A stretch of DNA of 62,596 nt, counting the filler. It is 9 parts of 9 records of this genome, joined end to end, with 100 filler letters (N's around TTAATTAATTAA, not from the genome) between each part and the next. Parts side by side here need not be neighbours in the genome. Positions count along the whole stretch, not along the records: positions 14,322 to 20,884 come from SRR31147125_3130; 8 more parts are not named here. One strand, given 5' to 3'. Of the stretch, positions 1 to 62,596 are shown in pieces. The translations under genes were made by a program, and so were the position numbers. The first letter of the stretch is position 1; each line of letters opens with the position of its first letter. The notes under the pieces were generated by a model. That model was given only the letters and a program-made list of their open reading frames with translations. It was not told the origin of the DNA and ran no database searches.

Positions 1-720
1 TTTTGCATCTGAATAATGATTCTCGATACTCTTCAGCATTTCGGAACGTAGTTTCACAGCCTGAACTCCCAATGCCAAACCATAATAACGAGTAACCAAT
101 TCTGTTAACAAAACTCCTTCGGTATGCCGCAGTTCTTGCTGACTGATACCCAGGTTTACTTCGGCAGCCTGGTTGGCTCCGTTAATTTTACCTCCGGCAT
201 AAATAGGCACTGCAAAACTGGCCGAAACCAAAGCAAAATATTCGTCTTGTATAATTTCATCCCAATTAGCAGCTTCAATAGTCTCCCCGGCTTCCAGCAA
301 TTGTTGGCGAACGGCAGCCGTACTCATTTCGTCGGGCAAAGTTGGCATAATGCTATTGGTTGCCGGGTCGGGATTTGCAACGCCACTAAAAACACCGTAA
401 GTTCCCAGTGTTTCGTACAGAGGAACAATGGCCTCGCTAACAGGAGTAAGGTCGAGATGAATAGGATCTGACATAGCAACTGCAGTTGCATTTAGCGAAA
501 CCGTTGGCAGGCGTAATCCTTTTTTCGATTTAATTTCATATTCCTTCTGCTTAATTTCTTGCTTTTTACGCAGAAGTGCCGGATTTTGCTCAAGCATAAT
601 CTGCATGGCCTGGTCGAACGACAGCAACTGTTTCTGTTCCTGTCCGAAAACCGTAGAGCTACATGCAAACAATGCCAAAAGCATTATCACCGCTGTTTTC
701 TGAATTTTAAATGTCTTCAT
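1..720 (-). CDS. TolC-family outer membrane efflux protein (5' part; runs off window start)
   Basis: Not in the ORF track; translated by hand from ATG at 720: MKTFKIQKTAVIMLLALFACSSTVFGQEQKQLLSFDQAMQIMLEQNPALL...GLRLPTVSLNA. This is a signal peptide plus the typical OEP start (LS..qA..ial.NP.L...LP.vsl). Directly downstream of a TetR gene. Confidence 0.8.
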   Translation of the reverse strand, partial: MKTFKIQKTAVIMLLALFACSSTVFGQEQKQLLSFDQAMQIMLEQNPALLRKKQEIKQKEYEIKSKKGLRLPTVSLNATAVAMSDPIHLDLTPVSEAIVPLYETLGTYGVFSGVANPDPATNSIMPTLPDEMSTAAVRQQLLEAGETIEAANWDEIIQDEYFALVSASFAVPIYAGGKINGANQAAEVNLGISQQELRHTEGVLLTELVTRYYGLALGVQAVKLRSEMLKSIENHYSDAK

Positions 721-729
721 ATTTTGTGT

Positions 730-1308
730 CTATTTTAAAAACTTGATAAATAAATTAAGCAGATGTTGAATGTCTTGTTCCTCAATCACCTGAGAATTTT
801 CGTATTTATATTTCTGATTGATAAACTGAATAGTTGTAATAAACAATATCAGGTATAAGTCCTCAACAGTTAGCGTCTCGTCGAGGCAATTACAAGTTAA
901 ACCAATTTCACGGAGTTTTTCGATAAGTTTTAATGTATTTCCCCGAATCTGATTGTCGATTACAAAGTTGTAGTCGTTGGTTAATACATATAAAAATTTC
1001 ACTTTAACAGGCTCGGTATTGGCAATTTGCACAAAATGGCGAACCAATTTTTCAATGGTTTCAGAAAAAGGAGAGTCGTGCTCTATCAGTTCTTCAAACT
1101 TCCCGAACACCTCTTGGAAAACCTCCTGCAAAATGGAGTTAACCATTTCGTATTTCCCTTTGTAGTGCATGTAGAAATAACCAGATGCGACCTTCGCATC
1201 TTTGGCAATCAAGGCAGCAGAAGCTCCACCGAAACCTCTTTCAACCACCAGTTTCATAGTAGCTTGCTTCAATCGTTCTATCTTATTCTGATCCGTAATT
1301 CGTGCCAT
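730..1308 (-). CDS. TetR/AcrR family transcriptional regulator
   Basis: N-terminal TetR HTH (LVVERGFGGASAALIAKDAKVASGYFYMHYKGK); 192 aa; upstream of the efflux gene. Confidence 0.9.
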   Translation of the reverse strand: MARITDQNKIERLKQATMKLVVERGFGGASAALIAKDAKVASGYFYMHYKGKYEMVNSILQEVFQEVFGKFEELIEHDSPFSETIEKLVRHFVQIANTEPVKVKFLYVLTNDYNFVIDNQIRGNTLKLIEKLREIGLTCNCLDETLTVEDLYLILFITTIQFINQKYKYENSQVIEEQDIQHLLNLFIKFLK

Positions 1309-1321
1309 CTACAAACAATTA

Positions 1322-1345
1322 ATAAATGAATGTTCATTCATTTAT
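1322..1345. promoter_or_regulatory. Probable TetR operator
   Basis: Perfect 11-bp inverted repeat ATAAATGAATG-tt-CATTCATTTAT, 13 nt upstream of the TetR start. Confidence 0.7.
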
Positions 1346-1648
1346 GCAAAAGTATAATCTTTTTCTTTTGAATAAATCTTTCTGAAAAAGAATTAAGATT
1401 GATTTAAATTTTTAGGAACATTGCTTATTGCGTAAGACTAGAATTTCCGTAGTATACAAAGCCTTAAAAGTATACCACTATTCTATTTTACTGATTCCGG
1501 AATAATATAACTTATTGATTTTTATGCAATTATTTTGTACCTTCAACTATTAAATTGAATGTATAGGAAGTGTTAAGGGCTAATAATATAACCTGATTTG
1601 AAATAGGTAATTTGATTGAGTTATAACCCTTCAATAAGGACATTAACA

Positions 1649-1680
1649 AAGAAACCGGATTCTAAAGAATCCGGTTTCTT
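1649..1680 (-). terminator. Intrinsic terminator
   Basis: 14-bp stem AAGAAACCGGATTC-taaa-GAATCCGGTTTCTT just downstream of the 1703..2641 gene. Confidence 0.7.
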
Positions 1681-1702
1681 GTTTTATAAAAGACTTTTAG
1701 AC

Positions 1703-2641
1703 TTACGCCAAAATCTTGCCTTTAATATTGTCGATACTTGTCTTAATTCCTTCGAAAGGTTTTCCATTACCTTGATTATCGTCTTCAACAAACAAATACT
1801 TCATGCCGGCAGTTTCTCGGGCTTCGTAAATGCGGTTAAAATCAATGTATCCTGCTCCAACCGAAGTAATGTCGTCTTTTTCAACAGTAAAATAAGGTTC
1901 TGTCTTTTTCGAGCCATCTTTAAAGTGGAACAACTGGAAACGTCCCGGATATTTTTTGAACATTTCAACAGGATCTTGTCCGGCTTTTGTTGCCCAGTAC
2001 ATATCCAATTCCATGGTAATAAGGTCGGCATCCATTTCTTTCAGGAATATGTCGTAGTAAGGAACTATTCCGTTAGTTGGCAAAAACTCGAAATTATGGT
2101 TGTGGTACGCAAACTGAATACCAGCATTTTTCATTATCTCACCAACTTTATTCCAGTCGGCAATCATTTTTTTGTATTTCTCCACATTACGATCTTCATC
2201 GTTTACCCAAGGTTGTACGCAATACTCCGCACCTACTAAAGCGTGGTCGTCAGCCATTTTTTTTGCATTATCCATGGTAATACCTTTAGCCTCTACCATT
2301 GTATGGCTGCTAATAATTTTCATTCCAAGGTCTTCAACCACCTTTTGGAATTCTTTAGGAGCCATTCCGTAAAATTTACCATCAGCATATCCGGCAAGCT
2401 CTACAAATTTATAACCCATTCCGGCCACCTTTTTCAACGAGCCTGCTACGTCGGCAGTCATGGCATCGCGAATAGTGTACAACTGTAAACCAACGCCACA
2501 AGTTTCTTGTTCTACCACCTCGGCTACAACTTTTTGTTCTGTTGATTTTTTAGCACCAGGTTTGCAAGCATAAGTTCCAAGAGCCACCACTCCAACTGCA
2601 CCCGCTGCCGAAATTTTAAGAAATTCTCTTCTGTCTTTCAT
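1703..2641 (-). CDS. Sugar phosphate isomerase/epimerase (xylose isomerase-like TIM barrel), Tat-exported
   Basis: Twin-arginine signal DRREFLK; motifs GLQLYTIR, YHNHNFEF, ELDMYW, HFKD, FVEDD. Confidence 0.9.
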   Translation of the reverse strand: MKDRREFLKISAAGAVGVVALGTYACKPGAKKSTEQKVVAEVVEQETCGVGLQLYTIRDAMTADVAGSLKKVAGMGYKFVELAGYADGKFYGMAPKEFQKVVEDLGMKIISSHTMVEAKGITMDNAKKMADDHALVGAEYCVQPWVNDEDRNVEKYKKMIADWNKVGEIMKNAGIQFAYHNHNFEFLPTNGIVPYYDIFLKEMDADLITMELDMYWATKAGQDPVEMFKKYPGRFQLFHFKDGSKKTEPYFTVEKDDITSVGAGYIDFNRIYEARETAGMKYLFVEDDNQGNGKPFEGIKTSIDNIKGKILA

Positions 2642-2757
2642 GATAATCGTTTTTAGTTAGTTGAATATTATTATTTGTCTTATTGTCAAAGAAACAATAA
2701 AAATAGGTTAATCTCTTTATTTTAACAATTATCGCCGCCAATTTTATATTACAAATA

Positions 2758-3597
2758 TTATCGGAGGGTGTAGATTAATTGCAGTCCTGAATAACGGCCG
2801 GCAAACGGAACAAATGCCAAACGACTTTTTCTGTTTACTTTATGACAATGTGGAATAAGAACTCCGGCCGTTGCTCCAACAGCAAAACCAATTAAAATAT
2901 CGGAGGGAAAATGTTTCATAGCTTTGTACCGGTAGTAACCCACCAACGAAGGAGGAATTACTGCAGCCGCATATAACCAATATTTTTTATTACCCAGTTC
3001 CGGATGATAATCGCTGTAAACCTTTGCCATAAAAAACGAAGCAGTTGCTGCCGTTGAAACATGTCCGCTGAAAAATGAATTTCTCGATTCGTTGGCCATT
3101 TTATCTTCAATAGATACATCGGGATTATAATTAAACGGACGAGGCCTGGAAATCAGTGCCGAATTCAAAATATAAAAGTCGGAATTAATAGCATGCGACT
3201 CGCCGTAAAGAATTAGCAAATCGAGCCAATCTTTTCTAATATTATCATCGAAAGCCAAAATTCCGGGAAGTATAACCGAACTGTTCAGAAAAATATCGGA
3301 AATTTTATGTGCATCGTCTCTTTTAAATGCATCTTGTTCGCAGGCCGGGCGGTCGAACCACCAAATATCATCGGCTGTAAACGAAATGGCTTGTTCGTAT
3401 GTTATACCCGGTTTTGTGGCAAGATAACTAAAGCCCAAAGCCGCGCCACCAAACAATCCAAGAGTCAGCGGAATTTCAACTTTCCGGTTAATTTTATAAA
3501 CCGATTCGTTTTGCTTTTCCTGTGTAAACGATTTTACCGGCAGCAAAATCAAAACAAGAACAATACAAATAAGCTGGTGAATAAACTTCCTCATCAA
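2758..3597 (-). CDS. PAP2-family phosphatase
   Basis: PAP2 motifs RPRP, SFFSGH, RYKAMKHFPSD. Confidence 0.88.
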   Translation of the reverse strand: MMRKFIHQLICIVLVLILLPVKSFTQEKQNESVYKINRKVEIPLTLGLFGGAALGFSYLATKPGITYEQAISFTADDIWWFDRPACEQDAFKRDDAHKISDIFLNSSVILPGILAFDDNIRKDWLDLLILYGESHAINSDFYILNSALISRPRPFNYNPDVSIEDKMANESRNSFFSGHVSTAATASFFMAKVYSDYHPELGNKKYWLYAAAVIPPSLVGYYRYKAMKHFPSDILIGFAVGATAGVLIPHCHKVNRKSRLAFVPFAGRYSGLQLIYTLR

Positions 3598-3653
3598 AGT
3601 ATTTTAAATGAGGTGCAAAGATAATAAATCAAAAGCTTTAACATTTATTTCCA

Positions 3654-5936
3654 TTAAAACGGAAAACCAATGCTAAGATGAAAACGCGTTTCATGGTCTT
3701 TGTTATTATCGCCAACAAGTAGTTGAACAGGACCGAGCAGAGAATCGTATTTCAAACCAAAATTAAAGCCCCAAATATAATCTGAAATGTGCTTGTCGGT
3801 AATGTCGGTAAAAAGATCTTCATTGTCATCAGCAATATTGGCCACATTAACCAGGCCCGATAAATACAAACCAGAAGTTAATTCAATATTTATTCCTGAT
3901 TTTATGATTACAAAATTGTTTGTATACATTTCACCAACATTATAACCCGCAAGATTTTTATAGTGCAAACGACAGGTTCCGAATTGAGAACCTCCGAGCA
4001 CAAAAACGTTAGAGCCCGGATTATCGCTGGTTAATCCGGCACTTGCTCCAAAATTATAAGTAACTCTTCGGGCAAAAGTTTTATACCAGTTGTGTTCTAC
4101 TAATAGTGTTGCATAAGGTTCATCACTTTCATCAATAAAATATTCGGTTGTCGAATTATATGGTACTTCCAAATCGCTATTTACTTTTAATGAATGCGAA
4201 AAATCAACATTAAATTGTATCCCTTTTTTAGGAAAATATAAATCGTCGGTAGTATTTACTTTGTAAAACAAGTTATACCCCCAGTCGTTCGATTTATAAC
4301 GCTCGAAATCTGCTTCGGCATAAATGGCCCTCAAATCGGAACGCGGCGTTATGCGATTATTTTTGTAGAATGCATTTCCGCCAATTTGATGATTTAAGCC
4401 CAATAAATACCGCAAACCATAACCGGCTTCGAAATAGTTCTGCTTATAATTTCCCAAACGATTTCCGGCATCGTAAAAAGGCAATTTGTAGCTGTAAGTC
4501 CGCATATATAGTTCATCAGACAAGCGCTGTTTTTTCCCCACAAATTTGTTTAACGAAACCTCCAGTCCCGGATTTTCTGCAATATTTACCGAGACTAACA
4601 TACGTGTGGCAGGAGCAATAATATTTCGTAAAGTAAAATTGGTAACAATGCCTACTCCCAAATCGTCGTCGTACGATGGAGCCAGTTTAAACATTGCCTG
4701 CGGATTTTCTTTTACATTAAAAACCAGCGTGTACCCTTCTTTCTCGTTGTTCTTTTGTAATTCGTAAGTTAATTTAGCAAAAAGGCGGGTTCCGTACATA
4801 AATTCAATGGCCTCTTCAATATCAGCATATCTTAATGAGTCGCCCTTTTGTAAGCCCGATTTTGACAACGCATACTTTTTATCGAGATATTGTAAACCTT
4901 CAACATCAATATCTGTAACTAATATCTTATCGGGTTTATTGTACTTTTTTACCGGTTTACACGAAAGATTATATTTTTCGACAAGTGCCTTAATTTCGTC
5001 AATTTGGTTGCGTGCAGCATCTTCTCCAAGTTGTTGAATAATTTCGCCTTTCGTAAAATCGCTTGCTCCATATTTCCCCATATCGGGAACAATTAAAATA
5101 TCGCACTTTTTATTTTGTTCGCGGGCATCAACAATGCCACCTAAAACCGTTGCACGAGAAAGAATATCGGCGAAAGAAGTTATATCTGCAGCGGTTACAT
5201 TTTCCTGAAATCCTACATAAACTCCAATAATTATATCGGCTCCCATATCAATGGCTTCCTGCACCGGAAAATTTCGGGCAACTCCTCCATCAACCAACAA
5301 CATAGAATCCATTTGCACCGGTGAAAAAACGGTTGGAATAGACATACTTGCCCGAATTGATTTAACGATATCGCCAGATTGGTGTTCAACAGCTTTTCCT
5401 GAAACCAAATCAACCGACATACAATGATATGGGATTGGCAACTTGTTAAAATCTTCGTGCGAAGTAAGAGGCCAGAATAGTTCAGAGAAATAAGCTTCAA
5501 GATGCTGGCCTTCAATTAAACCTGCCGGTAGATTAATTTTATTATCGCGGACAGGGATTTCGAAAAGATATTTATTTGATTCTCTTTTCTCATCCATTGC
5601 CACTTTGCGCAGCTGAACATCGTCGGTAAGTAATTGGTCCCAGTTGGCATTTCGGTTAATTTCGGTTAATTCATCAACCGAATAACCGGCAGCATACAAA
5701 CTACCCACAATACTTCCCATACTGGTTCCGGTAATAATATCGGGGCGAATTCCGGCTTCTTCCAAAACTTTTATTACGCCAATGTGTGCCAGGCCTTTTG
5801 CTCCTCCTCCACTTAAAACAAGGCCAATTTTGATTTTTTTGTTTTCTGTGGGTTTTTCCCGGGCAGATACAATAGAAAAAGAATACGATACAAAAAAAAC
5901 AAAAAGGTACCTTAAAAATAGTGGCAGTCTTTCCAT
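3654..5936 (-). CDS. Patatin-like phospholipase with POTRA and C-terminal beta-barrel (PlpD-like, type Vd)
   Basis: LSGGGAKG, GTSMG nucleophile elbow, DGG; POTRA-like middle region; C-terminal ...SIGFPF barrel signature. Confidence 0.88.
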   Translation of the reverse strand: MERLPLFLRYLFVFFVSYSFSIVSAREKPTENKKIKIGLVLSGGGAKGLAHIGVIKVLEEAGIRPDIITGTSMGSIVGSLYAAGYSVDELTEINRNANWDQLLTDDVQLRKVAMDEKRESNKYLFEIPVRDNKINLPAGLIEGQHLEAYFSELFWPLTSHEDFNKLPIPYHCMSVDLVSGKAVEHQSGDIVKSIRASMSIPTVFSPVQMDSMLLVDGGVARNFPVQEAIDMGADIIIGVYVGFQENVTAADITSFADILSRATVLGGIVDAREQNKKCDILIVPDMGKYGASDFTKGEIIQQLGEDAARNQIDEIKALVEKYNLSCKPVKKYNKPDKILVTDIDVEGLQYLDKKYALSKSGLQKGDSLRYADIEEAIEFMYGTRLFAKLTYELQKNNEKEGYTLVFNVKENPQAMFKLAPSYDDDLGVGIVTNFTLRNIIAPATRMLVSVNIAENPGLEVSLNKFVGKKQRLSDELYMRTYSYKLPFYDAGNRLGNYKQNYFEAGYGLRYLLGLNHQIGGNAFYKNNRITPRSDLRAIYAEADFERYKSNDWGYNLFYKVNTTDDLYFPKKGIQFNVDFSHSLKVNSDLEVPYNSTTEYFIDESDEPYATLLVEHNWYKTFARRVTYNFGASAGLTSDNPGSNVFVLGGSQFGTCRLHYKNLAGYNVGEMYTNNFVIIKSGINIELTSGLYLSGLVNVANIADDNEDLFTDITDKHISDYIWGFNFGLKYDSLLGPVQLLVGDNNKDHETRFHLSIGFPF

Positions 5937-6215
5937 GACAGTTGGGTTAAAATTATATGTTCAGCTTGAAAACAAAAAGTTTAAACAGGCAGAATAACTC
6001 CTTACGCCCAACTTCTGTTTTCCAATTTTTAGTCGTATGAATTTAAGAAATTAACTAATCCCTGAACATCTTTTTTCGATGAAAAAGGATATCCTCCATT
6101 TACTTTTAACGAATAGATATTATGGTATAATATACTTTCTTTTTGAGGATTTGATGAGTCGAGCAATTCCACTGCCTCTTCATAAAGCTGGTCTCTGTTT
6201 GTCATAACTTAACGT

Positions 6216-7342
6216 TTAACTTGCTATTTTTTCTGTAATGTTTTCTCCCGATTTTTCAGAAATCAGGTATATGTCTTTTGTATTGTTTTTCCCGCGTAAT
6301 TTCATTTTTCCCTGCGAAGTTATTTTAAAACCATTTTCTGCAGGCAGGTTTTCTTTGACTGTTCTCGAAACAATTAGTTTATTCGGAAACGATTTTGCCA
6401 ATTCCAACATCCTTGCCGCAGTATTTAAAACATCGCCATGGTAAGCAATTTCCGATTTCAGGTATCCACCAACCTCAGCAGCCATAACCTGCCCGGCATT
6501 AATAGTGCCTTTAAACTCCGGCACTACTCCAAATTCATTCTTGAAATATTCCGCATTCCGCATTAAATTTTCAGTGAAAGCAAAAAATAAATTAATACTG
6601 TTTCTGAAATCTGATTTCGACTTCACCTCCCAGGTTATTACAGCTTCGTCGCCCACAAACTGGTAGATATTTCCAGAGTGCCTTAACACCAAATCAGAGA
6701 GATTTCGGTAGCAAGCTTGCAACATTTTGCTATATTTTTCGTGCCCCAGTTGTTCGGCCATAATCGACGATGACTTTAAGTCCAGAAAAGAAAAATTCGA
6801 TTTTCTTCGCGAGGATAATAATATTTCCCTGAAATAACCGGAAAAAAATTATTTATTCCGATTTTATTCTGAACGATTAGATAGAAGTTTAGTCCTATAC
6901 TTAGCATAAATGTTACAGATAATATGTAATAAAATCCATTACTATTTAATAAACGACCGACCTCTACAAGCGAATCTGCATTAGTAAGGCCTTTTGTTTT
7001 TCCGTAAACAAAAGCTGCAATAACAGAAATAAAAAGTACACTTATCAGGTAAATAATTATTTTCCTCAACACCAGCCCGAGCAGGGTTCCATTCTTAAAA
7101 TGTTTAGGAAAGAAATACAACTCCGCTATTCCAGTACTTAAACCAATGGCAAAACCTGCACCTGTTGATGCCCAAAAGCTATCGCGCATAATTTGGATAA
7201 ACTTTGTAGCCCAAATACCTTCAGGAATCATTGCAACACCAAGAAAACTTAGTATTACCATTACCCTGAGCATTATACCCCAATACAGAATGATTATTCC
7301 GAGTTGCTTTAATTTTAATATTTTTTCAGGTGAAATTGCCAT
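6216..7342 (-). CDS. Membrane-anchored class III adenylate/guanylate cyclase, frameshifted near 6785-6795
   Basis: The two ORFs join as REENRIFLF/LDLKSSTIMAEQLG if one T is added to a T-run; motifs FVGDE and YHGDVLNTAAR; four N-terminal TM helices. Confidence 0.85.
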
Positions 7343-7350
7343 TCTTTATT

Positions 7351-7946
7351 CTATTTGCCTACCCACTCTTTAAATTCGGTGGCTTTCAGGCGGCTAATTG
7401 TTATTGTTTCGTCGAAAGGTTGAACTAAAAGCAATATTAATTTGCCGCCAAAATGGTTTTCAAATTTTCTTATTGAATTTATATGTACAATTGAACCGCG
7501 ATTGGTGCGGAAAAATTCTTCCGGATTGAGTTGTTCTTCCAGCTTTTCGATGGTAAGGTCGATAATGTGCGATTTTCCGTCGAAAGTAAAGGCTGTGGTA
7601 ACGCGGTTTTCGGTATTAAACCAGGCAATATCTTTTACATCGAGTTTAAAATACGAGGATCAAAAAACGAGTTCTGTATTTCTTCTCTCCTTGCTGAATA
7701 ACTTGCAGTAATTCCTTATAATCGGGCCTACTTTCTCCCGACTCTTGATGTATAGCAACAAACTGTTCGAACTTTTCGATAGCCAGTTGCAGTTTCTCTG
7801 TTTTTATAGGTTTCAGTAAATAATCGATACTGTTTACCTGGAAAGCACGCAATGCATATTCGTCGTAAGCGGTGGTAAAAATCACCATACTTTCAACTTC
7901 TGTTTGGTCGAAAATAGAAAAACTAATACCATCGGTTAGCTGAATA
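7351..7946 (-). CDS. LytTR-family response regulator (5'-truncated; frameshift near 7650-7660)
   Basis: REC motifs VIFTTAYDEYALRAF and DYLLKP. The LytTR domain continues in another frame (SYFKLDVKDIAWF...LEEQLNPEEFFRTNRGSIVHINSI...ISRLKATEFKEWVGK*). Confidence 0.85.
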
Positions 7947-8046
7947 NNNNNNNNNNNNNNNNNNNNNNNNNNNNNNNNNNNNNNNNNNNNTTAATTAATT
8001 AANNNNNNNNNNNNNNNNNNNNNNNNNNNNNNNNNNNNNNNNNNNN
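7947..8046. other. Artificial contig linker
   Basis: N-run + TTAATTAATTAA (stops in all six frames) + N-run, 100 nt. Confidence 0.97.
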
Positions 8047-8101
8047 TGCGGAAATCGCAAATATAGCGATTTCCGTATTGCAGTTCATGCAGGGAAAAAT
8101 T

Positions 8102-8174
8102 AGGGGAGTAGCTCAATTGGGAGAGCACCGGTCTCCAAAACCGGGGGTTGCGGGTTCGATCCCTGTCTCCCCTG
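8102..8174 (+). tRNA. tRNA-Trp(CCA)
   Basis: Cloverleaf: acceptor AGGGGAG/CTCCCCT, D-arm TAGCTCAATTGG, anticodon arm CCGGT-CTCCAAA-ACCGG, T-loop GTTCGAT; canonical position upstream of secE; 3' CCA not encoded. Confidence 0.95.
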
Positions 8175-8213
8175 CATTAATAAAGATGTTGGATATTATA
8201 GGAGCATTAAAAA

Positions 8214-8585
8214 ATGCAGAATAGTAAAAAATGGATTCAGGTTGGTTATATCTTAGTAGTAATCTTGACCTGGATATTTTTCTATAATTTGACAGATTTA
8301 GTTTGGGATTTAGCTGGATTCCCTCTTCCTGTTGATTGGTTCGTTACACCGGCCCATATTGTTGCTTTCGTTGCATCTATTATATTGTTGGTCATTTTGC
8401 AGCGAAATCAAAAAATCAATCAATACTCAGGAGAGGTTGCTTCTGAATTAGCTAAAGTTACATGGCCGGAAAGAAAAGAGACTATGATGTCTACGGGTGT
8501 TGTAGCTATTATGGTTGCTATTTGCTCTATGATCCTTTTTGGATTTGATAGTTTGTGGGGCAGTATAGTTCAAATTATTTATTAA
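8214..8585 (+). CDS. secE: Preprotein translocase subunit SecE (long form with extra N-terminal TMs)
   Basis: EVASELAKVTWPERKET motif; position between tRNA-Trp and nusG. Confidence 0.93.
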   Translation: MQNSKKWIQVGYILVVILTWIFFYNLTDLVWDLAGFPLPVDWFVTPAHIVAFVASIILLVILQRNQKINQYSGEVASELAKVTWPERKETMMSTGVVAIMVAICSMILFGFDSLWGSIVQIIY

Positions 8586-8598
8586 AGAGTGGTGAATT

Positions 8599-9126
8599 AT
8601 GAAAAACTGGTATGTTGTACATACATATTCAGGTTATGAGCAGAAGGCAAAGCAGGCTCTAGAGGAAAGAATCAAGTCTTCTAAAATGGATGAATTTTTT
8701 GGTGAAATTATGATTCCATCTGAACCTGTTTTGGAAGTTAAAAAGGGTGCAAAGAAGACAGCTAGTAGAAAATTTTTTCCAGGTTACATTCTGGTAAAGA
8801 TGGATCTAGATGACAAAACTTGGCACTTAGTAAAAGGTACTCCAAAGATAACCGGCTTTGTTGGTGGTTCTACAAATCCTCCAATTGTTCCCGAACATGA
8901 GGTTGAGAGAATTACGCAACAGATTGAAGCTGGTACTTTGAAACCAAAACCAAAAATTGAATTCGAAAAAGGTGAGACTGTCAGAGTAACATCCGGACCA
9001 TTCTCAACATTTACCGGTATAGTTGATGAAGTAAATGGAGAGAAAGGTAAGCTTAAGGTTCTAGTTTCCATATTTGGAAGATCGACACCTATAGAATTAG
9101 ATTTCACACAAGTTGAAAAAGGATAA
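8599..9126 (+). CDS. nusG: Transcription termination/antitermination factor NusG
   Basis: WYVVHTYSGYE, FFPGYILV, KOW GPFSTFTG, IFGRSTP. Confidence 0.98.
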   Translation: MKNWYVVHTYSGYEQKAKQALEERIKSSKMDEFFGEIMIPSEPVLEVKKGAKKTASRKFFPGYILVKMDLDDKTWHLVKGTPKITGFVGGSTNPPIVPEHEVERITQQIEAGTLKPKPKIEFEKGETVRVTSGPFSTFTGIVDEVNGEKGKLKVLVSIFGRSTPIELDFTQVEKG

Positions 9127-9169
9127 TCTTTCGCAGCCGATTTTGCGATAGTTGTTCGAGGAGGAAGTA

Positions 9170-9595
9170 ATGGCAAAGAAAATTATGGCCCAAATAAAAT
9201 TGCAATGTCCAGCTGGGCAAGCTAACCCTGCACCACCAATTGGTCCAGCGTTAGGTCAGCATGGCGTTAATATTATGGAGTTTTGTAAGCAATTTAATTC
9301 AAAAACTCAAAAAGATGCTGGAATGATCATTCCTGTTGTTATCACTGTTTATCAAGATCGTTCATTTTCTTTTATTACAAAAACACCACCTGTGTCCTAC
9401 TTACTAAAGAAAGCTGCAAATCTTGCTAAAGCATCTGGTGTTCCAAATAAAGAAAAAGTCGGTAAGGTTACAGATAAGCAAGTTGAAGAAATTGCTAAGC
9501 TTAAAATGCCAGATCTAAACTGCCTAAGTATCGAATCAGCAAAAGAGCAGGTTAGAGGTACCGCAAAAAGTATGGGAATCGAAGTCAAAGGATAA
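9170..9595 (+). CDS. rplK: 50S ribosomal protein L11
   Basis: MAKK...[21 protein letters not shown] at 9170 follows GAGGAGG. Confidence 0.98.
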
Positions 9596-9686
9596 GACTT
9601 TGTGATAATTACTACGATTCAGGTAAGTTGTTTTTCTTGAATGCGTAGGAGCACGGCAGAATTGCAGTGCGAGGTTAGGAGGATAA

Positions 9687-10379
9687 ATGAGTAGAACGGG
9701 AAAGCGCTATAAAGCAAGCGCTGCGAAAGTCGAAAGCCAGAAGAAATACTCCCTTGATGAAGCATTCAAGGTTCTTGATGGTTTTGACAAAGCTAAGTTT
9801 GATGAAACTGTTGATGTTGCAATCAAACTCGGTGTTGATCCTAAGAAATCAGATCAGATGGTAAGAGCGTCCACAGCATTGCCTCATGGTTTGGGAAAAC
9901 CAGTTAAGGTTTTGGTTTTTGCAAAAGGTGAAAAAGAAGCTGAAGCAAAAGAAGCTGGAGCTGATTTTGTTGGTGCCGATGATTTGGTTGAAAAGATCAA
10001 AGGCGGATGGTTGGGATTTGATAAAACTATCGCAACACCAGATATGATGGGTACAGTTTCAAAAATTGGTAAGATTTTAGGTCCAAGAGGCTTGATGCCA
10101 AACCCAAAACTCGGAACAGTTACTTTTGAAGTTGCAAAAGCTGTTCAGGCTCAGAAGGCCGGTCAGGTTGAATTTAGAGTCGAGAAGGGTGCTATCATTC
10201 ATGCACCAATCGGAAAACGCAGTTTTGGTCCTGAAAAATTACTTGAGAATTTTAATGCATTGGTTGACGCAATCCAGAAGGCAAAACCTTCTGCTGCAAA
10301 AGGTACTTACATCAGAACAGCAGCTATTTCAGCTACTATGACTCCTGGTGTGAAAATCGATACCAATGTGTTTAGGTAA
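9687..10379 (+). CDS. rplA: 50S ribosomal protein L1
   Basis: [30 protein letters not shown]. Confidence 0.98.
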
Positions 10380-10393
10380 AAAAGGAGGGTCCC

Positions 10394-10909
10394 TTGGATC
10401 GTATACAAAAAGAACAACAAGTTGAACATGTTGTAGAAAAATTTGAAAAAGCAAAATCAGTTATCTTTGCTGATTATAGAGGTTTAAATGTTGAACAGAT
10501 AACCAGTCTTCGTCGTAAGCTTGCTGAAGCAGAAGCTACAATGAAAGTTATCAAAAACAGATTGGCAAAGAGAGCTGCAAAGAAACTTTCAATTGAAGGT
10601 TTGGACGAACATTTAATTGGTCCAACAGCTATGGCTTCATCAGATGTTGACCCAGTTGTCCCAGCTAAAGTATTGGTCGATTTTTCTAAAGACCATAAAG
10701 TTTTAGAAATCAAAGCCGGCTACATGGATGGAAAAGTTATCGATTTGAGCACAATCACTAAACTCGCAAATCTACCTTCAAGAGATATCTTGCTCGGTAA
10801 GATGTTGAGCTCAATGAATGCTCCAGCCACAAACTTTACAATGGCATTGGCAGCAATCCCAAGACAGCTAGTTGGTGTAATTAACTCAATTAAAGAAACT
10901 AAAGAATAA
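10394..10909 (+). CDS. rplJ: 50S ribosomal protein L10
   Basis: DYRGLNV, KVIKNRL, LANLPSR; TTG start after AGGAGG. Confidence 0.96.
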   Translation: MDRIQKEQQVEHVVEKFEKAKSVIFADYRGLNVEQITSLRRKLAEAEATMKVIKNRLAKRAAKKLSIEGLDEHLIGPTAMASSDVDPVVPAKVLVDFSKDHKVLEIKAGYMDGKVIDLSTITKLANLPSRDILLGKMLSSMNAPATNFTMALAAIPRQLVGVINSIKETKE

Positions 10910-11019
10910 AAAATTAAGTGGTGTTTAAACGACTCGAAGAATGAGTCGCCCACTAGCCGTACCCCATAAATGGTTAAAAAGGATACGGAGTCGATTGGGA
11001 CACAGCCAAGGAGGAAATC

Positions 11020-11397
11020 ATGGCAGTAGTAGCAAAAGAAGATATCGTTGAAACCCTAAAAGGAATGACACTTATTGAAGTTTCAGAACTTGTAAAAGAG
11101 TTAGAAGAAACATTTGGTGTGTCAGCAGCAGCACCTGTTGCAGTAGCAGCAGCTCCAGGAGCAGGCGCAGAAGCAGCAGCAGACAAAACTGAGTTTGATG
11201 TTGTATTGACAGAGGCTGGTTCAAGCAAAATTAACGTTATTAAAGAAGTTAGAGCTTTGACAAGCTTAGGTTTAAAAGAAGCAAAAGAGATGGTTGAAAG
11301 TGCACCAAAAGCAATTAAAGAAGGTGTATCTAAGGAAGATGCAGAAGCTGCAAAGAAATCACTTGAAGCAGCTGGTGCAAAAGTTGAAATTAAGTAA
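11020..11397 (+). CDS. rplL: 50S ribosomal protein L7/L12
   Basis: [28 protein letters not shown]. Confidence 0.98.
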
Positions 11398-11438
11398 CAA
11401 CACAAATTTATTGTTAACTCAATAATTAATCAGGTCGG

Positions 11439-11474
11439 CATACTGTGCTACAGATGTTAATGTAGCACAGTGTG
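11439..11474 (+). terminator. rplL-rpoB intergenic hairpin (attenuator-like)
   Basis: CATACTGTGCTACA-gatgttaa-TGTAGCACAGTGTG stem; weak U-tail. Confidence 0.5.
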
Positions 11475-11503
11475 TTCGGTCTTATTCCAAGTTAGGAGCC
11501 GCC

Positions 11504-14221
<2,718 letters not shown>

Positions 14222-14321
14222 NNNNNNNNNNNNNNNNNNNNNNNNNNNNNNNNNNNNNNNNNNNNTTAATTAATTAANNNNNNNNNNNNNNNNNNNNNNN
14301 NNNNNNNNNNNNNNNNNNNNN
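14222..14321. other. Artificial contig linker
   Basis: N-run + TTAATTAATTAA + N-run. Confidence 0.97.
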
Positions 14322-14355
14322 CAGGTGGTCCCTGGTTCGAGCCCAGGTGGGACCA
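14322..14355 (+). tRNA. 3' half of a tRNA (truncated by contig start; anticodon not visible)
   Basis: CAGGTGGTC-CCTGG-TTCGAGC-CCAGG-TGGGACC-A gives the T-arm and acceptor 3' strand. From memory it resembles Bacteroidota tRNA-Ile2/Met(CAT), but identity cannot be read. Confidence 0.8.
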
Positions 14356-14377
14356 CAAGGTTAAAATCCTGAATATC

Positions 14378-14408
14378 AAGCACTTGAATACCAATCAAGT
14401 GCTTTTTT
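14378..14408 (+). terminator. Intrinsic terminator after tRNA
   Basis: AAGCACTTGA-ataccaa-TCAAGTGCTT followed by a T-run. Confidence 0.75.
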
Positions 14409-14789
14409 CATTTTCTACCTTTTACTAAAATTTGCCTAAAAAACGGAAAAGTGGGTCAATTTAGGGTCATTATTATGGCATTGACCTGGTAATATATCTT
14501 TTCGTAATAATGAAGCTTCAATTAGTATTGAACTAAGAAGAAACTCAGGAACTATAGCCAAATCTATCTTATTCATTTCCCGCAAACCAACAAGCAGCAA
14601 AGCTTCTATGGTAAGAAAAAATGGGAACACCTCTGTGATGTTGTACTTCGCTTTGAAGATGGGGTTGTTAGTGTAGAGAAGAATCGGTTTGGGAAGGTTG
14701 GGGAGTATACGATATAGATTATATCGTTCTGGTTTTTATAAAGTGCCGTAATTAAATATCTTTATATGTCAAGCAAAAGATAATAAATT

Positions 14790-15248
14790 ATGTATAAGTT
14801 TTTTGTTCTTGCATTTATATGTCTGTTATCAGCTATTCTTCTCTTTAGAAGATACAATAACGGAATGGGAGCACCATTAGGCTCTTTTCGAAAAAAGATA
14901 TTATATATTTTAGCACTAATATTTTTCGTTGCTTTTATTATTCTTCTGAACAAAGGATATTATTATTCAGATATTCAGCATCATAAACAGTTAATCAGTG
15001 AACTTCAAATAGCTCAATCAGAATTAATTGATATATATAGTTCAAATAACCAAATATCCAATGATGAACTTATTGTTAAAAGAAAAGAAATTACGGAATT
15101 AGCAAATCGAGGAATAAAGGATTCTATTGATATGGATACTCTTTTGCAAATAAGTGAATTCATTACCAGATATTATGTGTTGGAAGATGAGATGAATCAA
15201 AGAAAAGACTCTTTGAGTGTAGTATTACAAAAAAAATTATTGATATAG
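14790..15248 (+). CDS. Hypothetical membrane protein (2 N-terminal TM helices plus helical domain)
   Basis: 152-aa ORF, two hydrophobic segments then a charged helical region; convergent with the pAgo operon. Confidence 0.6.
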   Translation: MYKFFVLAFICLLSAILLFRRYNNGMGAPLGSFRKKILYILALIFFVAFIILLNKGYYYSDIQHHKQLISELQIAQSELIDIYSSNNQISNDELIVKRKEITELANRGIKDSIDMDTLLQISEFITRYYVLEDEMNQRKDSLSVVLQKKLLI

Positions 15249-15386
15249 GGAAAATAACTACGCAGTTAAATGAAAACAATTATAAAGAGTGGGATACTTA
15301 TATAAATATAATTACAAGTATACTTAGTGCCTTTATTGCCTTTGTTATCGCTTTTACTTTTAAAAATAGACTTTTAGGATGATTAT

Positions 15387-16511
15387 TTAAATACCTAAAT
15401 TCTTATTGATCTCTGAAATGGTATCTTTTTCCCAGGTTGAAAAATTTGTATGATTATTTCTTGAAATATCCCATGCCTGATTTAAATACTGAGCAATAGT
15501 TTTTATTTCTGCTAACTCAGAGTTATACATGTTTAGGTCAATATCTTGACAAAAACCAAATATTTCGACTACTAATTTTTCTAACAAGTCATCTGAAAAA
15601 ATAATATCATAAGTAGGTATCTTTGGGTAATTTATTAACTGTTCAAATGAATTCCAAGCACTTAGAATGCTTTCAGATTCATCGTCGTTACCAATTAGCT
15701 TTAACATTTTAATTATTGCTCGTGTCCTAGCTTCGTCTGCTGGATGAGATTTGTAATAATTGTATACCTGAGCCTTGCTATGGCTTATTGTGGTTAACTT
15801 CATGTTCGTCCATGCAAAAGCAGATCCAGTTAAATAAGTAGCAATTAAATCACATACAAACTCTTCATACCAGGAATCCGTCCATAAATTCAAGGTAGTT
15901 TCCAGCCTGTCATAATCACCGTCTCTGTTCTCATCTAAAGCAACACTCATTTCAATGGTAAAATGTTCTTCTATTTCTTGAAGAAATCGACTAGTCAAAG
16001 CACCATAATATTGCTCAAAAATCAGATGTCCAATTTCATGATACAAGTCTGGTAGATTGAGTAAACTATCCTCTTCCCAAAATGGAACTGCAATAATATT
16101 TTCATAGGGAACAGCCCAGTAATAATTGTCAGAATTGCTGATTGTTGATATCAATGGAGGGCTTGATAATAGGTTTGAATCTTCATAAATTTTTTCTACA
16201 ACCACTTTAAAGAAATGGTCTCCACATCCATAGTTATTAATAGGTTGAATTCTATATAATTCTAAATAACCTAAATCTTGATTAAATTTGCTGTAGTTTG
16301 ATAGGTTGTTTGCTAGAAAGAAGTTAATTTCCAAATCACCAGAAGAGATGACGTTAGATACTTTTGTCTCCAGTTCCTTTAATGATTCCATTGTCTCCAT
16401 AACGAAATCATCTTTAATATCATCATGATGATCTCCATTGTCAATTCTGACAATCATTTTCTGTATTCTTGTTAACAGGTCGGTATATAATGCTCTGGTA
16501 AAATTTATCAT
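15387..16511 (-). CDS. Putative zinc metallopeptidase (gluzincin/M48-like motifs), last gene of the pAgo operon
   Basis: LYHEIGH (HEXXH, 16026-16040), downstream WYEEFVCD (E..xD third-ligand motif) and SHPADEAR (HP...R); ATGA overlap with the upstream gene. Confidence 0.72.
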   Translation of the reverse strand: MINFTRALYTDLLTRIQKMIVRIDNGDHHDDIKDDFVMETMESLKELETKVSNVISSGDLEINFFLANNLSNYSKFNQDLGYLELYRIQPINNYGCGDHFFKVVVEKIYEDSNLLSSPPLISTISNSDNYYWAVPYENIIAVPFWEEDSLLNLPDLYHEIGHLIFEQYYGALTSRFLQEIEEHFTIEMSVALDENRDGDYDRLETTLNLWTDSWYEEFVCDLIATYLTGSAFAWTNMKLTTISHSKAQVYNYYKSHPADEARTRAIIKMLKLIGNDDESESILSAWNSFEQLINYPKIPTYDIIFSDDLLEKLVVEIFGFCQDIDLNMYNSELAEIKTIAQYLNQAWDISRNNHTNFSTWEKDTISEINKNLGI

Positions 16512-16951
16512 TCTGAAATATTTCGCATTTTTCTAAACAAGTATGACCTTTCATTATCAAGAACACCGATTATCGTATCAAGCGACTTAAACTGAACTTT
16601 TAATAATGCCTTGTTTTGTTTTAAGTATTCAAGAAGATTTTTTAATTCTTGTTTTAGTTCTGGATTCTTACTTATCTGAGTTGTATATGCCTTGTTTTCT
16701 GCTAACATCTTAATATCTGCATTTGACTTTCCTTCTTCAATTAATTGTATTATGCCTTCGATAAACTCAATTAGTTTGTCTTTTGAGCTCAGATAATCAT
16801 TTTCTCCAATTTTTAATTTAGGATATTTTGTGGTTGAATCCTCTTCTTGTAAAAGAGAGTGTTTTTTTACTGTAATTGATGCATTATTGATATCATCAGT
16901 TAACTTCGATATTCGATTGTATCTTTTTGATATGTAACCCAGTTCACTCAT
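16508..16951 (-). CDS. Hypothetical alpha-helical protein (147 aa) in the pAgo operon
   Basis: ATG at 16951 lies 7 nt after the Ago stop; its stop overlaps the next start (ATGA 16508-16511); no recognisable motif. Confidence 0.7.
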   Translation of the reverse strand: MSELGYISKRYNRISKLTDDINNASITVKKHSLLQEEDSTTKYPKLKIGENDYLSSKDKLIEFIEGIIQLIEEGKSNADIKMLAENKAYTTQISKNPELKQELKNLLEYLKQNKALLKVQFKSLDTIIGVLDNERSYLFRKMRNISE

Positions 16952-16958
16952 GATTATT

Positions 16959-19348
16959 TTATTTATTTTCAACGCTTGTAACTTCATCAACTTGTTCTAA
17001 TGCTATTTCAGAATTTTGGTGAGCAAAAGAACGAATTAGAGTATCCACAATTTTTAGTGTAACAGGAAGGGAATTAGGTCTATCTGGCGCAGAGAAAGCA
17101 AGATTTGATTGATGAAAAATATCCTCAAGTACTTTAATGAAATCAGCATCTCCATAGGTTTGAGTTATATGAAGTGGGTTTGATGATCCTGGTATTGAAT
17201 ATGGAAAACCCGTATTAAATAGGAATGCTTCTTTATCGTTTAGTAACTTGTATTTTCCAGCACTTACATTTTTATACTTAGAATAATCATTGGTTATTCG
17301 GGCAGCCCGAACAGAGAACACGGATTGTTTGTTGACATCAACTACAGCTTTATTCAGATTTGAATTATTTATTATTCCATCAGATGCCAGTTCCTGTATA
17401 ACTTCATCAAGGGCTTTATCTTCTTCCCCGAAACTCCTGCCATCCCTTAATATTACTATTCCATTCGGGTCTTTTGCATATAAAGGGATATGTCTTTTCA
17501 AATTTTTAAGCAGAACCTTTTTAATGGTTCCAGAACTAATTTTTTCATTGCGAAATGTTCCGGTTTTTCTCGGAACATCGGAATAAGTAAATACTATATG
17601 TTCACCATTTTTATAAAAGAAACAGAAACCAGCATAATAATCGTGGGCATCTATCCCTATATAAATGTCATAGTTTAAGTTATCTGATAAACTATAAGGC
17701 CATTTATAATTTACAATCAGTAATTCGAAGAATAAATAATTTAAATATGAGCTAAATACCCTTTCATCTTTTCTCCTGACCTTATATTTTACACTTCCAT
17801 TATTTTCAATTACAGGTTTTAAAAACCTTTGTAATTGAGTAGCACTGGCACATTGAAACCGTAGTTTAGGAAAGAATTTTTTCTTAACACAGTCATGTAT
17901 TCCTTTTAGCACACTGCTTAATTCAATATTGTGATCTGGCAGAATTAGTATTGCACCTCCTTCATTAACCTCATATTTCTGAATACTTTTTTCAATTTCT
18001 TTGAACTGTTTATAGGCACTGAACTCAGTAATATCGTTATATGGAATTAGGATAAAATCTTTTAGCTGAGGTGCAAGTTGTTGAATTGGCTGAAGTAAAT
18101 AATGCCTTACACTTTTGGCAAAATCAATGGTTAGCGATTCAGGGTAAAACAAATATTGTGGCTGGAATGGTCTTTTATCTAAAATGCCACAATTGTATAA
18201 CATCTGCTTTCTGAGTTTCGGGAAGTTATTTAGGTTAGAACCATTTTTTGATTGCCCCGATGGGTTAAGGATTTTGTTCGAAGCATATTTCAATTTTGGA
18301 ATGAAAAATTTTGGCAATGCTTCATTTAATGGTTTATTATCAATATTCAATTTAGTACCATTAAATGTTAGGTTGGAAAAGTATTTCTTTTGAAACTGTG
18401 AAAGATATTGAAACCTTTCCGAAGGGTCATTAATAGATTTTCCATGTATTCCTGCATGACCTGCATCTTCAGCACTATGTATCAGCTTTGCTAAACAAGA
18501 TGCTCCATTAAATATCTTGGTTTGGTGGGGATAAGTATAGAGTAATGCCTTACAATCTTGTTCAATAGGAGAAATTATTTTTCCATATTTCTTAATCTCC
18601 TGATTTTTTATGTAGTCCAGCACAATATGAAATTCCTTGAATCATCAGAAAAGGATTGCTCACTAATAGGTTTTCCAAACCCTTTAACTTCGACTATATA
18701 CCAATCATTACCATTCTGATAGAGCGCACGTTGACCATTGTAAACACTATTTATTATTTGTTGATTTGCTCCATTAATTCTTTCATTAAGAAATTGTTTA
18801 TCAGCATATTTATAAGCTAAATCCAGTATAATATAAAACTCCCCACTATTGGATGTTATTAATTTATAATTGAATCCGGGAAAAATATCGGTTTCAGTTG
18901 GTTGAGCTTGGAATAAAGGAGAACGTTTATGGAAGCTTGTATTACTAAATTTCCATAAATCAGGTGTTTGGGTCAATTGGCTTCTGATTGAAAAGTCCAG
19001 AAAACTTCTTGCTAAATCAAAGGTTGATTTATTTAAATCTTTAAAATCAAGTGTCCCGGTGATATCTGTTTCATGAATTTTCACATTAGAAGGAACTAGT
19101 CTGACTTCTTTATTTGTAACTTGTTTTGAAGCATCAATAGCAATATACTTTTTACCTTTCTGATAGAAAGTTGAAACGGGACCTTTAGTATCCCTTGCCA
19201 ATGACATTAACAAAAGATTCCAATTCTTATTGTTTAGTTTAGGGTCACTTGAATACTCATCTAAATCAACATGAACCAGACGATATTCCATATTTAACTC
19301 AGATAAATTTCTAAGCTTGTACCAATTGAGTATATTTTGCTTCATCAT
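16959..19348 (-). CDS. Long prokaryotic Argonaute (N-L1-PAZ-L2-MID-PIWI), about 796 aa when rejoined; frameshift in PAZ between 18608 and 18641
   Basis: PIWI motifs YIGIDAH, RNEKIS, IVILRDGR, PGSSNPL, SLPVTLKIVD (DEDD tetrad); MID HDCVKKK...FQC...KWPY. The N-terminal ORF 18608..19348 (NWYKLRNLSELNMEYRL...GFNYKL...ILDLAYKY) continues into VLDYIK after a 1-nt shift. Confidence 0.9.
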
Positions 19349-20321
19349 ACAAGAATTTATTCATCAGTAAATGTTCACACAACCTGTTAAACTTGCAAAA
19401 ATGACAAGTACTGGGTTTATCTGTCATTGGGAAATCATCGACATTCAGTTCTTCGAACTTTTTTCCTTCCGTTAATAGAATTTCATCACCGCTGTTCAAG
19501 TAGATGTAATCTACTGTTTTGCCAATAACTTCTTTATTAAAAGGATGATATTTAGTTTCTCCGTTCCATAGGTTAACTTCAAACATTGAAATATCTTCTG
19601 CTCTTATTTGAGTAGCCCTGTTCTCCCTAACTTTTGTCCGATTTTCATCTAATATTGTTATACCAATAATTGCCAGTTGTCTGGAGTAATCAGTTAAAGC
19701 ACTTTGAGAGACTTTCCAGTCTATTACTACAGGTTTATTATTGATATAACATAGCAAGTCAATTTGTGGGGATACCCTTATCCCATCAAAATTAAATGCT
19801 TTACCCTGAACATTTGGTGCCAGAAAGGAAGCTTGCCTTAAAAAATCGAGCAAGTTTATATTCTCACTGACAATAAAGATATCTGGGATACTTAGAATAA
19901 CATTTTCAATGTTGGAATAAACTTGTTCTATGTCATCCTCTGAATATTTCTGACCACTTTCATGTATTTCAAGAATACAATATGCATCTCCTGCCTTTGT
20001 TTTACTTACCCCTTTGTCCCTATATGTTTGGCTTTGCGAAAAGATAAACTGTTCTTTTGCCATTTTTACTGCCTCTTGTGCAAAATAGCTAAAATCCAAC
20101 TTCTGTTTATTCGATATAGCAGGAACAATGAGTTTCTCCATAATTTTATCAATTACAGAGCCTTGCCACATAAATAAGTTTTGAGAACTTTTAAGCTCAA
20201 AGACTTTACGCCGAAATGGATTGGTAAAATGATGGGAAGGTGCAATTTGGGCAAAGTAATATTGCCTGCTACACCTTCTTAGCATCATTAATGCTGAATA
20301 TGACCATCCATTTTTTGCCAT
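19311..20321 (-). CDS. Cas4/AddB-like PD-(D/E)XK nuclease with a 4-Cys Fe-S staple
   Basis: WSYSALMMLRRCSRQYYF (Cys1), PQIDLL (motif II), VVIDWK (motif III), YSRQL, C-terminal TCHFCKFNRLC (CxxCxxxxxC); overlaps the Ago start by 38 nt. Confidence 0.88.
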   Translation of the reverse strand: MAKNGWSYSALMMLRRCSRQYYFAQIAPSHHFTNPFRRKVFELKSSQNLFMWQGSVIDKIMEKLIVPAISNKQKLDFSYFAQEAVKMAKEQFIFSQSQTYRDKGVSKTKAGDAYCILEIHESGQKYSEDDIEQVYSNIENVILSIPDIFIVSENINLLDFLRQASFLAPNVQGKAFNFDGIRVSPQIDLLCYINNKPVVIDWKVSQSALTDYSRQLAIIGITILDENRTKVRENRATQIRAEDISMFEVNLWNGETKYHPFNKEVIGKTVDYIYLNSGDEILLTEGKKFEELNVDDFPMTDKPSTCHFCKFNRLCEHLLMNKFLYDEAKYTQLVQA

Positions 20322-20326
20322 GTGAC

Positions 20327-20884
20327 TTATTCGTTATATAATTCTCCTAATCTTGTTAAGTATTTATTAAGAGCTTTATCATTTCTGAACAATCCATTTG
20401 CCCTTGAACTAGGCTGTCCACCTCCATATTTAAAGGATCTTTCCTGATTTTGTTTTCGGAAAGAAGGCTGAACACCCGATAACTGCAATTTTGAGTTGTT
20501 CACTTCTATCATCAGTGTTTCAAACGTTTTCCGAATTGCTTTTTCGCTTTGCCCAAATCCTATTTGCAATTTGAGTAACAACTTCTTAAGTCCATGTATA
20601 GGGATACTGTTCGGGAAGATATCATCATGTTTAATCTCCTCGATAACTCCAACAGTCAATCCGGATATTGCACTTAACTCCTTATCTTCTATGCCATTCT
20701 CAGCAGATGTTTTGCTAATCAATTCTCCCAAAGAGTTTGATTCAATAGTATCGAATAATTTCTCTACTAGCCTATCTCTTGCTGGGATACCCATACTAAT
20801 TGAAGGTGCAGCAGAAAAAACGATATCTGATTCAACATCCTGAATGTTTGAATTAAACAACGATTTACTCTTTTTAAGTAAAAA
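20327..20884 (-). CDS. XRE/Cro-like HTH-containing protein (5'-truncated)
   Basis: Frame is open to the contig end. LGELISKTSAENGIEDKELSAISGLTVGVIEEIK resembles an XRE HTH. Stop lies 5 nt before the nuclease start. Confidence 0.55.
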   Translation of the reverse strand, partial: FLLKKSKSLFNSNIQDVESDIVFSAAPSISMGIPARDRLVEKLFDTIESNSLGELISKTSAENGIEDKELSAISGLTVGVIEEIKHDDIFPNSIPIHGLKKLLLKLQIGFGQSEKAIRKTFETLMIEVNNSKLQLSGVQPSFRKQNQERSFKYGGGQPSSRANGLFRNDKALNKYLTRLGELYNE

Positions 20885-20984
20885 NNNNNNNNNNNNNNNN
20901 NNNNNNNNNNNNNNNNNNNNNNNNNNNNTTAATTAATTAANNNNNNNNNNNNNNNNNNNNNNNNNNNNNNNNNNNNNNNNNNNN
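20885..20984. other. Artificial contig linker
   Basis: N-run + TTAATTAATTAA + N-run. Confidence 0.97.
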
Positions 20985-23900
20985 TTTGTAAAGTTGATTT
21001 GAACGGTAACATCATCTTCTACATCTTCAGTAAGTTCGAGTGTGAACTCAACGTTGCTACCTTCTGTAGCCGAAGCATCAGAGATTGTTACAGCAGCATT
21101 GTCGTTATCAGTAATTGTACCTAATCCACTGTCGTCGGAGAATATGATATCTCTTCCAATGAAATTATCTTCAGATAAATCAATAGTAAATGTTTCGTCT
21201 TCTTCTAAAATATCATCACCATTAACGGTAATTGAAATCGTTTGAGATTCTCCGCTTGTTCCGCTAAAGGTTAATGTTCCTGAATCGGAAACGAAATCTG
21301 TATCTTCTGTTGTTACATGGTTTGTGGTGTAAGCAACGGTAAACGAACCATCGGTGTTTTTACCGCTTTGAGTAACAATAAATTCATACAGAACAGTTGC
21401 AGTACCATCTAATTCAGTTTTACTTATATTATCAATAGATAATGTTGCCTGATCGTTATCCTGGATAAGCCCCACAGCCTGAGTTGTTGCTCCACCTCCT
21501 GATAATGTAATATTTTGGCTATTGGCAACTAAGCTGCCAACTTCACCAATTAACTGTTCAGTTGGTTCAACTGAGTCATCGTCGTTAATGGTTACATCAA
21601 TAGTATGTGGTCCATCGTTCCCGGCTCCAAAGTCAAGCGTTGTGGCACCAATTGCAGTGTAATCTTCTAATGCTCCCGCCAATGCAGAGTCATCAGAAGT
21701 GTTGAAACTTACTGTAACTGCATTTTGTATTACATGGTCAGAACTAACCGTAAACGTTCCTGTTCCGTTGCCTTCGTTTACATCGAATCCTGCAATTGAA
21801 ATAGTTGCATCATCATCGTCGTTTATTATTCCGGTAGCCGTACCGGTTCCAATAGTTATATTTTGATTATTATTATCGACAATTGTAATACTGGCAGTAA
21901 ACGATTCCTGAGGCTCGGTAACGTTATTGCCAACAACGTCTACAGGTATATTCACACTAAAGTTTCCAGCCAGAATGGTATATTCCTGTGCAAGCTGTTC
22001 GTTAAAATCTTGATTATCGAGGGCAGTGCCTTCAGCAGTTGTAAAGCTAATTATAACATCCTCCTGAGCTTCAACATCCATCGAAGCTACGAAGTTATGG
22101 CTTATGGTTCCATCGGTTTCTTCAACAGTAAAACCTGCAAGATTAATTTGAGTAACCGGATCATCATCAACAATACTTCCAATACCTGTATCTTTAGTAA
22201 ATGAACTTGAGCCAGTACAAGTAATTGAGGTTAGGTCAACTGAGAATGTTTCAGTAACAGGTTCCGAAATAATATCGTCAACAATTGTTATCGAAATAGT
22301 TTTTTCAGTGCCAGAAATCGAACCTGCTTCAAAAGTTACCACGTCAGTTTTTGCAGTGTAGTCACTTGGTGCTTCTGCAATGTCGTTAACGAATCCATCA
22401 GAGGTTGTGTAATTAACTGTAAGTTCATCCTGAATATTTCCGGTTAATGTTACTGTGAATACAGCAACACCCGCAGCAACATCTTCAGTAACTAATGTAT
22501 CGTTTATAGCAATACTTGCATGTTCGTCATCGGTAATTGTTGCAATTGCAGCAACAGTGGCTTCTCCATTGCTTAATGTTACAGCTTGCGATGCTGCTTG
22601 AAGATTACTTAATACACCATTGAAGGTTTCAGATGGCTCAACCCAATTGTCGTTAATAATGGTCACCTCAACGTACTGGATATTATCATTAGTACTTCCA
22701 AAATTAAGAGTAGTTGTTCCAACTGCTGTATAATCATCGCCGGCTGTTGCTTCGTCAGCAATATCAGCTGTTGCAAAGTCAACACTAAATTCATTTTGAA
22801 CATCCCTGCTTAGCGTAATCGTAAATCTTACCGTAACAGTTCCAACTTCCGATTCATCAGTTATGAATCCATCAATAGACAAGATAGCTGGATCATTATC
22901 TTCTATTGTATAAATTGCATCTGCATCGACAACAGATACCTGCTGTGCATTTGCATTTGTAAGCGTAATAGCTCCATTAAATATTTCAGTAGGTTCAGTA
23001 ATTACATCTCCCAGAACATTAACCGGAATATCTACTTCCTGGCTTCCGGCAGGAATAGTAACAATAGTATTCGACTGAGCTGTGTAATCATTTCCATCAA
23101 GTGCAGTACTATCAGAAGTTGAGAAATTAACCGTTACTTCTTCTTCGGCTGCAATATTGGTTGTTAGTTTATAATCTATTGTTTGTGTAGCATCGGTCTC
23201 TGTAATTGTACTGTCGTGCAAGGTTATTTCCATTTCATCGTCGTCGATAATTGTAGCCGTAGCTTCATCGCCGTTGCTTGTAAATACAACCTGCTGTCCG
23301 TTAAGGGTATTCAATGAAATCCTTCCGTTAAATGTTTCGATTGTTTCAGCAATATCATCACCTGCAATGGTCGTAGCCGATACATTCACATTATCAGTTG
23401 AATTTGCTGGTAAGGTAACACCAACTCCTGATTGGGCTGTGAAGTCATCAGTTGAAACTGCAGTAGGTGTTGCATCTTCCTGCGATGAGAAGACTAATGT
23501 AATTTCGTGTTGAGATGCGATATCTCGACTTACATAGAAATTCTGAGTTTGAGCAATGTCGGTTTCCGCAACGGTGAATGCATTTAAGGTAAGATGAACA
23601 GTATCTTCAACGTTAATAGTACCCAAACCTTGAGCATCGAAAATAGAAACACCACTTTGGCCATTATTATCTAATCCAGATAAATTAATATGGTAGGTTT
23701 CAGTTGCTTCTGCCACATTGTCGTTCAGAATTGAAACATCTATTTCTTTAGTTGTACCATCGGTTGAACCAGCTTCGAAAGTAATTGCATCGTCAACAGC
23801 TGTGTAATCGCTTGTTGCTACAGCTGATACATTTTCCGATTGGTAATTGAACGAAATTGCATCTTCGATATTACCGCTAAGTGTTACTGTAAATGTTGCT

Positions 23901-26788
23901 GTAACCGGCTCGGTTCCTTCTGTAATCTCAACATCATCAATTGCCAAAGTGGCATTGTCATTATCATTGATTGTACCGGTTGCCTGCATTGAAGCTCCGC
24001 CTCCGTTAAGAGTTACATTCTGGCTAAGAGCATCAGTCAGATTATTTATTATTCCGTAAAGAGTTTCGGTAGCTTCAGCAATGTTGCCATCTAAAATTGG
24101 GATAGTAACATTTTGAATTAAATCATTTTCTCCACCAAAGGTTAATGTCTCAGTAGTGTTTGTGTAATCTGTTGCAGCCAAAGCGGTATTATCCGAAGTT
24201 GCAAAATCAACTGTAAATTCGCCCTGAACGGCATTGTTTAATGTAACAGTGAAATCAGCACTTGCGGTACCTTCAGTGACTATGAAATCGTCAATAGTAA
24301 GAACAGCACTATCATTGTTGGTAATTGTACCTACTGCTAAACTATCGGCGAAAGTAATTTGGTTTAATATTTCAACTGGTAAACTACTACACTGAATATT
24401 ACTTAATGAAACTTTGAAGAATTCATCGAGTTCAACTTTTTCATCACCATTTATAGTAATCGAAATGGTTTTAGTTACATCATTCTCTCCATCAAAGCTT
24501 AAAGTGCCAGATGCTGCAACAAAGTCACCATCGGCAGTAGTCGCAGTACTGTCTAAAACGGTATAATCAACCGTTATAGGCGTAGTCGCTTCAACAGGTC
24601 TGCTAAGTGTAACATCAAATACCAATTGTTTTGAACCAGAATCACCTTCTTCTATAGGAGCATCAGCAATACCAAATGTCGAAGAATCGTCGTTGGTGAT
24701 AATTGCAGTTGCCGAATTATTAGTAACGGTTACTACCTGATTTACTCCGGTTGTTGTGGCAGGTGTAAGGTTCATTGTGAACACCTCATTCTTTTCAACC
24801 ATTTCATCACCATTCACCAAAACCGTAATTGTTTGTTCTTCTTCTGGAGTACCTACAAAGTTTACAGTACCACTAACACCCGTGTAGTCGGTAGGTGAAT
24901 ATGCCGAACTGTTACTGGAATAAAATATCATTGAGTAGCCACCAACTACCTCAATGTTTGATTGTGTTATTGTAAATGTAAAGTTTGTTGTTCCCGAGTT
25001 TGTTTCATCTAAAGTAAGATCAGCAATTGCTACGGTTGCTTCATCATTGTCTTCGTTAACAATAGTAATGTCGTCCGGATTAAGACCATCGTAGTTCGAA
25101 TCTGTAGTTCCGGTTGTATTTATTGTATTTTCTACAGTGAAAGTAATATCGCCGTCAACTATGCCATCGTCGACACCTGTTACTGTAACGGTTTGTGGAG
25201 TGTCCCAGTTTTCGTGCGTAAATGTTAATGCCGGTTGGTCAACAGTACCTTCGCCAATATCTTTACTTGTAACATCAATAACAACAACGAAATTTTCAGT
25301 ATCGGTAGCCGGTTTGCTGGTTAAAACAACGGTGTACTGTGCTGTTGCAGCATTTTCGGTTACGGTTAAATTGGTTGGAGTAACTACAAAACCTGAAGCA
25401 TCATTGTCGATATTTGTAACTGAAACGGTTTCTGCAAATAATCCACTGTATTTAGGATCAATTGAAGTGGCATTACTAATATTAATATGGTAATTTACAT
25501 CTCCATCATCAATTTCATCATCTAAACCTCGCAGAGTTACAGTTTGAACATCATCCCAGTTAGCCGAGGTGAAAGTAAGTGTTGTTGCACTTGTAATTTC
25601 CCCCTCTGTTAAGTCTCCAGAATCAATTGAAAGATCAAAACTTACATCGTTTACAGGTTCTGTATTCAACTTAATTGTGAAGGTTGTTGTTCCAAGATTT
25701 TCTGTGGTATTTCCTGCAACACTTGCAACCGTTATTCCTGCATCGTCGTTATCAACATTGGTTGCTTTTACAATTGCATCATGGGCATTTTCGTAACCGG
25801 AAAGATCGTGGGTTGCTGCCTGATTAATTGCTAAAGTAACATTGTACGAAATATCGTCGTCGTCAACATCGTCGTTAACTCCTGTTATTCGAATGGTGTG
25901 ACCGGTATCCCAGTTGGAGTCATTAAAGGTGAGCTGAGAACCAATAGAAATTGTTCCTTCTCCTGTATCGCCACTACTAACATCAATAACTACTGTTCCG
26001 GTAGGAGCCGAGCCCAGCGTTACAGTAATTTCTTCAAAAGTTTGACCTTCGGTAGTTGTTACGGTATCGGTGCTAACAAGAATTGCACCGTCTTGTGCAT
26101 CAATGGTAATATCAAAACTACAGGTTTCTGTATTTTCGTTTTCATCTTCCGCAATATAAGTAACAGTAGTGGTACCAACGTTAAAGTCATCGGTACTTAA
26201 TTCGTGAATTCCGGAAGCCTGGGCTGTTTGAATTGTTGCCCCTGAATATGAATATGTCAGTTTTTCTACCGTGCAATTGTCATTGTAAGTTGGTGCTGTA
26301 ATACCTGTAACAGTTTTAAAAGTAGCTCCTGAAGATGCAACTATTTCAATAATGTCAGCCGGGCAACTAATTCTTGGATCTTGATCGTCACCAACAACAA
26401 CATTAAATTCCACTGTTCCTGTATTAGGAGTAGTAGCATGGTCGGCTACTGACCAGGTAACGGTAGTTGTTCCTTTTTGGAAGACTTGCCCCGCAAGTGT
26501 TGTATTTGGTGCAATAACAGCAGTTGAAGCTGGCCCGCTTAAAGTATAAGTAATTGTCGGACTATCGTCACAATTATCGGTTGGATTCCATGCGTCTCCA
26601 CTTAGGGTATAAGTACAAAGATCTGTATCAACAACCACATTTCGATCGGTAAGATCGTCGAGGGTAGGAGCCTGTTCGTCAACAACTGTAACTGTTGTTG
26701 AGCATTCAGCATCTAAACCAGCCTCGTCGGCAACTTTTAAGTAGATAGTGTTATCTCCAATCTCAGTACAATCATAGGTTAATGTTGC
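20985..26788 (-). CDS. Giant repetitive surface protein/adhesin fragment (HYR domains plus tandem Calx-beta repeats), open at both ends
   Basis: More than 1900 codons with no stop across the contig. HYR-like (GTTTVTY...CSFDITI) units are followed by many Calx-beta units (V.F.T.D.TA....DY....GTL.F....I.I.I..D...E..ETF...L...A.GTI.DND). Confidence 0.9.
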
Positions 26789-26790
26789 AG

Positions 26791-26890
26791 NNNNNNNNNN
26801 NNNNNNNNNNNNNNNNNNNNNNNNNNNNNNNNNNTTAATTAATTAANNNNNNNNNNNNNNNNNNNNNNNNNNNNNNNNNNNNNNNNNNNN
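26791..26890. other. Artificial contig linker
   Basis: N-run + TTAATTAATTAA + N-run. Confidence 0.97.
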
Positions 26891-27443
26891 AGCTAAAATT
26901 TCCTGTCTCAATTTCTGCAAAAGAAAATGGAATTACTTCTTTGTCAAGAAGTGCGACAATCCAGTGTATTGGTCGTGAGAAACTTTCATCGAAAGATCCC
27001 CATCTCATTGATTTTGGAAAAGGAATTTTATCTATCAACTCAACAAGAAGTTCCGGCAGAATATCTATTGTTTTTTTACCGAGAACCTTTTTAACGGCCT
27101 GAATGCACATCCCTTTAGGACCTTCAACCTGTTTAAGATTCTCGACTTTGACTTCATGTCTTTTCGCAAAACCCAGAGCTACTTTGGTTGGTTGGTTATC
27201 TTTGTCAAAACAAATATCCACTTTTGGACCAGTAACTTCCTCTATGCGATCGGGTTGGCTCGTTTCCATTTCCCTGATCGTAAATCCCATTCTTCTTGGA
27301 GTTCCAAAGTATTTTATTTCGCTATGTTTTATCGAATGTTCGGCAAACTTCTTTTCCAGAATTTTCGACGTAGCTTTCAGTGCCGGTTCAATTACTCCGG
27401 CAGGTAATTCCTCACAACCTATTTCAAAAATGAACTCAGACAT
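26891..27443 (-). CDS. glyS: Glycine--tRNA ligase beta subunit (3'-truncated)
   Basis: FEIGCEELP, TPRR, FPKSMRWG, FSRPIHW. Confidence 0.96.
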
Positions 27444-27456
27444 TTCCACTCCTCAA

Positions 27457-28446
27457 TTACTTGCCAGAATTGTTGTTATTGAATGATAAATCTCGTCCTG
27501 CTTTTCCCCATTGCTTTTCGATTCTTTCGACAGTTTGATTCCAGGGAGTGATCAATTTGTCATGACTTTCAATGGGCAAGTGTTTTATCAGAGGGTATCC
27601 CAATGAATGACGTTGCAAGACGTATCCTTCTGCGCTCAATCGAGCAAGCTTTCTTACTCTGGCGATGAAATGCTGTCTTTCAGTGACCGATATTGCTCCT
27701 CGTGCGTCAAGCATGTTAAATGCATGAGAACACTTAAGGCAATAATCGTAAGCCGGGACTGCCAAACCTTTGTCGAAAAGCTTCATTGCTTCGGCTTCAT
27801 ATCTGTTGAAAAGTTCCAGTTGCATTTCAACATCCGAATACTCGAAGTTGTAGCGGCTCCAGTCCACTTCATCCTGATGATGAACATCACCGTAGGAAAC
27901 TCCCTCGCTCCATTCCAGATCGTACACGTTATCCACATTTTGCAGATACATGGCGATGCGCTCTGCGCCATAGGTCAGTTCCGCCGATACAGGTTTGAGG
28001 TCAATTCCACCAACTTGCTGGAAGTATGTAAACTGAGTGATTTCCATTCCATCAATCCATACTTCCCAACCAAGTCCCCAGGCTCCCAAAGTCGGTGACT
28101 CCCAATCGTCTTCCACGAATCTGATATCGTGTTTCAAAGGATCGATACCAAAACTCTTGAGACTTTCGAGATAAAGTTCCTGCACATTTGGGGGAGAAGG
28201 TTTGAGGATTACCTGAAACTGGTAATATCTTTGCAATCTGTTCGGATTTTCTCCATATCGACCATCTGTCGGTCTTCTTGAAGCTTCCGGATAGGCAACT
28301 TTCCAGGGTTCCGGGCCAAGGACTCTCAAGCATGTATGCGGGTTGAAAGTTCCGGCACCTGTTTCTATATCATGAGGCTGAACTATCAAGCAGCCTCTTT
28401 CAGCCCAAAAATTCTGTAACGCCAATATCAATTCCTGAAATGTCAA
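27457..28446 (-). CDS. glyQ: Glycine--tRNA ligase alpha subunit
   Basis: [54 protein letters not shown]. Confidence 0.98.
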
Positions 28447-28850
28447 TTTAAGATCCTTTCATCCATAAATAGTATAAATACCATGAATCGAGAAACCTAG
28501 CACGCCCGTTGCTGATGGTCAAGAATGTTCAACTATATAAAACGATTTTTATGAGGCTATTTTGTGTTTTGTCTTTTCCCCAAAAACAAGCCTGATTTGT
28601 TTGGTATAATTATGCAAAACTTTAGAAAATAGCAGTGCGGAAAAACTCTGTTCAGACAGACTTGATTTATTAAATTCATTTGACCATTAGTTCATATTTC
28701 GATATCCTAACAAGGATCAATCCCAAAACGCCTGTGGGCTGGGGTGAAATGGGCTTGCACCGGAGAAAATCAAAGACGGATCAGTGTCCGTAGTTGAAGG
28801 CGTGTTTTATGTGGGATCTTGAAAATCTGAATGGCAGAGTGGAGAAAAAG

Positions 28851-31571
28851 ATGAAAACCTCTATGATAAAAATCTTGCTAGTTGTTGTAATCACAGCGTT
28901 TTCCTTGTCTTTTGTTGCTTGCTCAAGTGATGGAAGCACTTCAGATGAGGATGGAGATACAACTCCTGCCGATGGAGATGGTACCGAATTTCCTGATGGA
29001 GAAAAGGGAGATCTTGATGAAGATAAGGCGGACGAAGCCGATAAAGAAATACCTGAAGATGGCGACACTACGGAAAAAGAAGAAGTCGATCCCGATGAAA
29101 CCACGGATGTGGATACTACAGACGGAGATACTTCGGAAACAACTGACACAGAAGAGGATGCGACTGATCTCGATGAGGAAAGCACAACTCCTGTTGATGG
29201 CGATGAAGTAGAAACAACTACGGAGCTTGATGAGGAAGCCTCCGAACCTGAAGAAGAAGAAAGTGGAGCGGCTTGTAATGCCGATTTCTCAGGAGATTCT
29301 ATTCCGCTGACAAAGGCTGATGTAACTTTTAGTGGTAACAACAGTGTAGAAACAACATGTAATAAATTTGCATCAGGTGCTAATGGTATAGATCATGTTT
29401 ACGAATTGACTACCGATCCTACTGAATTGCAAACGAAAATCGTTGAGATAACAGTTACTCCCAAAAGTGCATATGACATTGCATTGTATGTAGTGAAATC
29501 TTGTGATTCTCCGGTTACATGTGTTGTATCAAACAATGCCGCAGTAGCAGGAGAAGTCGAAAAACTGTACTTCAGACCACCAACAGATGACACATATTAT
29601 CTTGTAGTTGACTCTTTTACTACAACCAGAGAACCACTACTTTATGATATCGATATCAAATATGTAGAAAGCGGAATTTCCATTCCCGGCGAGATTTGTT
29701 CCGGTGATAAGGAATGCGATCCGAATGCCGGAGACGGAACTGGTTTTTGCATTGGAGAAAACGGAGAATATCAGGTTTGTACCAAAAGCTGCCAGCAGGA
29801 TAATGATTGTACATCCAAATTTATAGGTGGTTGTTGCAAAGAAATATCTCAATTCGGTAGAAAATATTGCATGGTTGCAAAGTTTTGTGGCGATGATGGC
29901 AAAATCGGCGGCCCTGGTGATGTTTGCGGAACCAAAAACAATCCAAACCAACCTCAGTGTGACCCCAATGATGGCGGTGAATGTCTGGACGATTCTTCGG
30001 CTGGATACTGTTCTACATCGTGTACACAAGATGATGATTGCAGCGGAGTAGCCCTTGAGCAGGAAATCGATAGCTCGGAGTATCCGTTTGTTGGTGGATG
30101 TTGTGTGAAAACAGCAAACCGGGGTAGCATGTGCCTAAAGGATTACAACTGTCCTCAGGATTGTTTGCAGATTCAGTCCGGTGAAGTATTCAGGAATGAA
30201 TTAGCAGCAGGGAAAACCTTTAATGGAAATACCGGAATCAAATTTAATGCTGTTCACGCTTTTTCTTGTATGACAGGTGGCACTCCAGGCAATGACGCTG
30301 TTTACAGAGTTGGTCTGGAGCAAGGTGAAGAAATTGATATTGAAGTTACAACGACTTCCAATGATTTCGATCCAGTCATCGTTGTTTCTGCCGAGTGTGG
30401 ATGGTTGGGAGTAGGTCAAACAGATTGTACCGCTTTTGATGAAGCTGGTGCAGGACAGACAGAAAAGGCAAAGTTTACATCACCTGAAGCCAAGTATTAC
30501 TATGTTGCGGTTGATTCTAAAAGCGATGAGAACTGGGGTGCTTTTTCCATAAATATCAAATTACATCAAGAAGACATGGAAGAAGAAACCGATGGTGATC
30601 TGGACGAGTTGGAGGCAGATCCTGAGCCAGAACCGGAACCTGAGCCGGAACCTGAAGAAGAAGAAGTTTTCGTATGTACAGCCAATGGTGCAATAACTAG
30701 CTTGCCATTTTCATGGAGCAAAGCAGATACCACCAGTCAGGTGGATACACTAAATGATTACTCGCAAGGTTCACCTCCTTGTTACCCAAGTGCGACAAAT
30801 GGACCTGATTACATTTACAGTATTGATCTAACGGAAAACCAGGAAATCAAGGTTGAACTTGAATTTATTGACCCTGAAAGTGGAAGTAACATTGTTTACT
30901 GGAATCCGGTTCTGTTGATTCATAGTGCCTGCATGCAAAACTCCTGTCTGGCTGCCAGTGACGAAGCATCGGGAGTCAAAGAATCAATAGATTTTACAGC
31001 TCCGGCCACAGGAACATATTTTATTTCAATAGACGGTCAGCTAGCGCAAGATGCAGGCCCATTCAAGATTATTGTAACGGAACCATCTGTCGTCGATGGA
31101 GATGATGAAGGCGAAGAACAGGAAACAGTAGCTTGTAGTTGGGATTTCAACATTGGTGCCTATGCAGACTTATTCTATGGCCATACAGGAAACACAGATT
31201 CTTCTACAAACGATGCCGAACTTTCCGGAACTCAAACAAAATGTGTGGATGGAACATATCCCGGCAAAGATGATATCTACAAAATCAACCTGTATAAAGA
31301 TGAAGTGATTTATATCACCCTTAGTTCTGTTGATCAGAATTACGATCCGGCAATTATTGTCGTCAATAGCTGTGATGCAAACGCGCAATGTTTGGGCGGA
31401 ATAGTTGGAACGGACAATGGCCCCGGTCAGGATGAACTGGCAACCTTTATTGCACCTGAAGACGGTGTCTATTACGTAATAGTTGACTCCAAATACGAAA
31501 CGTCAAATACGCTGTCAAGTGGCTTATATACTATCAAAGTGGACAGCTCTCTGGCAGATGGTGATAAGTAA
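28851..31571 (+). CDS. Large acidic, Cys-rich lipoprotein with four PPC-like (pre-peptidase C-terminal) domains
   Basis: ATG 28851 after GGAG; lipobox FVA-C; D/E/T-rich linker with DGD repeats; repeated G.D.vY...DP.l.v...C...E...F..P..G.YYI.VDS units; two C-x3-C-x4-C...GGCC modules; PEPEPE linker. Confidence 0.75.
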   Translation: MKTSMIKILLVVVITAFSLSFVACSSDGSTSDEDGDTTPADGDGTEFPDGEKGDLDEDKADEADKEIPEDGDTTEKEEVDPDETTDVDTTDGDTSETTDTEEDATDLDEESTTPVDGDEVETTTELDEEASEPEEEESGAACNADFSGDSIPLTKADVTFSGNNSVETTCNKFASGANGIDHVYELTTDPTELQTKIVEITVTPKSAYDIALYVVKSCDSPVTCVVSNNAAVAGEVEKLYFRPPTDDTYYLVVDSFTTTREPLLYDIDIKYVESGISIPGEICSGDKECDPNAGDGTGFCIGENGEYQVCTKSCQQDNDCTSKFIGGCCKEISQFGRKYCMVAKFCGDDGKIGGPGDVCGTKNNPNQPQCDPNDGGECLDDSSAGYCSTSCTQDDDCSGVALEQEIDSSEYPFVGGCCVKTANRGSMCLKDYNCPQDCLQIQSGEVFRNELAAGKTFNGNTGIKFNAVHAFSCMTGGTPGNDAVYRVGLEQGEEIDIEVTTTSNDFDPVIVVSAECGWLGVGQTDCTAFDEAGAGQTEKAKFTSPEAKYYYVAVDSKSDENWGAFSINIKLHQEDMEEETDGDLDELEADPEPEPEPEPEPEEEEVFVCTANGAITSLPFSWSKADTTSQVDTLNDYSQGSPPCYPSATNGPDYIYSIDLTENQEIKVELEFIDPESGSNIVYWNPVLLIHSACMQNSCLAASDEASGVKESIDFTAPATGTYFISIDGQLAQDAGPFKIIVTEPSVVDGDDEGEEQETVACSWDFNIGAYADLFYGHTGNTDSSTNDAELSGTQTKCVDGTYPGKDDIYKINLYKDEVIYITLSSVDQNYDPAIIVVNSCDANAQCLGGIVGTDNGPGQDELATFIAPEDGVYYVIVDSKYETSNTLSSGLYTIKVDSSLADGDK

Positions 31572-31620
31572 TAAATCGGAGAAATTTCCGATTTTAGTTC
31601 CTTTAATAATTGAAGCGAAC

Positions 31621-31720
31621 TCGTCATGCTGAGCGAAGAGACAAAATCTCGTAGTCGAAGCATCTTGTCCTAAGAAAAAGAAGATCCTTCGACTCCACTT
31701 CGTTCCACTCAGGATGACGA
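31621..31720. repeat. Palindromic REP/MITE-like intergenic element
   Basis: Outer IR TCGTCATGCTGAG / CTCAGGATGACGA and inner IR GTCGAAGCATCTT / AAGATCCTTCGAC, between convergent genes. Confidence 0.7.
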
Positions 31721-31759
31721 TGTGTGTTCAATTTCAAATTTAAAATTGTGAAGTAATAA

Positions 31760-32112
31760 TCAGTTTTCTTTTTGGGTAAGCTTTTGCTTACCCATTTCTA
31801 TTAGTACAAGAGAAATAGCGGCAGGTGTAACACCTGAAATGCGTCTGGCCTGCCCGATAGATCGTGGACGGAATTTTTCAAGTTTTTCTCGTACTTCATT
31901 CGACAAACCACTAGCTCTTGAGTAATCGAAATTTTCGGGAATATTCATGTGTTCGAGTTTTTTCTGTTTTTTTGCAAGATCCTTCTGTCGTTTTATATAA
32001 CCCTCATATTTAAGTTCCACTTCAATTTGCTTTAGCAGCCAATCGGGAAGTTCTGAAAAATGAGAATCAATCAGCGGCATATCTTCGGATGATATTTCAG
32101 GCCGTTTTAAAA
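31760..32112 (-). CDS. mnmG: tRNA modification enzyme MnmG/GidA (C-terminal part)
   Basis: LKRPEI, KYEGYIKRQ, GLSNEVREKL...RPRSIGQARRISGVTPAAIS. Confidence 0.93.
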
Positions 32113-32212
32113 NNNNNNNNNNNNNNNNNNNNNNNNNNNNNNNNNNNNNNNNNNNNTTAATTAATTAANNNNNNNNNNNNNNNNNNNNNNNNNNNNNNNN
32201 NNNNNNNNNNNN
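32113..32212. other. Artificial contig linker
   Basis: N-run + TTAATTAATTAA + N-run. Confidence 0.97.
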
Positions 32213-34180
32213 ATTATCTCCAATAAACTTAAGAAGTACACAGGAAGAATCAATGCATCGCAAACAGGTCTTAACGATAAACTTAAAATTGGTTTAAACA
32301 TGACCTATGCAAAAATAGAAGAAGACAACACGCCTATTTCTTCAAATATTAATAATGAAGGAGGTAACATATTAAAAGATGCCATCCGCTGGGCGCCAAC
32401 ATTACCAATTTATAACGATGATGGTTCGTATTATCAGATTGGTGAATTACGTGTCAATCCTGTATCATGGCAAGATGTTGATGATGAAAGGGTGACCAAT
32501 TTATTTTTAGGAAATGCACAACTTTCCTATGAAATTCTTCCTTCTTTATCGTACAATGTTAACATTGGTTATTCTGATGAATCAATCGAGCGTTATACGA
32601 ATGTGCCCAATACCCACCCCGCAGGAGAAACAGAAGGTGGCAGGGCATCATTAAACAAGCACAGGAATACTAGCCCAATGATTGAAACCAACTTCAATTT
32701 TCAAAAAGAAATGGGTAGCCACTCAATTGGTGTTATGGCAGGTTATTCATTCCAGAAATTTATTTCATCGTATAACTTTACTGCCGTAAATCAATTGGTT
32801 TCGAGTGATACAAAATGGAACCTGGTTCAATCGGGTACATTGCAGGCCAACACTTCGTATAAATCAGAAAACAGGTTATCATCATTTTACGGTCGTTTCA
32901 ATTACAAACTTCTTGATCGCTACCTTGTTACTTTCACCCTTAGAAATGATGGATCGAGTAGGTTTGGGGAAAACAATAAATACGGTTTATTCCCGTCAAC
33001 TGCACTTGCATGGAATATTTCCGATGAAGATTTTTTCAATGTTAACGCCATTAGTAATTTAAAACTAAGATTGGGTTGGGGTGTTACCGGTAACCAGGAA
33101 ATACCTAATGATTTATTCAGGCAACAATTAACAGTTTCCGGATCAAGCATTTATTACTTAGGTGGAATGGCCATACCAAGCGTTTTACCAAGTAATTATC
33201 AAAATGACGATTTACAATGGGAAGAAACAACACAATCGAACCTGGGTATTGATATCTCCTTATTTAATGGAAGACTTGGAGGTGCTATCGATCTTTATAA
33301 AAAGTATACAGATAACCTATTATTACAATTTTCAACAGCATCGCCATCAGTTGTTACAACACAATGGGCTAACGTAGGTGAAGTAGAAAACAAAGGTTTT
33401 GAATTGACCATTGATGCAAAAGTTGTAAGAAATCAAGAATTCCAATGGAATGCTATGGCTGTATTTGCAAAAAACACAAACGAGGTGATAACGCTGTCAA
33501 ACGATCAATTCTCTCGTGATGAAATAAAAATAGCCAAGACCTCAGGTGTTGTAAGTAATGGAAGCTCCGTACAAATTATTAAACCAGGTTTGCCATTAGG
33601 CACATTCTGGGGAAGAAAATTCACCGGATATGATGCAGACGGTATGGAAACATATTTAGATGCCGATGGTGATGGTACAGCAGACGAAGTTGAAATCGGC
33701 AATGCCCAACCTGATTTTACGTATGGAATCACAAACACATTCTATTATAAAAACTTCGATTTATCTATTAGCTTAAGAGGTGTTTATGGTAATGACGTAT
33801 ACAACAACACAGCGGCAGAATTTTCTTATAAAAATGCAGCACCTGGTACAAATATCCTTGAATCAGCGTTAGACAGCCCGGCTAGCAGGGCACAAATTTC
33901 TGAGTTCTCTTCACAATGGATTGAAGATGCAAGCTATATAAGACTCGATAACTTAAGCCTTGGATACCAGTTCGATGTGCAAAATATTGATTTTCTATCG
34001 AGAGCAAGAATCTATTTAACAGGACAAAACTTATTTGTTATAACGGATTATACAGGATTCGATCCGGAAGTTAGGACAAATACAAATGGAAATTCAACAA
34101 GTCCTGCGGCGATGGGAATCGATTACCTGGCATATCCCAGACCCAGGGTAATTATGATTGGTGCAAGCGTAGCATTTTAA
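32213..34180 (+). CDS. SusC/RagA-family TonB-dependent transporter (5'-truncated)
   Basis: RNDGSSRFGENNKYGLFPS, LKLRLGWGVTGNQ, LQWEET, YTGFDPE, YPRPR...F C-terminus. Confidence 0.95.
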   Translation: MISNKLKKYTGRINASQTGLNDKLKIGLNMTYAKIEEDNTPISSNINNEGGNILKDAIRWAPTLPIYNDDGSYYQIGELRVNPVSWQDVDDERVTNLFLGNAQLSYEILPSLSYNVNIGYSDESIERYTNVPNTHPAGETEGGRASLNKHRNTSPMIETNFNFQKEMGSHSIGVMAGYSFQKFISSYNFTAVNQLVSSDTKWNLVQSGTLQANTSYKSENRLSSFYGRFNYKLLDRYLVTFTLRNDGSSRFGENNKYGLFPSTALAWNISDEDFFNVNAISNLKLRLGWGVTGNQEIPNDLFRQQLTVSGSSIYYLGGMAIPSVLPSNYQNDDLQWEETTQSNLGIDISLFNGRLGGAIDLYKKYTDNLLLQFSTASPSVVTTQWANVGEVENKGFELTIDAKVVRNQEFQWNAMAVFAKNTNEVITLSNDQFSRDEIKIAKTSGVVSNGSSVQIIKPGLPLGTFWGRKFTGYDADGMETYLDADGDGTADEVEIGNAQPDFTYGITNTFYYKNFDLSISLRGVYGNDVYNNTAAEFSYKNAAPGTNILESALDSPASRAQISEFSSQWIEDASYIRLDNLSLGYQFDVQNIDFLSRARIYLTGQNLFVITDYTGFDPEVRTNTNGNSTSPAAMGIDYLAYPRPRVIMIGASVAF

Positions 34181-34209
34181 TATGAATTAACTAAAACTTT
34201 TAGAATATC

Positions 34210-35790
34210 ATGAAAAAGAAAATATATAAATTAAGCTCAAAAGTAGCATTGATATTAACCCTAGGTTTTTTCATGCTTCCGAGTTGCGAATTAGATAATG
34301 AGGTATACTCGGTTTATACCCCAGACAATTTTTATAGTACAGATTTTCAGGTCTTATCATCTTTATCAGGGGTATACAGAAGCTTTGCAGGCATCCCCAC
34401 TTTTGGTGCACCATACAGGGTTATTGAACTTTGTACAGACCAGGTTGTGGTACATGGTAAAATCCAGGGATGGTGGGCAAATAGCAATTTTGAACAATTG
34501 GCAGAACATAAATGGGATGCCGACCATGGTTATGTAAGTAGCATGTGGAATACTTTGTTTGGAACAGTAGGACAAACCAATGCACTAATACCTGTTTTAG
34601 AAAGTTCAGAATTAGAGTCCGCGAAAGTTGCAACATCAGAGTTACTGGCTCTTCGTGCATATGCATATTTCTATTTAATGGATTTATTTGGTAACGTACC
34701 TGTATTCACCCTCCCGAAAGTTGATCCTCTTAATCTACCTACTCAAAATACAAGGCAAGAAGTTTTCAATTTTGTTGTAAGTCAGATGAAATTAGCTGCT
34801 GAAGGTCTTCCTTCTCAAAATGATGTAGGATCAGAGTATTACGGACGCCTTACTAAAGAAGCTGCGTATGGTCTTTTAGCAACTACATATTTAAATGCCG
34901 AGGTATATACAGGTACTGCAAAATATGACAGTGCTGTATTTTTTGCCCAAAAGGTTATAGATTCTGAAGCATTTATTTTATTGCCCGAATATTTCGATAA
35001 TTTCACCCCGGATAATGAAGAAAATGATGAGTTGATATTTGGTGGTGTATATACACCTGACATTGCCGGGGGCCCGGGTCATCCAATTGTTCAAAAAGTA
35101 CTTCCTGGTATAACTGGTGGTTTATTCGGACTACCTTACACCCCTCAAAATGGATTTGGTACCAGACCTTCAGTTGTTGAGAAATACGAAGACGGAGACG
35201 TTAGAAAGGAAATGTTCCTAATGCCTGGACCTTTACTCGATCCAAGAAACGACGATACGGTATACGTTGAAAGGATTGTACCTGATGGAAATTCATCTTT
35301 ATATGTCCCAGGTGTTTCAACCGAAGGCCCTGTTCCTTACGAAATTATTAATGCTACAGGTATTAGGTTACAACCAATGAATGCCGGAATTAAATGGATT
35401 AAATGGCAATTAGACCCAAATACGAATGGTGGTAATGCAGGTAACGATATTGCATTCTTGCGTTATGCTGATATCCTCTTAATTAAAGCTGAAGCCTTAT
35501 TTAGACAAGGAGGTGGAGCGAATGAAACTGCTGCCTTAGCAATCATCAATGAAATAAGGGAGCGTAGCAATGCTTCAACACTTAGTACGCTAACACTTGA
35601 TGATATTTTGGATGAAAGAGGACGTGAACTTGCATTCGAGATGAAACGAAGAACCGACTTAATAAGGTTCGGTAAATTTGGAGGCACATGGGAATTTAAG
35701 GAAGCTTCTGAATCTTTTAGAACTATCTATCCAATTCCTAAATCTGCAATGGATGCTAATCCTAACCTTACACAAAACACAGGATACTAG
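34210..35790 (+). CDS. SusD/RagB-family lipoprotein
   Basis: Lipobox LPSC; LRAYAYFYLMDLFGNVP, RYADILLIKAEA, ERGRELAFEMKRRTDLIRFG, NPNLTQNTGY. Confidence 0.95.
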   Translation: MKKKIYKLSSKVALILTLGFFMLPSCELDNEVYSVYTPDNFYSTDFQVLSSLSGVYRSFAGIPTFGAPYRVIELCTDQVVVHGKIQGWWANSNFEQLAEHKWDADHGYVSSMWNTLFGTVGQTNALIPVLESSELESAKVATSELLALRAYAYFYLMDLFGNVPVFTLPKVDPLNLPTQNTRQEVFNFVVSQMKLAAEGLPSQNDVGSEYYGRLTKEAAYGLLATTYLNAEVYTGTAKYDSAVFFAQKVIDSEAFILLPEYFDNFTPDNEENDELIFGGVYTPDIAGGPGHPIVQKVLPGITGGLFGLPYTPQNGFGTRPSVVEKYEDGDVRKEMFLMPGPLLDPRNDDTVYVERIVPDGNSSLYVPGVSTEGPVPYEIINATGIRLQPMNAGIKWIKWQLDPNTNGGNAGNDIAFLRYADILLIKAEALFRQGGGANETAALAIINEIRERSNASTLSTLTLDDILDERGRELAFEMKRRTDLIRFGKFGGTWEFKEASESFRTIYPIPKSAMDANPNLTQNTGY

Positions 35791-35820
35791 GCTAAATTAG
35801 AATCGTTCAATATTTTCGAC

Positions 35821-35860
35821 AAAAGGGGTGGTAGCTGTTTAACAGTTACTGCCCCTTTTT
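35821..35860 (+). terminator. Intrinsic terminator/stabilising hairpin after susD
   Basis: AAAAGGGGTGGTAGCTGTT-T-AACAGTTACTGCCCCTTTTT. Confidence 0.7.
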
Positions 35861-35930
35861 AATATTAAATATCTTAATATATTCGCAGGCTCAATAATCA
35901 ATAATTGTCAATCATTAAAAATTAATTACT

Positions 35931-38336
35931 ATGATTAGAAAAGAAATTATTTTCATAATCACAGGATTACTGCTTTTATTCAATAATCCGATTACGAGCC
36001 AAACAAAAAATAACGCAAAGCCCATTTACCTTGACTCGTCAGCAACCATCGAAACCAGGGTTGATGATCTACTTAAACGAATGACCCTGAAAGAAAAAAT
36101 CGGCCAGATTACAGTTCTATTGGGTTGGGACATGTATGAAAAAAATGGAAATAATGTTTCACATAGTAGCCATTTTGAAAATGCCATCCAGGAACAAAAT
36201 ACCGGAATGCTGTGGGCGACATTAAGAGCCGATCCATGGACACGTAAAACACTTACCACAGGATTAAATCCGAAACAAGCAGCGGAAGCAACAAATGCCA
36301 TGCAGAAATATGCCATCGAAAACTCACGGCTTGGCATTCCCATGCTTTTTGCGGAAGAATGCATGCATGGGCATATGGCCATTGGTACAACTGTGTTCCC
36401 AACTGCAATTGGCCAGGCAAGTACCTGGAATCCGGAATTAATAGAAAAAATGGCAGAAACCATTGCCATGGAAACCAGGCTGCAAGGTGGGCATATTGGT
36501 TATGGCCCCATTTTGGATGTAGCACGCGAACCACGTTGGTCGCGTGTTGAAGAAACATTTGGTGAAGACACGTATCTCATTGCACAAATTGGAGAGGCAA
36601 TGGTTAAAGGGTTTCAGGGTGAGAGTTTAAATAGTGGCGTAAATGTCGCATCGACCCTTAAACATTTCGCTGCCTATGGAATTACAGAAGGAGGACAAAA
36701 TGGTGGTGTCACAACATTGGGAGAAAAAGATTTATTCAATTATTACCTTCCACCCTTCAAAACTGCACTTGACGCTGGTGCATGGTCGGTAATGACTTCG
36801 TACAATTCACTGGATGGTATTCCATGTACATCCAATAAATATTTATTAACCGACGTGTTGCGCGGTCAATGGAACTTCGATGGATTTGTTATTTCTGATC
36901 TCGGAAGTATTGAAGGAATACATTATACGCACTTCGCTGCCAACACACCGGAAGATGCCGCTGCCTTGGCTCTAAATGCCGGCGTTGATGCTGACTTAGG
37001 TGGAAAAGGTTTTGGAAAAGAATTACATACTGCAATTGAAAAAGGTCTGGTAACCGAAGAACAAATTGATATCGCTGTAAAAAATGTACTTAGGCTTAAA
37101 TTTGAAATGGGATTATTTGAAAATCCATATGTTGAACCTTCTACAGCAAAAAAAGAAGTGCGCTCACCTCAAAATATTTCATTGGCACGAAAAGTAGCCA
37201 GAGAATCCGTTGTCCTTCTTAAAAATGAAAAATCAATTCTACCGCTTAGTAAAGATCTTAAAGAAATTGCTGTTATCGGCCCTAATGCTAATGTTCCTTA
37301 CAATCAACTTGGTGATTACACCGCACCGCAAGAAGAAGGTAACGTTGTTACGGTTTTACAAGGTATACGAAATAAAGTTGGTAAAACTGCAAACATAACT
37401 TATGTGAAAGGTTGCGCGATTCGAGACACCACAAATCTCACTATCAAAGAAGCAGTTGAAGCAGCTAAGAAAGCCGAAATTGCAGTTGTAGTACTTGGTG
37501 GGTCGAGTGCTCGTGATTTTAAAACAAGCTACCAAAGTACCGGTGCTGCAAGTGTTGAAATGAATAAAGAAGAAAAAATAAGCGATATGGAAAGTGGCGA
37601 AGGTTTCGATAGAAAAACACTGGGGCTGATGGGTAAACAATTGCAACTTGTCCAGGAAATCCAAAAAACAGGAACCCCGGTTGTTGTTGTACTTATAAAA
37701 GGAAGACCGCTTATTATAAATTGGATTAGTGAAAATGTCCCAGCTATACTTGATGCCTGGTATCCCGGACAAGAAGGCGGTAATGCAATCGCTGATATTT
37801 TGTTTGGTGACTATAATCCGGCTGGCCGTTTGCCTGTGTCTGTTCCAAAAAGTGTTGGACAATTACCTATATACTACAGCCATAAACCTCCAGCAAAACA
37901 CAATTATGTTGAAGGTGATGCACTTGCTCTTTATCCATTTGGTTATGGTTTGAGTTTTTCAACATTTGAATATTCCAATTTGAATATTGATGTGCTTGAA
38001 GAAAATAAAAGCTTAAATGTTCAAATTTCATTTACAATAAAAAACACAAGTGAAATTGATGGTGATGAAGTGGCCCAGCTTTACATAAGGGATAAATTTA
38101 GTTCGGTAGTATTGCCATTAAAACAACTAAAAAGTTTTAAACGATTGCCAATAAAAGCAGGTGAAGAACAAAGGTTAGCTTTTAACCTAACCGAAAAAGA
38201 TTTAATGCTTTATAATCAAAATAGCGAATGGGTAACCGAGTCGGGGAGCTTTGAGATAATGATCGGCAGCTCATCTCAGGATATTCAATTAAAAGGTGAG
38301 TTTAGTATTGCAGAAACATATACTATAGCCTTTTAA
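35931..38336 (+). CDS. Glycoside hydrolase family 3 (beta-glucosidase/xylosidase, BglX-like)
   Basis: SRLGIP, REPRWSRVEETFGED, KHFAAYG, GFVISD nucleophile, AWYPGQEGG, YPFGYGLSF, Fn3-like C-terminus. Confidence 0.95.
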   Translation: MIRKEIIFIITGLLLLFNNPITSQTKNNAKPIYLDSSATIETRVDDLLKRMTLKEKIGQITVLLGWDMYEKNGNNVSHSSHFENAIQEQNTGMLWATLRADPWTRKTLTTGLNPKQAAEATNAMQKYAIENSRLGIPMLFAEECMHGHMAIGTTVFPTAIGQASTWNPELIEKMAETIAMETRLQGGHIGYGPILDVAREPRWSRVEETFGEDTYLIAQIGEAMVKGFQGESLNSGVNVASTLKHFAAYGITEGGQNGGVTTLGEKDLFNYYLPPFKTALDAGAWSVMTSYNSLDGIPCTSNKYLLTDVLRGQWNFDGFVISDLGSIEGIHYTHFAANTPEDAAALALNAGVDADLGGKGFGKELHTAIEKGLVTEEQIDIAVKNVLRLKFEMGLFENPYVEPSTAKKEVRSPQNISLARKVARESVVLLKNEKSILPLSKDLKEIAVIGPNANVPYNQLGDYTAPQEEGNVVTVLQGIRNKVGKTANITYVKGCAIRDTTNLTIKEAVEAAKKAEIAVVVLGGSSARDFKTSYQSTGAASVEMNKEEKISDMESGEGFDRKTLGLMGKQLQLVQEIQKTGTPVVVVLIKGRPLIINWISENVPAILDAWYPGQEGGNAIADILFGDYNPAGRLPVSVPKSVGQLPIYYSHKPPAKHNYVEGDALALYPFGYGLSFSTFEYSNLNIDVLEENKSLNVQISFTIKNTSEIDGDEVAQLYIRDKFSSVVLPLKQLKSFKRLPIKAGEEQRLAFNLTEKDLMLYNQNSEWVTESGSFEIMIGSSSQDIQLKGEFSIAETYTIAF

Positions 38337-38409
38337 TAGTAAAAAATAAATATCTGAAAGAGGCTATCTAAAAAGCGTACATATTGCTAAAATAGTTCTC
38401 GACTTCGCT

Positions 38410-38509
38410 NNNNNNNNNNNNNNNNNNNNNNNNNNNNNNNNNNNNNNNNNNNNTTAATTAATTAANNNNNNNNNNNNNNNNNNNNNNNNNNNNNNNNNNN
38501 NNNNNNNNN
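38410..38509. other. Artificial contig linker
   Basis: N-run + TTAATTAATTAA + N-run. Confidence 0.97.
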
Positions 38510-38973
38510 GGCACGATCTCCACACTGTCTTCGTTTTCATACACGGTAACATCTCTACGATCCATATACCCCTTGCTTCTTAAAAATAGCACGATGTCAT
38601 CCAATGTCTCGTCGTTTTGGCTTATCGCGGTTACATTTACCATGTTGTGCTGAAAATACACGTCCGTATACCGCCGTGCGATCTCGCGCTCCAGAGCGTT
38701 AAAAAACACCGGGCGGTGCAGAACGTATATGGGCTTTTTGGCTATCCCCGCTGATGCCGCCGCGCCGTTCTCACCGATCACGACCGCACGCATAAGCCCA
38801 ATGCCTCTCATCAACCCCTCTAGCCCAAGACATGATAAGCCAGATGCGATACAAATTGTATTCCCCGCGGTCTCCATCTCTCTGAGCGCTTCGGATATAT
38901 GCCGTCCCATCGGCGCACCGCATGGTGCAAGCGTTCCGTCTACATCAAATACTAATATATTTTCGTCAATCAT
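38510..38973 (-). CDS. HAD-superfamily hydrolase (Cof-like, 3'-truncated)
   Basis: FDVDGTL motif I, IASG motif II, IGENGA. Confidence 0.88.
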
Positions 38974-39003
38974 TTCAACCCATCCTTATGATTTTTCTTG
39001 TCC

Positions 39004-40371
39004 TTAATTTAAGCTTTCTGAATAACTCTTTTCTGCAATTGGCATCATCTTCTGTGCATACAACAGCCCCTGAAGCGCTTGCTGCGTATACGGCGACGGA
39101 GGCATCTTATGCAGTACCTCTATCGAATATGCAATGTCTGCGCACTTGACCGTCTTTGCAATCTCGTCGGTATTGACAACAGCCAGATACTGCGCCCAGT
39201 TTTCTCCCGGCGCGACCGTCAACACCTTCGCCGCTTGGCATACATCCTCATCAAAGCCGCGACGCCGCAGTCCTATTAGTGAAATCTTGCCACCTGCGCA
39301 TACATCCTGCAAAAACGCTGCCGTTTTAAGCTTGACGCTTTGCATTCGGTCAACCACAGCGCATGCATGGTTAAAATACGGCGAACCGTCAAAATCGAAC
39401 CGACGTACCAATGCAAACGATGCAATGCGGCGTGCCTTTTGCACTTGCCACTCGTCCCTTTGTATACGGCGCACGAGACGTTTTTTACCTACAAAAAGTA
39501 TGCCTGCGATCACGATCATAAAAAGCGCGATGTATGCCAAGTATTCAGCACTGCCAACAATATCCGCTTCGGGCGCTTCCGTGATGGCTACGGAGCGAAC
39601 CACCGAATAGTCGATCGTCACGCCGCCGGTGTCAATTGGTGAAATAAGACCCGACGTAAAATTCCACATGGTATGAATGCCGCACGCCCCGAAAAGGCTG
39701 CCCGTTCGTATCGTATACAGAGCAAGCAATGCTCCCAATAAAAAGATCGTCAACATGGATAATATTGATTGCCCGCCGTTCGCAATATGCATTAACGCAA
39801 ATACTGCCGACGACAGCATTACGCTGCCCAGCGCGCCGATTCGCTGTGCCAAAAAAGGTATCAGGTATCCGCGAAACAACAGCTCTTCCGCTGACGCCTG
39901 CACCACAAACGCCAGCAAGTAAAGTGCGACAACCGGCTCTATTCCGACAAACACAATGGGCTCCGATAAAAGCGCCGGAACCATAAACACGGATATAAGA
40001 CCAAGCCCGATCAACAATCCAAGCGCGTATTGACCAAGCCAGCTTCGCGATTTTATACCCATAACTGATATCGGCTGCCTGTTGATGAACCGTACTAAAA
40101 TCAACGTGATCACAGTCAATATTGCAAAAGAAATCAAAATAGTCAATATGGCTTCATGCGTTGCCAGTGTATTATACATCTCTATCATCATTTCGTTGAA
40201 ATCACCCCTCAGCGTTACCGAAGTAAAAACATACACCGCTAAAATGATAACTTGTCCGAGGCTGAATATTATGAAAACCAGCAACGCGATCATCACTGTC
40301 ACAAACGCATTTGGCGCGTATCTTCCGTGCGGCATCATTGTCTCGGGGTATCGTAGAATTACTTTATCCAT
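39004..40371 (-). CDS. CPBP/CAAX (Abi) intramembrane metalloprotease fused to a C-terminal degenerate HD (RelA/SpoT hydrolase-like) domain
   Basis: EELLFRG, FALMH and HTMWN motifs; C-terminal GSPYFNH...AAFLQD...GF...VLT...KTVKCAD; ATG at 40371 after GGAG. Confidence 0.8.
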   Translation of the reverse strand: MDKVILRYPETMMPHGRYAPNAFVTVMIALLVFIIFSLGQVIILAVYVFTSVTLRGDFNEMMIEMYNTLATHEAILTILISFAILTVITLILVRFINRQPISVMGIKSRSWLGQYALGLLIGLGLISVFMVPALLSEPIVFVGIEPVVALYLLAFVVQASAEELLFRGYLIPFLAQRIGALGSVMLSSAVFALMHIANGGQSILSMLTIFLLGALLALYTIRTGSLFGACGIHTMWNFTSGLISPIDTGGVTIDYSVVRSVAITEAPEADIVGSAEYLAYIALFMIVIAGILFVGKKRLVRRIQRDEWQVQKARRIASFALVRRFDFDGSPYFNHACAVVDRMQSVKLKTAAFLQDVCAGGKISLIGLRRRGFDEDVCQAAKVLTVAPGENWAQYLAVVNTDEIAKTVKCADIAYSIEVLHKMPPSPYTQQALQGLLYAQKMMPIAEKSYSESLN

Positions 40372-40675
40372 TTCTGCTCCCGTCAAAATATTAATATACT
40401 TATATTACCATAGACAGTTACGTTTGAATATGCGAAAATTGTAAATAATATATATGCATGCAATATAGAATAGCGATTTACATTCACAGCTATTTACAGC
40501 GAATCAATAGCCTCTTCGCATAAACAGCCGATTACACTCATTATATCATTTCGCCTATTTGAACAACCACTCCACCAACGTCGCGTTGGCGAGAAATAAC
40601 ACCCCCGTGTTTGCGTGCTGTATCAGTGTATGATACGATATACGCACAAACATTCAGTACGCAGGGAGCCATACT

Positions 40676-41788
40676 ATGATTAACAAAAAGATCAGAAAAT
40701 TAGCAGATATCATAATAGATCACAGCTTGGGAATATCAAGCGGCGACCGTCTCATGATCGAAGGCTCGCCTGGCTCAAAACCACTCGTAATGGCACTCAT
40801 CGACGCAGCATATCAGCGCGGTGCAATTCCTTTTGCGCGTATCACAGACGAAGAAATCGAACGTATGCTGCTGCAAAACGCAAACGAGTATGGACTAAAA
40901 ACGTTTTTCGATTGGGAAATGAACATGTTCGAAGACATTGATGCCAACGTTTTTATCGCAGAATATGAAAACGATGCGGAGTTTTCGGCGATATCGCCCC
41001 AAACCATGCAGATGCGTTCACGTTTGCGCAAGCCGCTTATTGACTATATCATTAAAAACAAAAAGTGGGTGCTCCTAAACTGGCCGACCAAGGCGCTGGC
41101 ACAAAAATCTCGCATGCCGTATCAGGAATTCTACGACTTCGTCTTAGACGCGTCCAGTCTTGATTATTCAAAGCTTGAAGTCGCAATGCAGCCGCTCTGC
41201 CAGCTTATGCGTAAAACAGACAGAGTCCACATTAAAAGCAAAGACACTGACCTGACGTTTTCGATACGGAACATTCCATGCGTCGCCTGTGCGGGAGAAA
41301 ACAACCTGCCCGACGGCGAGGTGTTCACCGCACCCGTGCGCGACAGCGTTAATGGCAGAATCACATACAACACACCGTGCCCATATCATGGGCAGGTCTA
41401 CCAAAACGTCTGCCTGGAGTTCGAAAACGGCAAAATCATACACGCCACCGCAGCAGAAAACAGCGATAAGCTAAACGCCATCTTTGACACAGACGAAGGC
41501 GCTCGGTATGTCGGCGAATTTGCGCTTGGCGTCAACCCAATTATCACGCGCGCGTTCGGCAACATCCTTTTCGACGAGAAGATCATGGGCTCGCTGCACT
41601 TCACACCGGGCAGCGCGTACGAAGACGATGCCGACAACGGTAACCGCAGCGGTATTCACTGGGACATGGTTCTCATCCAAACGCCCGAATACGGCGGTGG
41701 CGAGATATGGTTCGATGACGTCCTCGTCCGCAAAGACGGCGATTTCGTCCTGCCCGAGCTGTTTGCACTGAATGCGAAGAATAGATAA
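40676..41788 (+). CDS. Aminopeptidase, family M29 (AmpS/PepS-like)
   Basis: NLPDGEVFTAP, DEGARYVGEFALG, LFDEKI.GSLHFTPG.AY, NRSGIHWDMV. Confidence 0.92.
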   Translation: MINKKIRKLADIIIDHSLGISSGDRLMIEGSPGSKPLVMALIDAAYQRGAIPFARITDEEIERMLLQNANEYGLKTFFDWEMNMFEDIDANVFIAEYENDAEFSAISPQTMQMRSRLRKPLIDYIIKNKKWVLLNWPTKALAQKSRMPYQEFYDFVLDASSLDYSKLEVAMQPLCQLMRKTDRVHIKSKDTDLTFSIRNIPCVACAGENNLPDGEVFTAPVRDSVNGRITYNTPCPYHGQVYQNVCLEFENGKIIHATAAENSDKLNAIFDTDEGARYVGEFALGVNPIITRAFGNILFDEKIMGSLHFTPGSAYEDDADNGNRSGIHWDMVLIQTPEYGGGEIWFDDVLVRKDGDFVLPELFALNAKNR

Positions 41789-41992
41789 TCATCAGTTGTT
41801 GCGTAGATTCTCTGCGCAACACGTCCGTTTATTTGATATATATATCCTGCCATGTACGAAACAACCAGTTTATAAATCAACATAGCAATGCTAACCGCTT
41901 GATGATGGACGTTTCTGTTTGAATATGTTTCTTATGTGTTACCTATAGATATAGAATTTGATTTGTTTTAATTGATATGAAAGAGGATATTT

Positions 41993-43618
41993 ATGCAAAG
42001 ACATAATGATTATAGAAAGCTGTATTTTCGTTCAGCCTTTTATTTTTTATTAATATTTTTTGTTTCTTCCACAATCGTATTTATAAACGCTTTTTATAGC
42101 GAAAAAGAACGCACAGAGTTGATTCGCGAAGAAGTCCTTCATAATGAGGAATCCATAATGAGCCTTGAAGCTTCATTACTTGGAAACGAAATGGACATGG
42201 TGATATCAGACCTTATCTACTTGTCCGAAACATATGAAATGAATATAACTCAACAATATGATGATATTCCTATCGTCCACAAGTGGCTTCCTTTTGCAAA
42301 AACGAATCAATACTACGATAACATTACGTTTATCGACGCTTACGGTAGAGAACTTATTAGGATTGAGCAATTAGCTGACGCTACAGTCTCAGTAGATGCA
42401 TCAAAACTTGAAAGCCATGTTGACGATCCGAATTTTATTGAAACAACAAAACTTGAAGAAAACAAAATATACATCTCAGAAATACAGCCGGAAAAAACAC
42501 TGGATTCTACTAGCCAGCATAAACCTGTTTTATATATTTCAACGCCGATATATATCGACCAAGAGTTTTGTGGTGTCGTGATGCTTAGTTATCGACTTAG
42601 CAAACTGTTTGAGGAATACAATACCCTTGCAGAGAATAGCTACGGAACAGTATACTTTGTGAATGCAGACGGCAAATATATCGTAAGCGAAAATATGGAA
42701 CAAGGCATAACAGACAATCAATCGCAACAGATCATTGATTCATTTCCAATTGACTATGAACAAGAATGGGAAAAAATGAACACATCCGATGAATCGTTCG
42801 AAACCACCAACGGGTTGTTTACCAAAGCTGATATTTTCCCGTCCGGCTGGCTAGAAAATAATTCTTATGCATCTATCAATTACAGCATTGTTTCTAGCGA
42901 TAGTATATGGCGCATTATATCTCAAATATCCCCAGACAACGAAGACTACGGCCGCTATATCAATATCAAAGACAGCGATATAGCAAAATTCGTGCTCAAC
43001 GATAACAGCTTATTATTTATTTTACTCCTCCTCGCCGCGCTATTTATCACTGTACTGATTCATCTTAACGGCCGTCGCATCCAAAAAATCAAATATCATT
43101 CTGAGTATGATGATATGACTGGTGTTTATAACCGAAGAGTTGGTTTTGAACGGCTGGAAGCAAGCCTACAGGCAGCCTATGAATATTCCACACCGCTTAG
43201 CTTGTGCTATGCTGATATCGACGGTTTAAAGGATGTCAACGATACACTTGGTCACAACGCCGGAGATGAAATGATCGCGGCATTTGTACGTACCGCATCC
43301 AATGAAATCGACAGTTCCGACTATATCATCCGCATGGGCGGCGATGAGTTCGTTATCGTTTTTGTCGGCGCATCGTTATCTCAGGCAGAAGCTACATGGT
43401 CACGTATTATCAAACAACTAAACCATATTAACGAGACACAAGGCTATCCATTTGTGATCAGTCTCAGCCATGGTATAGTGCAGGCAAACGGCGCATCCGC
43501 CGACGCGTTGATTCGCATGTCTGACGAAAAGATGTATGCCGAGAAACGTCAAATTTCAAATAAGTTTTCGGCTATACGCAAAAACGCTCATACAATACAA
43601 AGCACCGAAGATTGTTAA
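41993..43618 (+). CDS. Sensor diguanylate cyclase (TM-Cache-TM-GGDEF)
   Basis: DDMTGVYNRR, DIDGLKDVNDTLGHNAGD, RMGGDEF. Confidence 0.92.
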   Translation: MQRHNDYRKLYFRSAFYFLLIFFVSSTIVFINAFYSEKERTELIREEVLHNEESIMSLEASLLGNEMDMVISDLIYLSETYEMNITQQYDDIPIVHKWLPFAKTNQYYDNITFIDAYGRELIRIEQLADATVSVDASKLESHVDDPNFIETTKLEENKIYISEIQPEKTLDSTSQHKPVLYISTPIYIDQEFCGVVMLSYRLSKLFEEYNTLAENSYGTVYFVNADGKYIVSENMEQGITDNQSQQIIDSFPIDYEQEWEKMNTSDESFETTNGLFTKADIFPSGWLENNSYASINYSIVSSDSIWRIISQISPDNEDYGRYINIKDSDIAKFVLNDNSLLFILLLLAALFITVLIHLNGRRIQKIKYHSEYDDMTGVYNRRVGFERLEASLQAAYEYSTPLSLCYADIDGLKDVNDTLGHNAGDEMIAAFVRTASNEIDSSDYIIRMGGDEFVIVFVGASLSQAEATWSRIIKQLNHINETQGYPFVISLSHGIVQANGASADALIRMSDEKMYAEKRQISNKFSAIRKNAHTIQSTEDC

Positions 43619-43731
43619 GTGTGAACCCTCTGCGCTTTTCTCCTTTGCTTTTCATTACTTTTGTTTACAATCCTTGCATTGCATCTCTTCATTATATCTT
43701 ATAGAATCAACTTGAGAGAAGGGGGCATACA

Positions 43732-44109
43732 ATGATTTCAATATCCGACATGGAGGCCATACTTACTGAACTGGCAGAAGAACTGCCCAAAGAATTCTAC
43801 CGTGAATTGAACGGAGGCATCGTTCTGCTTCCTAAAATAAAACTGCACAAAAGCAGCGTTGCAAAAGATCTGTATATATTAGCCGAATACCACTATAACC
43901 GCAGTATGGGACGATACATCGTTTTTTATTATGGATCGTTTAGAAGAACATACAGCCATCTTTCAAGCGCGCAATTAAAAGAAAAGCTCAAAGACACGCT
44001 GCATCATGAGTTCACACATCATTTAGAATCATTGGCAGGTGAACGTGGCTTAGAGATCAAAGACGAACAGAAATTAGCGAAATATCTTAAAAAGCACGGG
44101 CGCATCTGA
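43732..44109 (+). CDS. Small zincin-like metallopeptidase
   Basis: TLHHEFTHHLE (HEXXH); 125 aa. Confidence 0.75.
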   Translation: MISISDMEAILTELAEELPKEFYRELNGGIVLLPKIKLHKSSVAKDLYILAEYHYNRSMGRYIVFYYGSFRRTYSHLSSAQLKEKLKDTLHHEFTHHLESLAGERGLEIKDEQKLAKYLKKHGRI

Positions 44110-44275
44110 TATCGCCGCCGTAAAAAACCTATGTGAAATCATTACCGTAAAAGTCCACGCCTCCTTTTCCCAACACTTAACATGCATAGCGTTGCGTTCA
44201 AACGAATATCACAGTATAATAACATTCTAGCAATAATTCCTACACAAAGCTAAATCGTATAAAGGAGAATCGTGT

Positions 44276-44662
44276 ATGTTCAAGGAATTTAAAGAATTCA
44301 TTAGTAAAGGAAATGTAATTGACCTAGCAGTTGGTATTATCATCGGCGGCGCGTTCAAGGCGATCGTTTCATCATTTGTAAGCGACATCGTTATGCCTCT
44401 TGTCGGCATACTGCTCGGCGGCATCAGCTTTGCCGATATGAATGTGACCATCGGTACCGCTATTGTCAACTACGGCCTGTTTATCCAAGCCATTGTCGAC
44501 TTCATCATCATTGCGTTCGTCATCTTCTTGATGGTCAAAGGCATCAACCGTATGCGCAGAAAAAGAGAAGAAGAAGCCAAGGAAGACCCCGCTCCACCGG
44601 AGCCAACCAAAGAAGAAGCGCTCTTGACCGAGATTCGCGACTTGCTCAAAGATAAGAACTAA
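44276..44662 (+). CDS. mscL: Large-conductance mechanosensitive channel
   Basis: [23 protein letters not shown]...[10 protein letters not shown]. Confidence 0.97.
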
Positions 44663-44779
44663 AACTGATTACGGCGGCTATATCCCACAGCCGCCTTCAC
44701 ACAGCTATTAAGGAGACTTATGCATAATTACTTTTTTGTATTTGCGAGCCGTGTTTATACCCCTTTTGTAACCTTCTAT

Positions 44780-45358
44780 CTAATCCACAACCTTTACCGT
44801 AATCGTTGTCTCAAGCTTTTGCATCGTTCCTGCAAGATCATTTTCGTCTGTTGAATACTGCATCATCGCAGAGAGTGTATATTCACCGGTAGGCAGGCAC
44901 AGTGTTTCGTCTTGCACAAATGCTTCATAATATTCTGCATTCGGGTCATTTGCATCCCACCCTAAGTTTTTTTGAAACTCAAAGCGTCTCTCATCGGGCA
45001 AAACATCATCCGTCTGCTCAAACGTCGTTCTCTCCAGCACAGCATCCCAGCTATATCCACCATCAAAATAGTTACCCCCTTCAAGACTAAAGCAAACCAT
45101 TGGGCTGCCATGATATATCTCAAAAGGTTCTTCACGTATATATTTAACTGTTGCATAACACTCAATCAACTCATCTGCTTTGTATACGCTGTTATCTGAA
45201 ACAATGGTCAAGAAAAAATCATTGTTAAACACCGTCTCTGCCTGTGTCGTTTCTTCTACCTCATGTTCACCAATCGAAACGCATGCCGCCATCATAGCAA
45301 TAATCAGCAGCACAGTAACGAATATCGTCTTTTTCATATAGTTAGTCTTGTTTTTCAT
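44780..45358 (-). CDS. Hypothetical lipoprotein (Ig-like)
   Basis: MKKTIFVTVLLIIAMMAA-C lipobox; LPTGEYTL beta-sandwich-type motif. Confidence 0.65.
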   Translation of the reverse strand: MKNKTNYMKKTIFVTVLLIIAMMAACVSIGEHEVEETTQAETVFNNDFFLTIVSDNSVYKADELIECYATVKYIREEPFEIYHGSPMVCFSLEGGNYFDGGYSWDAVLERTTFEQTDDVLPDERRFEFQKNLGWDANDPNAEYYEAFVQDETLCLPTGEYTLSAMMQYSTDENDLAGTMQKLETTITVKVVD

Positions 45359-45518
45359 ACTTCTATTTTCCCATATTATTATCTTTTTTGTTTTGTTTAA
45401 ATAACAAAGTTTCATTCTGCGCGTATCTTTCCTACAATACAATTACTCTGTTTACGTGAGTCTTAATGTTCCAAAATCAGCACAAATATATCTCGTTTCG
45501 ATCAATAAAACTTTCTCT

Positions 45519-45923
45519 TCACGTCCAGAGGCTCGTTACCATCATCGGCACCTTGTCGCTATGCACAGAAAAGCCGCATTGCTCGTAGAATTCCTTTTCA
45601 CTCTCATATGCCACCAGAACAATGCGCAGATAGTCTTTATAGTGCTCAGTGATTCGGCGGACCAGCTCTTTGCCGATACCAAGGTTCTGATACGCAGGAT
45701 CGACAAGCAGGTAATGTACATACGCTGTCATGCCGCCGTCGTCCATGCTTCCGACTAAACCGACGAGTTTTTCCTGTGCCCACGCAGTAAATACACTGCC
45801 GTAGTTTCTCATCGCCGCCGCAAGCCTCTTTGGGTAGCGCCCGGAAGACCATTCGACAGATAGGAACAGCCTCTCAAGCTGAGCCGCTTCAAACGCCTTA
45901 ATGTCCTTGTAAGTAATTTTCAT
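45519..45923 (-). CDS. GNAT N-acetyltransferase
   Basis: LLVDPAYQNLGIGKEL, FYEQCGF; likely start MKITYK at 45923. Confidence 0.9.
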   Translation of the reverse strand: MKITYKDIKAFEAAQLERLFLSVEWSSGRYPKRLAAAMRNYGSVFTAWAQEKLVGLVGSMDDGGMTAYVHYLLVDPAYQNLGIGKELVRRITEHYKDYLRIVLVAYESEKEFYEQCGFSVHSDKVPMMVTSLWT

Positions 45924-46139
45924 ACCGCTTCCTTTCTTATACATATCTCTTTTCTTAGTTAAGTCTATCAATAAATATCGAAGGATTCTATATAGTACGT
46001 ATACGTATGCGAAAAATGGTTTTCCATTAATTAAATTAATTGTAATGATCGCTATGCTGGCGATTGTCACCGTGTTCTCTGTACCCCATCATAAATCATA
46101 CCAATATTGATGGGCATGCTTTTTCACCTATACTACATA

Positions 46140-46630
46140 TTAACCCTTCTCAAGATAATCGTCAATTTCGTGTCTGTTATTCCTCAGTTTTTCAAGCGTA
46201 ATTTCAATTTTATTTAAAGCGATTTTGCGTATTCTTCTACACGTTGCCGGCGAGCAAAACATTTTTGAAGCCACTGCCTCTGCGCTACGGTTTTCAAAAT
46301 AACGCAGCTGCACATACTCTTTCTCCCGTATTTCTAGGTCTGCATTGAGCACAACGTATTCAATGTTCGTCGTTTTTCGCCGCATTGCTTTAAGTTCCTG
46401 CTCAATTTTTTTAAGCTCTGAGCGGTATTGCTCGCCTGCGATGATTGCGCTGTGCTCCACCGGCTCGCTTTGCTGAGTTTGTTGCTTTTCGTTTTGTTTT
46501 GATTAATTTGCGAGACCGTATAGCAGCTGTCTTCATACGTCTTTTTTGCGAGCGACAGTTCGAGCATCAGCTTACCGATTCGTTTTGTTGCGCGCCAGTG
46601 TTCATACAAATAGTGTTCTGTAGTCTTCAT
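46140..46630 (-). CDS. Phage ArpU/RinA-like (sigma70 region-4-type) transcriptional regulator, frameshifted near 46460-46490
   Basis: ORF 46334..46630 joins ORF 46140..46460 by a 1-nt shift (...S/EPVEHSAI...); C-terminal EKEYVQLRYFENRSAEAVASKMFCSPATCRRIRKIAL. Confidence 0.7.
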
Positions 46631-46654
46631 ATCTCTCTCCTGCGTCGTTTTTTA

Positions 46655-46873
46655 CTAAAGCGGCGTTTCCGGCTGAGCAATCTTTCTTTGCGCGTACTGT
46701 TCAAATTGCGCCCACGCATATCGCCCGGCACACTCAACACAGATGTTTAACCCCTCATGAATATAGTACACATCCCCAAAATTGATTTGCGCTCCGCAAT
46801 AATCACAATGTGTGTAAACAACTCCGTTTTCTTGGTGCAAACCAATGCCGATCGTTCTTTTTGCATGTCTCAT
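46655..46873 (-). CDS. Small zinc-finger protein (CxxC-x17-CxxC)
   Basis: HCDYCG...NICVECA; tightly co-oriented between the cro-like and ArpU-like genes. Confidence 0.7.
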   Translation of the reverse strand: MRHAKRTIGIGLHQENGVVYTHCDYCGAQINFGDVYYIHEGLNICVECAGRYAWAQFEQYAQRKIAQPETPL

Positions 46874-46882
46874 ACATTTTCT

Positions 46883-47146
46883 TTAATGATCATTTGTCGC
46901 AACCGTACTTACCATTGAGTTTGATATAGCTAAGCTTTTATGATCTTTGTCAGAATAAAATACCAGAAACATATCTTCTTGAGAGATACCAAGTACCTTA
47001 CCAATTCGATCGGCAACATCAGGCGATGGACAACGAAAACCACTTTCTATATTTGAATAATAACCTTGAGAAATGCGTGCACTTTTTGAAAGTTGAGTTT
47101 GCGTCATATTTGTGCGCTCCCGGATATTTGCTAATAAAACCCTCAT
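46883..47146 (-). CDS. XRE-family HTH regulator (Cro-like)
   Basis: IRERTNMTQTQLSKSARISQGYYSNIESGFRCPS. Confidence 0.9.
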   Translation of the reverse strand: MRVLLANIRERTNMTQTQLSKSARISQGYYSNIESGFRCPSPDVADRIGKVLGISQEDMFLVFYSDKDHKSLAISNSMVSTVATNDH

Positions 47147-47159
47147 TTCGCCCCCCTAA

Positions 47160-47248
47160 ATAGCTTTTGGCTATATATTAGACAGGATGTGACATAATGT
47201 CAATATATATTTACCATTCTTTACATTTCTATCTCTTTCGGCTATAAT
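47160..47248. promoter_or_regulatory. Divergent sigma-A promoters with two candidate operators (cI/cro-type switch)
   Basis: Minus strand: TTGACA(47203-47198)-17 nt-TAATAT(47180-47175). Plus strand: TTTACA(47220-47225)-17 nt-TATAAT(47243-47248). Related 15-mers ATAGCTTTTGGCTAT (47160) and ATCTCTTTCGGCTAT (47231), 12/15 identical. Confidence 0.65.
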
Positions 47249-47333
47249 TGTATTGTGAAGATATTTTATTATTTAAAATAGCTTAATCTTGATTAAAGAA
47301 GTAATAGTTTTCAGAATCAAAAAGAAAGATGGT

Positions 47334-47393
47334 ATGCCAATGAACACCTTTTCCAGCAGAATCCGGCTAATGCGCATTGCAAAACGCATGAGC
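47334..47393 (+). CDS. XRE-family HTH repressor (CI-like), only the first 20 codons present
   Basis: MPMNTFSSRIRLMRIAKRMS matches the F..RL+.LR..+.+SQ start of XRE repressors; divergent from the cro-like gene. Confidence 0.6.
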
Positions 47394-47493
47394 NNNNNNN
47401 NNNNNNNNNNNNNNNNNNNNNNNNNNNNNNNNNNNNNTTAATTAATTAANNNNNNNNNNNNNNNNNNNNNNNNNNNNNNNNNNNNNNNNNNNN
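47394..47493. other. Artificial contig linker
   Basis: N-run + TTAATTAATTAA + N-run. Confidence 0.97.
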
Positions 47494-47531
47494 TGCCTAA
47501 ATATATTTCTAAATGCCATTTTTATAAGCAT
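47494..47531 (-). CDS. ABC transporter permease (FtsX/LolE-like), start only
   Basis: MLIKMAFRNIFR after GGAGG, downstream of an ABC ATPase. Confidence 0.55.
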
Positions 47532-47686
47532 GAGAACCTCCTTAAATATTTTTTTAGTCAAAGCGATTCAAAGGAAATTTTAGAACAATTCAAAATTAAA
47601 GCTTTTTTGATTTGAATTTTCCTTGTTTAAACTTCGTTTAAAAAAATATTCTTTATTTTTTTCTTTTATGTTTAAAACTCATTTCT

Positions 47687-48361
47687 TTAGCCTTGAATTA
47701 ATCCATCACGAAGTCGAACAACTCTTCTGGCTCTCTCGATAATTTTGGGGTCATGTGATGAAAATACAAAGGTGATATTTAACTCTTCGTTTAATTTCTT
47801 CATTACATCTAAAATAGCTTCACCTGTATCCAAATCAAGATTAGCCGTTGGCTCATCGGCGAGAAGTATTGCAGGTTCTTTAACTAATGCTCTAGCTACA
47901 GCAACTCTCTGTTGTTGTCCACCTGACATTTCTTTTGGTTTTCTATGTCTAAGCTCATATATTCCAACTTGGTCTAATATTTTTTCTACGCGCCCTTTTT
48001 TCTCTTTTGCATCGTATTTCTTGAGTAAATCCAATGAAAATTCAACATTTTCATATGCTGACAAAACTGGTATTAAATTATAGCTCTGGAAAATGAAACC
48101 TATTTTTTCTCTTCTAAACTCAGATGCATGTTTACCTTTTAGATTTCCTATCTCAATATCTTCAATTTTTATACTTCCTTTAGTGGGGTTATCCATTGCT
48201 CCTATTATATTTAGAAGTGTTGTTTTTCCTGAACCAGAAGGTCCTGCTAAAACTGAAAATTCACCTCTATCAATCTCCAGATTGATATGTTTTAACGCTG
48301 GTACGTCTATCTTGCCATTAAAATATATTTTATCCAAATCTTTTATTTGAATCATACTCAT
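47687..48361 (-). CDS. ABC transporter ATP-binding protein (LolD/MacB-like)
   Basis: GPSGSGKTT, IGFIFQSYNL, MSGGQQQRVAVARAL, LADEPTANLD; ATG at 48361 after GGAGG. Confidence 0.93.
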   Translation of the reverse strand: MSMIQIKDLDKIYFNGKIDVPALKHINLEIDRGEFSVLAGPSGSGKTTLLNIIGAMDNPTKGSIKIEDIEIGNLKGKHASEFRREKIGFIFQSYNLIPVLSAYENVEFSLDLLKKYDAKEKKGRVEKILDQVGIYELRHRKPKEMSGGQQQRVAVARALVKEPAILLADEPTANLDLDTGEAILDVMKKLNEELNITFVFSSHDPKIIERARRVVRLRDGLIQG

Positions 48362-48467
48362 TTGTTTTTTCCTCCTTTGATTAAATAAATTCAATACGAA
48401 CAAAATCATCAGTGTTCTTTTGATTATTTTGTGAAGTTTGGTTTTGAATTTATAATATAATACTTTG

Positions 48468-49457
48468 TTAAAAATAAGATGAAATTTTAAATTTTATTTC
48501 ATGTTTTAGGTCTTCCTCAAAACTTAGGCCAGCCAAACCTGAAAAATCCTCTATATTATAATAATAATTAAGTGCAACTCCTATTGTTACATAGTCATTA
48601 AACAGATACTCAAAGTTGTTATACAAAATCCCAGCATTCTGCTCTGGATTACCTACATAACTTTGACCAAAACTCTTATCTTCACTAAGGGTATAGTTGT
48701 ATCTCAGATAAAGTAGTCCCCCTTTTGTTTCATCATTATAGATACCTTCACCCACTACATAAAGTGTTTGTTCATTTATCTCAAATGAGTAGTCAGTTCC
48801 AAGTACTAGATAGTTATAATTATCATCATCCAGTTGTTGAAGTACTAATTGTGACCATAAGCCCACTATTGCATCACCTTTAAACTCTAAAACGGTTGTT
48901 TTAATATCGCTGGTTTTGTTAAACATTGAAGTTTTATAGTCAAAATAATTCAACATGATCTCATAATTGTTAAGTAAAAATGTGTATCTAGCTGCAAAAT
49001 TTTCTCCGTCATAGCTATTGTCAAAAGCAACTACTTCAACTCTGGACATATCATCTGAACTATATTTAAACTTAACAGAATCAACACCTTGTCTATCTCC
49101 CCTTGGATCTGATGGGTCAGGCGAGTTCACAACATCTGACATATTAAACAGATATGCACTTCCCCAAACTATCTTTTGTCTCCCAAGCGTTAATGATAAG
49201 TTGTCTTTGTACAGCTCTGTGTATGCTCTATAAATACTTAGCTCATTATCCTCGGCACTGGTGTCAGCACTGACACTGAACTCAGTAAACATATTATCCT
49301 CTTCATACTCAATAATTAGTTTTCCATTAGTACTATATTCCGTTTCACTATTGTTAGCTGACTCTCTCTCCGCGTTAACTTCACCACTGAAATCAACAGA
49401 AAAGCTAGAAATAGGTAGCACTAAAAATAACAATAATATATATTTTAACTTTTTCAC
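48468..49457 (-). CDS. Putative outer-membrane beta-barrel protein
   Basis: Signal peptide; RAY...GRQKIVWG...GVD motif; C-terminal YF. Confidence 0.65.
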   Translation of the reverse strand: MKKLKYILLLFLVLPISSFSVDFSGEVNAERESANNSETEYSTNGKLIIEYEEDNMFTEFSVSADTSAEDNELSIYRAYTELYKDNLSLTLGRQKIVWGSAYLFNMSDVVNSPDPSDPRGDRQGVDSVKFKYSSDDMSRVEVVAFDNSYDGENFAARYTFLLNNYEIMLNYFDYKTSMFNKTSDIKTTVLEFKGDAIVGLWSQLVLQQLDDDNYNYLVLGTDYSFEINEQTLYVVGEGIYNDETKGGLLYLRYNYTLSEDKSFGQSYVGNPEQNAGILYNNFEYLFNDYVTIGVALNYYYNIEDFSGLAGLSFEEDLKHEIKFKISSYF

Positions 49458-49477
49458 CTAATACTCCTTTCTCTAAA

Positions 49478-49573
49478 TAGATTTTAAATAGTTTCTTGTA
49501 CAGCCACTTTGCTAAACACCTGTGCTTCAAGGGTATTTAGTGAAGTGATGTACCATTAAGAAACTAAAATCTA
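49478..49573. repeat. Long imperfect intergenic hairpin
   Basis: TAGATTTT..TAGTTTCTT-GTACA..CACTTTGCTAAACACC / GGTATTTAGTGAAGTG..TGTAC..AAGAAACTA-AAATCTA. Confidence 0.55.
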
Positions 49574-49585
49574 TATAGATTTTTA

Positions 49586-50263
49586 TTAGTTTCTCATAAA
49601 ATCTTTAGCTTTCTGAATACCCTCAAACCAAACTTCATAAAATTTAAGACTTCCCTTAGGTGCACCAAGAACTTTCTCTATAGTTGCCTGTTTATTTTTG
49701 ATTAGCCTTAGTTGGTAAGTTGGGTCTGACATGACCTTTGTCTTATTTCCCGGATATGAAAATACCAGAAACATATGCTCCGCTGTTAATTCCGGGTCGT
49801 CTGTACTTAGTACTCCCTCCTCTATTCCTTCAGAAACTATTTGTTTGAAATATGGCAGTATAAATTCATAACTTTTGTCTTTCATCTTCTGATAAATTAG
49901 GGCATTTTCATCCTGCATTAGATAGCTACCAAGTTTAAGTACAAAACCTATATTTCTAAACTTTACTTCCATATTTACCTCGAGTAATCTATTGAATTTC
50001 TCAAGAGCACCTATACTCTTATCTGGCATAAACTCCTGTGTCAGCGCTTCAGATTCATACCACATTGAGTTAATTACCTCTTCTAATAACTCAGCTTTTG
50101 ATTTAAAATAGTGATAAAAAGTCCCCTTAGCTATTCCCACATCTTTTATAATATCGTTAATTGTTGTTTTTTCATATCCTTTCTCTCCGATAATATTCAT
50201 TGCAGAGTTGATTATCTCTTTTACTCTTTCACTTTTAAATTTTTCTTCTCTCACCAACTTCAC
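49586..50263 (-). CDS. TetR/AcrR family transcriptional regulator
   Basis: KGYEKTTINDIIKDVGIAKGTFYHYFKSKAEL. Confidence 0.93.
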   Translation of the reverse strand: MKLVREEKFKSERVKEIINSAMNIIGEKGYEKTTINDIIKDVGIAKGTFYHYFKSKAELLEEVINSMWYESEALTQEFMPDKSIGALEKFNRLLEVNMEVKFRNIGFVLKLGSYLMQDENALIYQKMKDKSYEFILPYFKQIVSEGIEEGVLSTDDPELTAEHMFLVFSYPGNKTKVMSDPTYQLRLIKNKQATIEKVLGAPKGSLKFYEVWFEGIQKAKDFMRN

Positions 50264-50294
50264 CTTCCCTCATCATAGCTCAATTTATTTCTAT

Positions 50295-50311
50295 CGACCG
50301 ACGGTCGGTCG
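50295..50311. promoter_or_regulatory. Probable TetR operator
   Basis: Perfect GC-rich palindrome CGACCGAC-G-GTCGGTCG in AT-rich DNA, 31 nt upstream of the TetR start. Confidence 0.7.
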
Positions 50312-50515
50312 GTTATTTTTATAATACTCCTAATAAGATCAAAAATCAACTCCTTTTTATTAAAATAACATTCACTTAAAAAAATATATAAATAATATCT
50401 AGAAATAGTTCTTAAAAAGAACTTTATTTTTTGATTAAAAAAATGTTATAATTTTAAAATTAATAAACATTTTATTATACCAATATTACTTTAACGTATA
50501 AGTAGGGGGTAATTT

Positions 50516-52270
50516 ATGAAAACCAAAAATACAATTATCAAATTTACCATTTTAGCGTTTTTTTTACTCATTGATCTACTTTTTAATTATCAAGTTTTTA
50601 TAAGTTCACTAGAAGAGAAAGATTCCTTTCAAAAAAAACAGATTAACTCTATTGAATTTGAGCTCAATAAAGCTATCCTTGAAAATACAATTTTGCTTGA
50701 AAGGGAGCTTAGCAGCTTAAAACTAATTAGAGAAACCATAAAATCAGACTCAGTTCTTATGAAGGCAGAGGTTCAAAAAATACTAACTTCAGCCAAAACA
50801 ATGCTTAACGCAGAAATTGTCTATTTAGCTAATGAAGCTGGTAAAGTAATCGTCCGTAGTAAAGATAAAAATGAGAACATTGAAAGTAAGTTTTTACTTA
50901 ATGGTGATGAATTATTAACTGTAGTTGAAAAAGATAAGAAGATAAGTCTAGCCCTAGACAAAGAAAGTAAAAAAAGTGGAATCTATTTTTTAACACTTCT
51001 CCCAGAAAGCAATGAGATGAATAAAAGTATTTCTGGAATGTTTGTAATCAAATTAAGCCTTCACACTTTCGAAAACTTACTTAAAACTATTGATTATCCT
51101 GTTTTTTTGACAGATAAAAATCAAACAATTATCTCATCAAATAGTGAGATATCATCTCAAGATACAGGTAATACCTTACTAAACAAAGGAAAATATACAT
51201 CATATAAAATTAGTTCTGCCAATATTAATTGGAAACTTTATGTTGATTATAAAAAAGGCTTTGAATTGTTTACGATTAAAGAGAAAGTTATGTTTACCAC
51301 TTTATTCTTGATCCCCATTATAACTTGTATTCTAGCCATTTACCTATATAGACTTATGGTAACTAAAAAACATTATGAAAGTGAACATGACAAGTTTTTT
51401 AACATTGTAGAGCAAGCGCCCTTATCAATTATAATAACTGATAAAAATGGAGATATCCAATATACCAATTCTCACACTGAAAAGGCAACTTATTACACTA
51501 AAGAGGAATTACTTGGAAGAAATCCACGAATTTTAAAAGGGCACAAACAAAGTGACGAGTTTTACGCTAAGCTCTGGGAAACCATTACCGATAACAAAAC
51601 TTGGAAAGGCGAGTTTCATAACAAAAGAAAAAATGGAGAATATTACTGGGAGCACTCTATTATATTTCCTTTTAATGATAAAAAGGGAAATATTGAGAAT
51701 TATATAGCTTTCAAAGAGGATATTACAAAAGAGAAGGAGCTTGAATATCTAGCAACTGTAGATGAGATGACGCAAACATTAAATAAAAGAACTGGTTTGG
51801 AATTCTTGCGAAAACGTCTTGCGAAGAAAAATAACTCTACTGATTTAACTAACTGTTCTCTTGTATATATTGACATCAATAATCTAAAACTAGTTAATGA
51901 TCAATTTGGTCATCAGGCAGGGGATGAATTAATAGTAAATACTGTAAATATTATTAAAAATGAAATCAGAGATTCCGATTTAATTGTAAGGTTAGGAGGA
52001 GATGAATTTTTAGTTATTTTTCCTAAAACAATTGAAAAACATGCACAAGAATCGATAAATAGAATAATTTCACACTTAAATAAAGTTAATAAGAAGAAAA
52101 TCTACAACTATAAAATGTCTATTAGCTATGGAATCGCTGAGCATGTTGCTGGTAGTGATATTGATATCGATAAATTAATTGATGAAGCTGACAAAAAAAT
52201 GTATGAAATGAAGAAAAAAATAAACAAACTTAAACTAAAACGAGTCCTTATTTCAAGGGACTCGTTTTAG
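50516..52270 (+). CDS. Sensor diguanylate cyclase (TM-sensor-TM-PAS-GGDEF)
   Basis: PAS (ELLGRNPRIL...WKGEFHNKRKNGEYYWE); DINNLKLVNDQFGHQAGD, RLGGDEF. Confidence 0.92.
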   Translation: MKTKNTIIKFTILAFFLLIDLLFNYQVFISSLEEKDSFQKKQINSIEFELNKAILENTILLERELSSLKLIRETIKSDSVLMKAEVQKILTSAKTMLNAEIVYLANEAGKVIVRSKDKNENIESKFLLNGDELLTVVEKDKKISLALDKESKKSGIYFLTLLPESNEMNKSISGMFVIKLSLHTFENLLKTIDYPVFLTDKNQTIISSNSEISSQDTGNTLLNKGKYTSYKISSANINWKLYVDYKKGFELFTIKEKVMFTTLFLIPIITCILAIYLYRLMVTKKHYESEHDKFFNIVEQAPLSIIITDKNGDIQYTNSHTEKATYYTKEELLGRNPRILKGHKQSDEFYAKLWETITDNKTWKGEFHNKRKNGEYYWEHSIIFPFNDKKGNIENYIAFKEDITKEKELEYLATVDEMTQTLNKRTGLEFLRKRLAKKNNSTDLTNCSLVYIDINNLKLVNDQFGHQAGDELIVNTVNIIKNEIRDSDLIVRLGGDEFLVIFPKTIEKHAQESINRIISHLNKVNKKKIYNYKMSISYGIAEHVAGSDIDIDKLIDEADKKMYEMKKKINKLKLKRVLISRDSF

Positions 52271-52290
52271 TTTAAATTAATATCTACAAT

Positions 52291-53736
52291 TTAATATTTA
52301 TATTTACTTACAAAGTTGCTTAATTCATCAGCTATAGAATTCATATTTTGTGATACTGCAAAGCTTTGTTCAGTTATTGCAGAAGTTTGTTGACTTACTT
52401 CGTTAATACTTTTAACTTTACCTTTTAAGTCAGTAAAAAGTTCCATTTGATCAAGTGATATAGATTCAACGTTACTACTCCCATTAGCAATATCAAAAAC
52501 AGCCTTAGAAATCTCATCGATTGAGTTAACCTGCAAGCCCATGATAGATGAGATATCGATTACATATTTATTAGTTGTATCAACTTTATTTATTATTTCT
52601 CCGATTTTCTCAAGTGAGTCTTCTGATAATTTATAATTATTAGTCATATTTATCCTAGCCTTTGATAATAGATTCGCAATACCTTGAGCAGATTGTGACG
52701 TTAATTCTGCTAGTTTCTTTACTTCATCAGCAACAATAGCAAATCCTCTACCAGCCTCTCCTGCCCTTGCAGCCTCTATAGCAGCATTTAAAGCAAGTAA
52801 GTTGGTTTGATCTGAGATACCACTTATTGTTAAAGTTGTTTCTTCAATTCCTTTAACTAACTCCCCAATATCATTTATGCTATCATTGGATTGTTTAATT
52901 GATTTTTCTCCAGTTTTTGCAGATTCATAGGTCTCATCTGATATCTTTTGAGCATTTGAAGTATTTTTAGATAAATCATTTATTGAATCCATTATCTCTG
53001 CTAATGAACTAGATGTTTCCTCAATTGACGCAGTTTGATTTCTGATTTGATCCAAGACACTACTCATTTTATCATTAAGAATGTCAAATGAGTTTTCCAA
53101 TTCTTCGGAATCTGAAGCCTGAGATATAGCTCCATCAACTACTACCTTCATTCCAGTAGACAGTTCTTCTGATGCTGAAGCGAGAGAAATACTATTTTCA
53201 CTGATAGTTTGAATATTTTCTTTAAACATTCTAAGGAATTTATTATACCAAACTCCTAACTCAACAACTTCATTTTTTACAACTTTTTTATAAACCTTAC
53301 ATTCTTTACAAGTTTTATAGACTCCTTTAGCTATCTTTGGACAGTGTACTTTGGCACCAAATTCAGGGGCATAACTTCCAACATCAAACCAACAGAGAAC
53401 ATTTCCTTTGCTAAAATCGGGACATTCACCCTTCCCACAATCCATTATTTCAGAACAATTTACGGATTCCATAGGGTAGGGATTTGTTAAATCTCCTAAA
53501 GCTAAATTAGCCATTAACCCCTGGAACTCTTTTAATGGATTAGTAATACTTCTTAATACTAAAAAAGATATAAACAATTGAAATAAAATCAGTAATAAAA
53601 TAAAAATAGTTTGAATAACCAGATTTTCCTGTTTTGAAAATAAAAATTTAAAAGATAAATTTGAAATTATTAAATTCAATGCCGTTAGCCCTATAATTTT
53701 GGTTGAAATTTTCAACTCACTTACTTTTTTTAACAT
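52291..53736 (-). CDS. Methyl-accepting chemotaxis protein with a Cys-rich insert in HAMP
   Basis: [34 protein letters not shown]; two adjacent TMs; 7-Cys insert. Confidence 0.92.
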
Positions 53737-54079
53737 AAGTCCCTCCTAATATTTTTCTATACCCACAATAATAAATTTTATCATTTTATTTTCAAATACA
53801 CAAGCATTTTCTGCTAAGGTTAATTTTTAAAAGTGACTTTTATGGCTTATCAACGCGTAATTGACGAATTTTTATTTTTACACTAAGATGCTTTCTATTT
53901 ATATTTTGTAATTTACAATTGGTACAATCATGTTCTTATTTTAAATAAATCCGATGAATTGTAAAAAATATTCATGTTTTATTTTTGTGTCTATATTGTT
54001 TTTTTCACAAAAAGATCAAAATAAATATTTTAAGTCTCTATTTATATTATGCATTTAATTTTAGATAAGTTTAAAAATT

Positions 54080-54119
54080 AAAAAAAATGGTTTAAGGAGG
54101 ACATCTCCTTAAACCATTT
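54080..54119 (-). terminator. Intrinsic terminator
   Basis: AAATGGTTTAAGGAG-gacat-CTCCTTAAACCATTT with an A-run (T-tail on the minus strand), right after the GH1 stop. Confidence 0.75.
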
Positions 54120-54125
54120 AAGCAA

Positions 54126-55580
<1,455 letters not shown>

Positions 55581-55768
55581 TTAATATTCAATATTCATAT
55601 ACAAAGCTTTTTAGTATTTTATTCTTTATAATATATATTAACAGATAAGCATTACACAGTCAAAGCATATTATTTTAGTAAAAAGTAGTTAAGTTAAGGG
55701 AAATAATCATTTGAATCTTTTTATTTTTAATAGTAAAATAGTATTACGTAAAATAAAAATTCAAAAAA

Positions 55769-55868
55769 NNNNNNNNNNNNNNNNNNNNNNNNNNNNNNNN
55801 NNNNNNNNNNNNTTAATTAATTAANNNNNNNNNNNNNNNNNNNNNNNNNNNNNNNNNNNNNNNNNNNN
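55769..55868. other. Artificial contig linker
   Basis: N-run + TTAATTAATTAA + N-run. Confidence 0.97.
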
Positions 55869-56576
55869 GAGACCGGCGGCATTGTCGGGGCGGAAGCGCT
55901 GGCGCGGTGGGACAATCCGGTACTGGGTTCGGTGCCACCCACCACTTTTATCCGCGCCGCGGAGCGTTCGGGCATGATCGGGCAGTTGACCGAGATTTTG
56001 TTCAAGAAAATGCTCGCCGAGTTCGGCGACTGGCCGAGCCATATCTTCGTGTCGTTCAATCTGTCGGCTCACGACATCTGCTCTCCCGAGCGCATCCTCA
56101 AGCTGATAAGCATCGCCGACCGCAAGGGCATCGATCCACGGCGATTGACCTTCGAGATCACCGAAACGGCTGTGATGCACGATTCCGAGCGCGCCCAGGA
56201 ATCGCTGAAGCTTCTCAAGCATTTCGGAGCCAAGATCGCACTCGACGATTTCGGCACCGGACATTCAAGCCTTTCCTATGTGCACACCCTGCCGCTCGAC
56301 AGGGTCAAGGTCGACCGCAGCTTCGTGGCCGAGATCGAGAACAGCCCCGTGACCCGCGCCGTTGTGCAGACCATCCTCGATCTGTGTACGAGCCTTGAAC
56401 TCGACTGCATCATCGAGGGCGTCGAGACCAAGGGGCAACTCGAACTGATGCAGGAAATGGGTTGCACGACCTTCCAGGGCTTCCTGTTTTCGCGGCCGCT
56501 TGACGGCGTGGCGGCACGGCGCTTCCTCGTGGCCTCCGGCAACAGCGAAGAACCACCGGCGAAAAAGCGCGCCTAG
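55869..56576 (+). CDS. EAL-domain c-di-GMP phosphodiesterase (C-terminal part)
   Basis: GAEALARW, FEITET, ALDDFGTGHSSL, VKVDRSFV, IIEGVET, FQGFLFSRP. Confidence 0.93.
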   Translation, partial: ETGGIVGAEALARWDNPVLGSVPPTTFIRAAERSGMIGQLTEILFKKMLAEFGDWPSHIFVSFNLSAHDICSPERILKLISIADRKGIDPRRLTFEITETAVMHDSERAQESLKLLKHFGAKIALDDFGTGHSSLSYVHTLPLDRVKVDRSFVAEIENSPVTRAVVQTILDLCTSLELDCIIEGVETKGQLELMQEMGCTTFQGFLFSRPLDGVAARRFLVASGNSEEPPAKKRA

Positions 56577-56726
56577 CGGACCAGCCGACAGCGCTCGCAT
56601 CACATGACCGCTCACGGTTTCGCGCGAAGCTTGCATTCGCTTTCCATGCGTTTGATTGTAGCTTGATCGCGTTCTGCCTCAGCGCGAACGGCCCGCCTAT
56701 CCAACACCCTTCAAGAGATAGATCAG

Positions 56727-57602
56727 ATGACTGACACGTCCGAATACGTTCCGCCCAAAGTCTGGACATGGGATGAGCCGAATGGCGGCAGTTTCGCCAG
56801 CACGAACCGGCCGATTGCCGGCTCCACTCACGACAGGCAATTGCCGCGCGGCGATCACAAGCTGCAGCTGTATTCTCTTGCAACCCCGAACGGCCAAAAG
56901 GTCACCATCATGCTCGAGGAACTGCTGGCGGCCGGCCACGACGCCGAGTATGACGCCTGGCTGATCCGCATTGGCAAGGGCGACCAGTTCGGTTCGGGAT
57001 TTGTCGAGGTCAATCCGAATTCCAAGATACCGGCGATGATGGATTACGGAACGGCAATGCCGATTCGTCTGTTCGAAAGCGGCTCGATCCTTTTGTACCT
57101 TGCCGAGAAGTTTGGCGCGTTTTTGCCGGCCGACGCCTCTGGGCGCGCCGAAACGCTCAACTGGCTGTTCTGGCAGATGGGCAGCGCACCCTATGTCGGC
57201 GGCGGCTTCGGGCACTTTTATGCCTATGCGCCAACCCAGCAGGAATATCCGATCAACCGCTTCACAATGGAAACCAAACGTCAGCTCGACGTGCTCGACC
57301 GTCAGCTCGCCGAGCGAAAGTTCATTGCCGGCGACATCTACACCATTGCCGATATCGCCATCTTTCCCTGGTATGGCGGGCTGGTCCTCAACCGCTCCTA
57401 TGATGCGGCCGAGTTCCTCGACGCGGCGAGCTATAAAAATGTCATGCGTTGGGCCAATGAAGTCGATGCCCGGGAGCCGGTAAAACGCGGTCGTTGTGTC
57501 AATGCAGCAGGCGGACCGGATGAAGAACAACTGCACGAGCGTCACTCGCCCGCCGATATCGATCCAGTCCTCGCCATACGCAAGGCGTCCGGAACGGTTT
57601 AG
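56727..57602 (+). CDS. yghU: Glutathione-dependent disulfide-bond oxidoreductase (YghU-like GST)
   Basis: YVPPKVWTW, NRPIAG, LYSLATPNGQKV, NPNSKIPA, FESGSIL, WLFWQMGSAPY, LHERH. Confidence 0.88.
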   Translation: MTDTSEYVPPKVWTWDEPNGGSFASTNRPIAGSTHDRQLPRGDHKLQLYSLATPNGQKVTIMLEELLAAGHDAEYDAWLIRIGKGDQFGSGFVEVNPNSKIPAMMDYGTAMPIRLFESGSILLYLAEKFGAFLPADASGRAETLNWLFWQMGSAPYVGGGFGHFYAYAPTQQEYPINRFTMETKRQLDVLDRQLAERKFIAGDIYTIADIAIFPWYGGLVLNRSYDAAEFLDAASYKNVMRWANEVDAREPVKRGRCVNAAGGPDEEQLHERHSPADIDPVLAIRKASGTV

Positions 57603-57618
57603 GTCGGCTATTGCAGCA

Positions 57619-58152
57619 CTACTGCACCGGAACCGGTGTGGTGGCCTCTACTGCACCTTCCGCGCTGTCCGGCCTGTCTGAGAAATCTTGTTCGAGGTCC
57701 CAGACCACATAGGTCATTGCCATGACGAGAAGCACGGACAGGGCTGTAATGATCAGGTGATAGCGACGGATCTTGTCGGGCGCCAGCGGCTGGCTGCCGG
57801 CGGTCTCGGTAACGTCCTGCGGCTTGTCGGCTTTGACGGCGCGGCCGCGTGGCAGGAAGATCGGGCGGTAATTGCCCTTGATCATCTGGATCTTCACCGG
57901 GACGAAGTAGCTTTCGTCCTTGTGGAATGCGTCGAGCGCCTTGCGCAGGCGGTTAGCCACCACGCGTATCACCGGATCGGTAGACGGATCGAAACTGGTA
58001 GGCCGCCCGAATGCGTCGACGGCGACGGTATAGGCCTTGATCTTGTCGCCACGGCCGGCGAGTTCTTCCCTGACGACGTAGTCGAGAAAAGCAGTGAGCT
58101 GCGGCGACGACCGGAATGCCGGATAGGAAAGTATTACGTTAAGCGAATACAA
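57619..58152 (-). CDS. Membrane-anchored protein with an N-terminal winged-helix-like domain of the type found in alphaproteobacterial TolB/TPR regulators
   Basis: FRSSPQLTAFLDYVVREELAGRGDKIKAYTVAVDAFGRPTSFDPSTDPVIRVVANRLRKAL; one TM near the C-terminus. Confidence 0.65.
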   Translation of the reverse strand: MYSLNVILSYPAFRSSPQLTAFLDYVVREELAGRGDKIKAYTVAVDAFGRPTSFDPSTDPVIRVVANRLRKALDAFHKDESYFVPVKIQMIKGNYRPIFLPRGRAVKADKPQDVTETAGSQPLAPDKIRRYHLIITALSVLLVMAMTYVVWDLEQDFSDRPDSAEGAVEATTPVPVQ

Positions 58153-58346
58153 TATGTCGTCAGTGTTTTTGATAATATTTGACGACGAAGCATATGAAAC
58201 GCCGTTTTCTATTCCAATTTCGCCCAGTTTTGTTCTCCCGCACAGAACAACAGGACAAGCCTATTCGCTTCATTCTACGGCAGGGAGCGGCTAGTGGCAG
58301 CTAGATAAACAAAAAGTTACCTAAATATACGGAGTGCTTTTCCCGT

Positions 58347-59459
58347 CTATCGTTGGGTGGCGTAACTATCGGGCACGCCATTGGTCGAGAGCACGAAATG
58401 CCAGACATGGATGGCACGGGCACGGAAGCCGCCGGCGCAGCATAAAAGATAATATTCCCACATGCGCTTGAAGCGTTTTTCCTGATCCGTTGTCGGCTCG
58501 GGCCAGTTGCGCTGGAAGTTCTCGTTCCAGGCGCACAGCGTCTTGTCGTAGTCCGGGCCGAAATTATGCAGGTCGATGACGTCCCATAATCCTTCAAGGG
58601 CGCGGCCGATCTGCTGCAATGAGGGAATGACGCCTCCGGGGAAAATGTACTTGTCGAGCCATGAATCGATGGTCGGCTGCGTCTCGCCGGAACCGATCGT
58701 GTGCAGGCAGAACAGGCCGCCATCGTTGATGACGCTGCGTGCCTTTTCGAAATAGGTGCGGAAATTGCGATGCCCGACATGCTCGAACATGCCCATTGAG
58801 ACGATCTTGTCTGCCTTGCCGTCGAAATCGCGGTAGTCCTTGACCTGAAAATCGACGTCGAGCCCTTTGTAGCGCTCGCGGGCATAGGCGGCCTGATCCG
58901 GCGAAACGGTTACACCGACGCAGGACGCGTCGTATTTTTCGGCGGCAAATCCCATGAAAGCGCCCCAGCCGCAGCCGATGTCCCAGACGCGCTCGCCCGG
59001 TTTCAGTTGCACCTTGCGGCAGATGAGATCGAGCTTGGCCTCCTGGGCCTGATCGACATTTGTAACGCCCTCGGGCCAGTAACCGCACGAGCCGGTCATG
59101 CGTTGGTCGAGCGACGCCTTGTAGGCGTCGGTCTCGTTGTAGTGCATTTTGGCGACCCGCCGGGAGCGGGCCTTGGTCTGCATGTTCAGGAAACGTGCCT
59201 GAACGATCTGCCAGGCAAGGTTCATCGTGACTGGAATCCTTGCCTGCAGACGCGCACCGACGACGCGATTGAAGAATTCTGCCAGATCGGCGCAATCCCA
59301 CATTCCGTCCATATAGGTCTCGCCGAAACCGAGCGATCCTTGGGCGAACAGGCGCGTCCATACCTCTTTGTCGTGAACCTGCGGGTCCCACGGGTTGGAG
59401 CCATTGATCCTGACCCCGACGTCCTCCAGCAATCCGTTGACGAAGCTTTCCTTGTCCAC
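58347..59459 (-). CDS. cfa: Cyclopropane-fatty-acyl-phospholipid synthase
   Basis: GSLGFGETYMDGMW, DIGCGWG, IVSMGMFEHVG, WLDKYIFPGG, RMWEYYLLCCAGGFRAR. Confidence 0.95.
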   Translation of the reverse strand: MDKESFVNGLLEDVGVRINGSNPWDPQVHDKEVWTRLFAQGSLGFGETYMDGMWDCADLAEFFNRVVGARLQARIPVTMNLAWQIVQARFLNMQTKARSRRVAKMHYNETDAYKASLDQRMTGSCGYWPEGVTNVDQAQEAKLDLICRKVQLKPGERVWDIGCGWGAFMGFAAEKYDASCVGVTVSPDQAAYARERYKGLDVDFQVKDYRDFDGKADKIVSMGMFEHVGHRNFRTYFEKARSVINDGGLFCLHTIGSGETQPTIDSWLDKYIFPGGVIPSLQQIGRALEGLWDVIDLHNFGPDYDKTLCAWNENFQRNWPEPTTDQEKRFKRMWEYYLLCCAGGFRARAIHVWHFVLSTNGVPDSYATQR

Positions 59460-59605
59460 GTTCGCCCCCTCGCATCCAGTGTGACGGAAAAGTTAGTTAA
59501 TTGGCGGTAAAAAGAAAAGTGGTTGTGCGCTTCGCCGGTTGGACTGGCTGGCATGCGACTGCCTGTTCGGCATGTTACATCCATCCGATGCTGGATTGCC
59601 GGAAA

Positions 59606-59849
59606 TTATCGGGGTCCACTAGTCTCGTTTTCCAAAGGCATGCGGTCGGTACCGGTGAGAGGTGCCGGCAGTTCTGCCCGGCTGCCAAATTCCAGCCGCG
59701 CGAGAATGGCGTGCACATGGTCTTTGACGGTGGCGATGCTGATGCCGAGGACAGTGACGATGCGTTTGTTCGGTACGTCCCGGCTATGATGATCCGATGA
59801 AACCTGTCGTCGTGGCGGTCTACGAAGCGGTTCTTTCCGCCGACATGCC
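59606..59849 (-). pseudogene. LuxR-family HTH remnant
   Basis: Hand translation PNKRIVTVLGISIATVKDHVHAILARLEFGSRAEL is a LuxR HTH; there is no in-frame start upstream before a stop at about 59850. Confidence 0.6.
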
Positions 59850-60321
59850 TATCGGGGAATGCATCAAGTGGCAGGCGCCGACCTTCACATCAAAGGCAAA
59901 TGGCGCGCTTTTTCCCAAATCGAAACCTCACGCCGCGCCGATATTCCATTAAGGCCCGGAGATTCCGGGTGGCTTTGCCAATCTCACGGGCGATGGCAAG
60001 GACGGACTTATGATGTGTTTTGCGAGCCTTTATGATCTCGATCGCCAGCGCGATGAACTCGCTTCCATCGTGCGCGTCTGGTGCGCTCCAAGGGACGAAA
60101 ACCGAAAACAGGGCGTTTTAACCAGGCTGCCTGATCGGTGCATCGCCCGGAAAAGCTGCGTTTTGTAGCTGAAAGGTAAGGGATTTTTCACGTGCGCTCG
60201 CTAGGGTTTATTCGGATGTTCCGGCCAATTTCAGCGCCGGCACGCGTTCAGGGCATGCGCACAAACGCCAAGCCGCGAACCAACGCGGTGGGCAACGCGC
60301 TTGCCGAGTTGGGTTTGTGGC

Positions 60322-61179
60322 ATGCGTTTAGTCATCGGCGTCATCGTCGTTTTTGCCAGCGTTCTGGGCGGATACGGGGCTATTGGCGGGCATTTCGAAG
60401 TGCTCTTCCAGCCCTACGAGGCGGTGATCATTCTCGGCGCGGCGTTTGGCGGCTACATCATCGCCAATACAGGCCCGGTACTGAAGCAGTCCCTCGGGGT
60501 ATTCGGCATCCTGTTTCGCGGGCCGCGCTATTCCAAGCAGGATCACCTCGAACTGCTCGGCGTTCTTTATCTTTTGTTCAAGCTGGTGCAGGTCAAAGGG
60601 CCGCTGGCGCTCGAACCGCATATCGAAGATCCGGACTCCTCGGAGATCTTCGCCCGCTTCCCGCGCTTCGCCAATAATCATCACGCCATCGAATTCATCT
60701 GCGACTATCTGCGCATGGTGACGCTCGGCACGCGCAACGTGCACGAAATGGAGGCGCTGATGGACGAGGAACTCGAAACCCATGAACAGGAAAACCATCG
60801 TCTCGTCGGCGCGGTGCAGGCGCTGGCGGACGGTACGCCGGCGCTTGGCATCGTCGCCGCCGTGCTCGGGGTGATCCATACAATGGGTGCGATCGCCGAG
60901 CCGCCCGAGGTGCTCGGACACATGATCGGCGGCGCCCTGGTCGGCACTTTCCTCGGCGTTCTGATCGCCTATGGCTTTTTCGGACCGATGGCACAGGGTC
61001 TCAAGACCATCTTCGAGGCCGAGTCCAAGTTTTATTTGTCGATCAAGGCGGGGCTTCTGGCCCATGTCGCCGGCTACGCGCCGGTCATGGCGGTGGAATT
61101 TGCCCGCAAATCGCTGATGTCGGAGGTGCGGCCGACCTTCAACGAAGTCGACCAGTCCACCAACGATCTGGTCGCGTAG
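60322..61179 (+). CDS. motA: Flagellar motor stator protein MotA
   Basis: GGHFEVLFQPYEAVII, LALEPHIEDP, FICDYLR, PALGIVAAVLGV, ALVGTFLGVLIAYG, VEFARK. Confidence 0.93.
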   Translation: MRLVIGVIVVFASVLGGYGAIGGHFEVLFQPYEAVIILGAAFGGYIIANTGPVLKQSLGVFGILFRGPRYSKQDHLELLGVLYLLFKLVQVKGPLALEPHIEDPDSSEIFARFPRFANNHHAIEFICDYLRMVTLGTRNVHEMEALMDEELETHEQENHRLVGAVQALADGTPALGIVAAVLGVIHTMGAIAEPPEVLGHMIGGALVGTFLGVLIAYGFFGPMAQGLKTIFEAESKFYLSIKAGLLAHVAGYAPVMAVEFARKSLMSEVRPTFNEVDQSTNDLVA

Positions 61180-61197
61180 GGAACGAAAGGCAGTTTC

Positions 61198-62079
61198 ATG
61201 TCCGACGCGATCGAACCGATCATCATCAAGAAGGTCAAGAAGAACAAGCACGAGCATCACGGCGGCGCCTGGAAGATTGCCTATGCCGACTTCGTGACTG
61301 CGATGATGGCGTTTTTCCTGCTCCTGTGGCTGATTTCGATGGCATCGCCCGAGCAGAAGGCCGGTCTGGCGGAGTATTTCGCTCCACCGAACGTGTCGGA
61401 AAGCACGAGCGGATCCGGCGGAACCATGGCCGGCACTTCGCCCGGCGAAAAGGGCGCGCAGTCCGGTGGCGGCGCCACGCCGAACGAGGCCATAGGCGAC
61501 AGGTCGGACACGGCGCGGGCGGTATCGGGCGACGCCGAACTGGCGGGTGAGACGGCGCCAAAGGATCATGGATCGAGTGTCGATTTGATGTTCCATTCGG
61601 CGGCAGTCAGCATCGAGCAATCCTGGCAGTCACTGCCGAACATCACCACGTTCCGCGACAATCTCATCCTCGAAGAGAGCGATCACGGGCTCAATATCCA
61701 GATCATCAACCAGGTCGGGCGGCGCATGTTCCCCGAAGGATCGAAATATCCGGTCGACGAGGTGCGCGACGCACTGGCGGTGATCGCACCGATCCTCAAC
61801 CGTCTGCCCAATCAGATTACGATTTCGGGACATACGTCCTCGGGTGTGACCTATCCCAATCCCCGCTACGGCGCCTGGGAACTGTCAAGCGACCGGGCCA
61901 ACATGGTGCGCTCCATTCTCGGAGAATACGGGCTCAGCGCGCCACACATCATGGCGGTTGTCGGCCGTGCGGACGACGAACCGTTCCTGCCCAACGATCC
62001 CTATCTCGAATCCAACGAGCGGGTGTCGATTTCGGTGATGAAGGACGCGCCACCGGTTCCGCTCAACATGAAGCCGTAG
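61198..62079 (+). CDS. motB: Flagellar motor stator protein MotB
   Basis: HHGGAWKIAYADFVTAMMAFFLLLWL; OmpA-like domain GHT...WELSSDRAN. Confidence 0.93.
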   Translation: MSDAIEPIIIKKVKKNKHEHHGGAWKIAYADFVTAMMAFFLLLWLISMASPEQKAGLAEYFAPPNVSESTSGSGGTMAGTSPGEKGAQSGGGATPNEAIGDRSDTARAVSGDAELAGETAPKDHGSSVDLMFHSAAVSIEQSWQSLPNITTFRDNLILEESDHGLNIQIINQVGRRMFPEGSKYPVDEVRDALAVIAPILNRLPNQITISGHTSSGVTYPNPRYGAWELSSDRANMVRSILGEYGLSAPHIMAVVGRADDEPFLPNDPYLESNERVSISVMKDAPPVPLNMKP

Positions 62080-62101
62080 GGCAATAGCTGTCGCCGGACG
62101 G

Positions 62102-62554
62102 CTACAGTTTGAGCTTCATGCCTTCATGCGATCTGGAAAAGCCCAGCCGCTCGTAGAAGCGATGGGCATCGTGGCGCACCTTGCTGGAGGTGAGCTGAAC
62201 CAGTTCGCAGCCCCGCTCCCGGCAGCGCTCGACGGCCCAGCCAATCATCTTGCCGCCAATGCCGTTGCCGCGTTCGGCTTGTCTGATATGGACGTTTTCA
62301 AGCTGGCCGCGCCAGCTCCTGCCGACGAGATCGGGCAGGAACGAGATCATCACCGTGCCGACGATGCCGCCATCCTTTTCGCAAACGACAAGGCGATGAT
62401 TGGGATCGGCCGAGATGATGCCGAAAATGGTGTCGTAGCCGGGATCGTCCGGTTCGAGCGGCGGATAGCGGTCGGGGGTGACGGCGCCGGCCCGGCAGAT
62501 GTCGAGAACTGTCGGAATGTCGGCGCGCGTTGCGTCGCGAAAGGTCAGGGACAT
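62102..62554 (-). CDS. GNAT N-acetyltransferase
   Basis: ENVHIRQAERGNGIGGKM, VQLTSSKVRHDAHRFYERLGF. Confidence 0.9.
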   Translation of the reverse strand: MSLTFRDATRADIPTVLDICRAGAVTPDRYPPLEPDDPGYDTIFGIISADPNHRLVVCEKDGGIVGTVMISFLPDLVGRSWRGQLENVHIRQAERGNGIGGKMIGWAVERCRERGCELVQLTSSKVRHDAHRFYERLGFSRSHEGMKLKL

Positions 62555-62596
62555 GATGGCGATGAGACTGAAATTCGGGTGAAAGCGTTGCCGAAT

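What the first reader, a model, noticed from the sequence alone, without database searches (positions are those of the whole stretch)
15387..20884. Candidate multi-gene Argonaute defence system: HTH + Cas4-like nuclease + long pAgo + helical protein + HEXXH metallopeptidase
Seen: five co-oriented genes with operon-like junctions (5-nt gap, 38-nt overlap, 7-nt gap, ATGA overlap) on an AT-rich contig that begins in a tRNA. Established: pAgos are guide-dependent defence proteins, and long-A pAgos paired with Cas4-family nucleases are known (e.g. the cyanobacterial cAgo/ACE1 type). Inference: I do not recognise the two translationally coupled downstream genes (147-aa helical protein and 374-aa gluzincin-like peptidase), together with the upstream HTH gene, as standard pAgo partners. 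They may add a protease-based effector or regulatory arm. One model is that nuclease-made guides load the pAgo, and target recognition or infection then activates the peptidase. The operon is truncated upstream, so more genes may belong to it.
Basis: partly seen in the sequence, partly recalled or inferred. Interest (0 to 1): 0.9.

Follow-up and report, generated by a model that had tools for sequence, protein, structure and literature searches.

The report
Argonaute operon with protease switch genes
This is a bacterial RNA-cutting Argonaute defence operon that nearly always carries three unstudied partner genes (a DNA-binding protein, a zinc protease and a small protein predicted to plug that protease), which probably form a protease-driven on-switch.

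Summary
The five co-oriented genes are real and lie at the stated junctions. They are a contig-truncated copy of the PnyAgo/MbpAgo-type operon of DNA-guided, RNA-cleaving long-A Argonautes (Lisitskaya 2022). Related loci show six genes: ECF sigma factor, XRE-fold protein, Cas4-like Fe-S nuclease, DEDD pAgo, 147-aa helical protein and a 374-aa HExxH...ExxxD gluzincin. The sigma gene lies beyond the contig end.

The pAgo "split" is a one-base difference at 18630. An independent assembly of the probable source run has an extra base there, giving one 796-aa frame.

The two downstream genes are not chance neighbours:
- 59 of 59 pAgo-selected metagenome loci with enough downstream DNA carry the gluzincin.
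- 43 of 59 gluzincin-selected genome loci carry nuclease and pAgo in order. Six have sigma, HTH, helical protein and gluzincin without pAgo.

A complex model supports helical protein-gluzincin binding (0.73 against 0.01 for the best control), with the conserved Ser-Asp/Glu N-terminus near the active site.

My best reading (about 0.5) is a CapH/CapP-like proteolytic transcription switch, not an effector arm. None of my six literature searches found these partner genes described. Earlier agents of this scan saw the same pair in the sister PliAgo group.

The parts
14322..14356 (+). 3' fragment of a tRNA gene (T-arm and acceptor strand) at the contig start, followed by a terminator-like hairpin at 14378-14404. 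It marks the island border and is not part of the operon.
   Evidence: Read directly. ARAGORN and Rfam do not call the fragment.
15387..16511 (-). Last gene of the operon: a 374-aa gluzincin-like protein. It has an N-terminal three-helix bundle (residues 1-112) and a zincin domain with H158-E159-x-x-H162 and E217-x-x-x-D221. C220 and H256-P257 are also invariant.
   Evidence: The ORF is. Conserved columns across 37 sequences are (E159, H162, E217, C220, D221, H256 and P257 invariant; H158 in at least 90%). The AlphaFold model has pLDDT 91.9. Among the rows listed, only M48 chains cover the catalytic domain: BepA Z 8.2-8.3, 164-169 aligned, rmsd 4.9-5.1; 3c37 Z 7.3; ZMPSTE24 Z 7.0-7.1. There is no Pfam, NCBIfam or PADLOC family.
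16508..16951 (-). 147-aa all-helical partner protein, translationally coupled to the gluzincin (ATGA overlap). Its N-terminus Met-Ser-Asp/Glu is conserved. It is predicted to bind the gluzincin.
   Evidence: ORF and junctions are, the alignment. Residue 2 is S, G or T in 107 of 110 distinct homologues and residue 3 is D, E or N in 99 of 110.
16959..19348 (-). Long-A pAgo of the PnyAgo/MbpAgo group, with the DEDD tetrad intact. In this record it is split into 18608-19348 (246 aa) and 16959-18623 (554 aa) by a one-base difference at 18630.
   Evidence: PADLOC pAgo_II matches both pieces. D325, E360, D394 and D527 of the C piece are invariant in 25 sequences. The best solved relatives are 8xih and 9wmd (MbpAgo), E 4e-132.
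19311..20321 (-). 336-aa Cas4-family PD-(D/E)XK nuclease. It has the D188...D201-x-K203 motif and a 1+3 cysteine set (C17, C306, C309, C315) of the kind that binds an Fe-S cluster in Cas4, AddB and ACE proteins.
   Evidence: PADLOC Aga_Cas4-like_Nuc, E 2e-55. Pfam PDDEXK_1, E 3e-7. These residues are conserved in at least 98% of 44 sequences.
20327..20884 (-). XRE-fold helix-turn-helix protein, about 200 aa in relatives. Here its 5' end is cut off by the contig end. It has a five-helix HTH core, then a low-confidence linker holding a conserved aromatic-Arg-Lys/Arg-Gly motif, then a C-terminal helix pair.
   Evidence: The frame is open to the contig end. The model has a core pLDDT of about 95 and a linker pLDDT below 50. 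Foldseek gives probability 1.0 to XRE-type domains (HipB, C.BclI, SinR, DdrO, CapH), but E is 0.06 or worse.

Best explanation
SHOWN. The contig carries the 3' five-sixths of a six-gene operon of the PnyAgo/MbpAgo group of DNA-guided, RNA-cleaving long-A Argonautes. The gene order is ECF sigma factor (off the contig), XRE-fold protein, Cas4-like Fe-S nuclease, DEDD pAgo, 147-aa helical protein, HExxH...ExxxD gluzincin. The last two genes and the XRE-fold gene are near-constant partners of this pAgo family.

INFERRED (about 0.5). The XRE-fold protein, the helical protein and the gluzincin, with the sigma factor, form a proteolytic transcription switch. It would work like CapH/CapP, DdrO/IrrE or ImmR/ImmA but is built from unrelated parts.
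- At rest, the XRE-fold protein holds the operon's conserved GTAACC...TGCAT promoter, or the sigma factor itself, in check.
- At rest, the gluzincin is kept inactive by the helical protein, whose processed Ser-Asp/Glu N-terminus sits in the active-site cleft.
- A signal of invasion, such as single-stranded DNA or nuclease/pAgo products, frees the protease.
- The protease cuts the XRE-fold protein in its disordered linker at or near the conserved aromatic-Arg motif.
- Sigma-driven transcription then raises nuclease and pAgo levels.
- The nuclease supplies small DNA guides and the pAgo slices invader RNA.
For: Identity of the core:
- PADLOC calls pAgo_II and Aga_Cas4-like_Nuc.
- The best solved relative is MbpAgo, 9wmd/8xih, E 4e-132. 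PliAgo 7r8f scores E 4e-30.
- The homologous pAgo in the Pedobacter nyackensis locus L016 has D563, E598, D632 and D765, exactly the residues the paper gives for PnyAgo.
- The DEDD tetrad is invariant, including in the window.

Partnership, starting from the pAgo:
- 80 of 203 metagenome hits were kept.
- 59 of 59 with at least 1,700 nt downstream have the gluzincin, and 53 of those 59 pass the helical-protein HMM.
- 62 of 62 with at least 1,100 nt upstream have the nuclease.

Partnership, starting from the gluzincin:
- 43 of 59 species-genome loci have nuclease, pAgo and gluzincin in order, and 3 more have an adjacent pAgo.
- In an even sample of 401 Bacteroidota genomes, 7 had a match. All 6 that I examined lie in the nuclease-pAgo-helical-gluzincin order.

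Sigma factor:
- All 41 genome loci with the HTH homologue have a sigma-sized ORF directly upstream.
- 4 of 4 tested match Sigma70_r4_2, and 3 of 4 exceed the curated cut-off.
- A GTAACC-N4-6-[GT]CAT element lies within 200 nt upstream of the sigma gene in 65 of 70 loci. That accounts for 69 of the 97 matches in 1.98 Mb.

Switch analogy:
- The HTH model matches XRE domains, including the protease-cleaved repressors DdrO and CapH.
- CapP cleaves CapH between Phe82 and Arg83, and 24 CapH/CapP systems also carry a sigma70-family factor (passages read).
- 52 of 66 distinct group-A HTH proteins have [FYW]-R-[KR] in the last 75 residues, and the window's copy of the motif borders the stretch of its model with pLDDT below 50.
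- 29 of 31 group-B XRE proteins keep R-x-[GS] in the matching linker.

Protease-partner complex:
- Score 0.73, best of 3 controls 0.01.
- The mark was reached by 51 of 78 solved complexes and 2 of 108 mismatched pairs.
- The runs agree in at least 91% of contacts, and the partner's pLDDT is at least 78.
- The interface lists gluzincin residues 57-86 plus 132, 141, 159 (the HExxH Glu) and 255, and helical-protein residues 1-4, 8-46 and 118-143.
- The model supports binding; it does not show it.

N-terminus of the helical protein:
- Residue 2 is S, G or T in 107 of 110 distinct homologues. From general knowledge, these residues allow removal of the initiator Met.

Against an effector role:
- The pAgo is catalytically intact. 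From general knowledge and the passages read, accessory effectors go with inactive pAgos.
Against: - No cleavage, DNA binding or regulation has been measured.
- The gluzincin is not an M78/COG2856 peptidase and has no GAF domain (no Pfam match), so the CapP analogy rests on architecture alone.
- The HTH fold matches have weak E-values (0.06 or worse).
- The aromatic-Arg motif is only moderately conserved: 52 of 66 in group A, and aromatic-Arg in only 12 of 31 in group B.
- Six of 59 gluzincin loci have the sigma-HTH-helical-gluzincin quartet with no pAgo or nuclease. No pAgo of this family was found anywhere in the 3 such genomes searched, and there is no shared cargo in their flanks. A pure regulator with nothing to regulate is odd, which leaves room for an autonomous effector or toxin-antitoxin-like role.
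- That the helical N-terminus contacts the active site is my reading of an interface list, not of listed residue pairs.
- The window itself lacks the sigma gene and the promoter element.
Confidence: 0.5

Rival explanations
1. Effector arm. The gluzincin is a toxic, Lit-like abortive-infection protease held in check by the helical protein. Target RNA recognition by the pAgo, or another infection cue, releases it to cleave a host or phage protein.
For: - The predicted tight protease-partner complex, with the partner's N-terminus listed beside the catalytic Glu, also fits a toxin-inhibitor pair.
- The quartet persists without pAgo in 6 of 59 loci, including a Fibrella pair that has diverged by about 0.6 changes per site each with intact frames. 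This suggests a function of its own.
- Atlas feature search gives leads to Peptidase_U49 (Lit) clusters, but only at 0.77-0.79, below the 0.9 lead threshold.
Against: - The pAgo keeps DEDD and its close relatives slice RNA on their own in vitro. Effector coupling is known for inactive pAgos (passages).
- The set XRE-fold protein, metalloprotease and sigma factor is the published signature of a transcription switch.
- No contact between pAgo and gluzincin was tested.
Confidence: 0.2
2. An autonomous sigma/anti-sigma signalling or addiction cassette. The sigma-HTH-helical-gluzincin quartet is an independent ECF-type signalling or toxin-antitoxin-like unit into which a nuclease-pAgo pair (and sometimes a 136-144-aa ORF) was inserted. 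It stabilises or merely hosts the cargo without sensing invaders.
For: - The content between the HTH and helical genes varies: nothing (L002, L045, L047, L049), a 136-144-aa ORF (L039, L041), that ORF plus nuclease-pAgo (L078), or nuclease-pAgo.
- pAgo-less forms are scattered on the gluzincin tree. Starred branches force at least 3 changes, and parsimony needs 5 (quick tree only).
- The HTH gene sits in the usual anti-sigma position.
Against: - The sister group without a sigma factor keeps XRE, helical protein and gluzincin around nuclease-pAgo. In some searches, 25 of 54 loci with enough upstream DNA lack sigma yet have the rest.
- From the pAgo side the association is 59 of 59. That is hard to explain by passive hosting.
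Confidence: 0.12
3. Maturation or quality-control factor. The gluzincin-helical pair processes or turns over the pAgo or the nuclease, for example by removing a peptide, clearing spent complexes or helping guide loading.
For: There is only the strict co-occurrence with both proteins and the translational coupling downstream of the pAgo.
Against: - According to the passages I read, PnyAgo and three relatives are active when purified from E. coli. Those passages name no partner genes in the expression constructs.
- The quartet exists without pAgo or nuclease.
Confidence: 0.08
4. Chance neighbours in a defence island.
For: None beyond the low GC and the tRNA-adjacent position of the contig.
Against: The same order and spacing recur across Bacteroidota, Chloroflexota, Acidobacteriota and Nitrososphaerota: 59 of 59 and 43 of 59. 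The gap from the end of the pAgo match to the start of the gluzincin match is 377-660 nt in all 67 measured loci.
Confidence: 0.01

Closest known systems
PnyAgo-group operon of DNA-guided RNA-cleaving (D-R) long-A pAgos: PnyAgo, HpeAgo, MbpAgo (Lisitskaya et al. 2022, PMC9360449; MbpAgo structures 9WMD/9WMF/9WMH, PMC13346755)
   Same: - A pAgo of about 796 aa with DEDD, about 40% identical to PnyAgo's locus copy, and E 4e-132 to MbpAgo.
- A preceding PD-(D/E)XK Cas4-like nuclease with overlapping stop and start.
- A sigma70-family factor upstream in relatives.
   Different: - The passages I read name only the sigma factor and the nuclease as partners of this group. The figure is not held and supplements were closed, so unlabelled genes may be drawn there.
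- The XRE-fold protein, the helical protein and the gluzincin are not discussed in those passages, although they are present at PnyAgo's own locus (L016).
- The window copy lacks the sigma gene (contig end) and shows a one-base frame break.
PliAgo-group D-R pAgo operon (PliAgo, RslAgo; PDB 7R8F-7R8K)
   Same: It has the same five-gene core: XRE regulator, Cas4-like nuclease, pAgo, small helical protein, gluzincin. This is seen here in the loci at about 25% identity and was noted by earlier agents of this scan.
   Different: - It has no sigma factor.
- Its XRE protein is short and canonical, at 112-136 aa.
- The window pAgo is much closer to MbpAgo than to PliAgo (E 4e-132 against 4e-30).
CapH/CapP, DdrO/IrrE and ImmR/ImmA: XRE repressor plus metallopeptidase switches on immune operons, DNA-damage regulons and mobile elements (bioRxiv 10.1101/2022.04.27.489752; 10.64898/2026.05.16.725639, abstract only)
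   Same: - An XRE-fold protein with a C-terminal helical part.
- A HExxH metallopeptidase in the same operon as a defence system.
- An occasional sigma70-family factor.
- CapH is cut at Phe-Arg, and this family has a conserved aromatic-Arg in the linker.
   Different: - The peptidase here has no PF06114/M78 match and no GAF domain. Its fold is nearest to M48.
- It has a dedicated helical partner that CapP lacks. CapP autoinhibits with its own cysteine-switch loop.
- The regulator and protease genes sit at opposite ends of the operon.
APACE systems: long-A pAgo plus Argonaute-associated Cas4-family enzymes ACE1/ACE2 (Mol Cell 2025, PMC12094033)
   Same: - The nuclease has the D...DxK motif and 1+3 cysteines.
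- It is co-encoded with an active long-A pAgo.
- ACE1 was shown to cooperate with its pAgo against invading DNA.
   Different: - ACE1 is confined to cyanobacteria and averages 278 aa.
- The window nuclease is 336 aa and gave no sequence match to any solved chain at E up to 1 other than two unrelated ones. I assume, without having checked, that the PDB copy searched holds CtACE1 (9IAB).
- It may belong to the uncharacterised ACE2 clade, but I held no ACE2 sequence to test that.
- The partner pAgo here is of the RNA-cleaving group.
Peptidase family M48 (BepA, HtpX, Ste24/ZMPSTE24)
   Same: - The HExxH motif plus a downstream Glu on a later helix.
- Among the listed rows, the only solved chains covering the catalytic domain are M48: BepA Z 8.2-8.3, 3c37 Z 7.3, ZMPSTE24 Z 7.0-7.1.
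   Different: - There is no Pfam PF01435 match.
- The profile finds no PDB sequence at E up to 10.
- It is cytoplasmic, with no membrane or TPR parts, and has an N-terminal three-helix bundle.
- Z values of this size can also arise from a common helical arrangement.

Membership tests
PnyAgo-group D-R long-A pAgo operon | Full-length long pAgo (N, PAZ, MID and PIWI domains, about 790-800 aa) closer to PnyAgo/MbpAgo than to other groups | tested here: met
   PADLOC pAgo_II covers profile positions 1-221 and 225-761 of 767. MbpAgo scores E 4e-132 against 4e-30 for PliAgo. One 796-codon frame results with the extra base seen in other assemblies.
PnyAgo-group D-R long-A pAgo operon | Canonical DEDD catalytic tetrad | tested here: met
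   D325, E360, D394 and D527 of the C piece are invariant in 25 sequences. They align with D563, E598, D632 and D765 of the P. nyackensis copy.
PnyAgo-group D-R long-A pAgo operon | pAgo preceded by a PD-(D/E)XK nuclease distantly related to Cas4 | tested here: met
   The stop and start overlap by 38 nt.
PnyAgo-group D-R long-A pAgo operon | Sigma70-family factor gene in the operon | not testable with these tools
   The contig ends inside the HTH gene. The gene is present in 41 of 41 related genome loci. By its length and mapped coordinates, Logan's 8,111-nt contig of run X1 should reach about 1.5 kb further upstream, but its letters cannot be fetched.
PnyAgo-group D-R long-A pAgo operon | DNA-guided cleavage of RNA targets | not testable with these tools
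   This is a biochemical property. It is known for PnyAgo, HpeAgo and MbpAgo from the papers.
CapH/CapP-type regulator pair | XRE-family HTH repressor with a C-terminal oligomerisation part | tested here: inconclusive
   Fold matches to XRE domains have probability 1.0 and TM up to 0.83 (CapH NTD), but E is 0.06 or worse. There is no Pfam HTH hit.
CapH/CapP-type regulator pair | M78/COG2856 (PF06114) metallopeptidase with a GAF domain | tested here: not met
   There is no PF06114 or any other Pfam match at E up to 0.1 apart from a sub-threshold PRD hit. The model has an N-terminal helix bundle plus a zincin domain and no GAF domain. It is a functional analogue at most, not a member.
Peptidase family M48 | Sequence match to the M48 profile; HExxH plus a distal Glu ligand | tested here: inconclusive
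   The motifs are present and the fold is nearest to M48 at Z 7.0-8.3. There is no PF01435 match and no PDB sequence match.
Long-B pAgo-nuclease (BPAN) abortive-infection systems | Catalytically inactive long-B pAgo that activates its nuclease | tested here: not met
   The DEDD tetrad is intact. The best relatives are long-A D-R pAgos.
APACE1 (cyanobacterial long-A pAgo plus ACE1) | ACE1-clade nuclease (about 278 aa, cyanobacteria only) | tested here: inconclusive
   The shared motifs are present. The protein is 336 aa, from a Bacteroidota-like contig, and gave no sequence match to a solved ACE1 chain. No phylogeny with ACE1 or ACE2 was possible.

The most novel reading that the evidence does not exclude
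The XRE-fold protein, the helical protein and the gluzincin are a previously unrecognised three-part protease switch, evolved independently of CapH/CapP. A dedicated inhibitor plugs a cytoplasmic M48-like protease with its free N-terminus. An infection signal produced by the operon's own nuclease or pAgo (small DNAs or sliced RNA) releases the protease, and the protease cuts the regulator. Guide production would thus feed back on Argonaute expression. The same chassis can carry other cargo or none.
Probability: 0.3. Interest if true: 0.75.

Novelty: new variant of a known kind. Interest (0 to 1): 0.6.

Why it matters
D-R pAgos (PnyAgo, MbpAgo, PliAgo) are being developed as RNA tools, yet their role in cells is unknown. 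In the papers I read (passages) they were studied as isolated proteins.

Nearly every natural copy comes with the same nuclease, an XRE-fold protein, a small helical protein and a zinc protease. The characterised PnyAgo locus has this set too. This gives a concrete, testable hypothesis for how these Argonautes are controlled and when they are loaded with guides.

If the protease switch is real, it adds a second, unrelated solution to the CapH/CapP problem of turning immune operons on by proteolysis. It also adds a new kind of protease inhibitor.

For this window alone the gain is smaller. It is a truncated copy, and the same accessory pair has already been flagged by this scan in the sister group.

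Tried and rejected
- No whole genome is held for the window.
- The genome-contig scan with the single pAgo piece found no relative. I repeated it with the gluzincin alignment.
- Foldseek against the PDB found nothing at E up to 0.001 for the gluzincin model. The VIA rows are dominated by helix bundles matching residues 1-100.
- The gluzincin profile found 0 PDB sequences at E up to 10.
- The Atlas gave only sub-0.9 leads to Peptidase_U49 and M48, plus an unnamed cluster at 0.91. I treat these as leads only.
- Rfam found nothing on the contig.
- The sigma-70 promoter and terminator scans equal their shuffles.
- The GTAACC...TGCAT element has 0 matches in the window at up to 2 mismatches. This is expected, because the operon's 5' end is missing.
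- Earlier-findings look-ups by place and by sequence returned nothing.
- Runs X2 and X4 cover only about 200 nt each and X3 is a diverged relative. I draw no conclusion on habitat or strain.
- The careful tree search did not finish in time, so only the quick tree is used. The rows left out were gluzincin pieces under 330 aa.
- I rejected the BPAN/long-B assignment because DEDD is intact.
- I rejected chance neighbours on the synteny counts.
- I checked the flanks of five of the six pAgo-less quartets (L041 was not checked) for a shared alternative cargo and found none. They hold TonB receptors, SusD, NAD synthase, a glycosylase, a kinase and two M48 genes.
- The 120 listed hits of the length-limited protein search, all 260-400 aa, include no fused helical-gluzincin or HTH-gluzincin form. 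I did not search longer proteins.

Full report
WHAT IS THERE

The window is a chain of contigs joined by N-spacers. The finding lies on one AT-rich contig, 14322-20884 (GC about 0.31). The contig begins with the 3' part of a tRNA (read) and ends 24 nt upstream of the first start codon of the 'HTH' ORF.

PADLOC profiles identify both pAgo pieces as one pAgo_II (profile positions 1-221 and 225-761 of 767). They identify the upstream gene as an Argonaute-associated Cas4-like nuclease. Pfam gives only PDDEXK_1 for the nuclease. Pfam, NCBIfam and PADLOC give no match above the cut-offs for the other three proteins.

THE pAgo IS ONE GENE

Homologues read straight through the junction. Logan's contig of run X1 has depth 33.8 and 8,111 nt. 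It is possibly from the source sample, so it is independent only as an assembly. It differs from the window at a single place, 18630, where it has A>G plus one extra base. A diverged relative's contig in run X3 shows the same extra base.

Applying that difference gives a single 796-codon frame over 16959-19348, the size of the 792-799-aa homologues. The break is therefore most likely a consensus error or a minority variant of this record, not a decayed gene. Contigs cannot show rare variants, so raw reads are still needed.

By its length and mapped coordinates, the same Logan contig should reach about 1.5 kb beyond the window's contig end on the upstream side.

WHICH ARGONAUTE

I read its passages. 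The paper defines two groups of DNA-guided RNA-cleaving pAgos, each in an operon of constant composition after a Cas4-like PD-(D/E)XK nuclease. The PliAgo group has an HTH regulator and the PnyAgo group has a sigma70-family factor.

- Locus L016 is from Pedobacter nyackensis. Its 793-aa pAgo has D, E, D, D at positions 563, 598, 632 and 765, the residues given for PnyAgo.
- The window's pAgo is about 40% identical to it.
- The window's best solved relatives are 8xih and 9wmd (E 4e-132), far ahead of PliAgo (E 4e-30). 9WMD is MbpAgo.
- The tetrad is invariant in 25 aligned sequences, including the window.

This is therefore a PnyAgo/MbpAgo-group long-A pAgo, not a long-B or inactive one.

The nuclease keeps D188, D201-x-K203 and the cysteines C17, C306, C309 and C315, each conserved in at least 98% of 44 sequences. 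This is the D-DxK plus 1+3 Cys pattern described for ACE1 and ACE2. It has no sequence match to a solved ACE1 chain. Its 336 aa and Bacteroidota-like origin fit the uncharacterised ACE2 clade better, but I could not test that.

THE OPERON HAS SIX GENES

The window's HTH frame is open to the contig end and lacks about 15 residues. In all 41 genome loci with an HTH homologue, a sigma-sized ORF lies directly upstream. Four of four tested match Sigma70_r4_2, and three are above the curated cut-off.

A GTAACC-N4-6-[GT]CAT element lies within 200 nt upstream of the sigma gene in 65 of 70 loci. That accounts for 69 of the 97 matches in 1.98 Mb. It is a likely promoter/operator of the whole unit. It is absent from the window because that end is missing.

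ARE THE DOWNSTREAM GENES PARTNERS? YES

The gluzincin family has 130 hits, all unnamed and without Pfam domains.

Starting from the gluzincin (59 species-genome loci):
- 43 have nuclease, pAgo and gluzincin in order.
- 3 more have an adjacent pAgo, either cut by the contig or without a detectable nuclease.
- 4 are cut at the gluzincin itself.
- 3 are gluzincin fragments.
- 6 have room upstream but no pAgo.

Starting from the pAgo (80 loci kept of 203 metagenome hits):
- 59 of 59 with at least 1,700 nt downstream carry the gluzincin, and 53 of those 59 pass the helical-protein HMM.
- 62 of 62 with at least 1,100 nt upstream carry the nuclease.
- About half belong to the sister group at about 25% identity, which has no sigma factor (29 loci with sigma, 25 without). 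There a canonical 112-136-aa XRE gene precedes the nuclease.

In an even sample of 401 Bacteroidota genomes, 7 matched the gluzincin profile. The 6 I examined all sit in the pAgo operon. The arrangement spans Bacteroidota, Chloroflexota, Acidobacteriota and Nitrososphaerota.

WHAT THE PARTNERS LOOK LIKE

Gluzincin:
- The model has pLDDT 91.9, with a three-helix bundle (residues 1-112) followed by a three-strand sheet and helices.
- E159 and H162 of the H158-E159-x-x-H162 motif (H158 itself in at least 90%), E217-x-x-x-D221, C220 and H256-P257 are invariant in 37 sequences.
- Among the listed rows, only M48 chains cover the catalytic domain: BepA Z 8.2-8.3 (164-169 aligned, rmsd 4.9-5.1), 3c37 Z 7.3, ZMPSTE24 Z 7.0-7.1. 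These values are modest.

XRE-fold protein:
- The core has pLDDT of about 95 and matches XRE domains at Foldseek probability 1.0. The matches include the protease-cleaved repressors DdrO and CapH (TM 0.83 for the CapH N-terminal domain), but E is 0.06 or worse.
- After the core comes a low-confidence linker, then two C-terminal helices.
- The linker carries an aromatic-Arg-Lys/Arg-Gly motif. [FYW]R[KR] occurs in 52 of 66 distinct group-A proteins.
- Group-B XRE proteins keep R-x-[GS] in the same place in 29 of 31.

Helical protein:
- It is poorly conserved apart from its N-terminus. Residue 2 is S, G or T in 107 of 110 distinct homologues, and residue 3 is D, E or N in 99 of 110.

Complex model of the helical protein with the gluzincin:
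- The score is 0.73 and the best of 3 controls is 0.01.
- The mark was reached by 51 of 78 solved complexes and 2 of 108 mismatched pairs.
- The runs agree in at least 91% of contacts, and the partner's pLDDT is at least 78.
- The interface lists bundle helix 57-86 plus residues 132, 141, 159 (the catalytic Glu) and 255, against partner residues 1-4, 8-46 and 118-143.
- I infer that the partner's N-terminus reaches the active site. This is a model and an inference, not a measurement.

HOW IT MOST LIKELY WORKS

CapH/CapP is an XRE repressor plus a metallopeptidase on hundreds of immune operons. CapP cuts CapH between Phe82 and Arg83 when ssDNA appears, and 24 such systems also carry a sigma70-family factor (passages read; abstract of the 2026 preprint).

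The present set has the same logic but different parts. The protease is M48-like, without M78 or GAF. It has a separate inhibitor-like partner instead of CapP's own cysteine-switch loop.

I therefore favour a proteolytic transcription switch that raises nuclease and pAgo expression on a signal of invasion (confidence about 0.5). The nuclease would make DNA guides and the pAgo would slice invader RNA. Those last two steps are inferred from the papers, not shown here.

THE MAIN COUNTER-EVIDENCE

Six loci (L002, L039, L041, L045, L047, L049) have sigma, HTH, helical protein and gluzincin with no pAgo or nuclease.
- No pAgo of this family was found anywhere in the three such genomes searched.
- The flanks I checked, for five of the six loci, share no other cargo.
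- These loci are scattered on the quick gluzincin tree, which needs at least 3 changes. One pair of Fibrella species has kept intact frames while diverging.
- L002 is the closest complete relative of the window's genes (65% identity for the gluzincin).
- A 136-144-aa ORF fills the cargo position in L039 and L041, and it sits next to nuclease-pAgo in L078.

The quartet is thus a self-standing chassis with exchangeable content. That fits an ECF-type signalling cassette. It also leaves room for the effector and toxin-antitoxin-like rivals.

NOVELTY

The core is known. The accessory trio is not mentioned in the passages of the pAgo papers I read. It was not found by searches for pAgo or Argonaute together with peptidase, metalloprotease, HExxH or sigma/anti-sigma. 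Figures and supplements were not visible to me.

Earlier agents of this scan reported the helical-HExxH pair in PliAgo-type operons. New here are:
- the assignment to the PnyAgo group, including PnyAgo's own locus;
- the sixth gene and its promoter element;
- the pAgo-less quartets;
- the supported protease-partner complex with a conserved N-terminus;
- the CapH-like linker motif;
- the evidence that the frame break is a record-level difference.

Noticed in passing
window 1-62596 (spacers at 7947-8046, 14222-14321, 20885-20984, 26791-26890, 32113-32212, 38410-38509, 47394-47493, 55769-55868): The window is nine contigs joined by N44-ttaattaattaa-N44 spacers. GC runs from about 0.29 to 0.45 on the first eight but is about 0.59 on the last (55869-62596). 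The record may mix organisms, for example as a binned assembly.
   Followed up: partly
window 20985-26638 (-), next contig: A 1,901-aa ORF (as listed it runs across the spacer) is made of many similar acidic, Thr/Val-rich repeats and looks like a giant surface adhesin. It is unrelated to the operon because it lies on another contig. I did not search it against any library.
   Followed up: no
L003-L100, about 10-60 nt upstream of the sigma gene start (e.g. L016 about 4925-4950): A conserved GTAACC-N4-6-[GT]CAT(A/T)AT element lies within 200 nt upstream of the sigma gene in 65 of 70 loci. It is sometimes duplicated (L003, L061, L095). It is a candidate sigma-dependent promoter overlapped by an operator.
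   Followed up: partly
L039:9124-9534, L041:9134-9568, L078:1101-1490: A 136-144-aa ORF with no Pfam family occupies the cargo slot between the HTH and helical genes in two pAgo-less loci. In L078 it sits between the HTH gene and the nuclease.
   Followed up: partly
L045:6496-8227: Two Pfam-positive M48 peptidase genes lie directly upstream of the pAgo-less quartet of Fibrella aquatilis. This may be coincidence or a functional link with the M48-like gluzincin.
   Followed up: no
window 14790-15248 (+): A 152-aa ORF with a hydrophobic N-terminal stretch and no family match converges on the end of the operon. It is not conserved with the operon in the relatives examined.
   Followed up: partly
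window 8102-8175 (+), another contig: An intact tRNA-Trp (CCA) starts the contig before this one. It is distinct from the tRNA fragment at 14322.
   Followed up: no
L152 (G263) and L153 (G072): the genome search flagged one in-frame stop inside the gluzincin match in two Bacteroidota genomes. I did not check whether these are broken copies or read-through of the overlapping gene junction.
   Followed up: no

What the first reader, a model, noticed from the sequence alone, without database searches (positions are those of the whole stretch)
16959..18623. pAgo has an intact DEDD slicer tetrad but a non-canonical 5'-guide pocket and C-terminus
Seen: the catalytic positions GID, NE, RDG and KIVD are all acidic. 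The MID pocket reads HDCVKKK...FQC (His in place of the usual Tyr). The Lys of the usual 'K.GG.PW' motif is not in place (LLIVNYKWPY). The protein ends in an acidic tail (EIALEQVDEVTSVENK). Established: canonical pAgos use Y-K-Q-K plus a buried hydrophobic C-terminus and Mg2+ to bind the guide 5'-phosphate. Inference, from memory and unverified: these deviations recall the DNA-guided RNA-cleaving clade (PliAgo, MbpAgo, RslAgo), so this could be a programmable nuclease with unusual guide or target preference.
Basis: partly seen in the sequence, partly recalled or inferred. Interest (0 to 1): 0.7.

Follow-up and report, generated by a model that had tools for sequence, protein, structure and literature searches.

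The report
RNA-cutting Argonaute of a known group

Summary
They align residue for residue with the DEDD tetrad and HK pocket of MbpAgo (PDB 8xih/9wmd, E 4e-132).

The protein is a long-A pAgo of the PnyAgo/HpeAgo/MbpAgo group of DNA-guided RNA cleavers. In a tree it sits inside a fully supported clade holding PnyAgo and HpeAgo.

It is not of the PliAgo/RslAgo type. That type lacks H/K at the pocket positions. H-K-Q is a published variant of the standard pocket: Mg2+-dependent, with normal 10'/11' cutting (PMC9360449, PMC9122594). Extended C-termini are published for both D-R groups, and an acidic autoinhibitory one for VbAgo (PMC13219720).

The stated coordinates cover only the C-terminal 554 aa. 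The N-terminal 246 aa lie in 18608-19348 in another frame. An independent assembly of a run holding this DNA has one extra base at 18630 that joins the frames into about 796 aa.

The gene sits in a conserved cassette: HTH protein, Cas4-like nuclease, pAgo, small helical protein, HExxH protein.

Verdict: new member of a known kind, modest interest.

The parts
16959..18623 (-). pAgo, C-terminal part (end of PAZ, L2, MID, PIWI, acidic tail); 554 aa as listed, the ORF given in the finding
   Evidence: PADLOC pAgo_II PDLC02383 positions 225-761 of 767, E 9e-203. PDB 8xih_A residues 264-776, E 4.4e-132. No Pfam family at E <= 0.1.
18608..19348 (-). pAgo, N-terminal part (N, L1, first part of PAZ); 246-aa ORF in another frame
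   Evidence: PADLOC pAgo_II positions 1-221, E 9e-64. PDB 8xih_A residues 1-236, E 1e-44. Its homologous part lies directly upstream of, and adjacent to, the C-terminal match in 40 of 41 related loci.
18611..18641 (-). Interval in which the frame change must lie. At 18630 an independent contig reads A>G plus one inserted G (+ strand).
   Evidence: Sequence and frames. Logan contig of run X1, 8111 bases, word depth 33.8, one substitution and one insertion over 18300-18900.
17043..17651 (-). Catalytic tetrad codons: D325 (17649-17651), E360 (17544-17546), D394 (17442-17444), D527 (17043-17045). Also K524 (17052-17054), three residues before D527.
   Evidence: D325, E360, D394, K524 and D527 are invariant in A1 (21 rows). 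Tetrad D/E/D/D in 110 of 118 representatives and references. The Lys three residues before the last Asp is called conserved in D-R pAgos (PMC9360449).
17703..17897 (-). MID 5'-end pocket residues: H243 (17895-17897), K247 (17883-17885), Q257 (17853-17855), N305 (17709-17711), K307 (17703-17705)
   Evidence: H243 and K247 are invariant in A1, and K307 is nearly invariant.
16962..17018 (-). Extended C-terminal tail after the last helix (residues 536-554), net acidic
   Evidence: Published for the class (PMC13219720).
19311..20321 (-). Cas4-like PD-(D/E)XK nuclease, 336 aa, overlapping the pAgo start by 38 nt
   Evidence: PADLOC Aga_Cas4-like_Nuc E 2e-55. Pfam PDDEXK_1 E 3e-7. C17, C306, C309, C315, D188 and K203 in 39 of 39 rows, D201 in 38 of 39. 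Homologue in 38 of 41 loci.
20327..20860 (-). 177-aa protein with a Cro/C1 (XRE)-type helix-turn-helix in its middle part. The contig ends 24 nt upstream.
   Evidence: Homologue in 35 of 41 loci. Pfam HTH_26 in 5 of 21 members and HTH_3 in 3 of 21. AF2 model pLDDT 75. The Foldseek rows shown (best E 0.016, prob 1.0, none at E <= 0.001) are almost all XRE/Cro-C1-type HTH proteins.
16508..16951 (-). Small helical protein, about 147 aa from the conserved ATG at 16949-16951 (the listed ORF starts at a TTG at 16990)
   Evidence: Homologue in 39 of 41 loci. No family in Pfam, NCBIfam or PADLOC beyond chance-level rows.
15387..16511 (-). 374-aa HExxH protein (H158, E159, H162, E217), a putative zincin-type metallopeptidase; 4-nt overlap with the small gene
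   Evidence: Homologue in 40 of 41 loci. HExxH kept in 37 of 38 copies that cover the site. Invariant residues. AF2 pLDDT 90.9. Weak fold likeness to M48 peptidases: BepA Z 7.2, ZMPSTE24 Z 7.1, 3c37 Z 6.6.
14322..14404 (+). Contig start: tRNA-like 3' piece (T-arm and acceptor end) followed by a terminator-like hairpin (14378-14404)
   Evidence: Read from the sequence. Hairpin. ARAGORN calls no tRNA here because the piece is cut.

Best explanation
The locus encodes a catalytically competent long-A prokaryotic Argonaute of the PnyAgo/HpeAgo/MbpAgo group.

By homology, it most likely loads short 5'-phosphorylated single-stranded DNA guides in an HK(Q)-type MID pocket with Mg2+. It then cuts complementary RNA between guide positions 10 and 11 with its DEDD PIWI site. 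Its extended acidic C-terminus lies outside the pocket and may dampen activity.

The apparent split into 246-aa and 554-aa ORFs is most likely a one-base error of the deposited assembly. The real product would be about 796 aa.

The gene is the third of five co-oriented genes on a 6.6-kb contig: XRE-type HTH protein, Cas4-like Fe-S nuclease, pAgo, small helical protein, HExxH protein. In relatives a sigma-70-family gene precedes these, and the contig end cuts that position off here.

Shown here: homology, residue conservation, clade placement, gene order, and the base difference between assemblies. Inferred: guide and target type, cleavage register, Mg2+ dependence, the role of the tail, and the roles of the neighbours.
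For: Sequence homology. PADLOC pAgo_II covers both ORFs colinearly (positions 1-221 and 225-761 of 767; E 9e-64 and 9e-203). The MbpAgo chains 8xih_A/9wmd_A cover residues 1-236 and 264-776.

Active site and pocket. D325/E360/D394/D527 align with MbpAgo D566/E601/D635/D768, and H243/K247 with H482/K486. These residues plus K524 are invariant in 21 aligned relatives.

Clade. In a 67-row tree, the window pairs with a Draconibacterium MAG protein (SH-aLRT 100). The pair lies inside a 25-row clade (100) that also holds HpeAgo (P0008) and PnyAgo (L033). The 10 rows with a PliAgo-type pocket are separated by a 96 branch.

Biochemistry of the group. PnyAgo, HpeAgo and MbpAgo are DNA-guided RNA nucleases. 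They cut at 10'/11', shifting to 11'/12' with 5'-OH guides. Guide binding by PnyAgo depends on Mg2+ (PMC9360449 section 6 and passages; PMC9122594; PMC13346755).

Frame. A Logan contig of run X1 (8111 bases, depth 33.8) has one added base at 18630. That lies inside the only interval where a frame change can join the ORFs. The break falls inside the PAZ domain (MbpAgo PAZ is 182-305), not at a domain border. rpoB on another piece of the same record is also frame-broken. The N-terminal and C-terminal matches lie adjacent and colinear in 40 of 41 related loci, and the relatives found are mostly 770-830 aa.

Cassette. Neighbours are conserved in 35 to 40 of 41 loci, and a sigma-70 homologue in 37 of 41.
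Against: The protein is only 34-47% identical to full-length relatives. It is 45% identical to HpeAgo P0008 and 41% to PnyAgo P0065. The only closer relative is a 438-aa fragment at 64%.

Pfam's Piwi model does not reach E 0.1 on this protein.

The frameshift is present in the record as given. Run X1 may be the very sample the record was assembled from, so the correction rests on one alternative assembly, not on reads I could inspect.

Which residue supplies the fourth Lys of the pocket is unresolved: V304 by gapless register, K307 three residues later.

The sigma-factor gene that accompanies the group is not on this contig.
Confidence: 0.78

Rival explanations
1. The gene is a true pseudogene. 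The frameshift at about 18630 is real in the organism, so only fragments are made (N/L1/half-PAZ and half-PAZ/MID/PIWI) and the system is decaying.
For: The record as given has the frame break. The only contrary evidence is one alternative assembly, possibly from the same sample.
Against: That contig has word depth 33.8 and differs at exactly the site that restores the frame. Nothing else in either ORF is degraded: all invariant family residues are kept. An essential gene (rpoB) in the same record is also frame-broken, which points to assembly errors. All four neighbouring cassette genes are intact.
Confidence: 0.13
2. It is an active pAgo of this clade but with a different specificity from its characterised relatives, for example appreciable DNA-target cleavage or tolerance of 5'-OH or RNA guides.
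For: Identity to PnyAgo, HpeAgo and other full-length relatives is only 34-47%. The window and its Draconibacterium partner form their own branch. PnyAgo shows weak DNA cleavage, and all four D-R pAgos tested accept 5'-OH guides with a shifted cut (PMC9360449).
Against: It is bracketed in the tree by two strict DNA-guide/RNA-target enzymes. The pocket, the tetrad, K524 and the loop before E360 (aligned with MbpAgo Loop L2, 592-602) are conserved.
Confidence: 0.07
3. It has the PliAgo-type new pocket: no Mg2+, first nucleotide stacked outside the pocket, cut shifted to 9'/10'. This is what the reader's grouping with PliAgo and RslAgo suggests.
For: V304 occupies the position that PMC9360449 equates with the canonical fourth Lys (PliAgo G542), by gapless alignment. 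The C-terminus is extended, as in PliAgo.
Against: H243/K247/Q257 are present where PliAgo-type proteins have A-x-(S/A/G/T/Q). P0263, which matches all twelve published PliAgo residue numbers checked, reads A/C/Q there. The window lies on the other side of a 96-supported branch from the ten PliAgo-type rows. The PliAgo match is E 4e-30 against 4e-132 for MbpAgo.
Confidence: 0.02

Closest known systems
PnyAgo (Pedobacter nyackensis) and HpeAgo (Hydrobacter penzbergensis), the 'second group' of D-R pAgos (PMC9360449)
   Same: Same clade. Same HK(Q) pocket positions, DEDD tetrad and Lys three residues before the last Asp. Same upstream Cas4-like PD-(D/E)XK gene. The P. nyackensis locus L033 has the same gene order on both sides of the pAgo.
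   Different: 41% (P0065) and 45% (P0008) identity over the 554-aa part. The window pairs with a Draconibacterium MAG protein on its own branch. The sigma-70 gene is not on this contig. At the third pocket position PnyAgo has K where the window has Q. Activity is untested here.
MbpAgo (Mucilaginibacter paludis; PDB 9WMD/9WMF/9WMH, and 8XIH by identical numbering)
   Same: Best solved relative: E 4.4e-132 for the C-terminal part and 1e-44 for the N-terminal part, colinear. The tetrad and HK residues coincide. The stretches aligned to the MID beta-hairpin and PIWI Loop L2, both needed for MbpAgo activity, are present.
   Different: The hairpin region is two residues shorter, and there is a three-residue gap in L2. 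In the tree the Mucilaginibacter-type rows form a sister subclade, not the window's own. Guide-induced dimerisation of MbpAgo (PMC13346755 abstract) cannot be assessed here.
PliAgo / RslAgo, the 'first group' of D-R pAgos
   Same: Same class (DNA guide, RNA target), DEDD tetrad, Lys before the last Asp, extended C-terminus and upstream Cas4-like nuclease (PMC9360449). Two loci with a PliAgo-type pocket (L042, L043) also carry the small protein and the HExxH protein downstream.
   Different: The RHSY pocket has A/C/G at the canonical positions, needs no Mg2+ and cuts at 9'/10'. The window has H/K/Q. E is only 4e-30.
VbAgo (PDB 9V65 and others; PMC13219720)
   Same: DNA-guided RNA cleaver with DEDD. 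Its acidic extended C-terminus lies in the nucleic-acid channel in the apo state and is dispensable for 5'-phosphate binding, which needs Mg2+. The window protein also ends in an acidic extension beyond the last catalytic Asp.
   Different: VbAgo has a YK-type pocket (Y484/K488/Q497). It is distant: E 2e-19, PIWI part only. Whether the window's 27-residue tail autoinhibits is inference.
HTH repressor plus zinc metallopeptidase switches (ImmR/ImmA, DdrO/IrrE, CapH/CapP); names and mechanism recalled, not from a call
   Same: The cassette holds an XRE-type HTH protein (177 aa) and a conserved HExxH protein (374 aa). DdrO and the CapH N-terminal domain are among the Foldseek rows for the HTH model.
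   Different: The HExxH protein matches no Pfam peptidase family (1 of 21 members hits Peptidase_M48, at E 0.071). Its fold likeness is to M48 peptidases at Z about 7, within the noise range for helical models. The two genes are not adjacent. No cleavage is shown.

Membership tests
Long-A prokaryotic Argonaute with active PIWI | Full N-L1-PAZ-L2-MID-PIWI architecture | tested here: met
   The two ORFs together cover positions 1-761 of 767 of PADLOC pAgo_II and residues 1-776 of the 795-aa MbpAgo chain. In the record they are in two frames.
Long-A prokaryotic Argonaute with active PIWI | DEDX catalytic tetrad | tested here: met
   D325, E360, D394 and D527 align with MbpAgo D566, E601, D635 and D768. 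They are invariant in A1.
Long-A prokaryotic Argonaute with active PIWI | Pfam Piwi domain (PF02171) match | tested here: not met
   No Pfam family at E <= 0.1. Only 5 of 120 listed relatives carry a precomputed PF02171 hit. The model is insensitive for this clade. PADLOC and PDB matches are decisive instead.
D-R pAgos, PnyAgo/HpeAgo/MbpAgo group | [quoted passage not shown] | tested here: met
   H243, K247 and Q257. The fourth Lys is either K307 (nearly invariant) or absent, depending on register. The paper's alignment figure and supplement were not seen.
D-R pAgos, PnyAgo/HpeAgo/MbpAgo group | Placement in the clade of the characterised members | tested here: met
   A 25-row clade with SH-aLRT 100 holds the window, HpeAgo P0008 and PnyAgo L033 (quick IQ-TREE search on the C-terminal ~550 aa).
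D-R pAgos, PnyAgo/HpeAgo/MbpAgo group | Lys three residues before the fourth catalytic residue (His in other pAgos) | tested here: met
   K524. Feature as stated in PMC9360449.
D-R pAgos, PnyAgo/HpeAgo/MbpAgo group | Preceded by a Cas4-like PD-(D/E)XK nuclease gene | tested here: met
   19311-20321. PADLOC Aga_Cas4-like_Nuc E 2e-55. Four Cys and the D...D-x-K motif are conserved.
D-R pAgos, PnyAgo/HpeAgo/MbpAgo group | Accompanied by a sigma-70-family factor gene | not testable with these tools
   The contig ends 24 nt upstream of the 177-aa gene. There is no match elsewhere in the window. It is present in 37 of 41 related loci.
D-R pAgos, PnyAgo/HpeAgo/MbpAgo group | DNA-guided cleavage of RNA at 10'/11' | not testable with these tools
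   Needs protein and an in vitro assay.
D-R pAgos, PliAgo/RslAgo group | RHSY pocket with neutral residues (A479/C483/G542 in PliAgo) at the canonical positions | tested here: not met
   The window has H243/K247 where PliAgo-type rows have A and a non-basic residue. Only the G542 position is neutral (V304).
Cas4-like Fe-S PD-(D/E)XK nuclease (336-aa neighbour) | One N-terminal and three C-terminal Cys (C...CxxCx5C) plus a D...(D/E)xK motif | tested here: met
   C17, C306, C309 and C315 in 39 of 39 rows. D188 39/39, D201 38/39, K203 39/39. That this Cys pattern binds a 4Fe-4S cluster in Cas4/AddB is recalled knowledge.
Zincin (M48-like) metallopeptidase (374-aa neighbour) | HExxH with a downstream acidic third ligand | tested here: met
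   H158, E159, H162 and E217 are invariant in A2. HExxH is kept in 37 of 38 copies and in three remote loci.
Zincin (M48-like) metallopeptidase (374-aa neighbour) | Family model or fold match | tested here: inconclusive
   Pfam: Peptidase_M48 in 1 of 21 members, at E 0.071. Foldseek: nothing at E <= 0.001, and 3c37_A at prob 0.6. VIA: BepA Z 7.2 (166 aligned), ZMPSTE24 Z 7.1, 3c37 Z 6.6. Atlas: Peptidase_U49/M48 clusters at 0.78-0.79, leads only.
Cro/C1 (XRE)-type HTH protein (177-aa neighbour) | Five-helix HTH domain | tested here: met
   The Foldseek rows shown are almost all XRE/Cro-C1-type HTH proteins, with prob 0.99-1.0 in most rows, TM (target) up to 0.83 and rmsd 1.7-2.0 A over about 61-66 columns for the best. 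Best E is only 0.016. Pfam HTH_26 in 5 of 21 members, HTH_3 in 3 of 21. NCBIfam PuuR HTH part at E 0.015.

The most novel reading that the evidence does not exclude
D-R Argonautes may not work alone. They may be the sensor/nuclease of a fixed multi-gene cassette containing an XRE-type HTH protein and a dedicated, unclassified HExxH (zincin-like) protein with its small helical partner.

One reading is a protease-controlled switch, as in repressor/metallopeptidase pairs of other defence and damage-response operons. The peptidase would cleave the HTH protein on a signal such as single-stranded DNA or pAgo activity. That would turn on the nuclease, the pAgo and, in this group, a private sigma factor.

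Alternatively, the peptidase is the downstream effector that shuts the cell down once the pAgo has found invader RNA.

The basis is co-occurrence. In 401 sampled Bacteroidota genomes, the HExxH profile and the pAgo profile hit the same six genomes, side by side. The pairing extends to PliAgo-type loci and to a still more remote pAgo.
Probability: 0.25. Interest if true: 0.6.

Novelty: new member of a known kind. Interest (0 to 1): 0.3.

Why it matters
DNA-guided RNA-cutting Argonautes are sought as programmable RNA tools, and only a few have been characterised. This one is a divergent mesophile-type member: 64% identical to its nearest known fragment and at most 47% to any full-length relative. 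It comes from a low-GC Bacteroidota-like contig, so it adds sequence diversity for enzyme mining, but no new principle.

The useful corrections are three. The 'odd' pocket and tail are group traits with published explanations. The gene is longer than annotated by the finding. The frame break is probably an assembly error.

The more open question is the natural role of D-R pAgos, which the source paper itself leaves open (PMC9360449). The tight linkage to an HTH protein, a small helical protein and an HExxH protein gives concrete candidates to test.

Tried and rejected
**Searches that gave nothing**
- Pfam and NCBIfam on the pAgo parts gave no usable family.
- The single-protein scan of genome contigs found no relative. 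The alignment-based scan was needed.
- No whole genome is held for the window.
- ARAGORN found no tRNA on the pAgo contig. The tRNA-like end is read by eye only.
- The promoter/terminator scan gave counts equal to shuffles (32 against 32.4, and 3 against 2.7). It was used only for the hairpin after the tRNA-like piece.

**Sequencing runs**
- No RNA holder was listed for the stretch.
- Runs X2 and X3 laid nothing.

**Complex prediction**
- Sigma factor (L033) with the 177-aa homologue gave no verdict: scores 0.59, 0.01, 0.00, and the alignments were not used by the tool. This says nothing either way about an anti-sigma role.

**Fold searches**
- Foldseek on the 374-aa model found nothing at E <= 0.001.
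- The VIA wide search was dominated by helical-bundle matches to residues 1-126. No IrrE/ImmA-type peptidase appeared among the 50 rows shown, which does not exclude one.
- Atlas named-family rows score under 0.9 and are leads only.

**The fourth Lys of the pocket**
- I could not settle which residue it is. The papers' alignment figures and supplements are not held. The MbpAgo structure paper's text names no pocket residues. Model coordinates cannot be inspected with these tools.

**Literature**
- Searches for an HExxH or peptidase partner of pAgos found nothing relevant: 'prokaryotic Argonaute'/'Cas4-like'/'metalloprotease', 'pAgo'+'HEXXH', 'pAgos'/'sigma factor'/'peptidase'.
- Fig. 1b and the supplements of PMC9360449 may show these genes and were not seen.
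- '8XIH' occurs in no held paper. Its identity as MbpAgo rests on length and residue numbering only.

**Readings rejected**
- A natural split pAgo: the break is inside PAZ, and the two parts lie adjacent and colinear in 40 of 41 related loci.
- A long-B inactive pAgo: the tetrad is intact.
Full report
**What the window is**

The 62.6-kb window is not one molecule. Eight junctions of 44 N + TTAATTAATTAA + 44 N split it into nine pieces.

The finding lies on the piece 14322-20884 (6563 bases). Its GC is about 0.31-0.33, against 0.35-0.45 for most other pieces and about 0.59 for the last one. The rpoB and the giant repeat protein that flank it in the window are therefore not shown to be its physical neighbours.

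The piece starts with what reads as the 3' end of a tRNA, followed by a terminator-like hairpin. ARAGORN does not call the cut piece.

**Checking the observation**

Pfam and NCBIfam see nothing in it. PADLOC's pAgo_II model matches at E 9e-203. The sequence search of solved structures gives 8xih_A/9wmd_A at E 4.4e-132, PliAgo (7r8f and others) at 4e-30 and VbAgo (9v65) at 2e-19. 9WMD/9WMF/9WMH are the MbpAgo cryo-EM structures.

In that alignment D325, E360, D394 and D527 fall on D566, E601, D635 and D768. H243/K247 fall on H482/K486. These are the residues published as MbpAgo's tetrad and HK motif (PMC9122594; PMC13346755). The tetrad assignment is therefore correct.

**The gene is longer than the finding's coordinates**

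The ORF just upstream (18608-19348, -) matches positions 1-221 of the same PADLOC model and residues 1-236 of the MbpAgo chain. The given ORF covers residues 264-776. Relatives are mostly single proteins of 770-830 aa. In 40 of 41 related loci the N-terminal match directly abuts the C-terminal one.

In the window the two ORFs overlap out of frame. A frame change can join them only between 18611 and 18641. The break falls within the PAZ domain (MbpAgo PAZ is 182-305), not at a domain border.

A Logan contig of run X1 (8111 bases, word depth 33.8) covers 18300-18900 in one piece. It differs from the window only at 18630, by A>G plus one inserted G on the + strand. By hand, that extra base carries the reading frame of the first ORF, after its residue 239, into the frame of the second ORF three codons before its first codon. 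The product would be about 796 aa.

X1 may be the sample the record came from, so this is an independent assembly, not an independent sample. rpoB on another piece of the record is also frame-broken (11504-13138 and 13111-14277), which fits an error-prone assembly. I put the odds of an intact gene at roughly 6 to 1.

**Which pAgo it is**

PMC9360449 (section 6 read whole; passages) describes two related groups of DNA-guided, RNA-cleaving ('D-R') pAgos.
- The PliAgo/RslAgo group has a new RHSY pocket with neutral residues (A479, C483, G542) at the canonical positions. [quoted passage not shown] Its guide binding is Mg2+-dependent and it cuts at the canonical 10'/11' site, shifting to 11'/12' with 5'-OH guides.
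- MbpAgo belongs to the PnyAgo group (note added in proof) and is the 'HK subtype' (PMC9122594).
- HK is listed among natural variants of the YKQTNK motif in PMC6299218.

A search of 1.84 billion cluster representatives gave 355 hits at E <= 0.001. I took 117 of those hits together with named references (all of at least 700 aa, plus the P0001 fragment) and aligned them with the window protein, 118 rows in all. The pocket columns split cleanly: HK(Q/K) rows against A-x-(S/A/G/T/Q) rows. P0263 matches all twelve published PliAgo residue numbers I checked and reads A/C/Q at those columns.

The window reads H/K/Q, with D/E/D/D and K524.

A tree of 67 rows (quick IQ-TREE, C-terminal ~550 aa, rooted on ten PliAgo-type rows) shows the following:
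- The window pairs with a 1.5-kb Draconibacterium MAG contig (SH-aLRT 100).
- The pair sits inside a 25-row clade (100) that also holds HpeAgo (P0008) and PnyAgo (L033).
- The PliAgo-type rows sit behind a 96 branch.

The rows were chosen by me: 42 from loci and the window, 25 from the representative list.

But the protein belongs to the group whose pocket and cut site are conventional.

**The fourth Lys**

By gapless alignment, PliAgo G542 corresponds to V304. The paper equates G542 with TtAgo K457.

But N305 is invariant and K307 nearly invariant in the family. K or R stands at the 307 column in most rows of both groups. The paper writes the group's motif as HKQK. Whether K307 reaches the phosphate through a shorter loop cannot be decided without coordinates or the paper's figure.

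**The tail**

After D527 come 27 residues, and the last 16 carry five acidic and one basic residue. The 20 relatives aligned carry tails of similar length, most of them acidic.

PMC13219720 (passages; section 8) states that extended C-termini are predicted in both D-R groups. [quoted passage not shown] PliAgo's last 18 residues are dispensable. The tail is thus a class trait. Autoinhibition here is inference.

**Surroundings**

All genes of the piece except a non-conserved 152-aa membrane-like ORF are on the minus strand and tightly packed:
- A 177-aa protein.
- A Cas4-like nuclease. PADLOC gives E 2e-55, and four Cys plus D...D-x-K are conserved in 38-39 of 39 rows.
- The pAgo.
- A small helical protein whose conserved start is the ATG at 16951.
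- A 374-aa protein with an invariant HExxH and a downstream Glu.

Against 41 related loci from genome contigs, homologues are present in 35, 38, 40 (N part), 39 and 40 loci respectively, always in the same order. A sigma-70-family gene lies upstream of the 177-aa homologue in 37 of 41 loci. Three of the four misses are short contigs, and the fourth is the Acidobacteriota outlier. In the window the contig ends 24 nt before that position.

PMC9360449 names the nuclease, an HTH regulator (PliAgo group) and the sigma factor (PnyAgo group). In the text I saw it does not name the two downstream genes. Its Fig. 1b and supplements were not available.

**The neighbours in more detail**

The 177-aa model (pLDDT 75) gives Foldseek rows that are almost all Cro/C1-type HTH proteins. 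They include HipB, ClgR, restriction-modification controller proteins, SinR, DdrO and the CapH N-terminal domain. Probabilities are about 1.0, but the best E is only 0.016. Pfam HTH_26 or HTH_3 hit a minority of members.

The 374-aa model is confident (pLDDT 90.9). It consists of an N-terminal three-helix bundle plus a helical domain with weak likeness to M48 peptidases. Pfam is silent. The Atlas gives only leads, to Peptidase_U49 and M48 clusters.

In 401 sampled Bacteroidota genomes, the HExxH-protein profile and the pAgo profile each hit six genomes. They are the same six, with the HExxH gene 0.4-0.6 kb downstream of the pAgo on the same strand.

Three of those loci were fetched. Two have a PliAgo-type pocket and one a still more remote pAgo. 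All three keep the order small protein, Cas4-like, pAgo, small protein, HExxH protein, with HExxH intact.

My counts were made independently of it.

**How it most likely works**

Shown here: homology, residues, clade and gene order.

Inferred from the characterised relatives: the protein binds 16-20-nt 5'-P DNA guides with H243/K247/Q257 and Mg2+, pairs them with RNA, and cuts between positions 10 and 11 using D325/E360/D394/D527.

Inferred from context: the Cas4-like nuclease may make or trim guide DNA, as the source paper also suggests.

Speculative: the HTH protein and the HExxH protein may form a repressor/peptidase switch (recalled analogues ImmR/ImmA, DdrO/IrrE, CapH/CapP), or the peptidase may be an effector. 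A prediction of sigma factor with the 177-aa homologue gave no verdict.

**Verdict**

This is a real, probably intact, probably active D-R Argonaute. It is a new and fairly divergent member of a known, structurally solved group.

The 'non-canonical' label is mostly a matter of group-typical traits already explained in print.

Interest is modest for the pAgo itself. The conserved accessory genes are the part that could still teach something.

Noticed in passing
window 7947-8046, 14222-14321, 20885-20984, 26791-26890, 32113-32212, 38410-38509, 47394-47493, 55769-55868: The window is nine separate contigs joined by 44 N + TTAATTAATTAA + 44 N spacers. Adjacency across these joints means nothing. 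The last piece (55869-62596) has GC about 0.59 against 0.29-0.45 elsewhere, so the record may mix organisms.
   Followed up: partly
window 11504-14221: rpoB is read in two overlapping frames (11504-13138 and 13111-14277). The break lies in the conserved stretch just before the second ORF's ...[21 protein letters not shown]. An essential gene broken like this points to indel errors in the assembly.
   Followed up: no
window 14322-14404: The pAgo contig begins with a tRNA-like 3' end (T-arm and acceptor strand) and a strong terminator hairpin. The independent Logan contig appears to end at about the same place (worked out from the record coordinates). The cassette may sit next to a repeated tRNA gene, as genomic islands often do.
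   Followed up: partly
window 15387-16951, and loci L002-L044: A small helical protein (about 147 aa) and a 374-aa HExxH protein follow the pAgo in 39 and 40 of 41 related loci. In 401 sampled Bacteroidota genomes, the same six genomes carry the HExxH protein and the pAgo, side by side. The pair also follows PliAgo-type and a more remote pAgo. Neither protein has a Pfam, NCBIfam or PADLOC family.
   Followed up: yes
L016:9104-10240 and G003:C1:32262-33389: One Chryseolinea MAG copy of the HExxH protein reads QEIGH instead of HEIGH. The Mucilaginibacter polytrichastri copy has one in-frame TGA inside the match. These may be decaying or mis-sequenced copies.
   Followed up: no
L033:10255-12366 (-): In Pedobacter nyackensis a PIF1-like helicase with an HRDC domain lies convergent, directly after the cassette. 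I did not check whether other loci have it.
   Followed up: no
window 20985-26638 (-): An ORF of more than 1900 aa made of many similar repeats, rich in D, T, N and E. It is cut where it meets the spacer at 20885-20984. It is probably a giant surface or adhesin-like protein and was not examined.
   Followed up: no
window 14790-15248 (+): A 152-aa ORF with a hydrophobic N-terminal part, opposite in direction to the cassette. It has no homologue in any of the 41 related loci, so it is not part of the system.
   Followed up: partly
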